Below are positions 1-48,119 of a stretch of DNA of 48,119 bases, piece by piece (positions within the stretch are counted from its first letter, which is position 1; every line of letters starts with the position of its first letter). The notes under the pieces were generated by a model, which saw only the letters and a list, made by a program, of their open reading frames with translations, made no database searches and was not told the origin of the DNA. Origin of the DNA: a virus (Duplodnaviria > Heunggongvirae > Uroviricota > Caudoviricetes); IMG/VR virus record IMGVR_UViG_643348551_000006, positions 1-48,119 of that record. One strand, written 5' to 3'. Both the position numbers and the translations under genes were made by a program.

Positions 1-1284
1 TTACAGACTTCTGGAAGGTTGCGCAGCTCTTACAACACGCGGTTGATCTTCCGCGGCGTCTTCCAGCGCACTTAAATCACGGTCTTTCACTTCTGGCATT
101 TTCAGCGCAGAGATTAAACCAATCACTGAATATGCCATGATCATAATGGCGATCGGATACCAGGATTCCGTCATGGTGCAGAAAATACCCGCCAGGATAG
201 GACCAAAACCGGAAGCGATAAGACCACCAATTTCTTTAGAAATAGCCATCCGGGTAAAGCGGTTTTTACAGCCGAACATTTCTGCCATGGTAATGTTTTC
301 CAGAGCAAATAATCCCAGCACCGCACAGTTATGAATCACAATCAGTGCAACCATAATGGTGCTCGGGGCATAGCTTTTATCTACGATGATAGAAAGCATT
401 GGCCATGCCAGCACAATCGCGGAGGTATTCATAATAATATACGGGATCCGGCGACCAATTTTATCGGATAACCAACCAAGGAACGGAATGGTCATAAAGC
501 CGAGAATCGAACTGATCATCAATGCATCTGTTGGAATTGCTTTGTTAAACAATAACGTCTGCACTAAATAGCCTGCAAGGAAAGTCTGAATTAAACCTGA
601 GTTACCCGCCTGACCAAAACGCAGCCCTGTTGCCAGCCAGAAGGATTTGCTCTGGAACATGCTACCAGCAGGTGCAGGTTTTGCTGTCGGTTGGTTGCTG
701 TCATTAACCTTCTCAAAGACCGGGCTTTCTTTCAGATTCATACGCAACCAGATAGCAAAGACCATCACGACAACGCTCGCCAGGAACGGTATACGCCATC
801 CCCACGCCAGCAGTTCCTCTTTACTGAGAATGAAGAACATAAAGGCCCAGATTGCCGTTGCGCTCAAGGTTCCGCAGTTAGTTCCCATAGCTACAAATGA
901 GGAGATAATTCCGCGCTTACCTTTTGGCGCATATTCCGCCAGCATCGTACCGGCACCGGAAATTTCCGCACCTGCACCCAACCCCTGAATAATACGCAGC
1001 GTCACCAGCAAGATGGGGGCAAAAACACCAATCTGTGCATAGGTCGGTAACACACCAATTAAGGTGGTACAGATCCCCATCATGGTGATGGTAATAAAGA
1101 GCACTTTTTTACGCCCTATTCTGTCGCCCATTTTGCCGAAAATAAATGCTCCGACAATACGCGCCACATAACCTGCACCGTAGGTTCCCATTGCCAAAAT
1201 TAACGCCATTGCCGTTGATGATTCAGGAAAAAATATTTCATGAAACACTAACGCTGCGCCGAGCGAATATAACTGGAAATCCAT
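1..1284 (-). CDS. ydfJ: MFS-superfamily transporter (metabolite:H+ symporter type), complete 427 aa; host gene flanking the prophage
   Basis: 427-aa ORF with many hydrophobic segments and the MFS loop motif GKMGDRIGRKK. Resembles E. coli YdfJ/ShiA/KgtP-type transporters; the ydfJ symbol is tentative and leans on the known Qin-prophage neighbourhood. Confidence 0.8.
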   Translation of the reverse strand: MDFQLYSLGAALVFHEIFFPESSTAMALILAMGTYGAGYVARIVGAFIFGKMGDRIGRKKVLFITITMMGICTTLIGVLPTYAQIGVFAPILLVTLRIIQGLGAGAEISGAGTMLAEYAPKGKRGIISSFVAMGTNCGTLSATAIWAFMFFILSKEELLAWGWRIPFLASVVVMVFAIWLRMNLKESPVFEKVNDSNQPTAKPAPAGSMFQSKSFWLATGLRFGQAGNSGLIQTFLAGYLVQTLLFNKAIPTDALMISSILGFMTIPFLGWLSDKIGRRIPYIIMNTSAIVLAWPMLSIIVDKSYAPSTIMVALIVIHNCAVLGLFALENITMAEMFGCKNRFTRMAISKEIGGLIASGFGPILAGIFCTMTESWYPIAIMIMAYSVIGLISALKMPEVKDRDLSALEDAAEDQPRVVRAAQPSRSL

Positions 1285-1555
1285 AATTCATAGATGTTTT
1301 TTACCATCCTGTGGATTTTTTGACGTTTTCTAAGTTTTTTCAGGTAGTTGTATTTTTTCTAAAAACCCATGATCTCGATTTTGCTGTTTATCTGAGGCCT
1401 TTTTATGTCCCATATATGCCCCAAAGGTGCTCCATGCAAAATATCTGGCGTAGTCTTCTTTCTTGCCAGTAGTTTTAGAGCTTTCACAATCCAGTCTCCT
1501 CCGCTAAAATTGATCACGGAAGACCTTCATATTAGAACTTGCTATACTCAAAAGC

Positions 1556-1625
1556 TAAAAGCCCGACTGTTGACGCAGCCGGGCTTTCATTTTTCAGATA
1601 CAAAAAAACCGCTCATGGCGGCTTA
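1556..1625. terminator. Back-to-back hairpins with flanking T/A runs between tfa and the host transporter gene (bidirectional terminator candidate)
   Basis: Stem AGCCCG...CGGGCT followed by TTCATTTTT on the plus strand; stem CCGC..GCGG followed by a T-run on the minus strand immediately after the tfa stop. Confidence 0.4.
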
Positions 1626-1629
1626 TTCA

Positions 1630-2202
1630 TTACTCAACGTCAAGCGCTCGAATTGAAACCAAATCATCCAGGCCGCTCAACCTCTCTTTCATCTCCCGCT
1701 GGCGACGATAAATTTCGTCGTTGCGATCGACCTGCGCCTGCGCCATTGCTGCAGCCAGTTCTTCCAGTTCCGGCATCGACAGTTTCACCTGTTGATTATC
1801 GGCGTCACCCCACGTCAGAGCGGTTCGTGCTGTATCGAATTTCGCAGCCATTACCACCGGATAAAGACGGGCCAGCGAATCAGGGCCAGCATTCCAGGTG
1901 TGGTCGTTCCATTCGAACGTGAACGGCTTCGCCTCCTGCTCTGTACGCCACGCTTCGATTTCCCGCTTTTTGGCATCTTTCGCTACGGTGATAAGTTCAG
2001 GTGTTATGGTGAACGGGGCGATTTCACCCCATTTGCCACTCTGCAGTTCCTCCCAGATTTGCTGGCCTGTCGTTTCAGTGTCTTCTTGTGTGGCTGTATA
2101 GGGAATGGGGGCCTCCATCCCTTCAAATAAAACCTCACAGTCAATTGCGCCACTTTCAAGATAGCGGGCATTTCCTATTTTTTTTATTTCCATAAAATTC
2201 AC
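1630..2202 (-). CDS. tfa: Tail fibre assembly (chaperone) protein
   Basis: 190-aa ORF immediately downstream of the Stf-like gene with almost no gap, the canonical stf-tfa arrangement; composition typical of prophage Tfa chaperones. Confidence 0.75.
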   Translation of the reverse strand: MNFMEIKKIGNARYLESGAIDCEVLFEGMEAPIPYTATQEDTETTGQQIWEELQSGKWGEIAPFTITPELITVAKDAKKREIEAWRTEQEAKPFTFEWNDHTWNAGPDSLARLYPVVMAAKFDTARTALTWGDADNQQVKLSMPELEELAAAMAQAQVDRNDEIYRRQREMKERLSGLDDLVSIRALDVE

Positions 2203-3975
2203 CTAATAAACCCGGATAAATAGACCAATCATGATGCCATCAGAACCCGCACTCCCCAGCCGTGAGCCCGACAACGCCCGGTATGTCCCCGAAAACGCAC
2301 CGCCTGCATACACAGAAATATCGCTGGTTTGTTGAATCGCGGGGTAGTCTGTTATCCCGACACACTTAAACTCAATAATCATAAGACGTGAGCCGGGATA
2401 CAGGTCACCACGATTTATCTGACGATTTGAATCTGAGCTGTAAGTTCCCTTGTACCCCGCCAGTACAAGACTGCCAATACCGTATCCGTCATATGTCGTT
2501 CCGGGGGTAATCCCGGACAGCGTAGCGACAACGGACGACGGCGTGTATTTCAGGGATTCCCACTCCATCAGTTTGCCAGTGGGCGAGTACCAATTCACAT
2601 GAACGCCACCATTAACACCGTAGAAAATAATATTTTTAGGTTGTTTTTCTGCTTCACCACTGGTATCGGCACTCGTCCAGATGACGTCCACAACACCAAT
2701 AAATAGTTCCCCCTCTATTACGACCCCGTTTTCCGGCCTCGTACTCACGGCATAACGTCCGGGGAGAGCGTTTTTTGCCCACGAGAGGAACATTGACCCT
2801 GACTGAAAATACACTCTGTCTTTGACAGTAAATATTTTCCCGAATCCGGACATGCCGGGGACAGCAAGACGACCGTCTGTGCAGTCGTAAATATCTGCCT
2901 GTGGTTCCATCGTGGCCGCGCTTTTTAGCCCCAGATTATCACGTGACTCCTGTTGTGCTTGTTCACCTGCTGCCGCAATCTCTGACAGATTACCGGACGT
3001 TTTCAGGGTGTTCGCCAGCAGGACATCAATGTCGTTTTTTGCCTGCTCAGCTGCGCGGGCATAACCTGCGGCTACCCGTGCGCTCTGTTCAGATGAGGCC
3101 GCGCTTTCCCCCGCACTTTTCACATCTTCCGCAGTGGCCTTTCTGTCACAGGCTGTGGCCGTTGCATCCTGTCTGGCGTTCTCCGCAAAGCGCTCAGCAT
3201 CATCACGTGCTGCTGCGGTTGCCGTCACATCCTGTGCGGTCTGCAGTGTGTTTCCTGCAACATTATCGGCGTGACTTTTCGCGTTTTGCGCACTTCGGGC
3301 TGCATTATCAGCGTGACTTTTTGCGCTCTGTTCGCTTCGGGCAGCGTTATCCGCATTGTTTTTTGATTCCTCTGCGCTGGATGCAGAATCATCTGCTGCC
3401 TGTTGAGCCTGCTTTACTGCATCTGTAACACTCTGCACACCCTGTTGCATCTGTCCAGCATTCTGCTCAACTTCTGCAGCCAGATGTTCAACGTGTTGTT
3501 TATCTTCGGCAACCGCGGTGGCGTTCAGCTGTACGTTATCCGCCAGCGTCTGACAGTCTTCCTTTATCTTCTGCGCATCAGCGACATGTTGCCCGGCCTG
3601 TTGTTCGCTTTCCGCTGCGGATTCGGCGCTCTGCTGCGCCTGTGCCACCATTCTCTCAAAGCGTTTCACCACGTCGGGTTTGAGGTCGCCTTCATCGGGA
3701 GCGGTCAGAAAGTCGTTCAGCGTGCCGGGCTTTGCGTCATCGTATACAGCAATGTCGCCAACACAGTACTCGTCGCGCCAGCCCTGTTTCAGATACACGC
3801 GATATTTTCCGGTCCGGGCCTCAAACGAATACTCCCCGTTATTTCCGGTCACCACATCAGCTTCAGTGCGCATCACCACTTCTGATGTGTTCACCCGGGA
3901 TTTCAGAATAATGTGGCATCCGGACATGGGGATGCCTGCGCCATCAGTCAGCGCACCATAAATTAAAACGGACAT
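2203..3975 (-). CDS. stf: Side tail fibre protein (Stf-like); start placed at internal Met MSVLIYGALTDG
   Basis: N-terminus MSVLIYGALTDGAG...GTLNDFL shared with the upstream fibre and with lambda Stf; repeated ADNAARSxQxAKSH units; C-terminal receptor-binding region of the kind that needs Tfa. Confidence 0.85.
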   Translation of the reverse strand: MSVLIYGALTDGAGIPMSGCHIILKSRVNTSEVVMRTEADVVTGNNGEYSFEARTGKYRVYLKQGWRDEYCVGDIAVYDDAKPGTLNDFLTAPDEGDLKPDVVKRFERMVAQAQQSAESAAESEQQAGQHVADAQKIKEDCQTLADNVQLNATAVAEDKQHVEHLAAEVEQNAGQMQQGVQSVTDAVKQAQQAADDSASSAEESKNNADNAARSEQSAKSHADNAARSAQNAKSHADNVAGNTLQTAQDVTATAAARDDAERFAENARQDATATACDRKATAEDVKSAGESAASSEQSARVAAGYARAAEQAKNDIDVLLANTLKTSGNLSEIAAAGEQAQQESRDNLGLKSAATMEPQADIYDCTDGRLAVPGMSGFGKIFTVKDRVYFQSGSMFLSWAKNALPGRYAVSTRPENGVVIEGELFIGVVDVIWTSADTSGEAEKQPKNIIFYGVNGGVHVNWYSPTGKLMEWESLKYTPSSVVATLSGITPGTTYDGYGIGSLVLAGYKGTYSSDSNRQINRGDLYPGSRLMIIEFKCVGITDYPAIQQTSDISVYAGGAFSGTYRALSGSRLGSAGSDGIMIGLFIRVY

Positions 3976-4254
3976 ATTTTTCTCGCGATAAATTAAATCA
4001 GGAAGATGCTTCCGGAAGCGCAGGTCATTCAATATCCGGCGCGGTCGATGTATCAACACGGTTCAGCAACACCCGATACTTCTTCCGGACTGAAAGCAAT
4101 GATGCCTGTTCCTGTGTTGCATTTACATCTCACCTTTTCACCCGCGATTAACCAACAGCCAGACTTAACAGACATGCTACAACCGGCATCGCAAAATCCA
4201 TAAGGCTTCTAACACCCCATACGCACGGATCAAAACCACCCTGCCACGGCATAT

Positions 4255-4428
4255 TCATACGCTTGCCATGCCCGAACGTTTCAAGCCAGCGTTCTTCTGC
4301 CAGGGGGCACTCACAACGAAGAACGTACAACCGACTATCGCACCGTAAACCCAGCTTCCGGTAAAAAGACCAACCAGTATCTGCGCAGCCACATCACAAA
4401 GCACATGAAGGAAAAGTGTTATATCCAT
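4255..4428 (-). CDS. Small hydrophobic ORF (57 aa) between the two fibre genes; may continue by frameshift into the 4148..4330 frame
   Basis: ATG directly after the fibre stop, preceded by AAGGGGGGG; translation MDITLFLHVLCDVAAQILVGLFTGSWVYGAIVGCTFFVV... The overlapping 60-aa track ORF in another frame suggests a frameshifted or decayed gene. Confidence 0.25.
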   Translation of the reverse strand: MDITLFLHVLCDVAAQILVGLFTGSWVYGAIVGCTFFVVSAPWQKNAGLKRSGMASV

Positions 4429-4438
4429 TATCCCCCCC

Positions 4439-7267
4439 TTATCCGATATCGCTTCGGGAAGTTGATAACAACTTTAATTCTGACTCAAGTTCATCAACTC
4501 TTTTTGTCAGTTTCTGAATATGGTGAATAAGCGGAACAACCAGACGATCATACATCACACCTTCAGCAACCATCCCATTATCAGACGCTATACCTGGATC
4601 ATCTTTGTCTGTAAGAGGACGCCAGTGAACATATTGCGGTGCTATCTCTCCGACTTCTTCTGCAATAAGGCCATAATGTCCCCAGTCCTTTCTGTCCCTT
4701 TCACAAGTCGAGCGATACCATACAGGACGAAGTTTCAACAGCTCATCCGCGTACTTGTCCTCTAAAGACTCGATATCCGTCTTGTATCGACGGGATGAAG
4801 TCGAACGAAAAACCATGTTGTAGCCAGCAATCGGACTTACGAACATGTTAGGACTATCGGTTGTTGTCTGAATGTCGAATATTTGCAAACAATAACAAGT
4901 TAACGTCTGGAAGTTTGCATCTAACGAGCCAGCTTCAAGTCTTGACGATGTGAGAAAATTCCTGTTTAAATTGTTAATCTCCGATATGCTGTAAGTTCCT
5001 ATCTCAAGTGGTGTCGGCAGGTTTTTAGTGTTGTACTGCCTGCGCCAGCCTGGCGAATAACCATCCCCATTGTAAACGTAAATAAATTCGGCGTTTACTT
5101 TTGCACCGGAAACGCTGGTAGTCGTTGCGGTGGTGATCCTGATTGTGTAGTTAGTCATGCCAAAGCTGGTTATTTCAATCAGTGCGCCAGCAAGCGGAAT
5201 AGTGCCGCATTTTGTTTCGCTATCCGGTATTGAGGCGTTATTAGCATAAGCCCACGAACAGCGAGCAATCCATGTACGCTGATTGAATGCGCCGTTATTT
5301 TGCAGCAGTGTAATAAATGACGATGTGGATAACGATTGTCCTGAATCGCCAGTATTCAGCCATGCCTGAGACGAAGCAGCAGCGCCGATGTTACCAGGCG
5401 TTAGAGTTATATCTTTCGTGCCGTCAAAAGCCACATTGTTAATGCTTCTCGCTGTCTGCAATTTGGTGGCGGTTGCCGCGTTCCCCTTCAGTGCCCCGGT
5501 GATCCCGCCAGTAACAGACAACGGACCTGAAATAGTCCCTCCAGTTGTTGGCAGTGCTCCAATATCTGATGGTGTAGGTTTCTGATGTGAGCTAAACATC
5601 GTATAAACAACACCATCGGTAACGCCGGAAGGCTTACTCGCTGAATATGCTGGCGAGGTATAAACAGAAACTGACGCATTTGCAGTGCAATCCCAATGGA
5701 TATTTACACTCGTCGCATAATTGCCAATCTCAACGTAAATATCATATGTATCGCCGGATGTGTTGATCCAGGCGAAATTTGTTAATCCTGCGCCTGTTCT
5801 TTTCCACAAAGCTCCAGTAATCCCTTTGGGATTTCCATTGCCTGCTCGCAAAACCAGTTCTGAAATGCCTGCCTGCTGTGGGGAGCCGACGTTGTAACCA
5901 GCGCCACCAATCAATGTGATGTAAACGATGGAACTCGCTTGTGGCATGGTAACCGTAGCCAGTTTGAACCACCCTGCCCCGCCAGAGAAAGACATCGTTA
6001 CTGAATTGAAAGTGCCAATATCTTTCGGCGTTAATGTTATATCCGCTGTCAGTGCTTTCCCGTTAACTTTTCGGTTAGATGGTACCCTGCCATTCGCATT
6101 GTCATTCGCTGCTTTAACTGCCTTCGGTGTCGCGGCAAGCGTTTCAGATGTACTGTTGGTTGCACTACTGAGCTGAACGATCCCCTTTTTCGTCGTGCTC
6201 GCATCCTCAAGCCCCACGGCGGATGCAATATCCTCCGCCCGTTTTGCTGCTGTCTCGGCGCGCGTTGCTGCAGATTCCGCCTTACTTTTGCTCTGAGCTG
6301 CCGCTGTCGCACTGCCAGCAGCCTCTGTCGCCTTCGTGGATGCCGTCGTGGCACTTCCCTTCGCTGCTGACGCCTGTTTAGTTGCCTCATCTTTTGAAGC
6401 AGACGCCGATGAGGCCGATGACGCCGCCGAACTGGCGGACGATGCGGCAGCCGTTTTTGAGGATTCTGCGCTGGTTTCCGACGCTTTCGCGTTCGTTTCG
6501 GATGTCTTCGCTGCGGAAGCTGACCTCGCTGCTGCGCTGGCCTGTTCAGTGGCTTCGCCAGCCTTCGTTGTGGCTGTTGAAGCGGACGAGGCAGCGCTTT
6601 CTGCCGATTTTCCGGCGGCGGTGGCACTGGCTGAGGCCTGCCCGGCACTTGTTGACGCGGCACCGGCACTGGTGGCAGCCGCGCTTTTTGAAGACTCTGC
6701 AGCGGCAGCACTTTTTGATGCTTCAGTGGCCTTTGTTGATGCCGTTCCTGCGCTGGAAGATGCTGACTGAGCAGATGATGCAGCCTGTCCGGCTGACGTG
6801 CTGGCGGCACGTGCTGAGCCTGCAGCATCGGTTGCATGAGTTGCCGCCTCGCTGGCTGATGCACTGGCATCACTGGCTGACTTCTTCGCGGCTGCCGTGT
6901 TCTGTGCCACTGCGGACGCGTTACGCGCCACCTCTTCCACCATCAGTTCAAAACGGCGCAGTGCCTCCGGACGGGCATCATCCTCCGTCATGGCACCGAG
7001 AAAATCATTCAGCGTACCGGGTCGGGAATCTTCATGCACGGTGATGGTCCCGGCATGTGACGGCGGGAATCCCACCACCAACAGAATAACGCTGTACTGA
7101 CCGTACTCAACGTCCATGCTGTAACGCCCGGCTTCATCCGGATTTTCTGAGGCCACTGTGTTCACCACCACCGTGGTGCTGTTACGTTTTGCTTTCAGCT
7201 GGATTGTGCAGTTCTGTATCGGTTTACCTGCACCGTCTTTCAGTACACCTGAAATCTTTACTGCCAT
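4439..7267 (-). CDS. Second side tail fibre protein with Ala/Ser-rich repetitive shaft and C-terminal self-cleaving intramolecular chaperone (peptidase S74-like) domain; start at MAVKISGVLKDG
   Basis: N-terminal Stf-type anchor (MAVKISGVLKDGAG...GTLNDFLGAMTEDD); long low-complexity A/S/T region; C-terminus ...RRYKTDIESLEDKYADELLKLRPVWYR...GLIAEEV...VVPLIHHIQKL typical of endosialidase-type chaperone domains. Confidence 0.85.
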   Translation of the reverse strand: MAVKISGVLKDGAGKPIQNCTIQLKAKRNSTTVVVNTVASENPDEAGRYSMDVEYGQYSVILLVVGFPPSHAGTITVHEDSRPGTLNDFLGAMTEDDARPEALRRFELMVEEVARNASAVAQNTAAAKKSASDASASASEAATHATDAAGSARAASTSAGQAASSAQSASSSAGTASTKATEASKSAAAAESSKSAAATSAGAASTSAGQASASATAAGKSAESAASSASTATTKAGEATEQASAAARSASAAKTSETNAKASETSAESSKTAAASSASSAASSASSASASKDEATKQASAAKGSATTASTKATEAAGSATAAAQSKSKAESAATRAETAAKRAEDIASAVGLEDASTTKKGIVQLSSATNSTSETLAATPKAVKAANDNANGRVPSNRKVNGKALTADITLTPKDIGTFNSVTMSFSGGAGWFKLATVTMPQASSIVYITLIGGAGYNVGSPQQAGISELVLRAGNGNPKGITGALWKRTGAGLTNFAWINTSGDTYDIYVEIGNYATSVNIHWDCTANASVSVYTSPAYSASKPSGVTDGVVYTMFSSHQKPTPSDIGALPTTGGTISGPLSVTGGITGALKGNAATATKLQTARSINNVAFDGTKDITLTPGNIGAAASSQAWLNTGDSGQSLSTSSFITLLQNNGAFNQRTWIARCSWAYANNASIPDSETKCGTIPLAGALIEITSFGMTNYTIRITTATTTSVSGAKVNAEFIYVYNGDGYSPGWRRQYNTKNLPTPLEIGTYSISEINNLNRNFLTSSRLEAGSLDANFQTLTCYCLQIFDIQTTTDSPNMFVSPIAGYNMVFRSTSSRRYKTDIESLEDKYADELLKLRPVWYRSTCERDRKDWGHYGLIAEEVGEIAPQYVHWRPLTDKDDPGIASDNGMVAEGVMYDRLVVPLIHHIQKLTKRVDELESELKLLSTSRSDIG

Positions 7268-7331
7268 ATTCACCCCACAAAAAAGCCCGCCAGAATCTGC
7301 GGGCTGCCATAACACTGTGTTACCTGGCTAA

Positions 7332-7931
7332 TCAGAATTTATAACCGACACCCACGATGAAACCGTCAGTACGCCAGTCGCCACTGCCGGAACCTTCATA
7401 AGCAATATCAATGGCCACGGATTCTGTCGGGTTAAACTGCACGCCAGCTCCCCACGCCAGAGACGTGTTGCTGTGGCGACCGTCATCACTTCCGGTCAGC
7501 ACATCGTGCGTTTTCCCCTTGTTGTCAGTTACGCGGAGATAATCCCCGGAGAAAGTCGACACACGGCTGTAAGCCATACCCGCCATCGCATACGCGCTGA
7601 ACCATTCATTCACGCGCACAGACGGCCCCGCCATCACGCTGAACCAGCGGTTACGCACGGAATCCTCATGCCAGCGGGTATCGCTGTAATGCGTTTTTTG
7701 CTCATCTTCAGCGTTGGCATAACTGAATGACGTAATCAGCCCCAGCGTGTCCGTAAACTCATAACGGTATTTCACGTTAATGCCCTTCAGGTCATCGCTG
7801 CCTGGCATATCAGTATGGGTCTGAAGATACCCGGCGCTTAGTGTGGACTGATGCTCTGCTGCAATCGCTGGCGTACCAGCGGCGACCAGCCAGACTACTG
7901 CAGACAGAATAACAGCACATAATTTACGCAT
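7332..7931 (-). CDS. lom: Outer-membrane protein Lom (Ail/Lom family), with signal peptide
   Basis: 199 aa; signal peptide MRKLCAVILSAVVWLVAAGTPAIA; beta-barrel ending GVGYKF; sits between J and the fibre genes as in lambda. Confidence 0.9.
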   Translation of the reverse strand: MRKLCAVILSAVVWLVAAGTPAIAAEHQSTLSAGYLQTHTDMPGSDDLKGINVKYRYEFTDTLGLITSFSYANAEDEQKTHYSDTRWHEDSVRNRWFSVMAGPSVRVNEWFSAYAMAGMAYSRVSTFSGDYLRVTDNKGKTHDVLTGSDDGRHSNTSLAWGAGVQFNPTESVAIDIAYEGSGSGDWRTDGFIVGVGYKF

Positions 7932-7998
7932 AATTACCTCTCGCTTTTCTGCAATAAAAAAGGCGCCATTTCTGGCGCCCGTATTTGGGTTATAAAAT

Positions 7999-10900
7999 TC
8001 AACTGATACTGATGCCTGCAGTGGCTTTCTTCATCACCACAACCAGCAAATCGCTGATACTTGCTGTGGGATACCAGTTATTTACCAGCCATGCTGACAC
8101 CGAAAACTCCAGTGTCATGTGACCGTGACCGGCAGGCATATCAATAACACCACTGTAAATCAGCGTATTATCCAGCGCGGTACGGTTATAAATTTCAGCA
8201 CCGTTTTTCCGTACTATCAGGCGGCATGACGAATAAATATCGTTATTCTCCCGCTCATGTTTAGCGCCGCTGAATGCCACCGCCGGAATAACAATCTGCC
8301 GGTCAAACGGCTGATCGTCATAAACCCTGACGGTGATGGTCCCTGATGGCCACCGTTCCGGTGCACGGGAGTCCCGGGGGAAAGCTTTGCCCACTGTTTT
8401 AACGAGATCGCCTTCAATCTGGTTGGCGGACAGTTTTCCCAGAACCCGACAGTTCTCGTTAATCGTGACGTTGTTGAGCGTCCCGGAGTTCGCATTCACG
8501 TTACCGCTGATATCGGCATTTTTCGCCGTCAGCCGCCCGTCCGGTGTCAGGGAAAATACCGGAGGATTACCGCCGCTGGTAATGGTGGGAGCCGTCAGGC
8601 GTTTCAGGAACACTTCGTTCATGAATATCTGATCGCCCTGCCCAACAAACATCGGCTTTGTGTTGCCATTCGCAGGATTAATCATCGCAATCCTGTCTGC
8701 CGCCAGCAGCACCTGACTCTGCATGCCGTCAGGGGTGTTCTCAATACCGGCACCAATACCCGCGATATAAAGGCGTCCGTCCTGCATCTGCTGCAGCTTC
8801 ACAGCCCACATGCTGTTCAGGTTATTATTTGTATCAACCTGAATCTTCTGTATCTGCTGAATTGCCGCACTCTGGTCTTCCAGTTTCTTATTGACGGTCT
8901 GCGTGATTTCATTGCTGACATCCGTAATGGACGTCCTGATTTCAGCCAGGTCAGGCGCAAGCTGACCGTTATCAATCTGCGTCCACAGCTCCTGAGCCAG
9001 ATGGGTTTTCCCTATCTCGCCTTTGAAAAAATCCAGATAACCGGATGCATCATCACTCGGCTGACCAACAGCCTCCACGAATGCCGATTTGCCAACGGTG
9101 TTCACACTGCGGATATAAAAGTAATAATCATGGCCCGGTTTGATATTGAGACTGGCGGCTATCCAGTACAGCGCCGTGCCAAGATAGCGTGCTGTGGTTT
9201 CAACCTGCCTGATATCGGTAATCCGCTTTTCCGAGAACCAGAACTCAAACTGTACCGTCGGGTCATAAACGGCAAGATGCGGCGTGGCGGTTATCTGAAA
9301 ATAGCCCGGCGTCAGCTCAATCCGCGACGGTGCTGCCGGTGCGGCAATCCGGAACGATACCGACGCCGGATCGCCCTGCTGCCCCCGGGCATTTACCGCC
9401 CGGACTGTCAGCCTGTAGTTCCCCAGCGCCAGTTGCGTGAAGCGGTATGTGGTTTCCGTCGTCCGGGCCGTGCTGACCAGCCGCTCACTGCTGTCATCCG
9501 CTGTTACGGTCAGGCGAAGCAGGAAGCTCACGCCCTTCACCACCTTCGGCGTGTCCCAGCGGGCCAGCACCTGGTATTCCCCGCTGTCTGCGGTGACTTC
9601 TGCGGTCAGGTGCTGCACCGCTGGCGGCGTGACACCATTTACCGTGCCGCTCTGGTCGCCGTCAAAGTGCGCCCCGTTATCCACGATGGCCTCTTTTTCC
9701 GGTACATGCTGCACGGCGGTGATGGCATACGTGCCGTCGTCGTTCTCACGGATACTCACGCAGCGGAACAGGCGCTGGCGCAGCGTCGGCAGCTTCAGCC
9801 CCCACACGCTGTATCCGGCAACGCCGTCAGGAACACGGCTCACTTTTACCTTCACGCCGTCGGTGACGGACTGGACCTCCACGCTGACCGGATTGCCACT
9901 TCCGTCAACCAGGCTTATCAGCGTGGTGCCGGAGGATGGCAGCGTGATTTCACGGTCGAGCGTCAGCGTCCGGGTCTGGCTGTTCACCGCCAGCACGCGC
10001 CCACCGGTGCTGATACCCGCATAGTCATCATCACAGATTTCAATGACATCGCCCGGCACATGGCGAAGCCCTTCTGCGCCCACGCTGAAGTCCACGGTCT
10101 GCGTTTCCAGCAGCTCTGTTTTAATCAGCCACAGCCCGGCGCGGTGTGCCTGCCCCCGGCTGGTACAGCCAAAAGCATCCATCTTCGTGACATTACGACC
10201 GTAACGGGCAATGGCCTGCGTATCCTCCACAAGCTCTGTCGCCGTCTCCCAGCCGTTGTTCGGGTCAATCCAGTTCACCTCAACGGCATTATGGCGGTCT
10301 TTCAGGGCGCTAAAGCTGTAGCGGAACGGCGCGCCATCATCCGGCATCACCACATTACTGCGGTTATAGGTCCACACCTTATCCGACGGTCGGTCCTGCA
10401 CGAACGTCAGCGTCTGCCCGTTCCATACCGGCATACAGCGCATCGCCGAGCAGAAATCACTGAGCACATCCCACGCCTTACGCTGTGTGGTCAGCCAGGC
10501 ATTACAGGTGATGCGCGGCTCCGTGCCGCCAAAGCCGTCCGGCACTGACTGGTCGCAATGCTGGCCGATGACATACAGCGCCCATTTATCCACATCCGCC
10601 GCACCAAGACGTTTCCCCATGCCGTAGCGCGGATGGGTCAGCATATCCCACAGACACCAGGCCATGTTGTTGCTGTATGCTGGCTTAAACGTTCCGTCCC
10701 AGATACCGCTGTATTGCCGCGTCTGCGGGTTATAGTTCGACGGCACCTGCAGAATGCGCCCGCGCAGATGATAATTACGGCTCACCTGCTGGCTGCCGAA
10801 CTGCTCCGAATCCACCTGCACGCCGACCAGTGCCGTGTTCGGGTAGCACTGTTTCACATCGATGATTTCGGTGTATGACGACCAGAGCGTTTTGTTCTGC

Positions 10901-11478
10901 AGCTGGTCTGTGGTGCTGTCCGGCGTCATCCTGCGCATCCGTATATTGAACGGGCGCGGCGGCAGGTTACCCACCACCACCGAGGCCAGATACTGCGAGG
11001 TGGTTTTGCCCTTAATGGTGATGTCTTTTTCCGTCACCCAGCCACCATTACGCTGGATCTGAACCAGCAGGCGGACTTCCGACGGATTCCGGTCCCCCTT
11101 TGAGGTGGTTTCCACCAGTGCCTGCACACCGAAGGTAAAGCGCAGTCGGTCGATGTTTGCCGACGTGATGGTGCGGGTGATCGGCGTGTCGTATTTCACT
11201 TCCGTACCCAGCACCGTCTCGGAGCCGGAGGATTCAAAGCCCTCCGGCGGTGTCTGCTCCTGCTCACCGGCCCGGAACACCACCGTGACGCCGGATATAT
11301 TGGTATTCCCCTCACTGTCCAGCACCGGCGTACTGTTCAGCAGCACGCTTTTTAATCCATCCACCGGACCTTCAACCGGCCCTTCGCTGATGGCATCGAT
11401 CACACTCAGCAGCTGCGTGGACTTCAGGTTGTCCTTCGCTTCGCGCGGGGTATGCCCCTTACTGCCGCCTTTACCCAT
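7999..11478 (-). CDS. J: Tail tip / host specificity protein J
   Basis: 1159 aa, N-terminus [34 protein letters not shown] matches lambda gpJ nearly residue for residue; C-terminal receptor-binding part diverges. Confidence 0.95.
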
Positions 11479-11538
11479 TCGTCATGCTCCATAAACGATA
11501 AAACCGCCCGGAGGCGGTTTCACATAAAACATTTTGCA

Positions 11539-12210
11539 TCAGCGACCAATCACCACAACCTGACCACCGTCCCCTTCGTCTGCCGTGCTGATCTCCTGAG
11601 AAACCACGCGTGACCCCACGCGCATTTCCCCGTACAGAACAGGCAGAACATTGCCCTGGGCAACCATGTTATCCAGTGAGGAGAAATAGGTGTTCTGCTT
11701 ACCGTTATCCGTTGTCTGTGTACGGGGAGTTCTGGCTTTCGGTGCCAGCATCTGCGCCACACCACCGAGCACCATACTGGCACCGAGAGAAAACAGGATG
11801 CCGGTCATACCACCGGCCCCAATGGCTGCCCCCCATGCTGCAAGGGTGGCTCCGGCAGTAAAGAATGATCCGGCAATGGCGGCAGCTCCCAGGACAATCT
11901 GGAATACGCCACCTGACTTGGCCCCGGCGACTCTGGGAACAATATGAATCACAGCGCCATCAGGCAGAGTCTCATGTAACTGCGCCGTTAACCCGGACGT
12001 GCTGACGTCCCGCCCGGCAATCCGTACCTGATACCAGCCGTCGCACAGTTTCTGACGAAACGCCGGGAGCTGTGTGGCCAGTGCCCGGATGGCTTCAGCC
12101 CCCGTTTTCACACGAAGGTCGATGCGGCGGCCAAATCGTTGTAAATCCCCGTAAAGGCAGATGCGCGCCATGCCCGGTGACGCCAGAGGGAGTGTGTGCG
12201 TCGCTGCCAT
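11539..12210 (-). CDS. I: Tail assembly protein I
   Basis: 223 aa MAATHTLPLASPGMARICLYGDLQRFGRRIDL..., same length and sequence as lambda gpI. Confidence 0.9.
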   Translation of the reverse strand: MAATHTLPLASPGMARICLYGDLQRFGRRIDLRVKTGAEAIRALATQLPAFRQKLCDGWYQVRIAGRDVSTSGLTAQLHETLPDGAVIHIVPRVAGAKSGGVFQIVLGAAAIAGSFFTAGATLAAWGAAIGAGGMTGILFSLGASMVLGGVAQMLAPKARTPRTQTTDNGKQNTYFSSLDNMVAQGNVLPVLYGEMRVGSRVVSQEISTADEGDGGQVVVIGR

Positions 12211-12851
12211 TTGTCGGTATACCTCTCTCGTTTGCTCAGTTGTTCAGGAATATGGTGCAGCAGCTCGCCGTCACCGCAGTAAATAGCGGCATGATTCGGC
12301 ACCGATGAACCAAAGCAGCACAGCAGCACATCGCCCGGCTGCGCCTCTGTCAGTGCGACACGGTAAAAACCAGTCGCCTCCATATTGTCAAGATAGAGAT
12401 TCTGACCGTTACGCCACCAGTCATCCTCACGATAAAAGTCCGGCATCTCAATCCCCGCCAGATGATAAGCATCCCGGAACAGTGTGTAACAGTCCGTCAC
12501 ACCGTGCTCAAAGCGCCGCCCGGTGAGATGCGGCACACAGCGGAACTTATGAATCGTCCCCCGGCAGACCAGCCACCACGGCAAATCACTCTGCACTTGC
12601 AGCCGCCGGTCGGCCTCACTCAGCCAGGGCAGACCACCGGGGTGGCTGTGGACCAGCGCCACAATCTCACCCTGCATTTCTGCCTGCAGCCAGTCTTCCG
12701 GCGACATACGGAAATACGCCTCCGGCTCACCGGAGATATTCACGCAGGGAAAATATCTTTCCCCCTCCGGCGTGCTTACCACGAAGCCGCACGACTCCGC
12801 TGGCGCACATCGCCGGGCGTGCGCCAGAATCGCTGATTCTGTCTGTGTCAT
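12108..12851 (-). CDS. K: Tail assembly protein K (NlpC/P60 and JAB/MPN-like domains); 3' end overlaps I
   Basis: MTQTESAILAHARRCAPAESCGFVV...HSHPGG (JAB-type metal site) ... C-terminal NlpC/P60-like region; lambda gpK homologue. Coordinates as in the ORF track; true stop or overlap with I not verified. Confidence 0.8.
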   Translation of the reverse strand: MTQTESAILAHARRCAPAESCGFVVSTPEGERYFPCVNISGEPEAYFRMSPEDWLQAEMQGEIVALVHSHPGGLPWLSEADRRLQVQSDLPWWLVCRGTIHKFRCVPHLTGRRFEHGVTDCYTLFRDAYHLAGIEMPDFYREDDWWRNGQNLYLDNMEATGFYRVALTEAQPGDVLLCCFGSSVPNHAAIYCGDGELLHHIPEQLSKRERYTDKWQRRTHSLWRHRAWRASAFTGIYNDLAAASTFV

Positions 12852-12856
12852 GGGAT

Positions 12857-13555
12857 TTACTGCGAAAGTTTGTTAATGGAAAGGAAGCCGCCAAAGTTGC
12901 CGACGTTATTGCGAAACTTACAGCCGCTCAGGCATTTGCTGCATTTATCCTTCGTGATATCGGACGTCGGCTGGTCATATTCATCCGCGACTGCCGGACC
13001 GTGATAACCGCACTCATCGCCGCGATAGGTCCAGGTGCAGGTGTTGGCCAGCATGATACGTCCCGGAAAAACAGCGCCGTCCGTTTCCGTCGGCGTGGAC
13101 AGTACAAAGGAGGCACTCACCGCGCTCAGTTCGCTGCACTGCTCAATGCGCCAGCGGCTGATCACCTCCTGCTCCGGATCGGCATAACTGTTTCCGTTGA
13201 CGAAGTTCACCGCATCCAGAAAACGGGCGTAAACCTTACGCCGGACCACCGTTCCGCCGACCAGACTCTGCATATCTTCCGCCATCCCGGTGACCATACC
13301 GTACAGGTTAGAAACCGTCAGCGTGGGGCGCGTACTGGTGCCTTTGCCATTCAGTTCAAAACCGCTCCCCTGAATGGGATACGGCTGATACTGTCGCCCC
13401 TGCCAGGTGACCGGCTCACCTTTTTCGTTCTGCTCATTACAGAAAAAATAACGTTCTCCACCGACCTCTGTCAGGTCGATTTCCCAGAGCACCACGCTGG
13501 CCGACTGCTCCGCACGGGTGCATTCATTCAGTGTTTCCTGCCGGATATCCTGCAT
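12857..13555 (-). CDS. L: Minor tail protein L
   Basis: 232 aa MQDIRQETLNECTRAEQSASVVLWEIDLTEVGGERYFFCNEQNEKGEPVTWQG..., lambda gpL homologue with Cys cluster. Confidence 0.9.
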   Translation of the reverse strand: MQDIRQETLNECTRAEQSASVVLWEIDLTEVGGERYFFCNEQNEKGEPVTWQGRQYQPYPIQGSGFELNGKGTSTRPTLTVSNLYGMVTGMAEDMQSLVGGTVVRRKVYARFLDAVNFVNGNSYADPEQEVISRWRIEQCSELSAVSASFVLSTPTETDGAVFPGRIMLANTCTWTYRGDECGYHGPAVADEYDQPTSDITKDKCSKCLSGCKFRNNVGNFGGFLSINKLSQ

Positions 13556-13884
13556 CAGTTCACCACCTGTTCAAACTCTGCGCTGAACTCAACACGCAAC
13601 ATACTGACCCGCGACGACCATTTTGCGCAGGTCACCTTTATCTGCCGCCACTCATAAGGCGGCGTCCACAGAAAGGATTTCCAGCCCCCGTGCTCTTCCA
13701 GAAACGACTCCAGTACCGTGGCCTCCTCACGGGGGACAGAAAGCGTCACGCTGTACGTTTTCAGGTTGGCATTCAGCCCGGCAGGCGCTCGCTGAGAATA
13801 GCCATCACCAAAGCGCACCTTTCTTACAGAAGGGACCGAAGCCACATCCATACCGGGTTTCACTTTCCAGCGGAAGGTCTTCAT
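13555..13884 (-). CDS. M: Minor tail protein M
   Basis: 109 aa MKTFRWKVKPGMDVASVPSVRKVRFGDGYSQRAP..., lambda gpM homologue; start overlaps the H stop. Confidence 0.9.
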   Translation of the reverse strand: MKTFRWKVKPGMDVASVPSVRKVRFGDGYSQRAPAGLNANLKTYSVTLSVPREEATVLESFLEEHGGWKSFLWTPPYEWRQIKVTCAKWSSRVSMLRVEFSAEFEQVVN

Positions 13885-16442
13885 CGTCCACCTCCGGAGA
13901 ACAGGCCACCATCACGCATCTGTGTCTGAATTTCATCACGGGCACCCTTGCGGGCCATGTCATACACCGCCTTCAGAGCAGCCGGACCTATCTGCCCGTT
14001 CGTGCCGTCGTTGTTAATCACCACATGGTTATTCTGCTCAAACGTCCCGGACGCCTGCGACCGGCTGTCTGCCATGCTGCCCGGTGTACCGACATAACCG
14101 CCGGTGGCATAGCCGCGCATCAGCCGGTAAAGATTCCCCACGCCAATCCGGCTGGTTGCCTCCTTCGTGAAGACAAACTCACCACGGTGAACAATCCCCG
14201 CTGGCTCATATTTGCCGCCGGTTCCCGTAAATCCTCCGGTTGCAAAATGGAATTTCGCCGCAGCGGCCTGAATGGCTGTACCGCCTGACGCGGATGCGCC
14301 GCCACCAACAGCCCCGCCAATGGCGCTGCCGATACTCCCGACAATCCCCACCATTGCCTGCTTAAGCAGAATTTCTGTCATCATGGACAGCACGGAACGG
14401 GTGAAGCTGCGCCAGTTCTGCTCACTGCCGGTCAGCATCGCCGCCATATTCTGTGCAATACCATCAAAGGTCTGCGTGGCTGCACTTTTTACCTGCGACA
14501 TACTGTCCGTGGCGCTCTCTTCCCACTCACTCCAGCCGGACTTCAGGCCTGCCATCCAGTTCCCGCGAAGCTGGTCTTCAGCCGCCCAGGTCTTTTTCTG
14601 CTCTGACATGACGTTATTCAGCGCCAGCGGATTATCGCCATACTGTTCCTTCAGGCGCTGTTCCGTGGCTTCCCGTTCTGCCTGCCGGTCAGTCAACCCC
14701 CGGCTTTTCGCATCAATGGCGGCCCGTTTTGCCCGTTGCTGCTGTGCGAATTTATCCGCCTGCTGCGCCAGCGCGTTCAGGCGCTCCTGATACGTAACCT
14801 TGTCGCCAAGTGCAGCCAGCTGGCGTTTGTACTCCAGCGTCTCATCTTTATGCGCCAGCAGGGATTTCTCCTGTGCAGACAGCTGGCGACGTTGCGCCGC
14901 CTCCTCCAGTACCGCGAACTGACTCTCCGCCTTCCACAAATCCCGGCGCTGCTGGCTGATTTTCTCATTTGCTCCGGCATGCTTCTCCAGCGTCCGGAGT
15001 TCTGCCTGAAGCGTCAGCAGGGCAGCATGAGCACTGTCTTCCTGACGATCGCCCGCAGACACCTTCACGCCGGACTGTTTCGGCTTTTTCAGCGTCGCTT
15101 CATAATCCTTTTTCGCCGCCGCCATCAGCGTGTTGTAATCCGCCTGCAGGATTTTCCCGTCTTTCAGTGCCTTGTTCAGTTCTTCCTGACGGGCGGTATA
15201 TTTCTCCAGCGGCGTCTGCAGCCGTTCGTAAGCCTTCTGCGCCTCTTCGGTATATTTCAGCTGTGACGCTTCAGTATCGCTCTGCTGCTGCGCATTTTTG
15301 TCCTGTTGAGTCTGCTGCTCAGCCTTCTTTCGGGCGGCTTCAAGCGCAAGACGGGCCTTTTCACGATCATCCCAGTAACGCGCCCGCGCTTCATCGTTAA
15401 CAAAATAATCATCCTTGCGCAGATTCCAGATGTCGTCTGCTTTCTTAAACGCAGCCTCTGCCTTAATCAGCATCTCCTGAGCGGTATCAGGACGACCAAT
15501 ATCCAGCACCGCATCCCACATGGATTTGAATGCCCGTGCTGTCCTGTCTGCCCAGGTTTCCAGCGTGCCCATGTTCTCTTTCAGGCGTCGGGTCTGGTCA
15601 TCAAACCCTTTCGTTGCGGCCTCGTTCGCCGCCTGCAATGCCCCGGCTTCATCTCCGGAACGCTGCAACTGAGCAACATACGCAATCTGCTCCGCCGTCA
15701 CGTTATGGAACTGACGTGCCATCGCTGTCAGTCCCGACGTCGGGTCTGTGGTCAGCTTCCCGAAGGCTTCAGCGACCTTGTCCACCTCCACGCCGGATGC
15801 AGAGGAGAAACGCGCCACACTCTGGCTGATCGCCTCAAACTGCTCACCACCACGCACACCGGCATTCACCAGCGCCGTCAGTGACTCGCTGGTCTGGTTA
15901 AACGTCAGCCCTGCCGCCTGCCCGGCTCTGGACAGGACCAGCATACGATCTGCCGTCAGTCCCGCCTGATTGCCGGAAAGGACCAGCGTTTTGTTGAAAT
16001 CGGACAGGGTTGAGTTGCCCTGATACCAGGCATACGCCAGCGCACCGGTCGCCACCGCCAGCGAGGTGGCCCCCACCATCGGCAGGGTGATCGCACCGGC
16101 AAGCCCCCTGAACATGGGGATCATCCCGCCGAAGGAGTCCTTAACCTGACCCCCCTGTTGCAGCAGGATCAGCCACGGGCTTTGCCCGCCTGCAAGCTGC
16201 GTGGCCACGTCGGTGAACTGTGCAGGCAGCATACGCATGGCGGCTTTATACTGTCCGACGGAAATCCCCGCTTTCTGTGCAGCCAGCGCCTGCCGGTTCA
16301 TTGACTGTTCAACGACTGCCGCTGTTTTTTTCGCATCACTTTCCGTACCGGAAAAATGACGCCTGACTCTGGCCATCTGCTCGTCAAATCTGGCCGCATC
16401 CAGACTCAAATCAACGACCAGATCGCCTACCGGTTCAGCCAT
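13881..16442 (-). CDS. H: Tail tape-measure protein H
   Basis: 853 aa, same length as lambda gpH; MAEPVGDLVVDLSLDAARFDEQMARVRRHF... Confidence 0.9.
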   Translation of the reverse strand: MAEPVGDLVVDLSLDAARFDEQMARVRRHFSGTESDAKKTAAVVEQSMNRQALAAQKAGISVGQYKAAMRMLPAQFTDVATQLAGGQSPWLILLQQGGQVKDSFGGMIPMFRGLAGAITLPMVGATSLAVATGALAYAWYQGNSTLSDFNKTLVLSGNQAGLTADRMLVLSRAGQAAGLTFNQTSESLTALVNAGVRGGEQFEAISQSVARFSSASGVEVDKVAEAFGKLTTDPTSGLTAMARQFHNVTAEQIAYVAQLQRSGDEAGALQAANEAATKGFDDQTRRLKENMGTLETWADRTARAFKSMWDAVLDIGRPDTAQEMLIKAEAAFKKADDIWNLRKDDYFVNDEARARYWDDREKARLALEAARKKAEQQTQQDKNAQQQSDTEASQLKYTEEAQKAYERLQTPLEKYTARQEELNKALKDGKILQADYNTLMAAAKKDYEATLKKPKQSGVKVSAGDRQEDSAHAALLTLQAELRTLEKHAGANEKISQQRRDLWKAESQFAVLEEAAQRRQLSAQEKSLLAHKDETLEYKRQLAALGDKVTYQERLNALAQQADKFAQQQRAKRAAIDAKSRGLTDRQAEREATEQRLKEQYGDNPLALNNVMSEQKKTWAAEDQLRGNWMAGLKSGWSEWEESATDSMSQVKSAATQTFDGIAQNMAAMLTGSEQNWRSFTRSVLSMMTEILLKQAMVGIVGSIGSAIGGAVGGGASASGGTAIQAAAAKFHFATGGFTGTGGKYEPAGIVHRGEFVFTKEATSRIGVGNLYRLMRGYATGGYVGTPGSMADSRSQASGTFEQNNHVVINNDGTNGQIGPAALKAVYDMARKGARDEIQTQMRDGGLFSGGGR

Positions 16443-16875
16443 ACCGGACTCCTCCTGCGATCCCTTCTGATACTGTCATCAGCATTACGTCATCCTCCGT
16501 CATGTCCGCCACATCCGGGGAAGCGGGGATAACTTCATTCCCGTCCGGGCCAAAGCGGACGCCTCCGGCAAGCCCTGCCGCTTTCTGCATCAGCACATCA
16601 TCTTCAGGCTCTTCGTCAGCCTCGCGCCGGTTCAGCAGACTGAAATCCAGCGGATGCATATCCGGATCGCTGAAAAACAGGCTGAGTACGGTGTACGTCA
16701 GCCCGGAAAAGTGCATATCCAGCAGAACATCATGAAAATAATGGGTACTGTAAAAGCGGTGCCAGTCGGCATACTCCGTGGATGACATCCCGGCAAGCAT
16801 GGCGCGCCAGTCGGGTCGCCCCATCTCACGCGCCAGTTTCAGGGCAAAACTCAGCTCACCGTCGAACACTTTCCC
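16435..16875 (-). CDS. T: T segment of the G-T tail assembly chaperone, reached by -1 programmed frameshift from G
   Basis: ORF in the -1 frame begins exactly at the GGGAAAG slippery heptamer near the end of G; translation matches the lambda gpT part of gpGT. Confidence 0.8.
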   Translation of the reverse strand, partial: GKVFDGELSFALKLAREMGRPDWRAMLAGMSSTEYADWHRFYSTHYFHDVLLDMHFSGLTYTVLSLFFSDPDMHPLDFSLLNRREADEEPEDDVLMQKAAGLAGGVRFGPDGNEVIPASPDVADMTEDDVMLMTVSEGIAGGVRYG

Positions 16876-17273
16876 ACAGAAACAGGCTCTGCTGGCCCGG
16901 CGTCATCTGCCTGTTCAGGTGCATCATTCACAACAAACTCAGACATACCGGACAGACGCATTACCACATTTTCAGCCTGAGCAATTGCCTCTGTGGGCCA
17001 GGTGGTAAGCACTTCCTGCTCAATTTGTTTAACGGCTTCATTCATGGACGGCATCTTTGTCTTCTGCGGATGGCTATGCCACAGGGACATCGCCACCAGA
17101 AAAGCACCGGTTCTGACGAGATCTTCCACGCTCACCTGTCGATTGAGACTGGATCCCGCCTGTTCTGCCTGTCGTTTCAGCAGGGCGAGATGCTCAATAC
17201 GCTGCAGGGCTGACAGTTCAGAAAGCGTGACGCTCACACCGTTATATTCAAATGATTCGGTTTTCAGGAACAT
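16851..17273 (-). CDS. G: Tail assembly chaperone G
   Basis: 140 aa MFLKTESFEYNGVSVTLSELSALQRIEHLALLKRQ..., lambda gpG homologue. Confidence 0.9.
   Translation of the reverse strand: MFLKTESFEYNGVSVTLSELSALQRIEHLALLKRQAEQAGSSLNRQVSVEDLVRTGAFLVAMSLWHSHPQKTKMPSMNEAVKQIEQEVLTTWPTEAIAQAENVVMRLSGMSEFVVNDAPEQADDAGPAEPVSVGKCSTVS
16869..16875 (-). promoter_or_regulatory. Programmed -1 ribosomal frameshift slippery site G GGA AAG (G to G-T)
   Basis: Minus strand reads tctgtGGGAAAGtgttc about 6 codons before the G stop; identical heptamer and position to the lambda G/T recoding site. Confidence 0.8.
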
Positions 17274-17288
17274 CGCTGACTCTCCGGA

Positions 17289-18029
17289 TTAACTGTCGGT
17301 GACGGTGATTTCTGCAACCACAGCAAGTTCACCATTACCGGATACAACCGGAATGTTGACCTTGCCTGCAGCAACACCTTTCACGGTGATGGTCATACCA
17401 CTGACCGACACGGTGGCTTTTGTTTTATCCGCAGACACCGCACGGAAGCTCTTGTCGGTTGCGCCCTCCGGCTGGAATGCCACGGTCAGCGTGGTGCTCT
17501 GCCCTTTCACCACCGAAGTGCTGGCAGGCGTCACGGTCATGCCGGTTGCCGCTGTTACCGTGCTGCGATCTTCTGCCATCGACGGACGTCCCACGTTGGT
17601 GACTTTCACCGTGCGGGTGATCACTTCCTTCGCCGTCACCGCCTTACCGATACTGCTGACCCAGCCGCGGAACACATCGACCGTGCCGTTCGGGAAGCGG
17701 ATTTTATAGGCACGGGTATCCCCTTCATTAAACCACGCCAGCAGCGCCTGCTGCCCCTGCTCTCCGGGCATCCACGCCAGCGTGAAGCTGGTATCTCCGG
17801 CAGATTTCTGCCCCTGCCCGGTCGCAGTCCAGTCTGCATCTTCATCATCGAGATAGCTGTCGTCATAGGACTCAGCGGTCAGTTCGCCGGGCGTCAGGTC
17901 TTTAACTTTTGCCAGACGCGACCAGTCAACGTCTGAAAGCGGATTCGCATAAGGGTCACCGCTCCCCTTATAAACCCACAGGGTGGTCCCGGCACCTTTC
18001 ACCGGCATTACAGGATTTGGTACAGGCAT
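17289..18029 (-). CDS. V: Major tail tube protein V with C-terminal Ig-like domain; start at MPVPNPV
   Basis: [33 protein letters not shown]... matches lambda gpV; 246 aa from this Met. Confidence 0.9.
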
Positions 18030-18036
18030 AGCGTCC

Positions 18037-18432
18037 TCACATTTCATAGGTAATGACATAAGTCAGATCGGCTGAACTCCACAGGCCCGCATCATCGTCG
18101 CGCCGGTAGTCATAGCCACTGGCCACCATACTGGTGATCAAATCTGACAGTGCCGGGACATCGCTCATCACCGGATAAATCCGGGACTCCATCCACGAAT
18201 CCAGCTCTGAATCCGGCACCTGAGCAGGCAGGAAAACTTCAATATGCAGCTCCGCCTGCCAGGTATCACTGTCCAGCTCTTCGCCCGTGTATTCAGCGCC
18301 GGTGAGATAAACGGCAATTGCCGGAAAATCCGCCTCATCAAAAACAGCGGGGCGACCATCAAAAAGCGTCGCCCCGGTGTCATGCTTCTCCAGTGCATCC
18401 AGTACGGCTGCACGGAGTTCAGTATGTTTCAT
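18037..18432 (-). CDS. U: Tail tube terminator protein U
   Basis: 131 aa [45 protein letters not shown]..., lambda gpU homologue. Confidence 0.9.
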
Positions 18433-19007
18433 CGCTTTATTACCATTCTCAGTTGATGCTGCAGCGCATAGCCCAGCTCTTTCGGAAGACGTTCACGCCG
18501 TATCCGTTCAATATTCTGTTTAAACGCCGTGGTAAGCGGCACCGCCATCGGGATTTTCACCACATCAATGGGGTAACGGTTTTTCCCGGCCACACGCTGC
18601 ATGACATGCCACCGGCCATTTTTCAGTTGCTGAATAAACGCGCCGGGAATACGACGGTTTCCCACCACAAGCACGCTGCCGCCACCTTTCAGGGATGAAC
18701 GCTGCCCCTTTTTACGACGCCTGCGTCGGGACAGGACAACCCGCGCGTTACCCAGCTTGATTACGGGCAAATCCCCCCGGTTAACCCTGATTCTGGCCTG
18801 CGGATTTTTAACCGTGGCCCTTTTCAGCCTGGCCCTTTCCTTTACCAGTTTCCGGCGTACCCTTGTCTCACGGGCAACCTGTGACGCAGACTGCGATATC
18901 GCGGATGAAGCAACGCGGTTAATGGCCATTGCTGACGCACCGGGCACCACCGTTTTGCTGATACGGCTGAGGTTTTCAACGGCCTGCTCAAGACCTTTTA
19001 TGGCCAT
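18429..19007 (-). CDS. Z: Tail completion protein Z
   Basis: 192 aa MAIKGLEQAVENLSRISKTVVPGA..., lambda gpZ homologue. Confidence 0.9.
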   Translation of the reverse strand: MAIKGLEQAVENLSRISKTVVPGASAMAINRVASSAISQSASQVARETRVRRKLVKERARLKRATVKNPQARIRVNRGDLPVIKLGNARVVLSRRRRRKKGQRSSLKGGGSVLVVGNRRIPGAFIQQLKNGRWHVMQRVAGKNRYPIDVVKIPMAVPLTTAFKQNIERIRRERLPKELGYALQHQLRMVIKR

Positions 19008-19018
19008 ACATCCCCCTT

Positions 19019-19372
19019 TCAGCGGCGACGGTTAACGGCAGGCGGTACGCCCCGCCCAAGCCAGAGATGACAGCTTCCGCCATCATCCGGCGAAATCCGG
19101 TCTATCCAGAAGTTTTCCTCACCGATGGTCAGCGTGTCGCCGCGCCGCAGCTGCCGCACCTCATCAGTCCGGACAAACAGGGACGGGCTGGAGCCTTCAA
19201 CGCGTACGCCCTGTCCGGCATAGCTGATATTTTCAGGGTCATCAAAAACACCACATATCACAACACCGGACTGCTCACCGGATGTAATGATGGCTGACGT
19301 TCCCATGTACCCGCGTATCGTTTCATCGGCGCGGGCAATGGCAGCATCGAACAGGTTATCGAAATCAGCCAC
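19019..19372 (-). CDS. FII: Head-tail connector protein FII
   Basis: 117 aa MADFDNLFDAAIARADETIRGYMGTSA..., lambda gpFII homologue. Confidence 0.9.
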   Translation of the reverse strand: MADFDNLFDAAIARADETIRGYMGTSAIITSGEQSGVVICGVFDDPENISYAGQGVRVEGSSPSLFVRTDEVRQLRRGDTLTIGEENFWIDRISPDDGGSCHLWLGRGVPPAVNRRR

Positions 19373-19383
19373 AGCGTCTCCCG

Positions 19384-19785
19384 TTATTGCATTCTGGCCA
19401 GGCCGCGCTCTGTCATTTCAGCTGCCACACCGGCAGAGACACGGAACGCCGTTCCCGGCAGCACAAATGCCACAGGTTCATCCCGCATGGCGTGGAGTGC
19501 ATCGGTATGCAGCGTCACCAGTGCCACGACCGTGACCAGCTCAGCCGCATCCTGAATCACGGTATCCGGCTGCGCTGATACCACCTCATTTTCATGTCCG
19601 GTCAGCGCATTTTCCGGGCTGAGAGGTGTGTCCTGACCAGCAATGTCATCCGTATCATCAAGCTCTTCTTCCAGTTCGGCCACTCGCTGCGCAATATCTG
19701 CTGCGCTTCCCGACATATCCGGTTCCCGACCCAGAATCCGGGACAGTTCACCAAGTCGTTTCAGATTTTGTTCTTTCGTTGCCAT
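19384..19785 (-). CDS. FI: DNA packaging / head completion protein FI; start at MATKEQNLKRL
   Basis: C-terminal ...DTPLSPENALTGHENEVVSAQPDTVIQDAAELVTVVALVTLHTDALHAMRDEPVAFVLPGTAFRVSAGVAAEMTERGLARMQ matches lambda gpFI. Confidence 0.85.
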   Translation of the reverse strand: MATKEQNLKRLGELSRILGREPDMSGSAADIAQRVAELEEELDDTDDIAGQDTPLSPENALTGHENEVVSAQPDTVIQDAAELVTVVALVTLHTDALHAMRDEPVAFVLPGTAFRVSAGVAAEMTERGLARMQ

Positions 19786-19835
19786 ATCAGTTCCCTGCGA
19801 AAACAACACGGGGGCATTTCACCCCCGCTCACGGA

Positions 19836-20864
19836 TTATTTCACCTGTACCACCACAAACTCATCAGGATCCGGCAGTACCATCAACGGCGCGGACTGCG
19901 TCATAGTGAATTCACGGGCAGGGTCACCCACCGTCATCCAGTGTTTCGGATAACGGGAAGAGGACACCACACCTTCAGACAATGCCTGCGCATCCTGAAT
20001 TGCGCCGTAGCAACGAATCCCATCTGCAGCAGTATTCCCCAGGACCAGCGTGCCGTCTGGCAGATAACGTTTTTCGGTACCATCCTCTGCCACATAAGAC
20101 GTTTTTGCCACCACAATGGCCAGATCGCCGTAATACCCTTTGAAGGACACCACTGCGCCCAGATCTTTCACTGCCGTTTCGAGTTGTGAATTTGAACCGC
20201 GACGGGTATCCAGTTTTTCGCGGAACAGCTTAAAGCCATTCAACAGACGCCAGGCCTTGCCATCCATAATGGCAATATTCACCAGGCCACTGGCCTGATC
20301 GCAGTACATGTCAATATCATGTGTCGGGTCAAACGTATCGCGGTTCTGATTTGACCACTCACTCCCACCTGCCTGTGTAATATTGTTTTTCGTTGATCTG
20401 CCGAAATCGACCTCAATTTTCTCGAACTGCTCCCCTTCCATGGTGTACTTGCCATACAGCACGGCATTCACCGCCTGCATCTCTTCCACCTGGACAATGG
20501 CGTGTTCTTCCTGTTTGAGATTATCGGTGATGATACGCAGACGACGGTAAGCCGGATCGTTCAGTTGAGCTGGATCTTCACCGGGAAGACGCTCCACCGC
20601 CTGCTGGTAATTAAATTCGTGTTTCGGCTTGACGTAACCCGGACGCAGTACGCGGGTTTCACCGCCACGGTGACGCAGAACCCTGCCCTCAACAACAGGA
20701 GAAACATAGGCTGCCACCGGCGTTTTGCCGGTAATTTTATCCAGCATCACTTCTTCTGTATGGAAATTGATCGTGCGACGAAAAAAAAGCTCCAGAAACA
20801 GAGCACGAAATTTCACTTTTTGCTCGGTATAACCAAGCAACTGGCGGGTTGTAAACAATCCCAT
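19836..20864 (-). CDS. E: Major capsid protein E
   Basis: 342 aa; ...LFLELFFRR...PGYVKPKHE...NITQAGGSEWS...TGDPAREFTMTQSAPLMVLPDPDEFVVVQVK, lambda gpE homologue. Confidence 0.95.
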   Translation of the reverse strand: MGLFTTRQLLGYTEQKVKFRALFLELFFRRTINFHTEEVMLDKITGKTPVAAYVSPVVEGRVLRHRGGETRVLRPGYVKPKHEFNYQQAVERLPGEDPAQLNDPAYRRLRIITDNLKQEEHAIVQVEEMQAVNAVLYGKYTMEGEQFEKIEVDFGRSTKNNITQAGGSEWSNQNRDTFDPTHDIDMYCDQASGLVNIAIMDGKAWRLLNGFKLFREKLDTRRGSNSQLETAVKDLGAVVSFKGYYGDLAIVVAKTSYVAEDGTEKRYLPDGTLVLGNTAADGIRCYGAIQDAQALSEGVVSSSRYPKHWMTVGDPAREFTMTQSAPLMVLPDPDEFVVVQVK

Positions 20865-20936
20865 AAATATGGTTCCTTTAATTCAGAAAAAACAAAAGCC
20901 GCAATGCGGCTCTGTAAAAGTGAAATAAAATATCGC

Positions 20937-21281
20937 TCAGGCGTGGCTGATCGCACTGCCCACAAATGCGTTTGCTTGTTTCACCGCATCCACCGAATCA
21001 GGCCAGAGCAGCGATTCGGTGGCAAACGTACCGCTTTTGTAGTAAGTCAGCACAGGCTCGGTCCCGGCAAGCGCCAGTGCCAGCACACCCACAGCCGTTC
21101 CGGCTTTCTGACCATCCCAGACCACCAGTTTTCCGGTGGCGTCATCCAGCATCAGCGGCGTCAGTGCAGGTGTGGCAGACGTGATACCACTTTTACCCAC
21201 AGCTGTATGCACCGGGTCATTGCCAGCGAAAATGCGCGCACCTGTGCGCTGTTCAGTAACGGTTTTCATCATCAGTTTCAC
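20937..21281 (-). CDS. D: Head decoration protein D
   Basis: 114 aa with ...PVHTAVGKSGITSATPALTPLMLDDATGKLVVWDG...YYKSGTF..., lambda gpD homologue; exact start Met ambiguous. Confidence 0.85.
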   Translation of the reverse strand: MKLMMKTVTEQRTGARIFAGNDPVHTAVGKSGITSATPALTPLMLDDATGKLVVWDGQKAGTAVGVLALALAGTEPVLTYYKSGTFATESLLWPDSVDAVKQANAFVGSAISHA

Positions 21282-21295
21282 CTCTGTAATTTTGC

Positions 21296-22795
21296 TCAGT
21301 TACCAGGCATCGCATGCAGTGCTGTCACTTCAGCATCATCCCCGACAGCACCACCTCCGACAGCTTTCGGCGAATACATCCCCATAAAACGTTCAAACGC
21401 CCGTGCTGTGGCATCTGAAACTGGCGCAGCCTTATCCGGTGCTGCGGCCAGTATGTCGCGGGCAGCCTTCGCCGTCATGCCGGGAAAAGCGGCCAGTTTT
21501 TCAGCCTGTGCCTCAGCCCCTTTTGCCTCATCCAGGGCCATGATCTGATCACGGAGTGAAGATCCGGCATCCGCCTGCGGTGAAGCAGCCAGAATCGGGC
21601 GGGCTTTTTCCACGGTCATATCCGGCATCGCAGCCAGCGTTGCCGCCAGCTGTTCACGACCTTTCGCCTCTTCACACGCCATAATGCGATCGGCCTCACT
21701 CTGTACAGACTCAGCAGATTGTTGTGGTGCAGCCACGGCCAGAATCGCCCGCGCCTGTTCAACGCTCACCCCCTGTTGTCCTGCCAGCATCGTGGCAAGC
21801 TGTTCACGTCCCTTCGCTTCCTGACACGTCAGGATCCCCATCACTCGCTGGTTCTCCTGCGCAGCGGCTTCCATTGCAGTTAATTGCGGCATAGTGCCTC
21901 CTGTATCGTGTGTGTTCAGCGCCGCATCCATCACTGTGATGGCATCTGACGCATTGATTAATTCATCCGCCAGTCCGATATCTATTCCGGCCTGACCGTC
22001 ATAAACGGCGGCTTCAGTACTCATCACCGCCTCAGAACTCATGCCTGTATAAAGCGCCACCTTGTCAACAAACATCTGGCGTGCTTCATCAATACGTCGT
22101 TGAAAATCCGCACACACACCTGCCGGCAATGCCTGAATGCAGTTGCCGTCAACCTTGTGCTTACCAGAGTAAATCAGCGTGATATCCACCCCTTCCTGTG
22201 CCAGTTGTTTCTCGTAACTGGTATGCGCCATCATCACACCAATCGAACCAATTTTTGCCGTTTGTGTGACCAGACGACGCGTACAGGCCGCCGCCAGTAA
22301 CATAGCTGCAGAACAGGCCATCTCATTGCACAACGCCCAGACTGGTTTTTTCTCCCGGAGGCGGTAAATCATGTCGGCACAGTCAAACGCCCCGGCAGCC
22401 TGCCCTCCGGGACTGTCAATGTCCAGCAGTACCCCCCGGACCGAGGGATCCACCATTGCCTGCTGAAGGCAGGCGACAATGCCGTCATAGCCAGTCATTC
22501 CGGAAAACGGCCGCATTCCACCCAGCCGATGAACCAGCGTGCCTGTCACCGGCAGAATGGCAATGCCGTTCACTACGCGGTAAACACGGGCCGATCGTTT
22601 ACCTCCGGCCATGTACTCATCCGTTTCAGCCAGCATCTCAGGGGCATCAAGGTGTACCTGTTGCTGAGGTACCGAAAGGCTTGTTGCGCCCATCTCACGC
22701 CCCAGTGCACAAAAGAAAACCCGCGCATAGGCGGGTTCCAGAAGAAGCGGTGCATTGAATGCTGCAGCAATAATGTGTGAAAGATTACGTCTCAT
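21296..22795 (-). CDS. C: Head maturation protease C (ClpP/S49-type) with C-terminal scaffold (Nu3-like) region carrying three tandem repeats of about 47 aa
   Basis: N-terminal ...GIAILPVTGTLVHRLGG...DSPGGQAAGAFD... S49 protease features as in lambda gpC; C-terminal repeats xEEAKGREQLAxxLAxxPxMTVEKARxILA x3. A Nu3-like scaffold is probably made from an internal in-frame start. Confidence 0.85.
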   Translation of the reverse strand: MRRNLSHIIAAAFNAPLLLEPAYARVFFCALGREMGATSLSVPQQQVHLDAPEMLAETDEYMAGGKRSARVYRVVNGIAILPVTGTLVHRLGGMRPFSGMTGYDGIVACLQQAMVDPSVRGVLLDIDSPGGQAAGAFDCADMIYRLREKKPVWALCNEMACSAAMLLAAACTRRLVTQTAKIGSIGVMMAHTSYEKQLAQEGVDITLIYSGKHKVDGNCIQALPAGVCADFQRRIDEARQMFVDKVALYTGMSSEAVMSTEAAVYDGQAGIDIGLADELINASDAITVMDAALNTHDTGGTMPQLTAMEAAAQENQRVMGILTCQEAKGREQLATMLAGQQGVSVEQARAILAVAAPQQSAESVQSEADRIMACEEAKGREQLAATLAAMPDMTVEKARPILAASPQADAGSSLRDQIMALDEAKGAEAQAEKLAAFPGMTAKAARDILAAAPDKAAPVSDATARAFERFMGMYSPKAVGGGAVGDDAEVTALHAMPGN

Positions 22796-24377
22796 GTGGT
22801 GTTGCCTCCTCTTCCGGCCTGCGGCTATCCGCTATCTGCTGCTGATACGTCTGTGCTATCCACACCGGACGGGAGAGCCCGGCTTTTTCCCGCTCTGTGG
22901 ATTCCCTGACCTGCTGGCGGAAAATGTCCTGATAATCTTCCCCCATCAGTGCCAGCTCTTTCTCATACGTACTCAGTCCGGCCTCAATGCGCATCACTGA
23001 TTCCTGGACTTCCTTGAGCCCGTCAATGGCCATTCTTCCGGAGCCAATCCACTCTGCCCGTGACCAGGCTGAACGCGCCTGATAAAAATCAAAACGTGCC
23101 CGTGGCGGACGAATAATCCCCCGAAGAAGCGCCTCTTCCAGCCAGCAGGAAAACATCTGCGTAGCCAGCCGGGACGCAATAAATTTTCGTCGTCCCATAA
23201 AATAGCGCCACGACTCATTGGCTGAGGCACGGGCACTTGAGTAACTGACCTTCGAGTAATCACGGGAAAGCTGTTCGTAGGAAACGCCCAGACCGGCGGC
23301 GATATATCGCAGCAGCGCCTGTTCAAGTGCCGAAAATCCATTGTCTGAATCCTGCGCCGTCTGCAGGTTCAGCGCATCACCGGGGAAAAGGTGCGGAATT
23401 TTAACACCGCCCAGCGTCACGTTATTCATGTCATACCAGCGGGTAAACTTCTCCAGAATATTAATGAGCGGATTATCCTGCTGACCTTCCGGTGCACCCG
23501 CGATATATTCAAATGCCTTTTCGGTATCAAGTTCACTTTCGATCGTGGCAGCATACATCGCCTTCACAATGGCCGACTGAAGCTGTGTGGCCTGCAGGGA
23601 ATCGAGCATCTTCAGACGCTCCATGACGCTGTAGAACTGATTAGCTCCACGGGTCTGCCCGTCCTCTACCGGTTCAAAGATATGCAACATGGCCGGACGC
23701 CCGGTGGGAAGTTCACGGGGGATCCGCTCCCAGCGCCCACTACCAGAGAACGGAAAATCATCTTCACAGACATGATAGGCCTGTGCCCTGCCGCACCGGT
23801 CCATTTCCACCCCGGCCCGCAGAAAGCGGTTTCCCATACCATGCCCTGGTGTGTCCACCCGTTTCGGACTCACGGCTTTAAAACGCGTACGAAATAACTG
23901 TGTACTTTCCGCATCCCAGACCGGCTGCACAAAGATTTCGCCGTTAAAGGCATGCACTCCCACACCTTCACGAATAAACTCCGTAAACGTGCGTTTACCT
24001 TCAGCGTCGATTTCGCCAAACATCCCTTCCGCATATTCCGACCAGGCTGTCTCCACCTCATCGACAAAGTTCTTTGCCGAACTCTCCCGCATCCCCAGCC
24101 AGCGCCAGTTGGGACGATAGCTGATAAGAAACATGTGCCCGACTATGTGATCCTTATGCAGTGCCACCGCATTGGCCGCAATGCCGTTATTGCGTACCAG
24201 ATCATCGGCACGGGCATTACCCAGACGCAACGCGGGTAGCAGGGCTGCATCTGCACTCTGAGCCGGTGGCAACCATTCCGCCATTTGCCCACCAAATCCT
24301 GCACCACCACCGCTGTAGCTGAGACTCTCACGAAGCGGAGCGCCATTCACATCAATCAGGACAGGCGCACGTTTCAT
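22785..24377 (-). CDS. B: Portal protein B; start at MKRAPVLIDVNG
   Basis: MKRAPVLIDVNGAPLRESLSYSGGGAGFGGQMAEWLPPAQSADAALLPALRLGNARADDLVRNNGIAANA... near-identical to lambda gpB. Confidence 0.95.
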   Translation of the reverse strand: MKRAPVLIDVNGAPLRESLSYSGGGAGFGGQMAEWLPPAQSADAALLPALRLGNARADDLVRNNGIAANAVALHKDHIVGHMFLISYRPNWRWLGMRESSAKNFVDEVETAWSEYAEGMFGEIDAEGKRTFTEFIREGVGVHAFNGEIFVQPVWDAESTQLFRTRFKAVSPKRVDTPGHGMGNRFLRAGVEMDRCGRAQAYHVCEDDFPFSGSGRWERIPRELPTGRPAMLHIFEPVEDGQTRGANQFYSVMERLKMLDSLQATQLQSAIVKAMYAATIESELDTEKAFEYIAGAPEGQQDNPLINILEKFTRWYDMNNVTLGGVKIPHLFPGDALNLQTAQDSDNGFSALEQALLRYIAAGLGVSYEQLSRDYSKVSYSSARASANESWRYFMGRRKFIASRLATQMFSCWLEEALLRGIIRPPRARFDFYQARSAWSRAEWIGSGRMAIDGLKEVQESVMRIEAGLSTYEKELALMGEDYQDIFRQQVRESTEREKAGLSRPVWIAQTYQQQIADSRRPEEEATPHET

Positions 24378-24580
24378 AACCTCACTCCCAGCGGACGACG
24401 ACGGCGGCAAGTTGTGCCGAGTACGGCCTCCGCATCATTGATCGCACGGTTAAGTTCATCCAGAGAAGCTGCCGTATATTCAATTCTTCGACCATCTTTC
24501 TGTACCGACACCACCCGTTTACCGGTTAATAAATCAAGGCGTGCCTGACGCAGTGCCTTCAGTTCATCAATAGTTACCAT
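24374..24580 (-). CDS. W: Head-tail joining protein W
   Basis: 68 aa MVTIDELKALRQARLDLLTGKRVVSVQKDGRRIEYTAASLDELNRAINDAE..., same length as lambda gpW. Confidence 0.9.
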   Translation of the reverse strand: MVTIDELKALRQARLDLLTGKRVVSVQKDGRRIEYTAASLDELNRAINDAEAVLGTTCRRRRPLGVRL

Positions 24581-26495
24581 TCACTCCTCCGGACAGTTTT
24601 GCTGCCAGTTCTTCAAGGGTTGGCCGGACAGTTTCCTTCTCCCGGGATTTTGCCAGTACAGCCAGATCAAGCTGCCAGCGTTGCACGGACACACGTAATG
24701 CCGCGTAGGCATACACCAGGCAGTCCAGCGCTTCGTTACGCCGCTTTTTGTTATCCCACAGCAGACGCATCTTCCCTTTTTCCCACTTCTCCACGAGCTC
24801 TTCCGCCACCAGTTGCTGCGCCTCTGTCTGCGAAAAAATCTCCGGATCATCAGGAAAACGGATGGCATACGACGTGGCTTCATCCGCAGGCGTGGGAGCG
24901 GACTTCATACGGGCATAGAGAATTTCTTTTGCGGTGTCCGTCCCCACCTCACACAGATAAACACCCCGCTGATTGCGAGTTTTCGGCATGGTGATCACTG
25001 GCTTGCCATAGACAGAAGCGCCTTTTACCGGCAACACCCGAAAAACACCGTGTTTTTTTGATCTCCGATAAACTATTTCACCATCGATCCCCCCGATGTC
25101 CCAGCAGACACGGGAAATGGACATTTCGGTACCATCTGCATGGCAGTATTTTTTGTTGATCGCCGCATCCACACGTAACAGCGTCTCTTCCTCATCAGGA
25201 CGCCCCATAATGATGATTTTATCCACCAGAAAGGCTTCCTCTCCCGGAGCCCATCCCCAGACATACATCTCAAAACGGTTTCGCTGAGAGTCAATGCCCG
25301 CCGTCAGATAAACCACCCGAAAAGGCACCGCAGCCGTGTAACGCACAACCTTATCCATCAGTGCCTGGTAATCGAGTTTTTCACCCACAGCCTCTTCGTA
25401 GGTCTCTCCCAGCGTGGTGTTAATAAATGTCTTGACGCCGTTCGGATCTTTCAGCGCATCCAGCCAGTCGTAGACAATCTGCACCCAGGTGGTGAACGGG
25501 CTATAGGCCGTCCAGATGTGGTACGTGATGGAGCGCGGTGGCGGCATCTCCTCATCACTGGCACTGAAAAATGCCAGACCGTCACGCGTCCACATCCCGG
25601 TATTGTCACAAATCCAGCGTCCGTCGATCTGGTCAAGTTCCGACTGCCGGATCACACAGCCATTATGTTCACACAGGTAATACACCGTTTCCGGTTTACC
25701 CTTCTCCCATTTCAGGCCAAACGGCGTCGCATCATCACCAAACTTCAGATACTGGATCTCCCCGCAATGAGGGCAAGGAACATAAAACCGCATGAAATGC
25801 GCAGATTCATTCGCGGCTTTCTCAATCTGACAGGAGCCTTTAATTTTTGGCGTTGAACCGCGTATGGACTTAGGCCATACCGAGCCTTCAATACGTTTAT
25901 CACCAAGCAGCGTCGGCGAACCTTCTTTTTCCACATCCGGTTCAAACGAGGAGAGTTCGTCATAGCAGACCACATCCACAGATTTTTCACGGTAATTTTT
26001 GGCAGCAGCTCCCCCCAGGCACCAGAACCCCACACCGGAGGAAAAACGCTTCAGGGTGAGCGTGTTGTCACGATGTTTTCTGCCCAGCCACGGAGACAAC
26101 GCTTTAAGGCAGGGGACATCCCGCAATGTTGCTTCCACATGCGCTTTCATAAAATCTTCAGCGGCAGAATCAGTAGGCTGGAAAAGCAGGCTGTTACGGG
26201 ATTTATGCTCTATAAAATACCCGACCACACCCAGCAACATTTTGGTGTAGCCCACGCGCGCCGATTTAATCAGATTAATGGTACGGATCTGGTCGTTACC
26301 CATGCTATTCATGATAGCGACCTGAAATGGCAGGGTTTTCCATTCCCCCTCACCATATGACGATTCTTTAGGCAGGTAATAATTTTGATCTGCCCATTCA
26401 ACTGCCGTTACTGGCAATGCCCTTACCAGCGGCTGCAACGCAGTTCTGACAGCCCGGGCCATATTATTCAGTTGTTGTCTGGATATACTCATCAA
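24567..26495 (-). CDS. A: Terminase large subunit A
   Basis: 642 aa; ...AVEWADQNYYLPKESSYGEGEWKTLPFQ...GDKRIEGSVWPKSIRGSTPK...TAYSPFTTWVQIV..., lambda gpA homologue. Confidence 0.95.
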   Translation of the reverse strand: MMSISRQQLNNMARAVRTALQPLVRALPVTAVEWADQNYYLPKESSYGEGEWKTLPFQVAIMNSMGNDQIRTINLIKSARVGYTKMLLGVVGYFIEHKSRNSLLFQPTDSAAEDFMKAHVEATLRDVPCLKALSPWLGRKHRDNTLTLKRFSSGVGFWCLGGAAAKNYREKSVDVVCYDELSSFEPDVEKEGSPTLLGDKRIEGSVWPKSIRGSTPKIKGSCQIEKAANESAHFMRFYVPCPHCGEIQYLKFGDDATPFGLKWEKGKPETVYYLCEHNGCVIRQSELDQIDGRWICDNTGMWTRDGLAFFSASDEEMPPPRSITYHIWTAYSPFTTWVQIVYDWLDALKDPNGVKTFINTTLGETYEEAVGEKLDYQALMDKVVRYTAAVPFRVVYLTAGIDSQRNRFEMYVWGWAPGEEAFLVDKIIIMGRPDEEETLLRVDAAINKKYCHADGTEMSISRVCWDIGGIDGEIVYRRSKKHGVFRVLPVKGASVYGKPVITMPKTRNQRGVYLCEVGTDTAKEILYARMKSAPTPADEATSYAIRFPDDPEIFSQTEAQQLVAEELVEKWEKGKMRLLWDNKKRRNEALDCLVYAYAALRVSVQRWQLDLAVLAKSREKETVRPTLEELAAKLSGGVNGNY

Positions 26496-26970
26496 GTAAC
26501 TCCGGTAATTTATCCCCTGCCCGTGCGCACTGATTTGCTCCCTTTGCGATAAGGGTTTTCAGATGATCAATGTGACGCGGAGTTAAATCAGGGAACTGTC
26601 GTTGCATGGATAAAGGAATGGAATCAAGCGTACTGGACAATGCCATCGCCAGCTTACTGAGAGCAAAAACACAGAACTCTGAATCAACAAGTTTTCCTTC
26701 TGTTACCTGATTTTTAAGTTTTTGCGCTACGGTCTGTTCTTCAGTCAGTTCAGCTCTGGCGCGGAGCAATCTTTCCTCCAGATCACTCTCGTCATCACGT
26801 GTTTTCTGATTTTGTTGTCGCCTTTCGCGATCTATCTCCAGTACGGTTTTAACGTCATAAAAAACTTCCCTCCCCCGACGCTCAACAGGAGGAACGCCCC
26901 ATTTATCAAATGCCTGAACGGATATACCGATAGAGGAGGCCATATCGCTTTTATTCAATAAAAAGGCCAT
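26464..26970 (-). CDS. Nu1: Terminase small subunit Nu1 (winged-HTH N-terminus); start inferred at MAFLLNK (alternative 26988)
   Basis: C-terminal ...SEFCVFALSKLAMALSSTLDSIPLSMQRQFPDLTPRHIDHLK... aligns with lambda Nu1; about 200 nt downstream of cos as in lambda. The track ORF starts further upstream at 27075. Confidence 0.85.
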   Translation of the reverse strand: MAFLLNKSDMASSIGISVQAFDKWGVPPVERRGREVFYDVKTVLEIDRERRQQNQKTRDDESDLEERLLRARAELTEEQTVAQKLKNQVTEGKLVDSEFCVFALSKLAMALSSTLDSIPLSMQRQFPDLTPRHIDHLKTLIAKGANQCARAGDKLPELLDEYIQTTTE

Positions 26971-27159
26971 CTCCTCTCCATAAGTCATCGATAAAAAGCG
27001 ATACAACAACCATGCGTTTTTGCAAAAACGTTTGATCTTGTTGATGTTTTTTACATTAACGACATCAAAAAACACCGTCAGGTTGTTGTATTTATTTGAT
27101 TTTTATCTTACTTATCAATGAGATATAGCAAACAATTAAACAACACCCCCCCCTCAAAA

Positions 27160-27205
27160 AATTTCATAAATAGCGAAAACCCGCGCGCCTGCCGCCCCGT
27201 GGAAG
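27160..27205 (-). other. cos site (cosN and flanks) homologous to lambda cos
   Basis: Minus strand reads ACGGGGCGGCAGGCGCGCGGGTTTTCGCTATTTATGAAA, against lambda ACGGGGCGGCGACCTCGCGGGTTTTCGCTATTTATGAAAA. The 12-nt cohesive-end equivalent is GGGCGGCAGGCG, about 27186..27197. Confidence 0.8.
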
Positions 27206-27614
27206 GCCTCCCCACCGGAAGGACCCACACAAATGAGAGCGTTTATCATTAACATTTGCAGATAAGATGACGTACATCATTGAAACGCCATTCAGCCATA
27301 TACCGGCAGCATTCGTAGTTGCACTCCGTAACTCTGCGACTAAGGTTAAAAACATGGCCCTCTTTTGCCACCGGCAAATCTTCAATGGATTTCCCCTGCC
27401 GGTTTTTTATTTTCGTCGATGCATAACATTGCATTTACATCAATAGCGGCTATTGTCATTAGTATGTTGCATCAATGCATGGGTGGTATTGGCGGTCTTC
27501 GCCGGCCGCTTCTGTGTAGCTGCTCCCTGTGACCGGTTTTTTATTTCTCACATTACAGCAACCCCTTAGAGTGAAGGGCTGCTGTAATGCCTGTTACTCA
27601 GTAACTACCGCACC

Positions 27615-27923
27615 TTACGGTAATTTCATGAAGGCAAATACCGGACAGCCCGGATGACGAGCATCTTCTGTTGCTTCCAGCATTGACTCACCAAACCACT
27701 CCGTCGTGGCGCGACCGTCAGCTGCTTTGTAGTGGATCAAGTACTGGTTTTCGCCATCCGCATACTGCGCACGGGCTTTAACCTCACCCCATTCATCACT
27801 GATGCGCATCTCCACCAGTTGAGACAACTCAAACTTAAACGGAGCAGCATCAGCACCAATTACAATCGGTTTGTTTTCTGTTTTTCCATCATCGTCTCCT
27901 GATATCGAAGCCCGTCGCCGCAC
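27615..27923 (-). CDS. Hypothetical soluble protein (102 aa) between the lysis cassette and cos
   Basis: ORF-track ORF in the late-operon orientation; no motif recognised by eye; start uncertain. Confidence 0.4.
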   Translation of the reverse strand: MRRRASISGDDDGKTENKPIVIGADAAPFKFELSQLVEMRISDEWGEVKARAQYADGENQYLIHYKAADGRATTEWFGESMLEATEDARHPGCPVFAFMKLP

Positions 27924-28063
27924 CGGGCACTGATCAACATTTGAGTATTCGCGGCGACAGAAAGAATTTATTTTATTGAATAGCCACTAACACAGAATTT
28001 CATGCTTTCCGGACGCTGGCGCGCCCTTCATTTTTCAGCAAAATATTCCGCTATTACAGATGA

Positions 28064-28246
28064 TCAGTTCTGCAGACACTGCCGAACGCCATCGATAAGC
28101 TGGCAGACCTGAGAAGCCGTATCGAAAAGCTGGCGCGCCTTATCCAGGCTGACGCATCCCACCAATAAAAAAGGCACCAGTATCGCTACCAGTGCCCATT
28201 TCGCCGCCGTTCGCGGCATTCTGTGTGTCCAGTGTTTTCTGCTCAT
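28064..28246 (-). CDS. Small lipoprotein (lipobox LLVGC) overlapping the endolysin 3' end; possible o-spanin-like or lysis accessory protein
   Basis: MSRKHWTHRMPRTAAKWALVAILVPFLLVGC followed by a ~30-aa mature part with 2 Cys; position matches Rz/Rz1 but no i-spanin partner is evident. Confidence 0.45.
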   Translation of the reverse strand: MSRKHWTHRMPRTAAKWALVAILVPFLLVGCVSLDKARQLFDTASQVCQLIDGVRQCLQN

Positions 28247-28260
28247 AACACACCTGGTTA

Positions 28261-28647
28261 TCAGCGTTTCAACTGAAAGTGAGGCCCGTCTTTCAGTGTT
28301 TTCCAGTCCCCACCCCATTCGATGGCAGTTCCCAGCTCTGCGGCAGCCTGCTTAAATGCCTGCGCGATTTTCTCGTACAGAGGCCAGTCCCATGACACCT
28401 GGCTGCCAATGTAGGCCACAACATCCACCGCATCACCTGTAAGGTGGCGGCTGTTCATGGTCTGGCTTTTCCCTGCCGCTACCAGCTGTTTCTGGCGATA
28501 CTTACTGCGCAGACCTTCCGTGATACCAAAATCAACCTCCGTCAGCTCCAGCGCACGGCGAACGACAGCAACCAGCTGTGGTTTGACGCCCTCCAGATTT
28601 TTTTCACTGCGACGGCTGAATCTGAATTTACCCGGCATCATATTCAC
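28261..28647 (-). CDS. Endolysin, peptidase M15-type (L-alanyl-D-glutamate / D-Ala-D-Ala peptidase fold)
   Basis: 128 aa with zinc-ligand motifs SRHLTGDAVD ... DGPHFQL characteristic of M15 peptidases; lies downstream of holin-like genes. Confidence 0.85.
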   Translation of the reverse strand: MNMMPGKFRFSRRSEKNLEGVKPQLVAVVRRALELTEVDFGITEGLRSKYRQKQLVAAGKSQTMNSRHLTGDAVDVVAYIGSQVSWDWPLYEKIAQAFKQAAAELGTAIEWGGDWKTLKDGPHFQLKR

Positions 28648-28919
28648 CTCAACAATGGAAAGATTTTTGTGACGTTCCCGCGTGCGCGTATCACCAGCAC
28701 GCAGAACAGCAGGTTAAAAAACACTTCCAGCCAGCCCGTTGCTAACGGGCGACCACACAGATAGCTGAGGGGCGCAAAGGCATACAGCAGCATCAGCAGC
28801 CAGGCCAGCCATGACATCAGCGGTTTGTGTCTGGAGTCACGACGACGATAAAAAAAGAGCGTCAGCACGATAACCGTGCATAACGCCACATTCAGTAATC
28901 CGGGAAGGTTACTTAACAT
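28644..28919 (-). CDS. Small membrane protein (91 aa, 2-3 TM) between holin and endolysin; possible second holin or antiholin
   Basis: Strongly hydrophobic segments (LLNVALCTVIVLTLFF, WLAWLLMLLYAFAPL, FFNLLFCVLVI); start overlaps the preceding gene's stop. Confidence 0.45.
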   Translation of the reverse strand: MLSNLPGLLNVALCTVIVLTLFFYRRRDSRHKPLMSWLAWLLMLLYAFAPLSYLCGRPLATGWLEVFFNLLFCVLVIRARGNVTKIFPLLR

Positions 28920-29301
28920 TGCCGCCTCCTCCGCCCCGCAGGCGCGAGAACAGGCCGGACACCAGTGATGCGATATCCTGCTGGTGGATGAACGACAGAA
29001 TCTTCACCGACACCACCGCCACCAGCACCGCACACAGTGCATCCGCAGATGTACCGTCATAACCTGTTTTTGATGCAATCCAGGCTGACAGTACACGCGC
29101 CCCCAGTACACCAACAATGAACGACACCAGAAAATGTGCCGCCACACGCCAGGCTGAAATCTTCTGCGGCATCGTTGCCACAAACAACGCCCCGGCGAAC
29201 GCACCAAACACAATCCCGAAATCCGTTCCGGTAAACAGCCCGAATACCGTCGCCCCGCCGAGCGCCGCAGCCGTGCCGGAACCGGATAAGGGTTCAGACA
29301 T
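28909..29301 (-). CDS. Holin-like membrane protein; start at MSEPLSGSG
   Basis: About 130 aa with 3-4 TM segments (GGATVFGLFTGTDFGIVFGAFAGALFVA...) and charged Gly-rich C-terminus; AGGAG RBS 8 nt upstream; first gene of the lysis cassette. Confidence 0.6.
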   Translation of the reverse strand: MSEPLSGSGTAAALGGATVFGLFTGTDFGIVFGAFAGALFVATMPQKISAWRVAAHFLVSFIVGVLGARVLSAWIASKTGYDGTSADALCAVLVAVVSVKILSFIHQQDIASLVSGLFSRLRGGGGGNVK

Positions 29302-29316
29302 ACTTTTTCTCCTGTA

Positions 29317-29341
29317 AATAAAAAAGGGCCACCAACGGCCC
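29317..29341 (-). terminator. Rho-independent terminator immediately upstream of the holin RBS
   Basis: Minus strand GGGCCGTTGGTGGCCC then TTTTTTATTT, then AGGAG and the holin ATG. Confidence 0.5.
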
Positions 29342-29388
29342 ATAAAAACACCCCATCAAAGGCACCCGCAGATGCCTTTTGTGTGGTG

Positions 29389-29541
29389 TTATTCAGATTT
29401 ACGCAGTAAAGGCCGGAGCACGACCAGCGCCATCGCCACCAGCACACCATCTGCCAGCACCGACATCAGCCGTCCGGTGAAATCCACCACCACTACCAGA
29501 AACAGCAGGATGGCAGCCAGCACAAGGCGCGCACTTTTCAC
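29389..29541 (-). CDS. Small hydrophobic ORF (~50 aa, GTG start overlapping the TerB-like stop as GTGA)
   Basis: Hand translation VKSARLVLAAILLFLVVVVDFTGRLMSVLADGVLVAMALVVLRPLLRKSE; below the ORF-track size cutoff; overlap suggests translational coupling. Confidence 0.25.
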   Translation of the reverse strand: MKSARLVLAAILLFLVVVVDFTGRLMSVLADGVLVAMALVVLRPLLRKSE

Positions 29542-29963
29542 AGGTACTGCTCCAGCGGCAACTGCAACGCCTGTGCAATTTTCTTGAGCTGCACTTCTTC
29601 ATCAGGACCGATGCCGTCCTGGTCAGCAATATCCAGACACAGACACAGCACGTTAACTGCATCATCAGTACCGGCAACATCAGCCAGCTGACGAAGGGCT
29701 TCGGCATTGGCAGAACGCGGTGACGCTTCATAACGGGCGCGGATATTTGCACTCATTTGTGCAATCTCACCCGAGAACGGCGCAAAGGCAGGAAGTGCTG
29801 CAATGGTTTTCTCCAGCACAGCGATTTCTTTCGCATCACAGGTGCCGTCGGCGAATGCTATGGAATACGCACCCCAGACGGTCGCCTCCACTGCATCGCG
29901 GTTCTCCATCTTCTTCACTTCGGTAATGGCCTTGCGGGTTTTCTTTTTGAAAATACCAAACAT
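29538..29963 (-). CDS. TerB-like (tellurite-resistance TerB family) protein
   Basis: 141 aa; ...AYSIAFADGTCDAKEIAVLEKTIAALP...NVLCLCLDIADQDGIGPDEEVQLKKIAQALQLP resembles TerB-domain proteins. Assignment by eye, moderate. Confidence 0.6.
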   Translation of the reverse strand: MFGIFKKKTRKAITEVKKMENRDAVEATVWGAYSIAFADGTCDAKEIAVLEKTIAALPAFAPFSGEIAQMSANIRARYEASPRSANAEALRQLADVAGTDDAVNVLCLCLDIADQDGIGPDEEVQLKKIAQALQLPLEQYL

Positions 29964-30221
29964 CGTGACTTTTCCTTTTAGTGGGTGAGCCTGCGCCCGG
30001 GGGTGACCAGCCCACAGAGAAAGTCACACTGACCATCCCGTAAGCTCACCCCTGAAAGGCTCTGTGGTTTTTGATGTGCGCCGGGCGTGGCGCAAAGAAA
30101 TGAAATAAGACTTACCTGAAATTAAGGTTAATCTGAGGATTTAAACCATTTTTAAAGCTTAGTAATATCAACTCGTCTCCTGAAGGAGACAGATACTTAT
30201 GATTCTTCATGGACTTTGTCC

Positions 30222-30255
30222 CGCGGCGTTAATCCGACGGCCGCGCTTTTTTTGC
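30222..30255 (+). terminator. Plus-strand rho-independent terminator in the Q-lysis intergenic region
   Basis: CGCGGC-(12 nt loop)-GCCGCG followed by CTTTTTTT; preceded by hairpin GTCTCC-TGAA-GGAGAC and a candidate promoter TTTAAA-17-TAATAT. Confidence 0.4.
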
Positions 30256-30339
30256 GCCATATTCATCGCTAACTTACATGGCATTGCCACACGGGCATTA
30301 TCAGTGTCCGTGTTTCTTTTTTTAGGATTCAGAATAAAA

Positions 30340-30365
30340 AAAACCGCCCGGTGGAGGCGGTAAAG
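30340..30365 (-). terminator. Rho-independent terminator (minus strand) downstream of the tRNA-like element
   Basis: Minus strand CCGCCTCCACCGGGCGG followed by TTTTTTTT. Confidence 0.5.
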
Positions 30366-30628
30366 GATGTATTTCCAGGTTTTGCTTAATATATGAATAA
30401 TCTCAATGTCATGGTGTTATTTACAACACCAGAATGATGCATCACCGACCCTGCCAGGAAATATAAAATCTCCGCCGAAAATGCACCATTCTGCTGCCGT
30501 AAAAAAATCAGCACTGCGGCTACACCCGACCCCAAATCATAGCCAGAGAACAGAATGTTTTTAACAATCTACCCCCACGTAATAAAAAAATACGTCAGTG
30601 CCGTCACTATAAGGCGTATTTCAAATGT

Positions 30629-30704
<76 letters not shown>

Positions 30705-30835
30705 TTTTATTGCCACATCCGTAACAACAGTCGACAGGAATAATATACATTCAGAATCAGCCGCCTTAGCTAATTGTGCAACCATCTGCTCTTTGCAAGT
30801 GCACTTAACGTCCTGCGCCACTTTTCAGGCATAAA

Positions 30836-30900
30836 AAAACCCGCTCAGTGGCGGGATCTTTTGATAAAAACGACAAAGGCACCATTAAGGTGCCTTTTAC
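30836..30900 (-). terminator. Tandem terminator hairpins (minus strand)
   Basis: GGCACC-TTAAT-GGTGCC then TTTGTCGTTTTT, then CCCGCCACTGAGCGGG then TTTTTTT. The second hairpin is a near-identical copy of the terminator at 31553..31585. Confidence 0.5.
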
Positions 30901-30974
30901 ACAGGGGCAGCAGGCTTGTCATCACCTCATCGCTACTCCTGGCTTCCTGTTCGGAAGTCTCACAAGTCCCATCA

Positions 30975-31010
30975 GGGTACAGCGACAGTATCAGCCAACA
31001 CACTATGTGT
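30975..31010 (-). promoter_or_regulatory. Sigma70-like promoter candidate (TTGACA - 17 nt - GATACT) about 110 nt upstream of the tandem terminators
   Basis: Perfect -35 hexamer and 4/6 -10 on the minus strand; function unverified. Confidence 0.35.
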
Positions 31011-31014
31011 GTCA

Positions 31015-31050
31015 ATATAAATTCATATCGAATTCGATAATCGTTTTCGA
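31015..31050. repeat. Cluster of nested perfect palindromes (TATCGAATTCGATA / TCGATAATCG-TTTT-CGATTATCGA / TATCGATA) just downstream of the MazF-like stop
   Basis: Read directly from the sequence; candidate operator or hairpin. Confidence 0.6.
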
Positions 31051-31452
31051 TTATCGATACAGATAAGCCATCCCTATCCCGTGCAATACCGCCCGTTTAA
31101 TATTCTCAAACTCATCTTCCGCAATCATAGGAACAATATAATTTCGTCCCTCCCAGGTTCTGGTTTTTATGCGATCCAGTCGGCTCAATGAAACCGTCAT
31201 CAACATGTCACATTTTACCCAGCAAGTAATATGCTCATTACCAGGTATGGGGTTTTCTGATAACTCATGATGGCAATCTCTGCGAGGGAGCGGTTCAGTA
31301 GTGCTTATTGGTACCACTGTTACCAATTGATTGTTGTGCCTGTTTCTGGACACGACCACCACTGGCCTGATCTTGACTATTTCCGGAACAACCATTCCCC
31401 GAAAATCACACATTAAAACAGAACGAACAGACGGCTGATACTTTAATACCAT
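31051..31452 (-). CDS. MazF/PemK-family endoribonuclease-like protein (toxin homologue) with no adjacent antitoxin gene; start at MVLKYQPS
   Basis: MVLKYQPSVRSVLMCDFRG...KIRPVVVVS...LVTVVPISTT...CWVKCDMLMTVSLSRLD aligns with MazF (MVSRYVPDMGDLIWVDFDP...HRPAVVLS...) and Kid/PemK (TRPVLIVT...LPVVVPVTSG...VVRCDQPRTID). The track ORF extends 26 codons further upstream. Confidence 0.7.
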   Translation of the reverse strand: MVLKYQPSVRSVLMCDFRGMVVPEIVKIRPVVVVSRNRHNNQLVTVVPISTTEPLPRRDCHHELSENPIPGNEHITCWVKCDMLMTVSLSRLDRIKTRTWEGRNYIVPMIAEDEFENIKRAVLHGIGMAYLYR

Positions 31453-31552
31453 AAATCTCTTTGCCTGATAATGACGACTTGTGAACTCCACTACAAACAA
31501 AATGATTCTGCTGAACAGGCAGTTTCGCACTATACATTATAACCTGTTAAGC

Positions 31553-31585
31553 CAACAAAAAAACCCGCTCGGCGGCGGGATTTGC
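31553..31585 (-). terminator. tR'-like rho-independent terminator about 65 nt downstream of the putative Q stop
   Basis: Minus strand CCCGCCGCCGAGCGGG followed by TTTTTTTG. Confidence 0.5.
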
Positions 31586-31632
31586 TTACTTTGCCATCGA
31601 GTACAAAATCGGCAAAATATCAGATTTGCACG

Positions 31633-31661
31633 AAATATATGCCTTTTAATCTACTTTTGCA
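31633..31661 (-). promoter_or_regulatory. PR'-like late promoter candidate overlapping the 3' end of the putative Q gene (TTGCAA - 17 nt - TATATT)
   Basis: Good sigma70 hexamers with 17-nt spacer; with the terminator it would give a ~70-nt leader RNA, analogous to lambda PR'-6S-tR'. Confidence 0.4.
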
Positions 31662-32341
31662 ACACTTTGCTTTGAAAATGCCGTCTTTTGTTCTGAACGT
31701 GTTCTCATCACAAACAATAAAGCCTCACTATCCAGCCGGTGGAAAATGTGTTTCATTGCAACCCAGTGACCAGTAAATGTTTTGGACCAGTTTTTAGTTG
31801 TCACTCCCGCCAGTAATGCCAGTTCCTGATATTCATAAGTTTCACGCCCAGCTAGCTCACTCTTCACATCCTGTGCCGCCAGCCAGATTAATTTTTTCAG
31901 GCGCTCCCGTGTTTTCTCCGCAATTTTTCTGGTACCAGATTGCGCGTTAAATTCATTCCACGCCCACTGTGTTATCGCAATCTGGTGTTCCCAGCAAATG
32001 CTGCCGCTGTAACACCACAGCAACCAGGCTTTATGGTGTTCTTCAAGAGACAGAACCGCCCGTCGCCATGATGATGTCGAAAACTCAACCTGACTTACCA
32101 GAGGAATTGACGTCTTCTTTGCCAGCGATTGTTTCCCCGGGATTGGTGGATTATCCAGCGTGATCATTTTTCCGGTCACTTCATCGCGGTACCGGATTTT
32201 TTTACGCCTGTAACGCCCGGTATCAAACATGGCATTCTCCTGCCAGGCTTCAAGCTGACCTTTTGTTGCTCCACTCAAATCGGCGGTGGCGATAATGAGC
32301 TGTTCACGCACAAACTGTAAATACTGGTTATTCATGCGCAC
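31646..32341 (-). CDS. Putative late-gene antiterminator Q (assigned by position between rusA and the PR'/tR'-like elements)
   Basis: 231 aa; no motif recognised by eye. Call rests on the conserved lambdoid order rusA - Q - PR' - lysis. Confidence 0.45.
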   Translation of the reverse strand: MRMNNQYLQFVREQLIIATADLSGATKGQLEAWQENAMFDTGRYRRKKIRYRDEVTGKMITLDNPPIPGKQSLAKKTSIPLVSQVEFSTSSWRRAVLSLEEHHKAWLLWCYSGSICWEHQIAITQWAWNEFNAQSGTRKIAEKTRERLKKLIWLAAQDVKSELAGRETYEYQELALLAGVTTKNWSKTFTGHWVAMKHIFHRLDSEALLFVMRTRSEQKTAFSKQSVAKVD

Positions 32342-32697
32342 TCCAGCCCTGTGATTTTTATCCCCAACCGACCACCAGGAACGACCTGACCGCGCACAAT
32401 ATTGATTTCATCAAACTGCTCGTCGTCGATAAGCAACCCCGCATGTGTCAGTGCATCCAGTGGTGCTTTCAGGATATTGTCCAGGTCACGACGGCGCTTA
32501 TCCGGCGGCTCTGCAGTAATTTTTATTGCCAGCCTTCCGGACAGGTTTAATTTCAGCCGCTGCTGGCGAACAATTAGCGCCACATCACGGCGATAACGCT
32601 TTCCGGCTTCCGAGATGAAATACGTATTGCCATGACGTCGCCAGTAGGTATTCACCGTTGGCGGGTAAGGCAAAACAAATTCTATGCGTTCGGTCAT
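32332..32697 (-). CDS. rusA: Holliday-junction resolvase RusA
   Basis: 121 aa MTERIEFVLPYPPTVNTYWRRHGN...PDKRRRDLDNILKAPLDALTHAGLLIDDEQ matches RusA (...PWPPSNNRYY...[20 protein letters not shown]...). Confidence 0.9.
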   Translation of the reverse strand: MTERIEFVLPYPPTVNTYWRRHGNTYFISEAGKRYRRDVALIVRQQRLKLNLSGRLAIKITAEPPDKRRRDLDNILKAPLDALTHAGLLIDDEQFDEINIVRGQVVPGGRLGIKITGLECA

Positions 32698-33882
32698 TCA
32701 TGCTTTCCACTTCAGGACACCCGAATTTCTCGCGTGCATTAAAAAACGAATCAGCAACAACAGCTGGCTGCCGTGTTTTTCTTCAAAATCTTTTACCCCG
32801 GCGTGCAGTTCGTTATGACATTTACGGCACAGCGGAATAACAAACAAATCATCAGCCTTTGTTCCCATCCCTCCCAGTCCATGACCAATGATGTGATGCG
32901 GATCATCTGCCTGATTACCGCACGTCATGCATTTCTGCGTTTTTACCCAATGCGTGTATACAGGCATCTCTTCCCGTTGTGGTTTCTGGCGCTGGAGATA
33001 CTGAGCCGGTGACTCCGGATCAACGGCAATGCTGACCACCGTCTTTTCCTGTGGCAGGCTCTGTTGCTGGTGGACGTGAGGCGGTAGCACAATATTTTTT
33101 GTGCGCTGCTTCAGTATGCTGGTGGCTGTCTGCTCTCCCGGTACGATGTCGCTTTCGCGGTACAAGGAGCGGATTTTTTCCACACGTAACCCCAGAGAAC
33201 GACGTAATACTGCCTCCGGTAGCGCGTCCGCCACCTGATTGCAGACCGCCCACCAGGATAATTCAGCCAGCGATAATTCCCGCTCCTGCGTGCCATTCAT
33301 TGCATGGCGTATGACGTCAGTCATCCATGCTGACAGGTTTTGATGAGCAAGTTGCCCGAGTGATTCGGAGGTCTGGTCACGCAGCTGGTTGTCGCAGTGC
33401 CAGCACAACACCATCGCGCCGGTACCATAACGATGTATGACGGTTTCGCTGTGATGGTAGTCACCATGAGGCCACTGGCAGGATTTAACATGACGCAGGA
33501 GCCAGTCAGACAGTGCACCAGCGCCGCCGGCAGCACGAATCACCCGCTCATCGCTGAAAAATGGCAGTAATGATTTATCCTCCGCCAGCGGCTGGCGAAC
33601 GGCAGGAACAACTCCGGATGGCAGACCTCGCATGCTTTTGGGTTCCGGCTCCACCAGCACTCGAGGGTTATGAAATACCTGCATGGATTCACGGCCCGGC
33701 TTTAGCACCACCAGCCCAAGTTCCGGTACCAGAACAGGTCGAAGCAATACCCGCACGTTACCTCCAGATCCGTTGCTGGAATGTGCGGGACGGACGCGGT
33801 GGGCGTTCAGAGTAAGGCAGTCTGACTGAGATGATCCAGTGTCGGAAGTCGAGGCTGAGGTCTTTCTGAAACTCGTAACCAC
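32698..33882 (-). CDS. nin-region protein; C-terminal ~90 aa carries a DUF1364/YbcO-like Cys/His motif; N-terminal extent and true start uncertain
   Basis: C-terminus ...CMTCGNQADDPHHIIGHGLGGMGTKADDLFVIPLCRKCHNELH resembles the YbcO-type protein found next to rusA in DLP12. The 394-aa ORF overlaps the upstream ORF by ~125 nt, so the real start is probably internal (about 33684 or 33633) or two genes are fused. Confidence 0.5.
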   Translation of the reverse strand: MVTSFRKTSASTSDTGSSQSDCLTLNAHRVRPAHSSNGSGGNVRVLLRPVLVPELGLVVLKPGRESMQVFHNPRVLVEPEPKSMRGLPSGVVPAVRQPLAEDKSLLPFFSDERVIRAAGGAGALSDWLLRHVKSCQWPHGDYHHSETVIHRYGTGAMVLCWHCDNQLRDQTSESLGQLAHQNLSAWMTDVIRHAMNGTQERELSLAELSWWAVCNQVADALPEAVLRRSLGLRVEKIRSLYRESDIVPGEQTATSILKQRTKNIVLPPHVHQQQSLPQEKTVVSIAVDPESPAQYLQRQKPQREEMPVYTHWVKTQKCMTCGNQADDPHHIIGHGLGGMGTKADDLFVIPLCRKCHNELHAGVKDFEEKHGSQLLLLIRFLMHARNSGVLKWKA

Positions 33883-34030
33883 GTCTGCGGTAGTTCTGAA
33901 TCAGCCATTCGGCCTGTTCTTCAGTGCATGGATCATGCTGGAACCAGTCAGATTTGAATGCATGAGAACGCCGCCCGTGCCTGCTGGCAAGGTCGGTATC
34001 AGAATTGTGATGTTTGGTATTGTGCGCCAT
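33758..34030 (-). CDS. Hypothetical protein (~90 aa from MAHNTKHH)
   Basis: ORF-track ORF in operon orientation; no recognisable motif. Confidence 0.3.
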   Translation of the reverse strand: MAHNTKHHNSDTDLASRHGRRSHAFKSDWFQHDPCTEEQAEWLIQNYRRRGYEFQKDLSLDFRHWIISVRLPYSERPPRPSRTFQQRIWR

Positions 34031-34196
34031 CGGTTTTCTCTGCTGGCGCAGCAGGTGCCAGTTGTTCAGGCTGGCCTGTGGATTGTAAACCAGAATACGT
34101 AAAACAAAAATCCCGCCGAAGCGGGTTAAGCGCGGGTGCGTTGAGGATGCCGACACATCAGAGGTGGCGGGAGATTACTCTCCCGCCTGGTCACTC

Positions 34197-34352
34197 TTAC
34201 TTCTCAGATTCGTAGTCTACGAAGACAGCAACCTCCGTCTGGCCGGTTCGGATTCGTACCTCGCAGAGGTCTTTCCTCGTTACCAGTGCCGTCACTATGA
34301 CGGTTAAACAGATGACGATCAGGGCGATTAACATCGCCTTTTGCTGCTTCAT
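34197..34352 (-). CDS. hokD: Hok/Gef-family type I toxin (51 aa)
   Basis: MKQQKAMLIALIVICLTVIVTALVTRKDLCEVRIRTGQTEVAVF..., near-identical to E. coli HokD/HokC; in-frame upstream extension to 34409 resembles a mok-type leader. Confidence 0.8.
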   Translation of the reverse strand: MKQQKAMLIALIVICLTVIVTALVTRKDLCEVRIRTGQTEVAVFVDYESEK

Positions 34353-34480
34353 AGCCTGCTTCTCCTTGCCTTTCGGCACGTAAGAGGCTAACCTGATGTT
34401 GTCATGCATAGGGAGCCTCAGATTAATGTTAAGCGTCTTGCAGGACGCGTAATGTTAACTGGGGCTTTTCTCTATCTGCC
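34353..34480 (-). promoter_or_regulatory. hok leader region (expected mok start, Sok antisense RNA target, fold-back structure)
   Basis: Inverted repeat TCTATCTGCC...GGCAGATAGCC in the 5' leader. By analogy with hok/sok loci; Sok promoter not pinpointed. Confidence 0.35.
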
Positions 34481-34641
34481 TTTTGGTGTTCATGCCTGAG
34501 GCAGATAGCCTCAAGCACCCGCAGCAATTCTACTTAACTCTCCTTTTCCCGCAAACCGTTTTTATCCCCAGCGGCAAATCGAATACACCACCAGCGCCAC
34601 CGCCATCGCAATTCCTACCGTTGTGAATGCTTCAGGCCAGG

Positions 34642-35229
34642 TCATTGATTCACCTCCCGCGGTGGTTCCGGTAGCGGCATCCAGTGAGTTGCCTGCTCAA
34701 TACCATTACCCGGCTTAATCGTTGCATCTCCTCGCCGGAATGTGCTTCCGGTATAGCGTGCGGAGCATATTAGCGGTTCAACCAGAGAGCTATCGAAATT
34801 CACCGAAATAAGCACGTTCTGGTTCTTTTCCGGCATTCGCTCACTACAGCTTATCCAGCCATCCGTAGTTACCGGAGGGGTGCCCGATAACGCGGTCTGC
34901 TCCAGTGATGCTTTTACAAACCACGCGGCCTGAACTATTACGTCATGAATCCAGCGCAAATCAGCCTCGCGATCTTTCTTTTTCATCTTTTCGCCACTTA
35001 AAGCCTGGCTTATGTGGCTGCGAACCAGGTTTTCATGTAATTCCTTCGCATCCTCAATGGTGAAACCACCAGGCAGGCAAGCCGGAGTTACCGGAGAGTT
35101 GCCAGCCTTACGCATGGCCATTTCCACAATTCCAACCATATCTCCTGGTGGAATTTTACAAAGTTGCCCAATACATTTCTGCTGCCTGGCATATTCGAGA
35201 ATGTGCTCCAGTTTGGTTCGATTAATCAT
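34642..35229 (-). CDS. DUF551-domain phage protein
   Basis: C-terminal ...WISCSERMPEKNQNVLISVNF...ATHWMPLPEPP typical of DUF551 prophage proteins. Confidence 0.55.
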   Translation of the reverse strand: MINRTKLEHILEYARQQKCIGQLCKIPPGDMVGIVEMAMRKAGNSPVTPACLPGGFTIEDAKELHENLVRSHISQALSGEKMKKKDREADLRWIHDVIVQAAWFVKASLEQTALSGTPPVTTDGWISCSERMPEKNQNVLISVNFDSSLVEPLICSARYTGSTFRRGDATIKPGNGIEQATHWMPLPEPPREVNQ

Positions 35230-35642
35230 TATTTATCTCCCTTAAGCATGGCGGCGCGGCAGGCGTTCCAACCATCAGCATATGTTTCAGTTACACCGTC
35301 GAGATGGCAGGTAAGCAAATCCATTTCATCAGGCACTACCATCGCTGGCGGCGCTGCGTAAAGCGGTGTTATTTCTGCCCGAAAATCACCGACTTTATGC
35401 AGTCGCACCCACCGTTCGGCTTCTGCTTTGTCAGAATACATAGCGGTGAACGTATTATATTCATGGTCAATTTGCGTGAAGGTTGCCTTCCACGCCACCG
35501 GTTCTACTTCCAGCGATGCCAGCGCGATACGAAACACATTAGCAAGCAGGCTGTCTGAAGATTGGTTATCGTGCGCCGCGTCGCTCAGGAAACCAGTGAT
35601 GAATGATTTAATCTCCGCGTTTTCTCTGGTAATAGTGGTCAT
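35229..35642 (-). CDS. Hypothetical nin-region protein (137 aa)
   Basis: ORF in operon orientation, abutting neighbours without gaps. Confidence 0.5.
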   Translation of the reverse strand: MTTITRENAEIKSFITGFLSDAAHDNQSSDSLLANVFRIALASLEVEPVAWKATFTQIDHEYNTFTAMYSDKAEAERWVRLHKVGDFRAEITPLYAAPPAMVVPDEMDLLTCHLDGVTETYADGWNACRAAMLKGDK

Positions 35643-35653
35643 ATCACTCTCCT

Positions 35654-36025
35654 TTAGTACGCAAGTGATTTTTCCAGCGGTTTTGCTCTCCTGCGCTCTT
35701 CCCCAAGCGCATAACGTGCTTCTACCGGGTCTTTGTCTTCATATTCATAATTGACGCTTTTAACCATCGCTACACAGCACTCATTGCAGCATCTATAGGA
35801 CATAAGCTCGCCGTCAAATTTCCATGTTGTGCTGCGGTGTACTTCACCCTTTGAAATTTTTCCGGCGCATATGTGGCATGTATATTCACCGCGAGAGGTA
35901 ACGATTTTATTCGATAACTCAATATCGAATGGCGCACCAAAATCACCTTCAAAAAGATAAAAATCCAGAGCGTCTCCTAAATCTTGTTTACTGTATCTCC
36001 GCTGCTCATGGGTAGTAATAGTCAT
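35654..36025 (-). CDS. Hypothetical Cys-rich (zinc-finger-like) protein; start inferred at MTITTHEQ
   Basis: CHIC...CCNECC motif; internal ATG sits 1 nt after the upstream gene's stop. Confidence 0.45.
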   Translation of the reverse strand: MTITTHEQRRYSKQDLGDALDFYLFEGDFGAPFDIELSNKIVTSRGEYTCHICAGKISKGEVHRSTTWKFDGELMSYRCCNECCVAMVKSVNYEYEDKDPVEARYALGEERRRAKPLEKSLAY

Positions 36026-36026
36026 A

Positions 36027-36245
36027 TCAGTTTTCCTTATACGGATTAATTTTATTGTGCAGTGTATTGAACGACGCCCATACCACGTCGTTATACAATT
36101 CAATAACGGGCTCAATTATTTTCCCGATAAACCAGACCAGTAATAGCGGGGATATCGGTATCATCAACACGATAAACAGAATGAGAAACAGAAATTCTGT
36201 CGCTCTACTTTTTCGCGGATATTCTTTTCTGAATAATGTAGTCAT
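36027..36245 (-). CDS. Small membrane protein (72 aa)
   Basis: Hydrophobic core FLFLILFIVLMIPISPLLLVWFIGKII. Confidence 0.4.
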   Translation of the reverse strand: MTTLFRKEYPRKSRATEFLFLILFIVLMIPISPLLLVWFIGKIIEPVIELYNDVVWASFNTLHNKINPYKEN

Positions 36246-36277
36246 TTCTTACCGCCCTTTCGGGCGGCCTCCTGACA

Positions 36278-36490
36278 TTAATCGTTGTAATAACTCATAG
36301 CTTCATTTGCAGCATCAACTGGATCAACATCCCACCAGCAATAATTTGGCTCGACTCCTTCAGGTGTCCACGGTTCTAATTCATTTTTTGCCGCATTCTC
36401 GTCGCCAGTAATTTTAAAAATCTGCTCAGAAAATTTCCTCACCCACTCGTTATATTTTTCCGTATTAATGGTTTTCTGTGTATTTAACAT
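36278..36490 (-). CDS. Hypothetical protein (70 aa)
   Basis: ORF-track ORF in operon orientation. Confidence 0.4.
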   Translation of the reverse strand: MLNTQKTINTEKYNEWVRKFSEQIFKITGDENAAKNELEPWTPEGVEPNYCWWDVDPVDAANEAMSYYND

Positions 36491-36540
36491 AGATATACCT
36501 CCAGTTAAGGATTTGATTTTATTTACAGTGCTAAATTTAT

Positions 36541-36898
36541 TTATTCAGTTCTGGATTTTGTCGCCCTGCGTATCCGCGCTTTCGCGTTACGCTCAATCTG
36601 AATTAACTTTTCTATATTTTTCCGCCTTTCCTGCTCCTCCTGGCGCAATAGCCTTACATCATCTGCCAGTCTGGTTTCTCTTTTCGCTACTGAGAGCATC
36701 CAGTCAAACGGCTCCACAACTGCACCGCAGATTTTACAGCGGACCTGACGCTCTTTTTCGTCAACCCGGACAGAAGCGTGATGGCAATATGGTCTTTCCG
36801 ATGGCTCATAAAGAAAATTAACCTGATTACGTGGGTCATCCTCTTTTACCGGAAATAAAACAATATTACTTAACTCATCTTCTGGTTTTATTTCCACG
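36541..36898 (-). CDS. Hypothetical zinc-ribbon protein; start inferred at GTG preceded by AAGGAG
   Basis: CHH...CKIC motif; minus strand AAAGGAGAGTGAcGTGGAAATAAAA gives a strong SD before a GTG placed 2 nt after the Ead-like stop. The track ORF extends to 36978. Confidence 0.4.
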
Positions 36899-37456
36899 TC
36901 ACTCTCCTTTGATGCGAACGCCAGCGACGCGTGGCACATTAACTTCCACAATGCGCACAGTTGGTTTGTACATCTCAATTGCTGTCAGCCAGTCAGCGCC
37001 GGTCATGCGCTTTTCTGCATCGCCATTAGTCCACTTAACCGGTACACCAATAGCCTTCATCGCGATTTCTATTTCCCCGGCAATGGCGCTTTTTCCGCAA
37101 CCAGTAAAACCAGATACAACGACAAGAACTTCGCCTTTGGCTGGTTTTATTTCCCGTGCTTCCAGTTCTGCAATGCGCTTTTTTGCTGCCTCCAGTTCAT
37201 CCAGTAATGCCAGCACGGTAGCCGGGCTAGCCTCTGCTATGAATTCTGCGTTTGCATAAGCCTGAGCATCTGTTTCAACCAGGCAGTTAACGTGACATTC
37301 TGCAATCACGCCACCGGGTTCTCCTTTCCATTTTTGACAAACAAAAACCCCTGTTAAATTGCCGTGCTGGTTAACAGATGTATGCCCTACGATGTAGTTT
37401 CCTTTAGTTGCTTTCTCTGCCTTTTCACGCAGCGCCTGAAAGTTAATTTCGCTCAC
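36899..37456 (-). CDS. Ead/Ea22-like protein with a Walker A (P-loop) motif
   Basis: N-terminus MSEINFQALREKAEKATKGNY... typical of Ead/Ea22-like prophage proteins; internal VVSGFTGCGKSAIAG matches GxxxxGK[ST]. Confidence 0.55.
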   Translation of the reverse strand: MSEINFQALREKAEKATKGNYIVGHTSVNQHGNLTGVFVCQKWKGEPGGVIAECHVNCLVETDAQAYANAEFIAEASPATVLALLDELEAAKKRIAELEAREIKPAKGEVLVVVSGFTGCGKSAIAGEIEIAMKAIGVPVKWTNGDAEKRMTGADWLTAIEMYKPTVRIVEVNVPRVAGVRIKGE

Positions 37457-37730
37457 TGGTTGCTGCCTCCTGTCGGAACATCACGATCATCAGGCCATCT
37501 TTTGTTGCTACCCTGGCTGTTGTACCAGGCTCTATGCTGCTAAGGTCAAATGCATCGCAGAACTCATCTAACACTTTCTGGCGTCTCTCCTGTTTGCGGC
37601 GCTTTTCCCACTGCCTCAGAAAAACAGAGGTCACCCACTTCCCCGCGCTGAACATGATGTAAAACCAACCAAGCAGGGCCAACCCCGTGTTGAGGGCTGT
37701 ATCAATCGTTATTGTTGTGTCGATATTCAC
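37443..37730 (-). CDS. Small membrane protein (95 aa)
   Basis: TM segment LALLGWFYIMFSAGKWVTSVF followed by a basic stretch. Confidence 0.4.
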   Translation of the reverse strand: MNIDTTITIDTALNTGLALLGWFYIMFSAGKWVTSVFLRQWEKRRKQERRQKVLDEFCDAFDLSSIEPGTTARVATKDGLMIVMFRQEAATSERN

Positions 37731-38023
37731 TGTGTCTTCTCCTGGAAAATAACCGCATGCCCCAGTTTCTCCGCCAGTGCCAATTCTGCCTTAGCACCTG
37801 CTGACCGCTGCCAGCCTTTCAGCATGTAAATCGCATCCACACAACGAATCATTGCCATGCAAATATCCATGTAGTGTGGCTGTGTCAGCCCGTCCGGAAG
37901 TACTGCCGGGTTTAAGACTGTATGCCCTTCCCGTTTCAGTTCCTCTTCCGCCTTGTGGAACGCCTCACGGTTGAAATTTTTATACCCGGTCATTGGACCG
38001 GCGATATAGACTCTCACCCTCAC
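37727..38023 (-). CDS. DUF4406-family protein (nucleoside 2-deoxyribosyltransferase-like fold)
   Basis: MRVRVYIAGPMTGYKNFNREAFHKAEEELKREGHTVLNPAV... matches the DUF4406 N-terminal signature YIAGPMTG. Confidence 0.6.
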   Translation of the reverse strand: MRVRVYIAGPMTGYKNFNREAFHKAEEELKREGHTVLNPAVLPDGLTQPHYMDICMAMIRCVDAIYMLKGWQRSAGAKAELALAEKLGHAVIFQEKTQ

Positions 38024-38442
38024 GCCATCACCTCCTGAAAATTACCCTGATAAAACGCCAACACTCGCTGCATAACCTCACTCTTCCGGCACTCGCGACA
38101 GATTATGTTCAGGTGCCTGTCGTAGCGGCGTATTTCTCCGTCTGGTAACGACCAGATAAAGTCCGGATCAACTACAGATGTTTTCTTCAGCTTTGCTCTC
38201 GAGAGTTTTTTGCGGGCGTTTTGCCAGTCCTTACGAGCCTGTTCTGACGGGAATAACCCATAGCCAGAGTTGTATACATCCCCACTGGCAACCAGCTCTC
38301 TGGCCAGAACGTTCATCAGATATCTTGTTGCCCCAGTTTTAGTTTCCAGTTGTCTTAACGTCTCGCGCCCACTCTGGCGTACAAGTTCAACAACCTGCCC
38401 TTTAATTTTTTCCCGCTCTTCTTGTGTAAATACTTTTGCCAC
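38020..38442 (-). CDS. Hypothetical protein (140 aa), possibly DNA-binding
   Basis: ORF between the replication protein gene and DUF4406; no firm motif. Confidence 0.4.
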   Translation of the reverse strand: MAKVFTQEEREKIKGQVVELVRQSGRETLRQLETKTGATRYLMNVLARELVASGDVYNSGYGLFPSEQARKDWQNARKKLSRAKLKKTSVVDPDFIWSLPDGEIRRYDRHLNIICRECRKSEVMQRVLAFYQGNFQEVMA

Positions 38443-38482
38443 AAGCCCTCCTGAAAATTACCTCATGACCAGAAATTAACAC

Positions 38483-39703
38483 TTACCCCCTGAACCCCGG
38501 CGGAATTTCGGTGTCCGGTTCAGAAATATGATTCACACAACGCTGGTTGTTCGTGCCGCTTACCGGGAGCAACCAGGGGTTTTCAAAATTCCGGTCCGGT
38601 CCAAAAAACGTCGTCGCTCGCTGAACAAATTCCGTTCCCGTTTTCCCGGTAGCTGCCAGGTATCTTGCGTAACGCCTCACGCCATCCAGCATGGCCTCTG
38701 GTGGCACCCCCTCACGTAATCTGGCCTTCCAGGCACTGAAAGCGGATTTCTTCGGGTTTGCCCCGGCACGCAACGGGTACTCCCGCCAGACCTGTTCGAA
38801 CACATCCGGATAATCCACTCGTCCCACAGACAGCCCGGTGTTTTCCGGGACTACCCGATCGGCTTCCCGCTGAATGGCGGAATCGGCTTCAGGCTGCTGC
38901 AGTTGGTGTGATTGCTCCGGCCTTGGGGTCATCACCTGCTGCACAGCGCCCGAATCGGCTTTCAGCGCATACGCTGAATCGGCTTCCGGTGTCGTGCCTG
39001 CTGGCTGACCAGGATTGACGGTCTGAACATCCCCTGCCTGGTTCGTGGTGTTTTTTTCGCCATGAACCATAGTGTTTTTGTCCTGTTCCTGTTCTTTCTC
39101 CTGCTCCTGTTCTTGGCTTCGAAGCCCCTTAAAAGCCCCTTCGAAGCCCCTTACCGAATTTCGGCTATTATTCCGCCTCACATCCAGATGGAAATCCGTT
39201 TTATATCTGTCGTAAAACGCTGACAGAAAAGCGTTTTCAGGTAATGATGCATACTCATTCCTGACACCTGCACAACGGTTATCGCCAGGCTTCAACGTTT
39301 TCCCAACCTGCCAGGCTGCCATTTCATGGACCCAGACCATCTCGGCATCATGGTCATAGCTACAAAAACCAGCTTCAACAGCCCTTTTAAGCCCCTTTGA
39401 AGCCCCTTCCAGACCAAGCCCGGTTTCATGAGCAAGGTATAAAACTGGCAGGTAATACAAACCCAGCATATTTGCGTGAGGGGATGTCATCAGGTAAAAA
39501 GCAACAACTTGCGCTTCTGCACCCGCCTTTCTAAGTTCTCTCCCCGTTTCTCCCAGCCAGAATCGCGGAGAAACTTTTGCGTAATCACGCATGGCTACCT
39601 CATCTGGTGCCGAACCTTCCTCCGGATATAATCTGTGGTTCCCAATCGACAGAACCAGAGGAGGTTCGACATGTATTTTTTGAAAAGCCTTTATCAGGCT
39701 CAT
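38483..39703 (-). CDS. Putative phage replication initiation protein (YdaU/DUF1376-like)
   Basis: 406 aa; N-terminal ...SPRFWLGETGRELRKAGAEAQVVAFYLMTSP...; Gln/Glu-rich linker; C-terminal conserved segment ...YPDVFEQVWREYPLR...; sits downstream of Cro/YdaT-like genes. Moderate, by eye. Confidence 0.5.
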   Translation of the reverse strand: MSLIKAFQKIHVEPPLVLSIGNHRLYPEEGSAPDEVAMRDYAKVSPRFWLGETGRELRKAGAEAQVVAFYLMTSPHANMLGLYYLPVLYLAHETGLGLEGASKGLKRAVEAGFCSYDHDAEMVWVHEMAAWQVGKTLKPGDNRCAGVRNEYASLPENAFLSAFYDRYKTDFHLDVRRNNSRNSVRGFEGAFKGLRSQEQEQEKEQEQDKNTMVHGEKNTTNQAGDVQTVNPGQPAGTTPEADSAYALKADSGAVQQVMTPRPEQSHQLQQPEADSAIQREADRVVPENTGLSVGRVDYPDVFEQVWREYPLRAGANPKKSAFSAWKARLREGVPPEAMLDGVRRYARYLAATGKTGTEFVQRATTFFGPDRNFENPWLLPVSGTNNQRCVNHISEPDTEIPPGFRG

Positions 39704-39809
39704 GTATTAAATGTTGCAGCAACAAACCGCTGGTGTAACAGCCCCGAAATGCTCCCGGATTACAGAGCCTGGCTGCGCGCCGAAACATACCTTCGTCTCG
39801 ACATATTGA

Positions 39810-40319
39810 TTAGCGAACTTCAAAAAGAGACTGCATCCATTCATAACCTTCAGGGTATCGACGCTGTTCGCATTCTGGTATCGCGCCATAGTGCTCTCTC
39901 AATAATTGAAGTGCGTCATCTCTCTTTTTCTGAACTGATTTTCTTGCTTCAACCAGCTCTGGAATCAGCGAATATCCCACCGGAAGTGATCCAATACCCA
40001 CCTCATGTTGACGAGCAGTTACAAGATGTGCCATACAACCAGCGTGCTGGATTGACTCCCTGCTCAGAGGCTGAATGGGATCACTCTCTGCTGAAGAAAT
40101 ACCAAGATTTGTATAATCCTCAATAAGCCCGGCACACGCTTCTGCATCAGCCAGCTTTATTCTGGTTTCCTTGCGCTGTTCTCTGGCTGACAAACGCCAG
40201 AGCAGCGCATTAGCTTTATGTATCAACCACTCTGCCAGCTCCACATCAGATAAACCGCCACGCCAGATGTGCGGACTGTTTTCGTAAACGCTCAGTGTCA
40301 ATTTTTTGTCATTACTCAT
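39810..40319 (-). CDS. Hypothetical early-region protein (169 aa from MSNDKKLTL)
   Basis: ORF-track ORF trimmed to the first Met that does not overlap the upstream gene. Confidence 0.4.
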   Translation of the reverse strand: MSNDKKLTLSVYENSPHIWRGGLSDVELAEWLIHKANALLWRLSAREQRKETRIKLADAEACAGLIEDYTNLGISSAESDPIQPLSRESIQHAGCMAHLVTARQHEVGIGSLPVGYSLIPELVEARKSVQKKRDDALQLLREHYGAIPECEQRRYPEGYEWMQSLFEVR

Positions 40320-40332
40320 ATTTATTACCCAA

Positions 40333-40758
40333 TTAATGCACAGCCAGAGTGTTTCCTGCCGGGCCACCACGATTCATCTGATTGAAACCAGCGATCGCCA
40401 CTGCGACAAAATCATCAGCGTCTCTCACCAGTCGTTCCCGCGTCTCCACCAGCTCCCGAAACCAGGCTGAACTGTGGCTGCGCATTCGGGCCACCAGCAG
40501 AGGAGGCATTGCTTTTTCGATCGCTGGTAACAACGCCTGAATTTTTTCAACTGCATCAGGGGTGTCTTTCTCCACCCAGCGGAAAATTTTCTGAGTATTG
40601 CGAGCCAGGGCTTCCGGATGGCTGTCGTCATACAGTTCCGGGAACGTCATTCCCAGCTCGAAATACGCTTTGGTAATTTTCGCAGCCGGTACTTTTTCGC
40701 CGTCCGGATGCGCCCAGGCATTCATCGCCATGCGGATATGTTCATGTTTGATTTTCAT
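40333..40758 (-). CDS. YdaT-family protein (CII-position early regulator)
   Basis: N-terminus MKIKHEHI... and overall similarity to Rac prophage YdaT; immediately downstream of the Cro-like gene. Confidence 0.6.
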   Translation of the reverse strand: MKIKHEHIRMAMNAWAHPDGEKVPAAKITKAYFELGMTFPELYDDSHPEALARNTQKIFRWVEKDTPDAVEKIQALLPAIEKAMPPLLVARMRSHSSAWFRELVETRERLVRDADDFVAVAIAGFNQMNRGGPAGNTLAVH

Positions 40759-40982
40759 GAATCACTCTTCCTTTTGTCCCGGGTGGTATCCTTCTTTTTG
40801 TAAAGCTCTGGGTTCAAAGATAATTTTCCCTTGGAGTATGCAGCAGCTTCCGCAGCTCTCCCTTTCGGAACTATTTCACCGGGGCGCTTACGCCACATGT
40901 AAATAGCTTCGCGGGTTATCCCATAAAAATCAGCGACCCTCTGAACAGAGCCAAAAAACTGAACAAGTTCATCAACTCGCAT
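40755..40982 (-). CDS. Cro/YdaS-like HTH DNA-binding protein
   Basis: 75 aa with HTH (VADFYGITREAIYMWRKR); divergent from the CI gene across an operator-bearing intergenic region. Confidence 0.65.
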   Translation of the reverse strand: MRVDELVQFFGSVQRVADFYGITREAIYMWRKRPGEIVPKGRAAEAAAYSKGKLSLNPELYKKKDTTRDKRKSDS

Positions 40983-41078
40983 TTCACTCTCCTAAAATCT
41001 AAGTATTTTTAGATTACAAAATAATTTTTTTTTGGTCAATGCAATCTAAAATAATTTATATTCAACTCGCGGGAGAAA
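40983..41078. promoter_or_regulatory. Immunity-region operator/promoter interval between divergent cro-like and cI-like genes
   Basis: AT-rich 96 bp with palindrome ATCTAA-gtattt-TTAGAT and a related half-repeat aatctaaaataatttata. Confidence 0.55.
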
Positions 41079-41726
41079 ATGATGGAAAGCCTTGGCATCA
41101 GGCTTAAGAAACTCAGAAAAGATAAGGGACTCACCCAAGTAGAACTGGGTAAGCTTTCAGGCGTGACTGGGGTTACTATAGGGTACTGGGAGAAAGATCT
41201 AAACGAACCCGGCAGCAAAGCTCTAAGTAAGTTAGCCCAGGCATTAGGAACTACTGAGTCCTATCTCCTGTATGGAGTATCGTCTCCTGAACTATCTTTT
41301 GTGCAGAGCAATCCAGGCACCAAGATCCCCTACTTTTCGTGGGGTGACGCGATTTCTTTCCTAATCTTAGAAGGAGAGAAAACAATGGGAAATGTCGATA
41401 GGATCACCACATTCTTTGATGTAGTGGAAGGTGATTTTGCCGTTTCAATGCCTGATGACACTATGCATAACCCCTCAGGGTCACCAAGTATCCCGGTTGG
41501 TGCCACTGTGATCCTAAGACCAGGAGAGAGTTATAAAAATGGCAGTATCGTCGCTGTAATAGTTCCAGATCCACTTACAAATGAACCGTCTATGACTATA
41601 AAAAAATTAGTTATTGATGGAAAACTTGTGTATTTAAGCCCTCTCAATCCGCGCTATCAATCATCCTTGCTTACGCCAGAGTGTAAAATTGTTGCCGTAG
41701 CAAAAGGTGTGCAGTTCAACCTATAA
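41079..41726 (+). CDS. cI: CI-type prophage repressor (N-terminal HTH, C-terminal S24 LexA-like autopeptidase domain)
   Basis: HTH LTQVELGKLSGVTGVTIGYWE; C-terminal S24-like region ...KLVIDGKLVYLSPLNP.... Not DicA-like, which lacks the peptidase domain. Confidence 0.85.
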   Translation: MMESLGIRLKKLRKDKGLTQVELGKLSGVTGVTIGYWEKDLNEPGSKALSKLAQALGTTESYLLYGVSSPELSFVQSNPGTKIPYFSWGDAISFLILEGEKTMGNVDRITTFFDVVEGDFAVSMPDDTMHNPSGSPSIPVGATVILRPGESYKNGSIVAVIVPDPLTNEPSMTIKKLVIDGKLVYLSPLNPRYQSSLLTPECKIVAVAKGVQFNL

Positions 41727-41789
41727 CCCTGCCATGTCCTTGAACTTAAGGTCGGTTATGCCGACCTTTTTTTTAAATTAATTTAGATT

Positions 41790-41830
41790 CCCCTTGACTA
41801 TAAAACTAAATACTTTTAGATTTATTGCAT
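41790..41830 (+). promoter_or_regulatory. Candidate PL-like promoter with operator copy upstream of ydfA
   Basis: ccccTTGACTataaaaCTAAAtacttTTAGATttattg: -35 TTGACT overlapping a copy of the intergenic operator palindrome. Confidence 0.45.
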
Positions 41831-42003
41831 ACCAACCCACCCCGCCCCACAGAATGCAGGGCAATACTTCGAGTTACCAGGCAGTGGTCAGGGGTTAAGT
41901 AGCCAGCCCGAGGCGTAAGAACATGACGGCAGGGTTCAACTTTAATAACTATGCAGCAGGTTTTTGTTCCGCTACCCCGGCGTTAAGGGGAAATGAGGTC
42001 AGC

Positions 42004-42159
42004 ATGGATACTATCAATCTTGGCAACAACGAATCTCTGGTGTACGGCGTGTTTCCCAACCAGGACGGCACATTCACCGCGATGACGTATACCAAAAGCA
42101 AAACGTTTAAAACCGAATCTGGCGCGCATCGCTGGCTGGAAAGAAATTCAGGTGAGTGA
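42004..42159 (+). CDS. ydfA: YdfA-like small protein (51 aa)
   Basis: MDTINLGNNESLVYGVFPNQDGTFTAMTYTKSKTFKTESGAHRWLERNSGE; matches Qin YdfA in length and sequence as recalled. Confidence 0.7.
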   Translation: MDTINLGNNESLVYGVFPNQDGTFTAMTYTKSKTFKTESGAHRWLERNSGE

Positions 42160-42160
42160 T

Positions 42161-42289
42161 ATGGATTTCGACGCAATCATGGAAAAGGCTTACGAAGAAT
42201 ACTTCGAAGGCCTTGCCGAAGGCGAAGAAGCTCTCAGCTTCAGTGAGTTTAAACAGGCGCTTTCCAGTTCGGCAAAATCTAACGGCTGA
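42161..42289 (+). CDS. ydfB: YdfB-like small protein (42 aa)
   Basis: Hand translation MDFDAIMEKAYEEYFEGLAEGEEALSFSEFKQALSSSAKSNG starting 2 nt after the ydfA stop; spacing and size match Qin ydfB. Confidence 0.6.
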   Translation: MDFDAIMEKAYEEYFEGLAEGEEALSFSEFKQALSSSAKSNG

Positions 42290-42318
42290 TAAGCGAAACA
42301 GCACCGCGAGGAATCAGT

Positions 42319-42537
42319 ATGCAGAAACCAGAGCCCGTCATCATCGCTCCAGGTTATACCGATGACGAAATTTACGAATGGATGATCAAGAAAGTTAAGG
42401 CGGCGCAGGATCTGAAATGGGCCTGTGACTCCAGAGAACTGCAGGTCAAAAACCTGTCAGAACTGGATAAGGAAATTGCCAGTCTTACAGAGGCGACATC
42501 ATTGAACGTAGCCAAAGTGGCTGTACACCTGCGTTAA
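42319..42537 (+). CDS. ydfC: YdfC-like protein (72 aa)
   Basis: MQKPEPVIIAPGYTDDEIYEWMIKKVKAAQDLKWACDSRELQVKNLSELDKEIASLTEATSLNVAKVAVHLR. Confidence 0.7.
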   Translation: MQKPEPVIIAPGYTDDEIYEWMIKKVKAAQDLKWACDSRELQVKNLSELDKEIASLTEATSLNVAKVAVHLR

Positions 42538-42556
42538 TATCAAGCCAACGAGATTA

Positions 42557-42760
42557 ATGATGGAAGAGACAGAACTTAAACACATTATCGCCTTACTTTT
42601 GGAAGACGCAAAACGTCTACAGCAACTGGAACCAAATGCAGGCACAGAGGCCCGCATTTGGATTGCCATGAAATCACTCAAATGTGAAAGCAGTGATTAT
42701 TTCAAAACAACAATTAAAACTACTCAACTTTCGGGAGAGCTACTGAAGAAATTGCCATAA
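42557..42760 (+). CDS. Hypothetical ORF (67 aa) in the dicB operon leader
   Basis: ORF-track ORF; overlaps a convergent minus-strand ORF; coding status uncertain. Confidence 0.3.
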   Translation: MMEETELKHIIALLLEDAKRLQQLEPNAGTEARIWIAMKSLKCESSDYFKTTIKTTQLSGELLKKLP

Positions 42761-42998
42761 GAGCATGGTCTTTCTCTTGTTCTGCAAGATGCGCATTAAT
42801 ACCTGGTATGGTTTTTTCAAATTTATCTATCTGTTGAATAACAACTTCGCGGTATACGTTTGTTTTTGTACCACCAAGCGCAGCCGTTAATGCAGAAAGC
42901 ATATTTAGTATCATATCAGTGCGATATGAAAGAATCCTGATAGCTTCATCTTGTTTTTCAATAATAGATTGCAGGGCCTCAATTTGCTTTTTATCCAT
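42720..42998 (-). CDS. Hypothetical antisense ORF (92 aa from MDKKQIEAL) inside the dicB operon leader
   Basis: Coiled-coil-like composition; opposite orientation to the surrounding operon; coding status uncertain. Confidence 0.25.
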   Translation of the reverse strand: MDKKQIEALQSIIEKQDEAIRILSYRTDMILNMLSALTAALGGTKTNVYREVVIQQIDKFEKTIPGINAHLAEQEKDHALMAISSVALPKVE

Positions 42999-43318
42999 TT
43001 CACCCTCCTGAGGGTTGGTAATTAAGGAGTTCTCCACGGGTGAGGTGGAGTGCGTGCGCCGGACACGGGTGAGCATCCGGCACTGACAGTTTACTGAAAG
43101 GATATGTCCCTGAAAGTCAGGGCATAACGCGAAAGCGCACGGCGAAATTGGTCTCTCTGTACGGTGTCGTTAAATTTAGTTCGACCGTGCGCTTCCGGTT
43201 GTGGCACTCCGCGAAATGGCGCGGAGGTAAGTATGGCGGGGTTATTCCTTCCCCGTTGAGGACACCGGGTTGTCAGGTTGACCATACGCTTAAGTGACAA
43301 CCCCGCTGCAACAACCCA

Positions 43319-43375
43319 TGTTGATTACCTTTTGGCGGCATCAGTTTCATTGCTGGCTGATGTCCGCCCTTTTTA
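43319..43375 (+). ncRNA. dicF: DicF-like small RNA (cell-division/ftsZ-regulating sRNA family)
   Basis: TTTGGCGGCATCAGTTT...GCTGATGTCCGCCC then TTTTT: the GGCGG-(C/T)ATCAGTTT core and intrinsic terminator resemble E. coli DicF (from memory); located upstream of dicB as in Qin. Confidence 0.5.
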
Positions 43376-43377
43376 AA

Positions 43378-43541
43378 GTGAATTTTGTGATGCGGTGAAT
43401 GCGGCTCAGCGCACGCGGAACAGTTAAAAAGGCCAGTTGACTTCCGTATTGGTTCTTATGGGTGGGTTCTCTGTATCCGGCGTTAATTGTTAACTGGTTA
43501 ACGTCACCTGGAGGCACCAGGCACCGCATCACAAAATTCAT
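43378..43541 (+). repeat. Perfect 19-20 bp inverted repeat (GTGAATTTTGTGATGCGGTG ... CACCGCATCACAAAATTCA) spanning ~125 nt just upstream of dicB
   Basis: Read directly from the sequence; arms at 43378..43397 and 43523..43541. Candidate long RNA stem (RNase III-type processing site) in the dicB operon transcript. Confidence 0.6.
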
Positions 43542-43557
43542 TGTTGAGGACGCGATA

Positions 43558-43746
43558 ATGGAAACGTTATTACCAAACGTCAATACGTCTGAAGGTTGTT
43601 TTGAAATTGGTGTCATAATCAGTAACCCTGTATTTACTGAAGATGCCATTAATAAGAGAAAACACGAACGGGAGCTATTAAATCAAATATGCATTGTTTC
43701 AATGCTGGCCCGTTTACGCCTGATGCAAAAAGGACGCTGCCAATGA
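43558..43746 (+). CDS. dicB: Cell division inhibitor DicB
   Basis: METLLPNVNTSEGCFEIGVIISNPVFTEDAINKRKHERELLNQICIVSMLARLRLMQKGRCQ, 62 aa, near-identical to E. coli DicB. Confidence 0.85.
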   Translation: METLLPNVNTSEGCFEIGVIISNPVFTEDAINKRKHERELLNQICIVSMLARLRLMQKGRCQ

Positions 43747-43946
43747 ATACAGCATTTGCACTCGTTCTGACAGTTTTTCTTAATACAGGCGAACCAGTCG
43801 ATCTTGTTATTGGTATACATGACTCAATGAAAGAATGCATGGCTGCCGCAGCGGAACAGAAAATTCCCGGCAACTGTTATCCGGTTGATAAAGTTATTCG
43901 CATGGACAATAACGAAATCCCGGCAGGACTTAAAACAGCACCGTAA
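43743..43946 (+). CDS. ydfD: YdfD-like protein
   Basis: MNTAFALVLTVFLNTGEPVDLVIGIHDSMKECMAAAAEQKIPGNCYPVDKVIRMDNNEIPAGL...; start overlaps the dicB stop (ATGA). Confidence 0.8.
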   Translation: MNTAFALVLTVFLNTGEPVDLVIGIHDSMKECMAAAAEQKIPGNCYPVDKVIRMDNNEIPAGLKTAP

Positions 43947-44023
43947 TTAATATCCGGTTTCATTTTTATATGCCAGCAATGGCAGGGATTTGTTCACCCT
44001 AAAAATAGTTACGAGGTTTATCA

Positions 44024-46483
44024 ATGAGCGCTGATAAAGAAGAAATTGCACTATATTACGAAGCCAAAAATGACAAAGTCAGAAAACGCCTTGGGATTAA
44101 AGGCGGTTTTTACTGGCGCACAGCAAAAAAATTATCGATTGCAATATCACGCGGTGTTGTCGCAATGGACGATGCCGGATTTGACGAAGAGGATTTTAAA
44201 AAACCTGTTCGCGTCCATTTACCCGTTGTGAATGACCTTCCTCCGGAAGGCGTGTTTGATACCGAATTCTGCAACCGATACGAAAAAGGCGGGGAAGATG
44301 GTATCACAATGGTACTTATCGCGCCCTCTGTTCAGGACAAACCAGCCAGCACTGACAATACCAACGTCAACGGTGAAGACATGACTGAGATTGAGGAGAA
44401 TATGCTCCTGCCAGTTTCAGGTCAGATTCTGCCTGTTCGATGGCTGGCGCAACACAACAGCGAAAAACCGATCACGCACGTTTCGCAGGACGAACTGCGC
44501 GCATTACATAACGCACAGGATGAAAAACTTCCCGCCGTTACCGCGCTGGCCATCTCAAATAAAGCAGCGCAACTCGAACCACTGGAAATTCGCGATCTCC
44601 ACAAACTGGTACGCGACACTGACAAAGTTTTCCCTAATCCTGGTAATTCAGACCTGGGACTGATGACCGCTTTTTTCGAAGCATACCTGGGCGCTGACTA
44701 CACCGATCGCGGTCTGCTTACAAAAGAGTGGATGAAAGGAAATCGTGTTTCACGCATCACCCGCACGGCTTCCGGTGCTAATGCCGGTGGAGGGAACAAA
44801 ACCGATCGCAATCCGAATTTAGTACACACCTTTGATACGCTGGATGTGGAGATTGCAGCGGCCACACTTCCGATGGATTTTAATATTTATGAAATTCCGG
44901 GCAGCGTTTATCGTCGCGCAAAAGAAGTCGTCCGGAAGAAAGAAAGTCCGTTCAAAGAATGGTCCGCAGCACTTCGCGCAATCCCGGGTATCCTGGATTA
45001 TTCCCGCGCCGCTATTTTTGCACTTATCCGGAGCGCACACCCTGAGTTTTATCATTACCCGGGACGCCTTCAGGGGTATATCAACGCCTATTTAACGGAG
45101 ACTGATCACGAGAACCCTACCGAGGAAACTCTCGCTGCTGCACGACATACACCGGAAAAAGATATCCTGGAAGAAGTTAACCGCGAACTGGCTGCTGAAC
45201 GCGAAACAGAAGAAGAAAAAAATAATGAGGAAAAATCACAACCGTCTGACGCAATGGCAGATGAACAGGCAACGGCTGAAACAATGGAGCCGGATACAAC
45301 TGAACATCGCCAGGACACGCAATCGCTGGATACTCAGGCGCAGATAGATCCGGTTAATCAGGTAAAAGTTACCGCTGACGAAGTAAACAAAATTATGCAG
45401 GCAGCCAATATCAACCAGCCTGATGCCGACAAAATACTGGCAGTCCATCGCGGTGAGTTCGTTGATGGCATTAGCGACCCGAATGATCCGAAATGGGTGA
45501 AGGGGATTGAAACCCGCGATTCTGTAAACCAGAACCAGCAAGAATCGGAACAGAACGACCAGAAAGCGGAACAAAACAGCCAAAATGCGTTACAAAACGA
45601 GCCAGAAACGAAACAACCTGAGCCAGTAGCGCAACAGGAAGCGGAAAAAGTCTGCACCGCCTGCGGTCAGACCAGCGGCGGCAACTGCCCAGATTGTGGT
45701 GCGGTGATGGGCGACGCAACGTATCAGGAAACCTTTAATGAAGAAAATCTGGATGAATCTCAGGAAAAAGATCCGGAGGAAATGGAAGGCGCTGAACATC
45801 CACACAAGGAGAATGCTGGCAGCTATCAGGACCACGCCAGCGATAGCGAAACTGGCGAGACGGCAGATCCCTTAATTGCGGTGAACGGTCATCACGTTAT
45901 CACATCCACCAGCAGAGTGTGGTACCACCTGATGATCGACCTTGAAACGATGGGTAAAAAAAGTAATGCCCCCATCGTGGTTATTGGTGCTGTGTTCTTC
46001 GATCCGCAGACCGGGGAAATCGGGCCAACATTTTATATCGTTATCAGCCTGGTTGACGCTATGGACACGGGTGCTGTTCCTGATGGTTCCACCATCGAAT
46101 GGTGGCTTGCTCAGTCCAGCGAAGCCAGATCTGCAATTTTAGTTGATCAGGTAAAACTGGTTGACGCTCTTATTCAATTTCGGGAATTCATCAATGAGTA
46201 CTCGGATGAAAAATTCGTTCAGGTATGGGGCAATGGTGCAACTTTCGACAACACTATTTTACGAACCTCGTACGAACGCCTGAACATCCCCTGCCCGTGG
46301 CGTTACTACAACGATCGCGATGTACGTACAATCGTTGAACTGGGAAAAACTATCGGCTTCGATGCCAGAACAGTTATTCCATTTGAAGGCATGCGCCACA
46401 ATGCGCTGGATGATGCCCGTCACCAGGCAAAATACGTTACAGCTACGATACAAAAACTGATCCCGAGTCAGGCTGATTTTTAA
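44024..46483 (+). CDS. Large early-left protein (819 aa, YdfE-like N-terminus): unknown N-terminal domain, acidic linker, CxxC...CxxC zinc ribbon, C-terminal DEDDh (DnaQ-like) 3'-5' exonuclease domain
   Basis: C-terminal motifs MIDLETMG (Exo I), GNGATFDNTIL (Exo II), HNALDDARHQAKY (Exo III); zinc ribbon CTACGQTSGGNCPDCG; occupies the exo/recE position of lambdoid phages. Confidence 0.7.
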   Translation: MSADKEEIALYYEAKNDKVRKRLGIKGGFYWRTAKKLSIAISRGVVAMDDAGFDEEDFKKPVRVHLPVVNDLPPEGVFDTEFCNRYEKGGEDGITMVLIAPSVQDKPASTDNTNVNGEDMTEIEENMLLPVSGQILPVRWLAQHNSEKPITHVSQDELRALHNAQDEKLPAVTALAISNKAAQLEPLEIRDLHKLVRDTDKVFPNPGNSDLGLMTAFFEAYLGADYTDRGLLTKEWMKGNRVSRITRTASGANAGGGNKTDRNPNLVHTFDTLDVEIAAATLPMDFNIYEIPGSVYRRAKEVVRKKESPFKEWSAALRAIPGILDYSRAAIFALIRSAHPEFYHYPGRLQGYINAYLTETDHENPTEETLAAARHTPEKDILEEVNRELAAERETEEEKNNEEKSQPSDAMADEQATAETMEPDTTEHRQDTQSLDTQAQIDPVNQVKVTADEVNKIMQAANINQPDADKILAVHRGEFVDGISDPNDPKWVKGIETRDSVNQNQQESEQNDQKAEQNSQNALQNEPETKQPEPVAQQEAEKVCTACGQTSGGNCPDCGAVMGDATYQETFNEENLDESQEKDPEEMEGAEHPHKENAGSYQDHASDSETGETADPLIAVNGHHVITSTSRVWYHLMIDLETMGKKSNAPIVVIGAVFFDPQTGEIGPTFYIVISLVDAMDTGAVPDGSTIEWWLAQSSEARSAILVDQVKLVDALIQFREFINEYSDEKFVQVWGNGATFDNTILRTSYERLNIPCPWRYYNDRDVRTIVELGKTIGFDARTVIPFEGMRHNALDDARHQAKYVTATIQKLIPSQADF

Positions 46484-46552
46484 TGTTCAACCATCGCCGG
46501 TTGTGACTGGTATTCTGCAACCGGCGCTCATCTGAAGTAAGAGATAAAAGCG

Positions 46553-46804
46553 ATGAGCGAAGTAATCATGATTGTCTCTCCCGGTAAATGGGTATCCGAA
46601 GAACAGCTAATTGCGCTGAAAGGAATAAAAAAGGGAACGCTAAAAAAAGCCAGGGAAAAATCGTTTATGGAAGGAAGGGAATATAAGCATGTAGCCCATG
46701 ACGGTATGCCATGGGATAACAGCCCATGCTTTTACAACCTGGAAGAAATTGATCGCTGGATTGAACGTCAGGCATCAGCAAGACCAAGACGTCATCTTAC
46801 TTGA
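46553..46804 (+). CDS. xis: Excisionase-like protein (Xis)
   Basis: 83 aa immediately upstream of int; ...GKWVSEEQLIALKGIKKGTLKKAREKSFMEGREYKHV...YNLEEIDRWIERQ resembles Rac/Qin-type excisionases. Confidence 0.6.
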   Translation: MSEVIMIVSPGKWVSEEQLIALKGIKKGTLKKAREKSFMEGREYKHVAHDGMPWDNSPCFYNLEEIDRWIERQASARPRRHLT

Positions 46805-46838
46805 CTAAAAACAATACTAACCAATGAGAGAAGCTAAA

Positions 46839-48119
46839 ATGAAATATCCGACAGGCGTGGAAAACCATGGAGGGAAATTACGTATCTGGTTTGTTTATAA
46901 AGGTGTAAGAGTCAGGGAAAATCTGGGGGTTCCTGACACGACAAAAAACAGGCGCATTGCAGGTGAGCTGCGCGCCTCTGTTTGTTATGCAATAAAAACC
47001 GGCGTTTTCGACTATGCAAAACAGTTTCCCTCCTCACACAATCTGGAAAAATTTGGTGAGGCCCGACAAGATTTAACCATAAAGGAACTGGCTGAAAAAT
47101 TTCTGGCACTGAAAGAAACGGAAGTCGCAAAAACGTCACTCAACACGTACCGTGCCGTCATCAAAAATATTCTGAGCATAATCGGTGAAAAAAATCTTGC
47201 CTCGTCGATTAATAAAGAAAAATTGCTGGCGGTACGTAAAGAGTTACTTACTGGTTACCAGATCCCCAAAAGTAATTATATTGTTACGCAACCGGGGAGA
47301 TCGGCTGTCACCGTAAATAATTACATGACAAATCTTTACGCCGTGTTCCAGTTTGGTGTTGATAACGGTTACCTGGCAGATAATCCGTTTAAGGGGATCT
47401 CGCCATTAAAGGAATCAAGAACCATTCCTGATCCTCTTTCACGGGAGGAATTTATCCGTCTTATCGACGCCTGCAGAAATCAGCAGGCCAAAAATTTATG
47501 GTGTGTTTCTGTTTATACAGGCATTCGCCCTGGTGAACTGTGTGCGCTTGGGTGGGAGGACATAGATCTGAAAAATGGAACAATGATGATCAGGAGAAAT
47601 TTAGCAAAAGATCGTTTTACGGTACCGAAAACACAGGCTGGTACCAATCGGGTAATTTACCTTATCAAGCCTGCAATCGACGCTCTCAGGAGTCAGATGA
47701 CACTAACGAGGCTGAGCAAAGAACATATTATTGACGTTCACCTCAGAGAGTTCGGCAGAACAGAAAAACAAAAATGCACCTTTGTTTTTCAACCTGAAGT
47801 GTCAGCGAGAGTAAAAAATTATGGTGACCATTTTACCGTTGACTCAATAAGGCAGATGTGGGACGCAGCGATAAAACGTGCCGGACTCCGCCACCGCAAA
47901 TCATATCAGTCGAGACATACTTATGCCTGCTGGTCGCTGACAGCCGGTGCCAACCCGGCATTCATAGCAAACCAGATGGGACATGCAGATGCGCAAATGG
48001 TGTTTCAGGTATACGGGAAATGGATGTCTGAAAACAATAATGCACAGGTAGCCCTGCTAAATACACAGCTAAGCGAGTTTGCCCCAACCATGCCCCAAAA
48101 CGAGGTGGCGCAAAATTAA
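46839..48119 (+). CDS. int: Tyrosine-recombinase integrase; start at MKYPTGVENHGG (track ORF begins 46824); stop is the last codon of the window
   Basis: N-terminal arm-binding-type domain (KLRIWFVYKGVRVRENLG), catalytic region ...R...HxxR...Y with ...SRHTYACWSL...; full length. Confidence 0.85.
   Translation: MKYPTGVENHGGKLRIWFVYKGVRVRENLGVPDTTKNRRIAGELRASVCYAIKTGVFDYAKQFPSSHNLEKFGEARQDLTIKELAEKFLALKETEVAKTSLNTYRAVIKNILSIIGEKNLASSINKEKLLAVRKELLTGYQIPKSNYIVTQPGRSAVTVNNYMTNLYAVFQFGVDNGYLADNPFKGISPLKESRTIPDPLSREEFIRLIDACRNQQAKNLWCVSVYTGIRPGELCALGWEDIDLKNGTMMIRRNLAKDRFTVPKTQAGTNRVIYLIKPAIDALRSQMTLTRLSKEHIIDVHLREFGRTEKQKCTFVFQPEVSARVKNYGDHFTVDSIRQMWDAAIKRAGLRHRKSYQSRHTYACWSLTAGANPAFIANQMGHADAQMVFQVYGKWMSENNNAQVALLNTQLSEFAPTMPQNEVAQN

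Follow-up and report, generated by a model that had tools for sequence, protein, structure and literature searches.

Four accessory genes of a lambdoid prophage, probably an exchangeable mosaic, and an Ea22-type protein carrying a P-loop module

The interval from 36899 to 38442 of the window (the whole 48,119-nt stretch of DNA that was analysed) carries four small genes, encoding a DUF977 protein, a DUF4406 protein, a DUF4752 protein and an Ea22-type protein with a P-loop module. Comparison with related loci indicates that this interval of a lambdoid prophage is probably a mosaic, in which four accessory genes are exchanged independently of one another, and not a co-evolving system. The earlier note had implied that the Ea22-type P-loop, membrane protein and DUF4406 genes form a linked cluster. 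This idea fails, as the three genes are individually common and unlinked across related loci, the outcome that had been set in advance as speaking against it. Considered as a cluster, the interval therefore carries little weight; it is another combination of interchangeable early genes and does not merit an entry among candidate multi-gene systems. The features of the interval and its surroundings are as follows.

38483-39703: replication gene, the upstream flank of the accessory array
38447..38462, minus strand: first copy of a 16-nt repeat, GGTAATTTTCAGGAGG, which includes the ribosome-binding site of the Ren-like gene
38020..38442, minus strand: DUF977 or 'LygF' gene, 140 aa (Pfam DUF977, E 4.8e-30)
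38031..38046, minus strand: second copy of the 16-nt repeat, which includes the ribosome-binding site of DUF4406
37727..38023, minus strand: DUF4406 gene, 98 aa (Pfam E 5.8e-38, 129.6 bits against a cut-off of 22; phrog_355)
37443..37730, minus strand: DUF4752 gene, 95 aa (Pfam E 3.7e-39; phrog_667, without functional label)
36899..37456, minus strand: Ead/Ea22-family gene, 185 aa (Pfam Ead_Ea22, E 4.7e-24, residues 2-101 only)
36541..36897, minus strand: zinc-ribbon-like gene, 118 aa (phrog_1621, E 9.5e-56), outside 36899-38442
36541-36897 and 35654-36025/36115: the two genes for Cys-rich proteins of the array
32332-33882: DUF968/rusA, the other flank of the accessory array

Linkage and organization of the accessory genes

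Linkage was assessed in 241 related loci from dereplicated IMG/VR, drawn from close enterobacterial relatives and counted without regard to kinship, and all four genes occurred together in none of them. DUF4752 was the next gene after DUF4406 in 5 of 68 loci and the P-loop cassette gene in 3 of 68, while DUF4406 lay upstream of the cassette in 2 of the 71 loci anchored on it. Pairwise linkage amounted to 3-9%, except for DUF977 and DUF4406, where DUF977 was found directly upstream of DUF4406 in 54 of 69 loci (78%) among close relatives but in 0 of 3 distant lineages. The usual backbone neighbor downstream of DUF4406 was the zinc-ribbon gene (phrog_1621), present there in 37 of 68 loci. No phage record and no complete Escherichia coli genome covered at least 80% of 36541-38442, and some part of this segment was present in 4335 of 5426 genomes. 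The number of E. coli genomes carrying each element spread about 30-fold, from 1220 for DUF4406 to 364 for the P-loop module and 40 for the window allele of DUF4752. Counting against the mosaic reading, 85 complete E. coli genomes have the order DUF4406-DUF4752-Ea22-type gene. Relatives in E. coli commonly have a backbone of the replication gene, the Ren-like DUF977 gene, DUF4406, one Ea22-type gene and the zinc-ribbon gene, and the window departs from it by an extra DUF4752 gene and by a P-loop cassette as the C-terminal domain of the Ea22-type protein.

The prophage context includes cI/cro/YdaT, the replication gene, DUF968, RusA and Q, and about ten small genes, a hok/sok locus among them, lie between the replication gene and DUF968/rusA. 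Tight packing in a variable region past the replication gene, as described in the earlier note, is borne out by the coordinates, ribosome-binding sites and overlaps, and both of the Cys-rich proteins that it listed are present. Ribosome-binding sites of the AGGAG type precede all four genes, whose GTG starts overlap or adjoin the previous stop, with GTGA stop/start overlaps at 38020-38023 (DUF977/DUF4406) and 37727-37730 (DUF4406/DUF4752), an overlap of 14 nt between the DUF4752 and Ea22-type genes (37443-37456), and a 1-nt gap at 36898 after the Ea22-type gene. The GTG start of the zinc-ribbon-like gene at 36897 was inferred from 118-aa orthologues, and its product has a sub-threshold match to Zn_Ribbon_TF. 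The 16-nt repeat is present in 2 exact copies in the window, compared to 0.01 expected, and these copies flank the Ren-like gene; in related loci, its core, TTTTCAGGAGG, was found only upstream of DUF977, DUF4406, DUF4752 and, occasionally, Ea22-type genes. No terminator-like site was detected on the minus strand within the interval, and a scan for promoters and terminators gave a number of sites not above that in shuffled sequence, which gives no grounds for proposing an internal regulatory element. The interval probably belongs to the rightward early operon of a lambdoid prophage of the Rac/Qin type, in which the four genes are presumably co-transcribed with the replication genes upon induction or infection, with coupled translation.

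This organization is similar to that of the nin and exo-xis accessory regions of lambda, where small early-operon genes, mostly dispensable and with no assigned function, are likewise tightly packed and translationally coupled, and where single genes are swapped between phages at conserved junction sequences. The gene content, however, is wholly different from that of lambda ninB-ninI, and Ea22-type, DUF4406 and DUF4752 genes, which are found on the exo-xis side in other phages, are on the replication/nin side in the window.

The DUF977, DUF4406 and DUF4752 proteins

By sequence comparison, the DUF977 protein is a homologue of lambda Ren and a member of phrog_142, the 'Ren-like exclusion protein' family. 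The DUF977 protein matched phrog_142 with an E value of 4.5e-48, and lambda Ren matched the same PHROG with an E value of 1.6e-41, whereas lambda Ren matched no family in Pfam, DUF977 included. Both proteins contain the C-terminal motif ECRxSxxMxRVLAxY, where BLASTP aligned 11 identical residues out of 20 (pairwise E 2e-6), although significant pairwise similarity is confined to these 20 residues and the proteins differ in size (140 aa for the DUF977 protein compared to 96 aa for Ren). The DUF977 gene also lies directly past the replication gene, which is the position of ren in lambda. Classical genetics established that Ren relieves Rex exclusion. RexA/B have been found to interact with Ren in two-hybrid assays (bioRxiv 10.1101/2021.04.19.439022). 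The Ren homologue would probably modulate replication and/or shield the phage when resident lambdoid prophages exert Rex-type exclusion. The expectation that such regions carry genes for interaction with the host or with competitors fits one gene of the interval, DUF977, based on its phrog_142 membership and its position as Ren. A literature search on 'LygF' gave name collisions and genome announcements only.

The DUF4406 protein had been assigned a fold like that of nucleoside 2-deoxyribosyltransferase (NDT), and this identity was upheld by Pfam, PHROG, AlphaFold2 and Foldseek. It matched phrog_355, 'nucleoside 2-deoxyribosyltransferase', with an E value of 6e-48, and its AlphaFold2 model (pLDDT 89.4, pTM 0.83) displayed a beta-alpha-beta-alpha-beta-alpha-beta topology. 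Foldseek comparison of this model to the PDB returned NDTs, MilB/BcmB and DNPH1 (probability 1.00, TM 0.72-0.77, best E 3.3e-5), with 2a0k, 8pqt, 6qai, 4jem and DNPH1 entries among the matches. Based on the model, we are confident that the protein has an NDT/DNPH1-like fold. Among 85 homologues, Y6, S74 and E80 are invariant and D53 is nearly so, and these residues occupy the expected places in the topology, with the Tyr in strand 1, the Asp in helix 2 and the Ser-x5-Glu at the start of helix 3. While the fold is common to the solved NDT, DNPH1 and MilB/BcmB members, there is no sequence-level match to any of them; searches of PDB sequences with the single sequence and with a profile found no relevant match, and hhalign comparison of the DUF4406 profile with provisional sequences of DNPH1 and Lactobacillus leichmannii NDT was not significant, so that the equivalence of the catalytic residues rests on topology and spacing. 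At 98 aa, the protein is also shorter than the ~130-160 aa of the NDT superfamily and lacks the C-terminal NDT segment. With the Tyr, Asp and Ser-x5-Glu pattern kept, it is predicted to be a minimal enzyme of the NDT/DNPH1 type, either an N-glycosidase or a transferase, whose most likely action is to cleave or transfer the N-glycosidic bond in nucleotides or (deoxy)nucleosides. A literature search on DUF4406 gave incidental mentions only, and one on NDTs in prophages gave nothing mechanistic. Separately, an apparent fusion of DUF4406 and DUF4752 (P0397) was rejected as Rosetta-stone evidence, its C-terminal half being out of frame with DUF4752 and thus a frameshifted read-through.

For the DUF4752 protein, the earlier description as a 95-aa membrane protein is confirmed as to the gene by the Pfam match, and as to membrane location is probable only. 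Positions 13-30 of the protein form a stretch of 18 uncharged residues, after which comes a basic cluster (RQWEKRRKQERRQK), and the designation is probable, not certain, because the hydrophobicity of this segment is no more than moderate (the highest Kyte-Doolittle mean over 19 residues is 1.27). The segment is a probable N-terminal single-pass membrane anchor, and by the positive-inside rule the C-terminal ~55 residues are predicted to be cytoplasmic, so DUF4752 would be a small membrane-anchored protein.

The Ea22-type protein and its P-loop module

The 185-aa protein is a mosaic of an Ead_Ea22 N-terminal domain, a coiled-coil linker and a P-loop mini-domain as a C-terminal cassette. Its Ead/Ea22-like identity, already recognized in the earlier note, was upheld by Pfam, with Ead_Ea22 (PF13935) scoring 86 bits against a cut-off of 27 over residues 2-101, and different PHROGs matched its two parts, phrog_6389 over residues 1-70 and phrog_11761 over residues 79-185. 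The N-terminus bears other C-terminal domains in ArgO145 and NCTC9112, with gp13 and gp18 of ArgO145 nearly identical to the window protein over ~80 N-terminal residues, and in L001 the C-terminal domain is joined to an N-terminus that is not of the Ead type. Between DUF4406 and the zinc-ribbon gene, the slot contains varied Ea22-type cassettes with the common linkers RIAELEARE and G[IV]RIKGE-stop. This trade of C-terminal cassettes between two conserved linkers is relevant to annotation, as E. coli and Stx phages have many proteins labelled 'ead/Ea22-like'.

Lambda Ea22 and the Stx-phage variants V1-V3 have the same arrangement of an Ead_Ea22 N-terminal region, a coiled coil and a swappable C-terminal domain, and previous work has described Ea22 proteins as mosaic, with a common N-terminus and coiled coil and dissimilar C-terminal domains, and the lambda and P27 proteins as tetramers (PMC10834534). 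In the window protein, the C-terminal domain is a P-loop mini-domain and not the lambda-type domain; it had no sequence match at E <= 1 among PDB chains, including the solved lambda Ea22 C-terminal domain, and the paper on that structure does not mention Walker, P-loop or ATP (PMC10834534). The gene position differs as well, lambda ea22 being located between exo and xis and the window gene in the rightward operon, past the replication gene. Oligomers would form through the Ead domain and coiled coil, displaying the ~70-residue P-loop domain, whose coordinates are as follows.

36929..37135, minus strand: P-loop module, ~70 residues (protein residues 108-176)
37088..37111, minus strand: Walker A motif GFTGCGKS (residues 116-123)

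The pattern of the module, as read from its sequence, consists of a strand, GFTGCGKS, a helix, a strand with NGD, helices and a final VRIVE strand, and the consensus is GEVLVxVSGxTGxGKSAIAGEIEI...EK.MT.ADW...YKP.V.IVE. Whereas G-x4-G-K-[ST] by itself occurs in the window no more often than expected by chance (2 six-frame matches compared to 1.9 +/- 1.4 in shuffles), G-x-T-G-x-G-K-S is kept in 148 of the 150 listed representatives of 50%-identity clusters and is therefore under constraint. The G, K and S of Walker A are invariant in a diverse alignment (A1), E128, E130, E148 and E171 of the module are also invariant, and D146 and D155 are nearly so. The hydrophobic EVLVVVS lies before the motif, and a helix is predicted after it (model residues 23-36). 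The module is an autonomous unit that often exists as a stand-alone protein (69-90 aa), and its family comprises 444 clusters at 50% identity from alpha-, beta- and gamma-proteobacterial prophages and metagenome contigs.

The module matched no Pfam or NCBIfam model at threshold, and its PHROGs have no functional label. The best P-loop match of the window protein in Pfam was APS_kinase, at 16 bits and below the cut-off of 21.1, while the best member of the module family matched a curated P-loop profile with an E value of 8.7e-6. Comparison with CysC by hhalign gave a probability of 94.9% over 52 columns with a provisional CysC sequence, and aligned the NGD segment with the DGD of APS kinase. 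Profile matches in the PDB were nearly all P-loop proteins, but with E values of at least 0.034, and top matches such as 6c2u (E 0.1) and a de novo designed ATPase (E 0.053) were not significant. Foldseek with the module model found no match, and the fold and ligand binding are uncertain because the monomer model has no DSSP beta-strands. The module resembles roughly the first third of APS kinase (CysC, PF01583), but the remaining core strands, lid and substrate site are absent, as is the complete alpha/beta core (at least 5 strands, usually >150 residues) with Walker B on a neighboring strand. Compared to APS kinase and other SIMIBI/kinase-type P-loop NTPases, its last ~25 residues are unique and all scores lie below the family thresholds. 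Thus, the Walker A or P-loop assignment of the earlier note stands as a motif, but not in the sense of an NTPase, given the ~70-residue length and the lack of a Pfam match at threshold or any Foldseek match. The module is unlikely to be a complete NTPase, and its most likely role is to bind a nucleotide, polyphosphate, nucleic acid or other such phosphate-bearing ligand.

The very small beta-(P-loop)-alpha units of engineered phosphate-loop proteins, or P-loop prototypes (6c2u), are similar to the module, and oligomers of such fragments bind NTPs, polyphosphate and ssDNA (bioRxiv 10.1101/2020.07.30.228619). The prototypes are laboratory constructs, whereas the module is a natural, strongly conserved phage family with further invariant residues. 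We tentatively propose, as one possibility, that temperate phages have in the module a natural, autonomous and minimal P-loop family, which arose from the first third of a fold like that of APS kinase, is oligomeric, either alone or on Ea22-type coiled coils, and early in infection binds a ligand with phosphate groups, be it a nucleotide, signalling nucleotide, polyphosphate or nucleic acid, as an extant counterpart of the engineered prototypes. The module is in any case a widespread family without a described Pfam or NCBIfam model, and is small enough for rapid structural and ligand work. Nucleotide binding by the module, if confirmed, would illustrate how small a part of the P-loop fold suffices in nature, and could help explain the variable C-terminal domains of Ea22 proteins.

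Alternative explanations

Other readings of these data were also considered. DUF977 and DUF4406 could work together as a unit, such as a replication-associated or DNA-binding factor paired with a nucleotide-modifying enzyme, and the other genes would then be passengers. Their adjacency in 78% of the dereplicated loci, the GTGA overlap that joins them and the identical 16-nt ribosome-binding-site block upstream of each are consistent with this idea. However, in prophages of Enterobacter, Kluyvera and Edwardsiella, DUF4406 homologues with 60-64% identity are located in the other early operon, between RecT/ERF/RdgC and int, with no DUF977 nearby, DUF977 directly precedes DUF4752 or Ea22-type genes in some loci, and lambda has ren without DUF4406. 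Moreover, common descent predicts adjacency among alleles that are at least 90% identical, and we consider such a unit very improbable, in favor of the mosaic of independently exchangeable genes. It is also rather improbable that the Ea22-type P-loop protein is a true ATPase or kinase, in which modules brought together on the coiled coil complete a P-loop core and hydrolyse or transfer phosphate. The invariant Lys and Ser of Walker A, the conserved acidic residues, the alignment of NGD to DGD and the tetrameric state of Ea22 proteins (PMC10834534) all favor this possibility, and the strands that are unpaired in the monomer model could form a sheet between subunits.

Finally, the whole block might be an anti-defence or host-takeover island, in which several of the four proteins each block one immunity mechanism of the host or of a prophage. 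For instance, Ren might counter Rex, DUF4406 might break down an NAD-derived messenger or a nucleotide used as immune signal, and the P-loop module might serve as a nucleotide sponge. Pointing in this direction are the Ren homology of DUF977, the early-operon location, the action of NDT-like folds on nucleotides, and the occurrence of stand-alone P-loop genes in early accessory regions near a Lar-type restriction-alleviation gene. On the other hand, none of the ten array proteins matched PADLOC at E <= 0.01, an indirect test given that PADLOC models defence and not anti-defence, an NCBIfam scan of the same ten proteins returned no matches, and the PHROG functional labels in the array are limited to Ren-like and NDT. 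What experimental data there are on Ea22 indicate a pro-lysogenic effect and not anti-defence (PMC7093339), and the DUF4752 and Ea22 genes are often pseudogenes in resident prophages. The anti-defence role raised in the earlier note is therefore not supported, and an island of this kind appears unlikely compared to the mosaic reading.

Across six lineages, no consistent recurrent partner of the stand-alone P-loop genes was found. A Lar-like gene was observed near the stand-alone gene in Pandoraea (adjoining) and Mesorhizobium (two genes off) only, and in Achromobacter only, the stand-alone gene was followed by an N6/N4 methyltransferase gene.

Gene content and prophage setting of the interval

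Most genes of the window, a lambdoid prophage of the Rac/Qin type, are on the minus strand. Rightward from immunity, the order is cI/cro/YdaT, the 186-aa gene, the replication gene, about ten small genes, hok/sok, DUF968, RusA and Q:

41079-41726, plus: cI-like repressor
40755-40982: cro
40333-40758: YdaT/cII-like gene
39810-40370, minus: 186-aa ORF between the YdaT-like and replication genes (phrog_8304, unknown function)
38483-39703: 406-aa replication protein (PHROG DnaD-like loader / replication initiation)
38447-38462 and 38031-38046, minus: exact 16-nt direct repeat, GGTAATTTTCAGGAGG (0.01 expected by chance)
34197-34520, minus: hok/sok type I toxin-antitoxin locus (Rfam sok, 118 bits)

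The replication protein had no Pfam match and was recognised by PHROGs only. Among annotated records, the prophage is closest to induced E. coli and ST131-type prophages of the same backbone, with ~91% identity over only 59% of the early region. The 186-aa ORF overlaps the end of the YdaT-like gene and has a 163-aa ORF (39635-40126, plus) antisense to it. The accessory array is closed by hok/sok, where the Hok-like ORF has 70 aa, or a 50-51-aa core, and which is followed by the region's clearest intrinsic-terminator-like hairpin (34125-34112). Downstream of Q, a partial tRNA match at 30640-30697 (minus; Rfam, 48.5 bits, model positions 8-63 of 71), not found by ARAGORN, may be a degraded phage tRNA gene.

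Exactly four genes are enclosed by 36899-38442 (minus), encoding DUF977 (140 aa), DUF4406 (98 aa), DUF4752 (95 aa) and Ead_Ea22 (185 aa) proteins; the last three had been described in an earlier note, and Pfam and PHROG matches place them where it had put them. An AGGAG-type ribosome-binding site precedes each of the four, and their GTG starts overlap or abut the preceding stop codon. Given these starts, and since a terminator scan found no minus-strand terminator-like site inside the interval, we infer from sequence that the four genes are probably part of one early transcript and translationally coupled. GTG starts are apparent in five consecutive genes: DUF977 (38442), DUF4406 (38023), DUF4752 (37730), the Ea22-like gene (37456) and a zinc-ribbon gene (36897). 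The DUF4752 product, which the note had called a membrane protein, is uncharged over residues 13-30 and has a basic cluster next to them, but its hydropathy is only moderate, and membrane anchoring is therefore probable rather than certain.

Linkage and mosaic construction

The note had grouped the P-loop, membrane and DUF4406 genes as a cluster. Linkage was assessed in 80 loci fetched per anchor (DUF4406, DUF4752 and the P-loop module, a ~70-residue C-terminal mini-domain of the Ea22-like protein), dereplicated and with a 1.5-kb flank required. From the DUF4406 anchor, DUF977 lay immediately upstream in 54/69 loci and the zinc-ribbon gene downstream in 37/68, with DUF4752 next in 5/68 and the P-loop cassette next in 3/68. 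Upstream of the P-loop cassette, DUF4406 was found in 2/71 loci and DUF4752 in 6/71, while DUF4752 had DUF4406 upstream in 6/69 and the P-loop cassette downstream in 4/70. None of 241 loci held all four genes. Some part of 36541-38442 is found in 4335 of 5426 complete E. coli genomes, but none of them, and no phage record, covers at least 80% of it. Among these genomes, DUF4406 is present in 1220, the P-loop module in 364 and the window's DUF4752 allele in 40, a ~30-fold spread. The order DUF4406-DUF4752-Ea22-type is present in 85; two of these were inspected, and in both the Ea22-type gene ends in a domain other than the P-loop module, with DUF4752, the Ea22 gene or both reduced to pseudogenes. 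DUF977-DUF4406 is the sole strong pairing, and it breaks down at distance: DUF4406 homologues 60-64% identical, from Enterobacter, Kluyvera and Edwardsiella prophages, belong to the other early operon, between RecT/ERF/RdgC and int, and no DUF977 was found near them in the three genera.

Because pairwise linkage is otherwise low, the quartet recurs in none of these loci, gene frequencies differ ~30-fold and DUF977-DUF4406 fails at distance, the trio consists of individually common, unlinked genes, and the grouping fails on the note's own terms. The block is thus not a linked cluster and not a system. A PADLOC scan of the ten array proteins with defence-system models gave no matches. Lambdoid phages are well known for mosaic, non-essential accessory regions among their early genes, and the block is a new combination of that kind.

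Between DUF4406 and the zinc-ribbon gene the slot is never empty, but the cassette that fills it varies. Its occupant in 33 of 45 loci is a ~440-bp gene for another Ea22-type protein, which has the RIAELEARE linker and G[IV]RIKGE-stop tail of the window protein but an unrelated C-terminal domain. An ST131-type prophage carries the same P-loop C-terminal domain behind a wholly different, non-Ead N-terminal domain (junction ELEAREIKPAKGE), and ArgO145 and NCTC9112 have the same Ead N-terminus with other C-terminal domains lacking a Walker motif. At least three C-terminal domains, unrelated to one another, and two likewise unrelated N-terminal domains take part in these combinations, and the window gene fits the published description of Ea22, in which N-terminus and coiled coil are common and C-terminal domains swappable (PMC10834534). 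Ea22-type C-terminal cassettes swap between the upstream linker and downstream tail at window 36899-37180, L001 (the ST131-type locus) 4359-4922, the L027/L065 slot gene and L262 2218-2766.

The two copies of GGTAATTTTCAGGAGG flank the Ren-like DUF977 gene, each containing the next gene's ribosome-binding site, and in related loci the core occurs upstream of only DUF977, DUF4406, DUF4752 and, rarely, Ea22-type genes, making the repeat a candidate recombination junction. Cassettes would likely be exchanged at such conserved junctions (linkers, tail and 16-nt repeat). In several resident E. coli prophages, frameshifts or truncations affect DUF4752 and the Ea22-type gene next to it (L262 3021-3307; L263 2332-2955), and an apparent DUF4406-DUF4752 "fusion" in a database (P0397) proved to be a frameshifted read-through; this decay and the frameshift point to weak selection on DUF4752 and Ea22-type genes in the lysogen.

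Predicted activities of DUF4406 and DUF977

The AlphaFold2 model of DUF4406 (pLDDT 89.4, pTM 0.83) has four beta-alpha units, and Foldseek matched it to nucleoside 2-deoxyribosyltransferases, the CMP N-glycosidases MilB/BcmB and DNPH1 (probability 1.00, TM 0.72-0.77), bearing out the fold suggested earlier. Sequence-level alignment to solved superfamily members was not significant, and DUF4406 is ~50 residues shorter than the deoxyribosyltransferases. Among 85 homologues Y6, N18, R19, S74 and E80 do not vary and D53 hardly does; this puts the Tyr in strand 1, the Asp in helix 2 and Ser-x5-Glu at the entry to helix 3, and the Tyr, Asp and Glu positions would fit the superfamily's Tyr / Asp / Glu-nucleophile arrangement. 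DUF4406 is predicted to be an N-glycosidase or transferase with a nucleoside or nucleotide as substrate. In Enterobacter (L251-L254) and Kluyvera (L257-L259) loci, a Dam/DNA-methylase gene lies upstream of DUF4406 with at most one small gene between, adjoining it in L254. Apart from L254, these loci also have a TraR/DksA-type zinc-finger gene at most three genes downstream of DUF4406. These neighbours may be a lead to the substrate, or simply reflect shared ancestry.

Lambda ren mutants are sensitive to Rex exclusion. Both the DUF977 protein (E 4.5e-48) and lambda Ren (E 1.6e-41) fall within phrog_142; the motif ECRxSxxMxRVLAxY is common to their C-terminal parts (pairwise E 2e-6), and their genes occupy the same place, directly after the replication genes. 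Ren has been described as probably replication-related and is reported to interact with Rex proteins in two-hybrid assays (bioRxiv 10.1101/2021.04.19.439022). Through this homologue, DUF977 is the one component of the interval for which a connection to conflict between phages is documented.

The P-loop module

The Walker A motif noted previously, GFTGCGKS (residues 116-123 of the Ea22-like protein), is significant for its conservation and not for its pattern frequency, the bare pattern being not above chance (2 six-frame matches vs 1.9 expected). Residues 96-185, searched exhaustively against 1.84 billion representatives (E <= 1e-3), matched 444 clusters, and G-x-T-G-x-G-K-S is retained in 148/150 among the matches listed. 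The conserved unit spans residues ~108-176, with A124, A126, G127, E128, E130, G137, W142, E148, K149, T152, D155, W156, E161, Y163, P165, I169 and E171 invariant or near-invariant beyond the motif.

The P-loop assignment stood only in part on formal search. For the window protein, every Pfam P-loop family stayed below its threshold (APS_kinase, 16 bits vs a 21.1 cut-off), and Foldseek with the module's AlphaFold2 model (pLDDT 85.6; three helices, no DSSP strands) gave no match, but sub-threshold matches recur across members (APS_kinase in 89/117, AAA_16 in 100/117), and hhalign against an approximate E. coli CysC sequence gave 94.9% probability (E 4.5e-8, 52 columns), aligning the module to CysC 28-86, that is, strand 1, Walker A, helix 1, strand 2 and DGD. 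In a PDB profile search nearly all matches were P-loop proteins, designed minimal 'phosphate-loop' proteins among them; every match had E >= 0.034 and covered the strand-loop-helix only. The C-terminal domain matched no solved chain in the PDB and no Pfam or NCBIfam model at threshold, its PHROGs entry is 'unknown function', and the paper on the lambda Ea22 C-terminal domain structure nowhere mentions a P-loop or ATP. We read the module as a genuine derivative of the first third of the kinase-type P-loop fold. It is probably too small for a complete NTPase and would probably need to oligomerise. Given that Ea22 of lambda and P27 are tetramers (PMC10834534) and that engineered beta-(P-loop)-alpha fragments, as oligomers, bind NTPs, polyphosphate and ssDNA (bioRxiv 10.1101/2020.07.30.228619), phosphate-ligand binding is most likely the module's activity.

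The module is found in three architectures: following the coiled coil of Ead/Ea22 proteins in enterobacterial prophages; at one or the other end of 260-623-aa proteins without Pfam domains, whose composition suggests high-GC proteobacteria; and as the entire protein in many 69-90-aa products. Six stand-alone or short examples (72-128 aa) came from Achromobacter, Methylobacterium, Mesorhizobium, Pandoraea and two metagenome contigs; no partner gene recurred among them. Five have small early genes around them and an integrase gene a few kb off, with RecT, ERF or RdgC genes upstream in the Achromobacter and Mesorhizobium prophages; neither integrase nor recombination gene was seen on the sixth contig. 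In Pandoraea (L266 2583-5387) the mini-gene immediately follows a Lar-type restriction-alleviation gene, itself directly preceded by a bAvd-reverse transcriptase (DGR-like) pair, and in Mesorhizobium (L264 2992-5264) it lies two genes after a Lar-type gene. In Achromobacter L242 and L244 (6001-6961) it overlaps the start of an N6/N4 DNA methyltransferase gene by 11 nt; in L243 and L245 the methyltransferase is apparently split. Plasmids hold 81 of 394 E. coli matches to the module's DNA (e.g., NZ_CP063485.1 35978-36214), one record being 39 kb, which suggests that phage-plasmids carry the same Ea22-type gene.

Follow-up and report, generated by a model that had tools for sequence, protein, structure and literature searches.

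The window, that is the whole 48,119-nt stretch of viral DNA analysed here, contains a locus in which a cI-like repressor gene (HTH and S24 domains), a ydfA-like DUF1391 gene, DicF, dicB, a ydfD-like DUF1482 gene and an exonuclease gene follow one another. According to Pfam assignments, this is the order found in Qin. The features relevant to this study are as follows.

43130..43197, + strand: long helix ahead of DicF in its precursor (CGAAAGCGCACGG / CCGTGCGCTTCCG with adjoining pairs; inverted repeat, fold)
43319..43374, + strand: DicF-type small RNA, divergent, intrinsic terminator included (Rfam RF00039 below cut-off, terminator scan, fold)
43377..43397, + strand: 5' arm of helix P1, the extended closing helix (21 nt; repeat search, fold, leader alignment)
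43398..43521, + strand: STnc100/PasD-type structured core (RF02076, model R1, covariation)
43522..43542, + strand: 3' arm of helix P1 (repeat search, fold, leader alignment)
43544..43550, + strand: UUGAGGA including the dicB Shine-Dalgarno (SD) sequence (GAGGA, 43546-43550; ViennaRNA fold of 43370-43600)
43558..43746, + strand: dicB, 62 aa (Pfam PF05358 DicB, 132.3 bits, full length; RefSeq annotation of near-identical matches)
43743..43946, + strand: ydfD-like DUF1482 gene (Pfam PF07358, 80.9 bits), joined to dicB by an ATGA stop/start overlap

The initial annotation proposed a DicF-like element with an intrinsic terminator upstream of dicB, as in Qin. Synteny confirms this view, as does the terminator, which the terminator scan and the fold define as a 13-pair hairpin (43334-43368) of the GGCGG...CCGCC type followed by the U-tract 43370-43374 (UUUUU). 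The same annotation had staked the assignment on recognition of DicF by Rfam. The gathering-threshold scan of the whole window returned no DicF, the only matches being sok and a tRNA fragment. With an E-value threshold, RF00039 aligns over the full model to 43319-43369 at 34.1 bits (E = 1.7e-5), under the curated cut-off of 48; K-12 DicF scores 76.7 bits and the K-12 Rac copy 39.1 bits. Despite this sub-cut-off score, homology to DicF is clear, and the element upstream of the helix is, judged by its alignment and Qin-like synteny, a DicF orthologue. The UUUGGCGG-AUCAGUUU core and CCGCCCUUUUU are kept relative to K-12 DicF. Changes affect the 5' part (10-nt gap) and the loop, which is unlike that of K-12 and lacks CUCCG. 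In a crude duplex energy calculation that ignores intramolecular structure, the window DicF reaches -25.7 kcal/mol with region -45..+25 of ftsZ, 64% of shuffles being as good, against -37.6 (3% of shuffles) for K-12 DicF. Complementarity to the ftsZ ribosome-binding site, on which division inhibition by DicF is based, may thus be weaker than in K-12.

A perfect inverted repeat does lie between the DicF-like element and dicB. Its 19-nt arms, 43379-43397 (TGAATTTTGTGATGCGGTG) and 43522-43540 (CACCGCATCACAAAATTCA), are 100% complementary and 124 nt apart. The repeat had been described as 20 bp long; 19 nt are perfect and the twentieth, G43378, pairs with U43541 only as G.U, and at the RNA level 43377-43397 and 43522-43542 form 21 contiguous pairs. 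The helix starts 2 nt past the U-tract of the DicF-type terminator. From its end to the dicB SD sequence there are 3 nt and to the start codon ATG (43558) 15 nt, instead of the 17 nt to the ribosome-binding site first reported. A search of the whole 48-kb window for inverted repeats of 16 nt or more within 300 nt gave, besides this one, a single short palindrome, and simple arithmetic gives a chance expectation of about 5e-5 for a perfect 19-mer repeat within 300 nt in 48 kb. Stems at 400 random positions in related loci reached 5-14 bp at best, G.U pairs included. Compared with shuffled sequences, the fold of the helix region has a z-score of -4.8.

In the alignment, the interval proves to be the orthologue of the dicF-dicB spacer of K-12 Qin, 91% identical and with the same arms. 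Two C-to-U changes in the K-12 arms yield U.G and G.U pairs. These differences are G.U-compatible on the + strand only, and the duplex is conserved as a + strand RNA. The inverted repeat is present in homologous operons, in K-12 Qin as well as in other leaders.

The segment of about 125 nt between the arms is not the mere spacer that it had been taken for. It comprises GGUGAAU, hairpin H1 (43401-43416), a variable region (43417-43478) carrying a 14-nt insertion relative to K-12, and hairpins P3 (43479-43505) and P4 (43507-43521), the latter within the motif CACCUGGAGGCACCAGGCACC. The STnc100 model RF02076 matches it at model positions 21-154 with 33.7 bits (E = 1.8e-5, cut-off 47). The corresponding scores are 34.4 bits in K-12 Qin, where the full model aligns, and 28 bits in K-12 Rac. 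In the reverse direction, model R1, derived from the leaders, matches Rfam-grade STnc100 copies with 35-51 bits (E = 1e-7 to 1e-11), so that covariance-model matches between leaders and STnc100 are significant both ways. In a family-wide alignment fitted to the model, 94.9% of cells are paired, compared with 41-46% when the pairing is slid, and 32 of the 41 pairs change on both sides. L006 and L009 represent intermediate forms that combine a window-type H1 with an STnc100-type P4. As judged from these models, the 124 nt between the arms form a conserved RNA of four helices, a homologue of STnc100 and PasD, below the Rfam cut-off and positive in the reciprocal test.

Free-standing members of this family are preceded by promoter-like hexamers, noted on visual inspection, and followed by GC-rich hairpins with T-runs. 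For the window core, no promoter-like site on the + strand and no terminator between core and dicB were found. PasD1 and PasD2 associate with Hfq, and PasD2 also with CsrA. Our search of the literature on STnc100 and PasD found no link to dicF or dicB, nor any published evidence for accumulation of an excised core. The sRNA ManS, which is processed by RNase III and encoded close to sialic-acid genes, was discarded; it corresponds to STnc500 and is unrelated.

Of 5,426 complete E. coli genomes, about 4,640 contain the module; K-12 Rac carries it before kilR. An exact scan of genome contigs for the leader-type motif gave 11 loci, mostly in Escherichia, Shigella and Citrobacter, which add little diversity and include several MAG taxon labels that look unreliable. 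We aligned 20 distinct leaders that precede dicB, kilR or another small ORF. The P1 cells are paired in 98.3% of cases, with double compensatory changes at two positions (U-A to C-G, A-U to G-C) and one-sided G.U-compatible changes at four. The leaders are close relatives of one another, and the long outer part of P1 accordingly shows only modest covariation. A scan that used only the DicF core as anchor identified 73 copies of DicF plus terminator with 45 distinct downstream sequences. The arms are present in all 45. In 42 of them the stem runs uninterrupted over 12-22 bp; the other three have lower scores in the ungapped search. In the kilR type, the longer helix is split by a 1-nt bulge.

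These data were also used to evaluate whether the repeat could act at the DNA level, as terminal inverted repeats of a MITE, as a protein-binding palindrome or, in a variant, as part of a minus-strand gene region. The 166-bp unit with its perfect 19-bp inverted repeats at the ends does look MITE-like, similar cores are found in different settings and more than once in a genome, and a 100-aa ORF runs along the minus strand at 43347-43649. However, the flanks (TAA / GTT) show no target-site duplication, the ORF has no Pfam match, and the minus strand scores 38.8 bits with the model against 177.5 on the + strand. Moreover, the arm differences are G.U wobbles or compensatory pairs, workable only as + strand RNA, and arm length ranges between 4 and 21 bp, whereas the enclosed core is a single conserved one with four covarying internal helices. 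The MITE, the DNA palindrome and the minus-strand ORF were thus rejected on flanks, arm changes, Pfam and strand scores, and we regard a DNA-level role as very improbable.

The window repeat corresponds to the RNase III processing site described in 1990 in K-12 between DicF and dicB. In two papers that cite Faubladier 1990, RNase III processing of the read-through dicBF transcript is stated to give a 72-nt DicF (PMC5069750, PMC9438474), and a list of RNase III substrates includes the dicA-dicF-dicB intergenic regions (PMC2777011). The proposal that the repeat is an RNase III substrate agrees with these statements on K-12. Our evidence for the K-12 site thus consists of three secondary citations together with coordinate counting. 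Starting from the 5' end of K-12 DicF (position 2489 of the K-12 locus L001), which carries an uncertainty of a few nt, 72 nt lead to position ~2560, in the middle of the 5' arm (2549-2569). By this mapping, the 3' end of 72-nt DicF would fall within the 5' arm, at the centre of the helix. RNase III is described as requiring a helix of about 22 bp, in which it makes a double cleavage leaving a 2-nt 3' overhang (PMC6212723). The 21-bp helix, or 28 bp with the extension presented below, fits both rules. In two transcriptome-wide RNase III papers (PMC6212723, PMC5371410), DicF appears only as a citation, and our search found no further literature on the dicF-dicB or kilR 5' leader. The helix is an established and already known feature of K-12 Qin, and the present copy is an ordinary orthologue of it beside a divergent DicF.

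A second long helix, of about 16 bp in the fold, is found upstream of DicF (43130..43197). Window region 43061-43318 is 92% identical to K-12, so this helix of the DicF precursor is kept here too. RNase III makes the 5' end of a 190-nt DicF species in K-12 (bioRxiv 10.1101/2023.04.14.536235). Counting back 190 nt in K-12 leads to ~2352-2357 of L001, equivalent to ~43192-43197 of the window, and the upstream helix would accordingly correspond to this RNase III site. The cut upstream of DicF is the better studied one for the DicF precursor. In Ragunathan et al. 2023, RNase III action is described for the 5' side of DicF alone (190-nt species), and a ydfABC-dicFB-ydfDE read-through RNA was not detected under the conditions used, which counts against processing of a read-through transcript.

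One may ask whether P1 is simply the closing stem of an STnc100-like leader or sRNA, serving the fold or protecting it from nucleases, with the long DicF arising elsewhere and RNase III playing no part at the helix. P1 does close the structure family-wide, with strong covariation, the relatives are stable Hfq- and CsrA-associated sRNAs that have no long stem, and the emphasis in recent work is on the cut that RNase III makes ahead of DicF. However, the closing stem measures 4-10 bp in free-standing STnc100 relatives versus ~21-23 paired positions in the DicF-adjacent copies, and the long helix is carried only by the latter, beside DicF terminators. The length of the helix here is explained by the presence of DicF, since the extension accompanies DicF rather than the RNA inside the helix. 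In L006-type phages, an unrelated helix of 20-25 bp directly follows a DicF-like terminator; the architecture thus recurs at the same place with a different sequence. Finally, the 72-nt 3' end, for which RNase III dependence is reported in the citing papers, maps into the 5' arm. A purely structural stem is therefore an unlikely explanation.

The ViennaRNA fold predicts that UUGAGGA (43544-43550) pairs with the U-tract of the DicF terminator and the following AA (43370-43376). This would add 7 bp on the SD side, giving 28 pairs in the unprocessed read-through RNA. The extension over the dicB SD sequence is weak and rich in G.U pairs. In the kilR-type leader, an analogous predicted extension reaches the GG of the kilR SD sequence; in the fold of a Citrobacter copy, no extension over the SD sequence was seen. 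The processed dicB leader folds into weak A-U-rich hairpins only. An effect of the helix on dicB translation is a candidate suggested by the predicted 7-bp extension.

On this basis, the helix might act on transcription or translation without being cleaved, as a roadblock, an attenuator or a switch sequestering the dicB SD sequence in read-through transcripts. The predicted pairing between U-tract and SD sequence, its counterpart in kilR leaders and the 3-nt distance from the helix end to the SD sequence would suit such a role. Against it, the pairing with the SD sequence is weak and absent from the Citrobacter copy, the 3' arm has no U-tract behind it, and the RNase III-dependent 72-nt DicF is left unexplained. 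We consider it improbable that the helix works in this way alone. Such an action is compatible with processing by RNase III and could add to it. A second terminator was ruled out, as there is no U-tract after the 3' arm.

Taken together, the repeat is probably the closing helix of a structured RNA in the early-left (dicBF) transcript of a Qin/Rac-type lambdoid prophage, cut by RNase III upon read-through. According to this model, polymerase stopping at the DicF terminator would yield short DicF only. Read-through, expected after derepression or antitermination, would allow the 21-bp helix to form 2 nt past the U-tract, and RNase III would cut both arms near the helix centre, at about 43388/43389 and 43532/43533. 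The 5' cut is placed according to the 3' end of 72-nt DicF in K-12 and the 3' cut according to the standard geometry of RNase III double cleavage, with a 2-nt 3' overhang (PMC6212723). The double cut would generate an alternative, longer DicF 3' end (the 72-nt species in K-12) and a dicB-ydfD mRNA with a leader of ~25 nt as dicB 5' UTR. It would also break up the helix predicted to extend over the dicB SD sequence and excise a core of ~144 nt homologous to the free-standing prophage sRNAs STnc100 and PasD.

The relationship of the enclosed RNA to the prophage small RNAs STnc100 and PasD is the less familiar point. The K-12 dicF-dicB and kilR leaders are now connected to this family, which offers a lead for work on prophage sRNAs. 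More speculatively, RNase III double cleavage could release an STnc100/PasD-family RNA of ~130-145 nt from both Qin-type (dicBF) and Rac-type (kilR) operons, including both K-12 copies, and a DicF terminator followed by a helix of at least 20 bp could be a selected module assembled at least twice from unrelated sequence. We put this forward tentatively, as a proposal that may well prove wrong. If true, the dicBF and kilR operons would encode a third, unrecognised RNA product, and the released core could act like its Hfq- and CsrA-associated free-standing relatives. The two routes of assembly would be extension of P1 in an STnc100-like element (Qin, Rac) and recruitment of a different hairpin (L006-type phages).

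The closest known counterpart is the K-12 Qin dicF-dicB RNase III site, which has the same position and the same arms, with the terminator 2 nt upstream and the SD sequence 3 nt downstream. The window copy differs by its perfect Watson-Crick arms, where K-12 has two G.U wobbles, by the 14-nt insertion in its variable region and by its divergent DicF (34 bits versus 77 bits in K-12). The Rac-type kilR leader, including that of K-12 Rac, shares the DicF-like terminator, the long P1, the conserved core and a small cell-division inhibitor gene ~30 nt downstream. In contrast, that gene is kilR, unrelated to dicB, and in the kilR helix, which contains more G.U pairs, an A bulges out at the site equivalent to the putative cut.

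STnc100, PasD1 and PasD2, prophage sRNAs of Salmonella and pathogenic E. coli, share with the window core the GGUGAAU and CACCNGGAGGCACCNGGCACC motifs, the helix order P1, H1, variable region, P3 and P4, and family-wide covariation. The window copy stands apart by a score under the Rfam gathering value (33.7 versus 47), by a closing helix of 21 bp rather than 4-10 bp, and by being embedded in an operon directly before an ORF, whereas the relatives are free-standing in late or moron regions.

A parallel in mode of action is offered by the leader of lambda N in the pL operon. There, a long RNase III-sensitive hairpin reportedly lies just upstream of a small early gene, and its cleavage is said, in work from 1991 attributed to Kameyama et al., to relieve a structural inhibition of translation. 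Both cases concern the leader of an early-left operon, with no sequence relationship between the hairpins. In the dicB leader the effect on translation is only predicted. Unlike the lambda hairpin, the dicB helix would also set the 3' end of an upstream sRNA, and it encloses a conserved structured RNA.

The genes around the dicF-dicB interval form the early-left operon of a Qin-type lambdoid prophage. In gene order, the elements are:

41079-41726: cI-like HTH/S24 repressor, first in the series (Pfam)
After the repressor: ydfA-like DUF1391 gene (Pfam)
Between the DUF1391 gene and DicF: small ORFs
43319-43369: DicF, between the small ORFs and dicB
43377-43397 and 43522-43542: arms of the long helix, P1
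43558-43746: dicB (Pfam DicB, 132 bits), whose identity is certain
After dicB: ydfD-like DUF1482 gene, its start overlapping the dicB stop
After the DUF1482 gene: 819-aa exonuclease VIII/Rv2179c-like protein

This interval is the ortholog of that of the K-12 Qin prophage; the initial annotation had already placed a DicF-like element upstream of dicB as in Qin. The two align at 91% identity, have the same Qin-type gene order and carry the same arms, found at 2551-2569 and 2680-2698 of the K-12 reference locus (L001; dicF 2489-2541, dicB 2716-2904). With respect to K-12, the window has 14 nt inserted within the variable part of the P1 interior. Over the 260 nt upstream of DicF, identity to K-12 is 92%, and the fold contains long helices. 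Searched by megablast, a 461-nt stretch around P1 has counterparts in 4,642 of 5,426 complete E. coli genomes, at a median of 2 and a maximum of 9 places per genome; identity reaches at least 99% in only 65 records.

A 118-aa minus-strand ORF (42720-43076), giving no match in a Pfam search, lies between ydfC-like small ORFs and the conserved DicF precursor region; K-12 homology starts at about 43061, just past its start. Elsewhere in the window are a full-length sok antitoxin RNA of a hok/sok-type toxin-antitoxin locus (34347-34520, minus strand; RF01794, 118 bits) and a partial tRNA (30640-30697, minus strand; positions 8-63 of 71 of the Rfam tRNA model, 48.5 bits), which may be a tRNA fragment at a prophage attachment site. 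ARAGORN found no complete tRNA in the window.

A repeat search located a perfect inverted repeat at 43379-43397 and 43522-43540, whose arms are separated by 124 nt. The perfect repeat first described as 20 bp is thus 19 nt long as DNA; in RNA, G43378.U43541 and A43377-U43542 extend it to 21 contiguous pairs. P1 ends 3 nt before the dicB SD sequence (GAGGA, 43546-43550) and 15 nt before the ATG, and not 17 nt before the RBS as initially reported. Among inverted repeats of at least 16 nt within 300 nt, the whole 48-kb window contains only P1 and one short palindrome. Under the same start constraint, the best stem at 400 random positions in related loci was 5-14 bp. Folding of 43319-43580 gives -98.2 kcal/mol, with z = -4.8 relative to dinucleotide shuffles. 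P1 is a real, non-random feature.

Directly upstream of P1, terminator scanning and folding reveal a hairpin with a U-tract inside the DicF-like sequence. DicF is not called in the window at the Rfam gathering score; with an E-value threshold, its model matches 43319-43369 over its full length (34.1 bits, E = 1.7e-5; cut-off 48). The DicF-like character of the element is retained, at a score below the family threshold. The window copy shares the terminator and the GGCGG-AUCAG core with K-12, whereas the 5' part, with a 10-nt gap and substitutions, and the loop differ. Neither the K-12 5' segment UUUCUGGUGACG nor the loop CUCCG, which pairs with ftsZ, is present in the window copy (compared with L001 2489-2541). 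In K-12 DicF, the 3' region pairs with ftsZ and the 5' end serves xylR. In a crude duplex calculation, the window copy paired with the ftsZ ribosome-binding site at -25.7 kcal/mol, no better than shuffles, as compared to -37.6 kcal/mol for K-12 DicF. The target range of the window copy may differ from that of K-12. Similar DicF variants occur in three other loci (L044, L126 and L217).

Two sources that cite Faubladier et al. 1990 (PMC5069750, Balasubramanian et al. 2016; PMC9438474, a 2022 review) describe a 53-nt DicF from Rho-independent termination and a 72-nt DicF from RNase III processing of the read-through dicBF transcript. The intergenic regions of dicA-dicF-dicB also figure as RNase III substrates in a 2009 review. 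In K-12, a 72-nt DicF beginning at the annotated 5' end (L001 2489) would end at about 2560. Within the 21-bp helix (2549-2569), this point lies 11-12 pairs inside the outer end and 9-10 inside the inner one, the position at which the cleavage rules of PMC6212723 predict RNase III to cut when a helix measures about 22 bp. Upstream of DicF, the 5' end of a 190-nt precursor is also made by RNase III (Ragunathan et al. 2023); counting back 190 nt places this cut in the 3' arm of a conserved helix (window 43130-43197). Long helices thus lie on both sides of DicF, and the window keeps the two of them. A purely structural stem that is not cleaved was weighed as a reading of P1. By these sources, P1 is the RNase III helix already known from the dicF-dicB interval, and most E. 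coli genomes carry it. The RNase III substrate proposed in the initial annotation was right in substance, and the overall interpretation was correct in outline; by the same sources, processing here is an established property of the locus and not new.

The 124 nt between the arms, initially described as a segment, appear to be a structured, STnc100/PasD-like RNA and not a spacer. With an E-value threshold, the STnc100 model (RF02076) matches 43381-43535 (33.7 bits, E = 1.8e-5; cut-off 47), with the model's outer helix falling on the inner portion of the repeat; on the K-12 spacer, the model scores 34.4 bits over its whole length. In viral contigs, the motif CACCNGGAGGCACCNGGCACC marks at least 120 loci with 103 distinct elements. 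These share a common plan: 5' arm, GGUGAAU, hairpin H1 (loop CUNNGCG), variable hairpins, hairpin P3, CACC, hairpin P4 (CNGGG-AGGCA-CCNGG), CACC and 3' arm. Most are STnc100 at the Rfam gathering score, often in tandem arrays beside tRNA genes, and many are preceded by what look by eye like promoter hexamers and followed by a GC-rich hairpin with a T-run. Intermediates such as L006 and L009 combine a window-type H1 sequence with an STnc100-type P4. R1, a covariance model built solely from 20 leader-type sequences, recovers Rfam-grade STnc100 copies in 328 kb (35-51 bits, E = 1e-7 to 1e-11). In a 49-row alignment fitted to the R1 model, 94.9% of pair cells are standard, against 41-46% with slid partners, and 32 of 41 pairs show both-side changes. 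From the model matches, the shared plan and the covariation, we conclude that the core probably belongs to the STnc100/PasD family, as a member that is both divergent and embedded. The sRNAs PasD1 and PasD2 depend on Hfq, PasD2 being the most abundant partner in CsrA ternary complexes; a preprint relates PasD to STnc100 and leaves DicF and dicB unmentioned (Zhu, Shabalina and Storz, 2026).

In phage contigs, tandem arrays of 4-5 STnc100 copies, each above the Rfam cut-off, abut tRNA genes (L016 2265-3380, L027 342-1038, L081 4349-5513), and isrI adjoins some of them. The P7 STnc100-like element lies inside the C1-controlled ban operon, between tRNA genes; this type also occurs in phage D6 and P1-like plasmids.

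The length of the closing stem varies with context. Free-standing relatives have 4-10 contiguous pairs; the P7 copy (L002 2499-2618, AF503408 72451-72570), which precedes terB by about 35 nt, closes with 9 bp, and a Klebsiella phage copy with no DicF upstream with an imperfect stem of about 17 bp. After a DicF-type terminator, dicB leaders have 21 contiguous pairs, and kilR and other leaders 10 pairs, a 1-nt bulge and 12-13 further pairs. K-12 Rac carries a DicF-like RNA (39 bits), then a leader (R1, 173.7 bits), before kilR, and the same module precedes kilR in Rac-type and Stx phages. A scan with the DicF core only (TTGGCGGNATCNGTTT) located 73 copies of DicF with its terminator, followed by 45 distinct sequences. 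P1-type arms occur in every one of the 45; an ungapped search found a contiguous 12-22 bp stem in 42, the longer kilR-type helix being split by a 1-nt bulge, and a lower score in three. In these comparisons, the long helix accompanies DicF rather than the core. L006-type phages have a short-stemmed STnc100-like element upstream of a DicF-like RNA, and an unrelated helix (20 contiguous pairs, 25 in the fold) at +0 nt after its terminator. This arrangement, at 3330-3660 (minus strand) of L006, recurs in L008, L021, L059 and L125.

The kilR-type leaders (L003 2505-2655; L237 5329-5489, minus strand; others) share one bulged A in the 3' arm (column 158 of alignment A2), between the pairs flanking the cut position inferred from the K-12 72-nt DicF. 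It might steer or restrict RNase III cleavage. The exact Escherichia-type leader motif also occurs in metagenome-assembled genomes labeled Acidimicrobiaceae, 'Proteobacteria bacterium' and Nanosynbacter (L131, L133 and L134; L133 has a typical DicF-leader-kilR module), which suggests contamination or mis-binning.

P1 could alternatively be a translational or transcriptional switch working without cleavage, or the repeat could be a DNA-level element (MITE or palindrome) or part of a minus-strand gene. Taken jointly, several observations argue against these readings. Across 20 distinct leaders, 98.3% of cells in the 21-pair helix are paired, with double compensatory changes at two positions (U-A to C-G, A-U to G-C) and one-sided changes to or from G.U at four; the signal is modest because the sequences are closely related. 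In the K-12 arms, two C-to-U differences give U.G and G.U pairs in the plus-strand RNA and A.C mismatches on the opposite strand. Besides this wobble and compensatory pattern, there are four covarying internal helices, no target duplication, no U-tract after the 3' arm and no Pfam match for the 100-aa minus-strand ORF at 43347-43649. What is new around the RNase III helix is the probable family link of the enclosed RNA to STnc100/PasD and a helix extension that seems specific to DicF, with an independent analogue in another phage lineage.

A stop at the DicF terminator gives short DicF, and we propose that in read-through transcripts, expected after derepression and in N-carrying phages such as POCJ13, P1 would form and be cut by RNase III. 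Cut sites predicted by homology to the 72-nt DicF end and the 2-nt-overhang rule would yield long DicF (end near 43388), a 144-nt core (43389-43532) and dicB mRNA (start near 43533). For the 144-nt core, folding gives -53.7 kcal/mol, the ends forming a 9-bp closing stem that leaves 2 nt of 3' overhang. A further new possibility raised by this model is that RNase III cleavage of dicBF and kilR operon transcripts sets an STnc100-like RNA free.

In the unprocessed RNA, 7 further pairs are predicted between the U-tract plus AA (43370-43376) and UUGAGGA (43544-43550), which contains the dicB SD. The kilR leader has a comparable predicted extension, up to its SD; no SD-reaching extension appears in the fold of the Citrobacter copy. 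If the extension covers the dicB SD, cleavage could free it. Cleavage may instead have the opposite outcome, with the 5'-monophosphorylated dicB mRNA decaying faster. In the lambda N leader, RNase III cleavage frees the SD, and the release proposed here for dicB would resemble it.

Follow-up and report, generated by a model that had tools for sequence, protein, structure and literature searches.

A RecE-type scaffold carrying a DEDDh exonuclease domain in the early-left operon of a lambdoid prophage

At the early-left position where lambdoid phages encode Exo/RecE-type recombination nucleases, the viral DNA considered here (IMGVR_UViG_643348551_000006:1-48119; the whole stretch of 48,119 nt is referred to below as the window) carries a gene for a large protein with DnaQ-like exonuclease motifs, which raises the question of what kind of enzyme occupies this slot and what it would do for the prophage. 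The gene (44024..46483, + strand) is a complete coding sequence of 819 aa plus stop, combining a RecE-type scaffold with a DEDDh exonuclease, and it runs from ATG to stop without an internal stop codon, with a GAGG Shine-Dalgarno sequence 7 nt 5′ of the ATG; the intact 819-aa early-left gene of a preliminary description is thus indeed present in the Exo/RecE slot. That description had also considered that the protein might be a fusion artefact of two genes, which is ruled against by several observations. The Pfam families PF06630 and PF16473 are found together in one uninterrupted ORF in all 120 of the best 120 database clusters listed, phages mEp460_ev081 and Tritos also carry an uninterrupted RecE-scaffold/DEDDh ORF, and dN/dS lies at 0.11-0.45 across every module of the protein, all of which are under purifying selection. 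The RefSeq annotation of the gene is often wrong, giving a pseudogene and a shorter ORF.

The N-terminal ~400 aa, earlier taken to be devoid of any recognizable motif, proved to belong to a known family. Pfam assigns aa 56-187 (44189..44584, +) to PF06630 (Exonuc_VIII, the N-terminal RecE family; E 7.9e-26), and aa 1-619 align to positions 1-603 of the 877 positions of the NCBIfam RecE model NF007259, the whole protein, at 896.9 bits, not reaching the equivalog cut-off of 1269 of that model. With BLASTP, aa 58-618 align to residues 50-591 of the Rac RecE of K-12 (exodeoxyribonuclease VIII, b1350) at 56% identity, in an alignment that includes the ribbon and the linker and ends there; nothing significant was obtained against RecE residues 592-866, the PD-(D/E)xK domain of RecE being absent. 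The folded N-terminal region common to RecE, aa 1-400 (44024..45223, +), has a confident predicted fold, yet it has no match among known structures. It contains a conserved glycine-rich loop, RTASGANAGGGNKTDR (aa 247-262; 44762..44809, +), as judged from the consensus of 49 diverse family members. The GANAGGGNKT stretch of this loop was considered as a Walker A motif and rejected, since the GK[ST] spacing is missing and K259 is Leu in Rac RecE. The N-terminal module, with a dN/dS of 0.11-0.17, is functionally constrained, and among 150 representatives it is joined to varied C-terminal domains (25 PD-(D/E)xK and 15 DEDDh).

Between the N-terminal region and the DEDDh domain extends a disordered, acidic and QN-rich tether of ~230 aa that bears a small Cys4 ribbon. 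Its first part, aa 401-535 (45224..45628, +), is Q/N/E-rich in composition and predicted to be disordered (pLDDT <50 over aa 401-440). It is followed by the zinc-ribbon-like motif CTAC...CPDC (aa 544-558; 45653..45697, +), which is common to Rac RecE, its cysteines being C544xxC547...C555xxC558, and by an acidic linker (aa 566-630; 45719..45913, +) with 26% D+E and pLDDT <50, the order of CxxC...CxxC ribbon and acidic linker being the one described beforehand. The ribbon cysteines are kept in 117-120 of 120 homologues, with a model confidence of only ~52 at this place. Homology to RecE stops at aa 618, inside the acidic linker, which is the domain-swap junction. Because aa 58-618 correspond to the N-terminal region of RecE, the protein is, by alignment, a RecE paralogue in which the catalytic domain alone has been exchanged, and the modular architecture, a RecE scaffold with DEDDh in place of PD-(D/E)xK, can be regarded as close to certain. 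Rac RecE and the window protein accordingly share a homologous N-terminal region, a QN/acidic tether and a Cys4 ribbon, the CPDCGAVMGDATYQETF block conserved in RecE being identical in the two, and both genes occupy the early-left slot upstream of xis-int. They differ in that Rac RecE ends in a PD-(D/E)xK 5′→3′ dsDNA exonuclease where the window protein has DEDDh instead, and in that Rac RecE is neighboured by racC/kilR and has recT downstream, whereas the gene in the window is neighboured by dicB/ydfD and has no recT.

The DEDDh 3′-5′ exonuclease domain occupies aa 635-807 (45926..46444, +) and matches PF16473 (Rv2179c/DexA-like) with E 1.5e-67 and 227.2 bits against a gathering threshold of 27, covering positions 2-175 of the 177 positions of the profile. 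The DxE, NxxxFD and HxxxxD motifs noticed in the preliminary description are all in place as D639-L-E641 (Exo I; 45938..45946, +), N737-GATF-D742 (Exo II; 46232..46249, +) and H792-NALD-D797 (Exo III; 46397..46414, +), and they are intact rather than degenerate, D639, E641, D742, H792 and D797 being invariant among the 120 closest homologues; the domain has a dN/dS of 0.21. In the AF2 model the domain has a pLDDT >90 and a DnaQ fold, for which Foldseek returns T4 DexA (8KEL) as the top match (E 1.3e-12, TMt 0.69-0.75), with RNase T and Orn next; 8KEL is also the nearest PDB sequence match by phmmer (E 4e-11). Since DexA is the best match in both sequence and fold, DNA would be preferred over RNA as the substrate, and the protein is likely to be a DNA 3′→5′ exonuclease, predicted to act from the DNA end opposite to that of RecE (3′→5′ versus 5′→3′). 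The name of the domain in Pfam and PGAP is 3′-5′ exoribonuclease, and PF16473 includes an RNase (Rv2179c).

Residue by residue, D7/E9, D119, H186 and D191 of T4 DexA (8KEL/8KEN) correspond to D639/E641, D742, H792 and D797 of the window domain, to which DexA shows only ~30% identity; it is a free-standing protein of 227 aa with extra loops, and it comes from a virulent phage with hmC DNA. The Rv2179c protein of M. tuberculosis (RNase AS), which gave PF16473 its name, shares the Pfam family and the DEDDh chemistry; as an exoribonuclease it is specific for RNA, and it stands alone as a bacterial protein, unlike the scaffold-borne domain of the window. A phmmer search of the PDB with the domain did not reach it at E≤1. 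The E. coli protein EcD/HREX (HAK9828821.1; PMC12153337) is, as the window domain, a DexA-like DEDDh exonuclease, and is probably of the same enterobacterial prophage clade, a placement made from published residue numbering. EcD appears to be short and stand-alone and has Ala at the DexA-D90 position, whereas the window protein keeps Asp714 and a 620-aa RecE scaffold; anti-T4 activity has been shown for EcD only. This closest functionally tested bacterial homologue is a reported anti-T4 defence nuclease (PMC12153337), an observation that speaks against a recombination role.

Two features of the HREX/EcD type are lacking in the window protein, the loss of the tetramer-forming Asp (DexA D90), with D714 kept in 120 of 120 homologues, and the Trp equivalent to DexA W152, a position which in the window is Tyr (Y762; 46307..46309, +, placed by alignment with DexA and close homologues). 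No site of the domain varies more than residue 762, which is Y in 55, H in 45, C in 17 and S in 3 of 120 close homologues; its variants occur on several backgrounds and inside an invariant motif. Such variability at the equivalent of a DexA substrate-recognition site would fit an arms-race better than a housekeeping role. At the other DexA sites, S87 is Lys in the window protein, and D169, whose acidic equivalent is a further feature of the HREX/EcD type, aligns with F779, next to which stand G778 (an Asp in 99 of the 120 homologues) and D780.

The early-left operon of this lambdoid prophage is of the dicBF type and under repressor control, and the exonuclease gene is its final gene ahead of xis-int. 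A gene for a cI-like repressor (HTH + S24 peptidase; 41079..41726, +) is followed by a terminator-like hairpin (41748-41768) and by a pL-like promoter candidate (41794-41822) that would drive the exonuclease operon, whose operon-proximal part consists of small ydfA/ydfB/ydfC-like genes (41923..42537, +; DUF1391) with 90% nt identity to the Qin ydfABC of K-12. Further along lies a DicF-like sRNA (43319..43369, +), overlapped by a terminator-like hairpin (43337-43364); DicF was not detected by Rfam at gathering thresholds, the match (34.1 bits, GA 48, E 2.9e-5) being a sub-threshold one from a permissive search. dicB (43561-43746, +) stands immediately upstream of ydfD (DUF1482; 43743-43946, +), which in turn stands immediately upstream of the exonuclease gene, and the latter is directly followed by the excisionase (46553-46804, +) and then the integrase (46824-48119, +), with no recT between the exonuclease gene and xis-int. 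The ydfE gene of K-12 Qin, which holds the slot after dicB-ydfD, was considered as a truncated copy of the exonuclease gene and rejected, BLASTP showing no similarity. No promoter-like site was found directly upstream of the exonuclease gene, and its expression would therefore depend on the repressed early-left promoter.

That no annealase gene is evident nearby, as had been stated earlier, was borne out by tblastn with RecT, lambda Bet, Exo and Gam, which gave no match at E≤0.01 in the whole window, and by Pfam and PHROG scans, which returned no annealase among the early ORFs; anti-RecBCD types besides lambda Gam are excluded solely through the lack of Pfam/PHROG labels on the small ORFs. The defence models of PADLOC-DB v2 yielded 0 families at E≤0.01, and an anti-defence family was matched neither in Pfam nor in PHROGs.

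The prophage contains 12 Chi sites against 2.1 ± 1.3 expected, a number reached by 0 of 100 shuffles; 9 of the 12 are on the strand equivalent to the lambda top strand, and all fall within 28980-45913, the right 40% of a lambda-type map. One of them, GCTGGTGG (45906..45913, − strand), lies in the codons S628-T629-S630 at the linker/DEDDh junction of the exonuclease gene and is found at the same position in 9 of 9 DEDDh loci examined. A class of lambdoids termed “Tritos” has been described as having a nuclease only, with no SAP and no anti-RecBCD, and as being Chi-rich (PMC12315714). The prophage fits this class, the nuclease being the sole gene of its Rec module (no SAP, SSB or anti-RecBCD) and Chi being abundant, mostly in active orientation and clustered toward the right end; the same study terms one-gene Rec modules “somewhat suspect” (PMC12315714). 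Tritos (TRITO_27) and mEp460_ev081, in which the protein is called “exonuclease VIII”, have the same order ydfABC-DicF-dicB-ydfD-exo-xis-int as the window, and like the window they have no SAP and no anti-RecBCD and a Chi-rich genome. Their tether and DEDDh domain show 71-77% aa identity to the window protein, whereas the N-terminal ~400 aa of these proteins belong to another sequence type, of which only aa 268-358 align, at 39%.

The preliminary description had treated the gene as peculiar to one phage, a view that does not hold, since, with coverage set at ≥80%, roughly a fifth of complete E. coli genomes (1187 of 5426) have the architecture. The gene is among the commonest E. coli prophage genes; it is also found in phages Tritos and mEp460, and Stx-phage relatives are included among its carriers. 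The DEDDh allele of the window is the rarer one, with a 98% match only in two Brazilian chicken isolates. A related-locus search with the single protein returned 10 loci, all from Escherichia/Shigella or mis-binned MAGs. Across the nine DEDDh loci compared (the window, L001, L002, L004, L005, L008-L010 and L018), dicB is upstream in every case and tblastn found no RecT match in the 5-8 kb flanks of any. xis-int lies directly downstream of the DEDDh gene wherever that flank was identified, be it by annotation (L001, L002, L004, L005, L018) or by tblastn with the xis and int of the window (the window, L004, L008, L010), whereas in Rac-type loci recT is directly downstream in every one. In Citrobacter phage phiNP a standalone DEDDh homologue adjoins xis-int. 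The family is already catalogued and has recently been noted in print, DnaQ-like nucleases in lambdoid recombination modules having been reported in 2025 (PMC12315714); a description of a RecE scaffold fused to an Rv2179c-like/DEDD domain was not found in the literature searched.

The explanation preferred as a whole, given somewhat less than an even chance, is that the protein is a 3′→5′ exonuclease of DNA ends which needs no RecT and acts together with the RecBCD/RecA of the host. Upon prophage induction the protein would be made with the early-left transcript, and its RecE-type N-terminal module would bring it to the target of RecE, presumably linear DNA ends or recombination/replication intermediates, it being an assumption that this region targets DNA ends. 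Two-metal catalysis by D639, E641, D742 and D797, with H792 as the general base, would then remove nucleotides from DNA 3′ ends, and this trimming of 3′ tails or flaps may turn the ends into substrates for RecBCD loading, from which Chi-dependent recombination and replication could proceed, the phage relying on host RecBCD-Chi-RecA. The step of blunting ends for RecBCD is proposed from the genetics of E. coli ExoI and ExoX and has no direct support in the sequence. Both of these are 3′→5′ DNases acting on recombination substrates (ExoX with a DnaQ fold), and they serve as the reference for the DnaQ-like nucleases of Rec modules in PMC12315714, but both belong to the housekeeping set of the host and have no RecE scaffold, and no close sequence relationship to the window protein was found. 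The specific role in vivo, that of an accessory end-processing nuclease, is proposed more tentatively still. Having no RecT partner and a polarity wrong for 3′ tails, the protein would therefore not be a single-strand-annealing recombinase of the Red/RecET type. It has to be noted that homologous recombination is as a rule hindered, not helped, by 3′→5′ exonucleases of the DnaQ type (PMC12315714), which counts against the proposed role.

The main rival, rated as unlikely, is an inter-phage exclusion nuclease in the manner of HREX, which would preferentially degrade the base-modified DNA (5hmC or other) of superinfecting T-even-type phages and, together with DicB, shield the lysogenic or the induced cell against competitors. 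EcD is reported to cleave T4 genomic DNA while leaving unmodified dsDNA intact, leaky expression already being enough to protect cells from T4 (PMC12153337); among solved structures its relative DexA stands nearest to the domain, and A78 of EcD, the equivalent of DexA D90, would fit the indel pattern of the domain if EcD starts at the equivalent of M637. The variability of Y762 within an otherwise invariant motif points in the same direction, as does the company that the gene keeps: the second gene upstream codes for DicB, an established exclusion factor (PMC6832061), spontaneous firing of dicBp is seen in a subpopulation of cells and stress sets it off as well (PMC10448788), and a standalone homologue lies beside xis-int in phage phiNP. 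Against this stand the replacement of Trp152 by Tyr, the retention in all 120 homologues of the Asp that EcD has lost, the lack of a PADLOC match and the dependence on a repressed promoter; exclusion would moreover leave a 600-aa RecE scaffold under strong purifying selection unexplained, and HREX is known from a single study. A broader version, which we regard as more unlikely still, sees the RecE N-terminal region as an autonomous targeting module onto which phages would fit exchangeable nuclease “warheads” of opposed polarity; the DEDDh version would be a weapon directed at rival phages and not a recombination enzyme, with its modified-DNA specificity tuned by recurrent Y/H/C/S substitutions at 762. 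If this were true, the dicBF operon would be a multi-layer exclusion cassette, in which DicB keeps DNA out and the nuclease breaks down what has entered.

A 3′→5′ exoribonuclease like Rv2179c/RNase AS, RNase T or Orn, acting for example on early-left transcripts, sRNAs (DicF) or host RNAs, would agree with the naming of the Pfam family after Rv2179c, with the PGAP name of the homologues, with RNase T and oligoribonucleases as the next-best fold matches and with an operon that encodes a processed sRNA (PMC10448788). It is nevertheless improbable, as the DNase DexA is clearly closest by sequence and fold while Rv2179c was not among the PDB matches, the scaffold is one known from a DNA recombination nuclease, and RNase III and RNase E already account for the processing of DicF (PMC10448788). 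Slightly less probable again is a counter-defence nuclease that destroys a defence nucleic acid, such as retron msDNA or another DNA/oligonucleotide signal. RecE-family proteins do meet defence nucleic acids, because retron msDNA is a substrate of Rac RecE in vivo, and the retron toxin is blocked by RacC, whose gene lies upstream of that for RecE; in that study, however, RecE triggers the defence rather than providing escape from it (bioRxiv 10.1101/2020.06.22.160242). Early expression would suit such a role, but for a 3′→5′ enzyme there is no particular target to suggest, and the Pfam and PHROG searches gave no anti-defence family. No lambdoid phage is known to break down the host chromosome, and no endonuclease partner for bulk host-DNA breakdown is seen in the early-left operon. 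Both points, and a RecE scaffold left unexplained, make nucleotide scavenging highly improbable. This is the classical role of T4 DexA, in which pieces of host DNA are broken down to mononucleotides that feed the synthesis of phage DNA; scavenging from host DNA is among the functions described for DexA (PMC12153337), and the homology of the domain to it is the argument in favour.

What the ~600-aa N-terminal part of RecE does has been a question since that protein was dissected, and a 2023 review labels this part “of unknown function” (PMC11611040); the same review, citing Fu 2012, reports that linear-linear recombination is enhanced by full-length RecE. Strong purifying selection acts on the RecE scaffold here too, where it bears a nuclease of opposite polarity and has no RecT, which argues for a scaffold function independent of RecET-type annealing, and the occurrence of PD-(D/E)xK and DEDDh domains on one scaffold offers a natural construct pair for testing that function. 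As the gene is so widespread in complete E. coli genomes and so often mis-annotated in RefSeq, its correct description is of practical annotation value. It is also the sole “recombination” gene of Chi-rich lambdoids that are apparently RecBCD-dependent (PMC12315714), and its role therefore bears on their replication and recombination.

The exonuclease gene (44024..46483, + strand) runs from its ATG to the stop codon as one open reading frame of 819 aa with zero internal stops, and a GAGG Shine-Dalgarno sequence lies 7 nt 5′ of the ATG. The encoded protein carries a zinc-ribbon motif (C544xxC547...C555xxC558), an acidic linker (aa 566-630, D+E = 26%) and the Exo motifs D639-L-E641, N737-GATF-D742 and H792-NALD-D797, so that the intact frame, the cysteines, the exonuclease motifs and the acidic linker named in the preliminary description are all present. 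Its two possible weaknesses can be set aside: the motifs are not degenerate, since none of the catalytic residues varies among the 120 closest homologues (and they are almost fully conserved in 14 distant representatives), and the uninterrupted frame is no fusion artefact. It has to be noted that RefSeq/PGAP often divides this intact ORF into a “RecE family exodeoxyribonuclease” pseudogene and a shorter “3′-5′ exoribonuclease domain-containing protein”. At L001, one of the compared DEDDh loci (6001-8466, NZ_CP182374.1), the pseudogene part takes up the first ~169 codons and the second feature begins at an internal Met, yet the reading frame is unbroken, and the two-feature split is therefore an annotation artefact; it recurs in most of the database matches H26-H45 and is systematic for the exonuclease family.

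The C-terminal part of the protein is a DEDDh domain, with PF16473 (Rv2179c-like 3′-5′ exonuclease) covering aa 635-807 over essentially the whole profile (Pfam, E 1.5e-67). The sole significant sequence matches in the PDB are 8KEL and 8KEN (E 4e-11), which represent the 227-aa DexA exonuclease of phage T4 (PMC12153337) and in which D7/E9, D119, H186 and D191 align with D639/E641, D742, H792 and D797. When aa 530-819 were modelled with AlphaFold, pLDDT exceeded 90 over aa 630-819 but was ~52 in the ribbon and <50 in the acidic linker. Phages commonly have the domain, which tblastn located in 1402 of 50,697 phage records. A stand-alone DEDDh exonuclease with 55% identity to the window's domain is encoded by Citrobacter phage phiNP (L019 5013-5486), where it lies directly 5′ of xis-int and is preceded by a gene for an adenine methyltransferase. 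In this genomic slot the domain is thus also carried on its own, free of the RecE scaffold.

That scaffold makes up the rest of the protein. The N-terminal domain, described as unknown in the preliminary description, turns out to be that of RecE: BLASTP aligns aa 58-618 with residues 50-591 of K-12 Rac RecE at 56% identity, including the near-identical blocks NTNVNGEDMTEIEENMLLP and CPDCGAVMGDATYQETF, and PF06630 (Exonuc_VIII) covers aa 56-187 (Pfam, E 7.9e-26). The alignment takes in both ribbon and acidic linker, and the similarity ends at ETGE(T/V)ADP(L/V)I; N-terminal region, ribbon and linker together are therefore the N-terminal two-thirds of RecE, whose nuclease domain has been placed at residues 564-866 (2023 review). 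In the NCBIfam RecE equivalog, aa 1-619 align to positions 1-603 of 877, and the score of 897 bits lies below the cut-off of 1269 bits because the final third of the model is without counterpart. By sequence, it is the catalytic domain alone that differs from RecE. The protein thus belongs to both PF16473 and the PF06630 N-terminal family but does not count functionally as a RecE/ExoVIII: it lacks both the PD-(D/E)xK domain and a RecT partner, and its equivalog score is too low.

The N-terminal family is narrow, a search of aa 1-420 against 1.84 billion cluster representatives having returned just 220 relatives, and its retrieved loci are essentially enterobacterial. Among the 150 best representatives, 25 have RecE-type PD-(D/E)xK C-termini and 15 have DEDDh domains; the remainder include some without Pfam matches and one RecT fusion (P0124, 703 aa; PF03837, E 1e-42). 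The scaffold has therefore been combined with various C-terminal modules. Other C-termini are seen in P0124, P0126, P0171, P0185, P0189, P0190 and P0212, and several members of 690-815 aa have C-terminal halves without a Pfam match. PMC12315714 mentions “RecE-2” proteins that have no nuclease domain, to which these variants may correspond. Across 49 diverse members, the strongly conserved motifs are a glycine-rich loop, RTxxGxNAGGGxxTDR (aa 247-262, 44762-44809), and PVVxDLPxEG (aa 67-88), where P73 never varies and D71, E75 and Y86 rarely do, a pattern that looks like a putative binding or active site.

All modules of the gene are under purifying selection. When the window gene was compared with three diverged copies (L002, L005 and L008), dN/dS was 0.11-0.17 in the N-terminal region, 0.15-0.23 in the QN linker, 0.27-0.35 in the zinc ribbon, 0.35-0.45 in the acidic linker and 0.21-0.22 in the DEDDh domain. 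In the same comparison the N-terminal region has a dS of 0.07-0.43 but the DEDDh domain one of ~0.9, and the gene is therefore an intragenic mosaic, as confirmed by the identity of L002 to the window (N-terminal 98%, linker 87%, DEDDh 73.5%); mEp460, L009 and L010 share the tether and DEDDh domain but have another N-terminal type joined to them. The DEDDh allele of the window is rare: two E. coli isolates match it at ~98% identity and phage Evi at 86.5%, and elsewhere identity is ~72%. The PF06630+PF16473 architecture is present in all 120 best protein clusters among the matches listed, and the gene occurs in the sequenced phages mEp460_ev081 and Tritos. At least 80% of it is covered in 1187 of 5426 complete E. 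coli genomes (best match 98.4% identity), and an at least partial nucleotide match is found in 4743 of them, a count that includes Rac recE.

The window is a chromosomal lambdoid prophage. Positions 4-1284 hold a host MFS transporter gene (- strand; PF07690, E 2.6e-37), and the left end is therefore host chromosome, with the prophage boundary further right; the Nu1, gpA and portal genes are on the - strand, and the integrase at the other end has 94.7% identity to K-12 intQ (Qin). In the early-left operon, a cI-like repressor gene (41079-41726) is followed by a terminator-like hairpin, a promoter-like site (41794-41822) and then ydfA/B/C-like genes, DicF, dicB, ydfD/DUF1482, the exonuclease gene, xis and int; no promoter-like site was found directly 5′ of the exonuclease gene. 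The DicF-like sRNA (43319-43369, + strand; 34.1 bits against a gathering score of 48, E 2.9e-5) has its own terminator hairpin, and its 5′ part, the antisense region, departs from the Rfam consensus; it is adjoined by a sub-threshold STnc100 match (43381-43535, + strand; 33.7 bits against 47). A 118-aa ORF on the antisense strand of the operon (42720-43076, - strand; PHROG 18692, E 1.4e-62, unknown function) separates the ydfC-like gene from DicF. Closely related dicB-ydfD operons hold differing cargo in the exonuclease slot. In all nine DEDDh loci, namely the window, L001, L002, L004, L005, L008, L009, L010 and L018, dicB precedes the exonuclease gene, and xis-int is directly 3′ wherever the flank was identified by annotation or tblastn. 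The K-12 Qin pseudogene ydfE (L006 5079-5999), considered as a relative, is unrelated despite its same slot after dicB-ydfD.

RecT gave no match in the fetched flanks of the nine DEDDh loci; in every Rac-type locus recT is directly downstream. With tblastn, lambda Exo, Bet, Gam and Kil, as well as RecT, were found in neither the window nor the other DEDDh loci, and neither Pfam nor PHROG detected an annealase or Gam among the early ORFs. Chi octamers (GCTGGTGG) are enriched in the window: 12 copies are present where 2.1 ± 1.3 would be expected, a count not attained in any of 100 shuffles. The - strand, which by packaging-gene orientation is the equivalent of the lambda top strand, carries nine of them, in the orientation that is active for RecBCD coming in from the right cos end. 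All 12 lie within 28980-45913, corresponding to the rightmost 40% of a lambda-type map, in a cluster spanning the lysis-to-early-left part, with zero in the 27 kb of structural genes. Such a pattern is found in lambdoids without anti-RecBCD functions (Zheng et al., Genome Res 2025, PMC12315714), which include a “Tritos” class having a nuclease only, without SAP or anti-RecBCD, and Chi counts of 21/6 to 7/2; Tritos has an orthologous gene and the gene order of the window. The same study states that DnaQ-like enzymes of this type usually inhibit recombination and calls one- or two-gene modules “somewhat suspect”. One Chi (45906-45913, - strand) lies inside codons S628-T629-S630, a few codons past the end of RecE homology and immediately ahead of the DEDDh domain. 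All nine DEDDh loci have this Chi at the same relative position, even with the domain only 72% identical; its presence may be coincidental, given the conserved STS codons, or may be connected with the mosaic junction.

In the model proposed here, the protein would be a Mg-dependent 3′→5′ exonuclease acting on DNA ends, likened in its predicted activity to DexA/ExoX-type DNases but mounted on a RecE-type scaffold that would deliver the nuclease. It would be produced with the early-left transcript and would cooperate with host RecBCD-RecA instead of being a recombinase of the Red/RecET type. Trimming of 3′ tails might let RecBCD load, which is the weakest step and is drawn by analogy with ExoI/ExoX genetics. 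That the protein is instead an exoribonuclease appears improbable; Foldseek places DexA at the top (E 1.3e-12, TMt 0.69-0.75), with RNase T and oligoribonucleases next. A counter-defence role is slightly more doubtful still, although Rac RecE does degrade retron msDNA (bioRxiv 10.1101/2020.06.22.160242), and nucleotide scavenging is very improbable.

The likeliest of the alternatives is an exclusion nuclease like EcD, the E. coli DexA homologue behind the “HREX” defence reading, which reportedly cleaves T4 DNA but leaves unmodified DNA uncut, and shields cells against T4 (Kang et al., NAR 2025, PMC12153337). In DexA, W152 and D169 are required for hmC DNA, and S87 and D90 for tetramer formation (PMC12153337). 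In the window protein Tyr762 takes the place of W152 and Lys711 that of S87, D169 aligns with F779 (between G778 and D780), and D714 preserves D90. Measured against the sequence criteria that those authors applied to EcD, it therefore falls short and is not an EcD-type HREX protein. Residue 762 (codon 46307-46309), within the invariant motif PCPWRY-x-NDRDVRT, is nonetheless the most variable position of the domain (entropy 1.58 bits; Y55/H45/C17/S3 in 120 close homologues), with Y and H each recurring on several backgrounds, which would fit diversifying selection on substrate recognition and, with it, an HREX-like role. On balance, such a role is considered unlikely.

The family itself is already abundant, database-named and mentioned in a 2025 paper (PMC12315714). 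What is added here is the explicit domain-swap reading of the exonuclease gene and its hypervariable W152-equivalent site, a link between the gene and a Chi-rich, RecBCD-dependent lifestyle, and the finding that the RecE scaffold, an orphan module that is constrained and foldable, is paired with nucleases predicted to be of both polarities.
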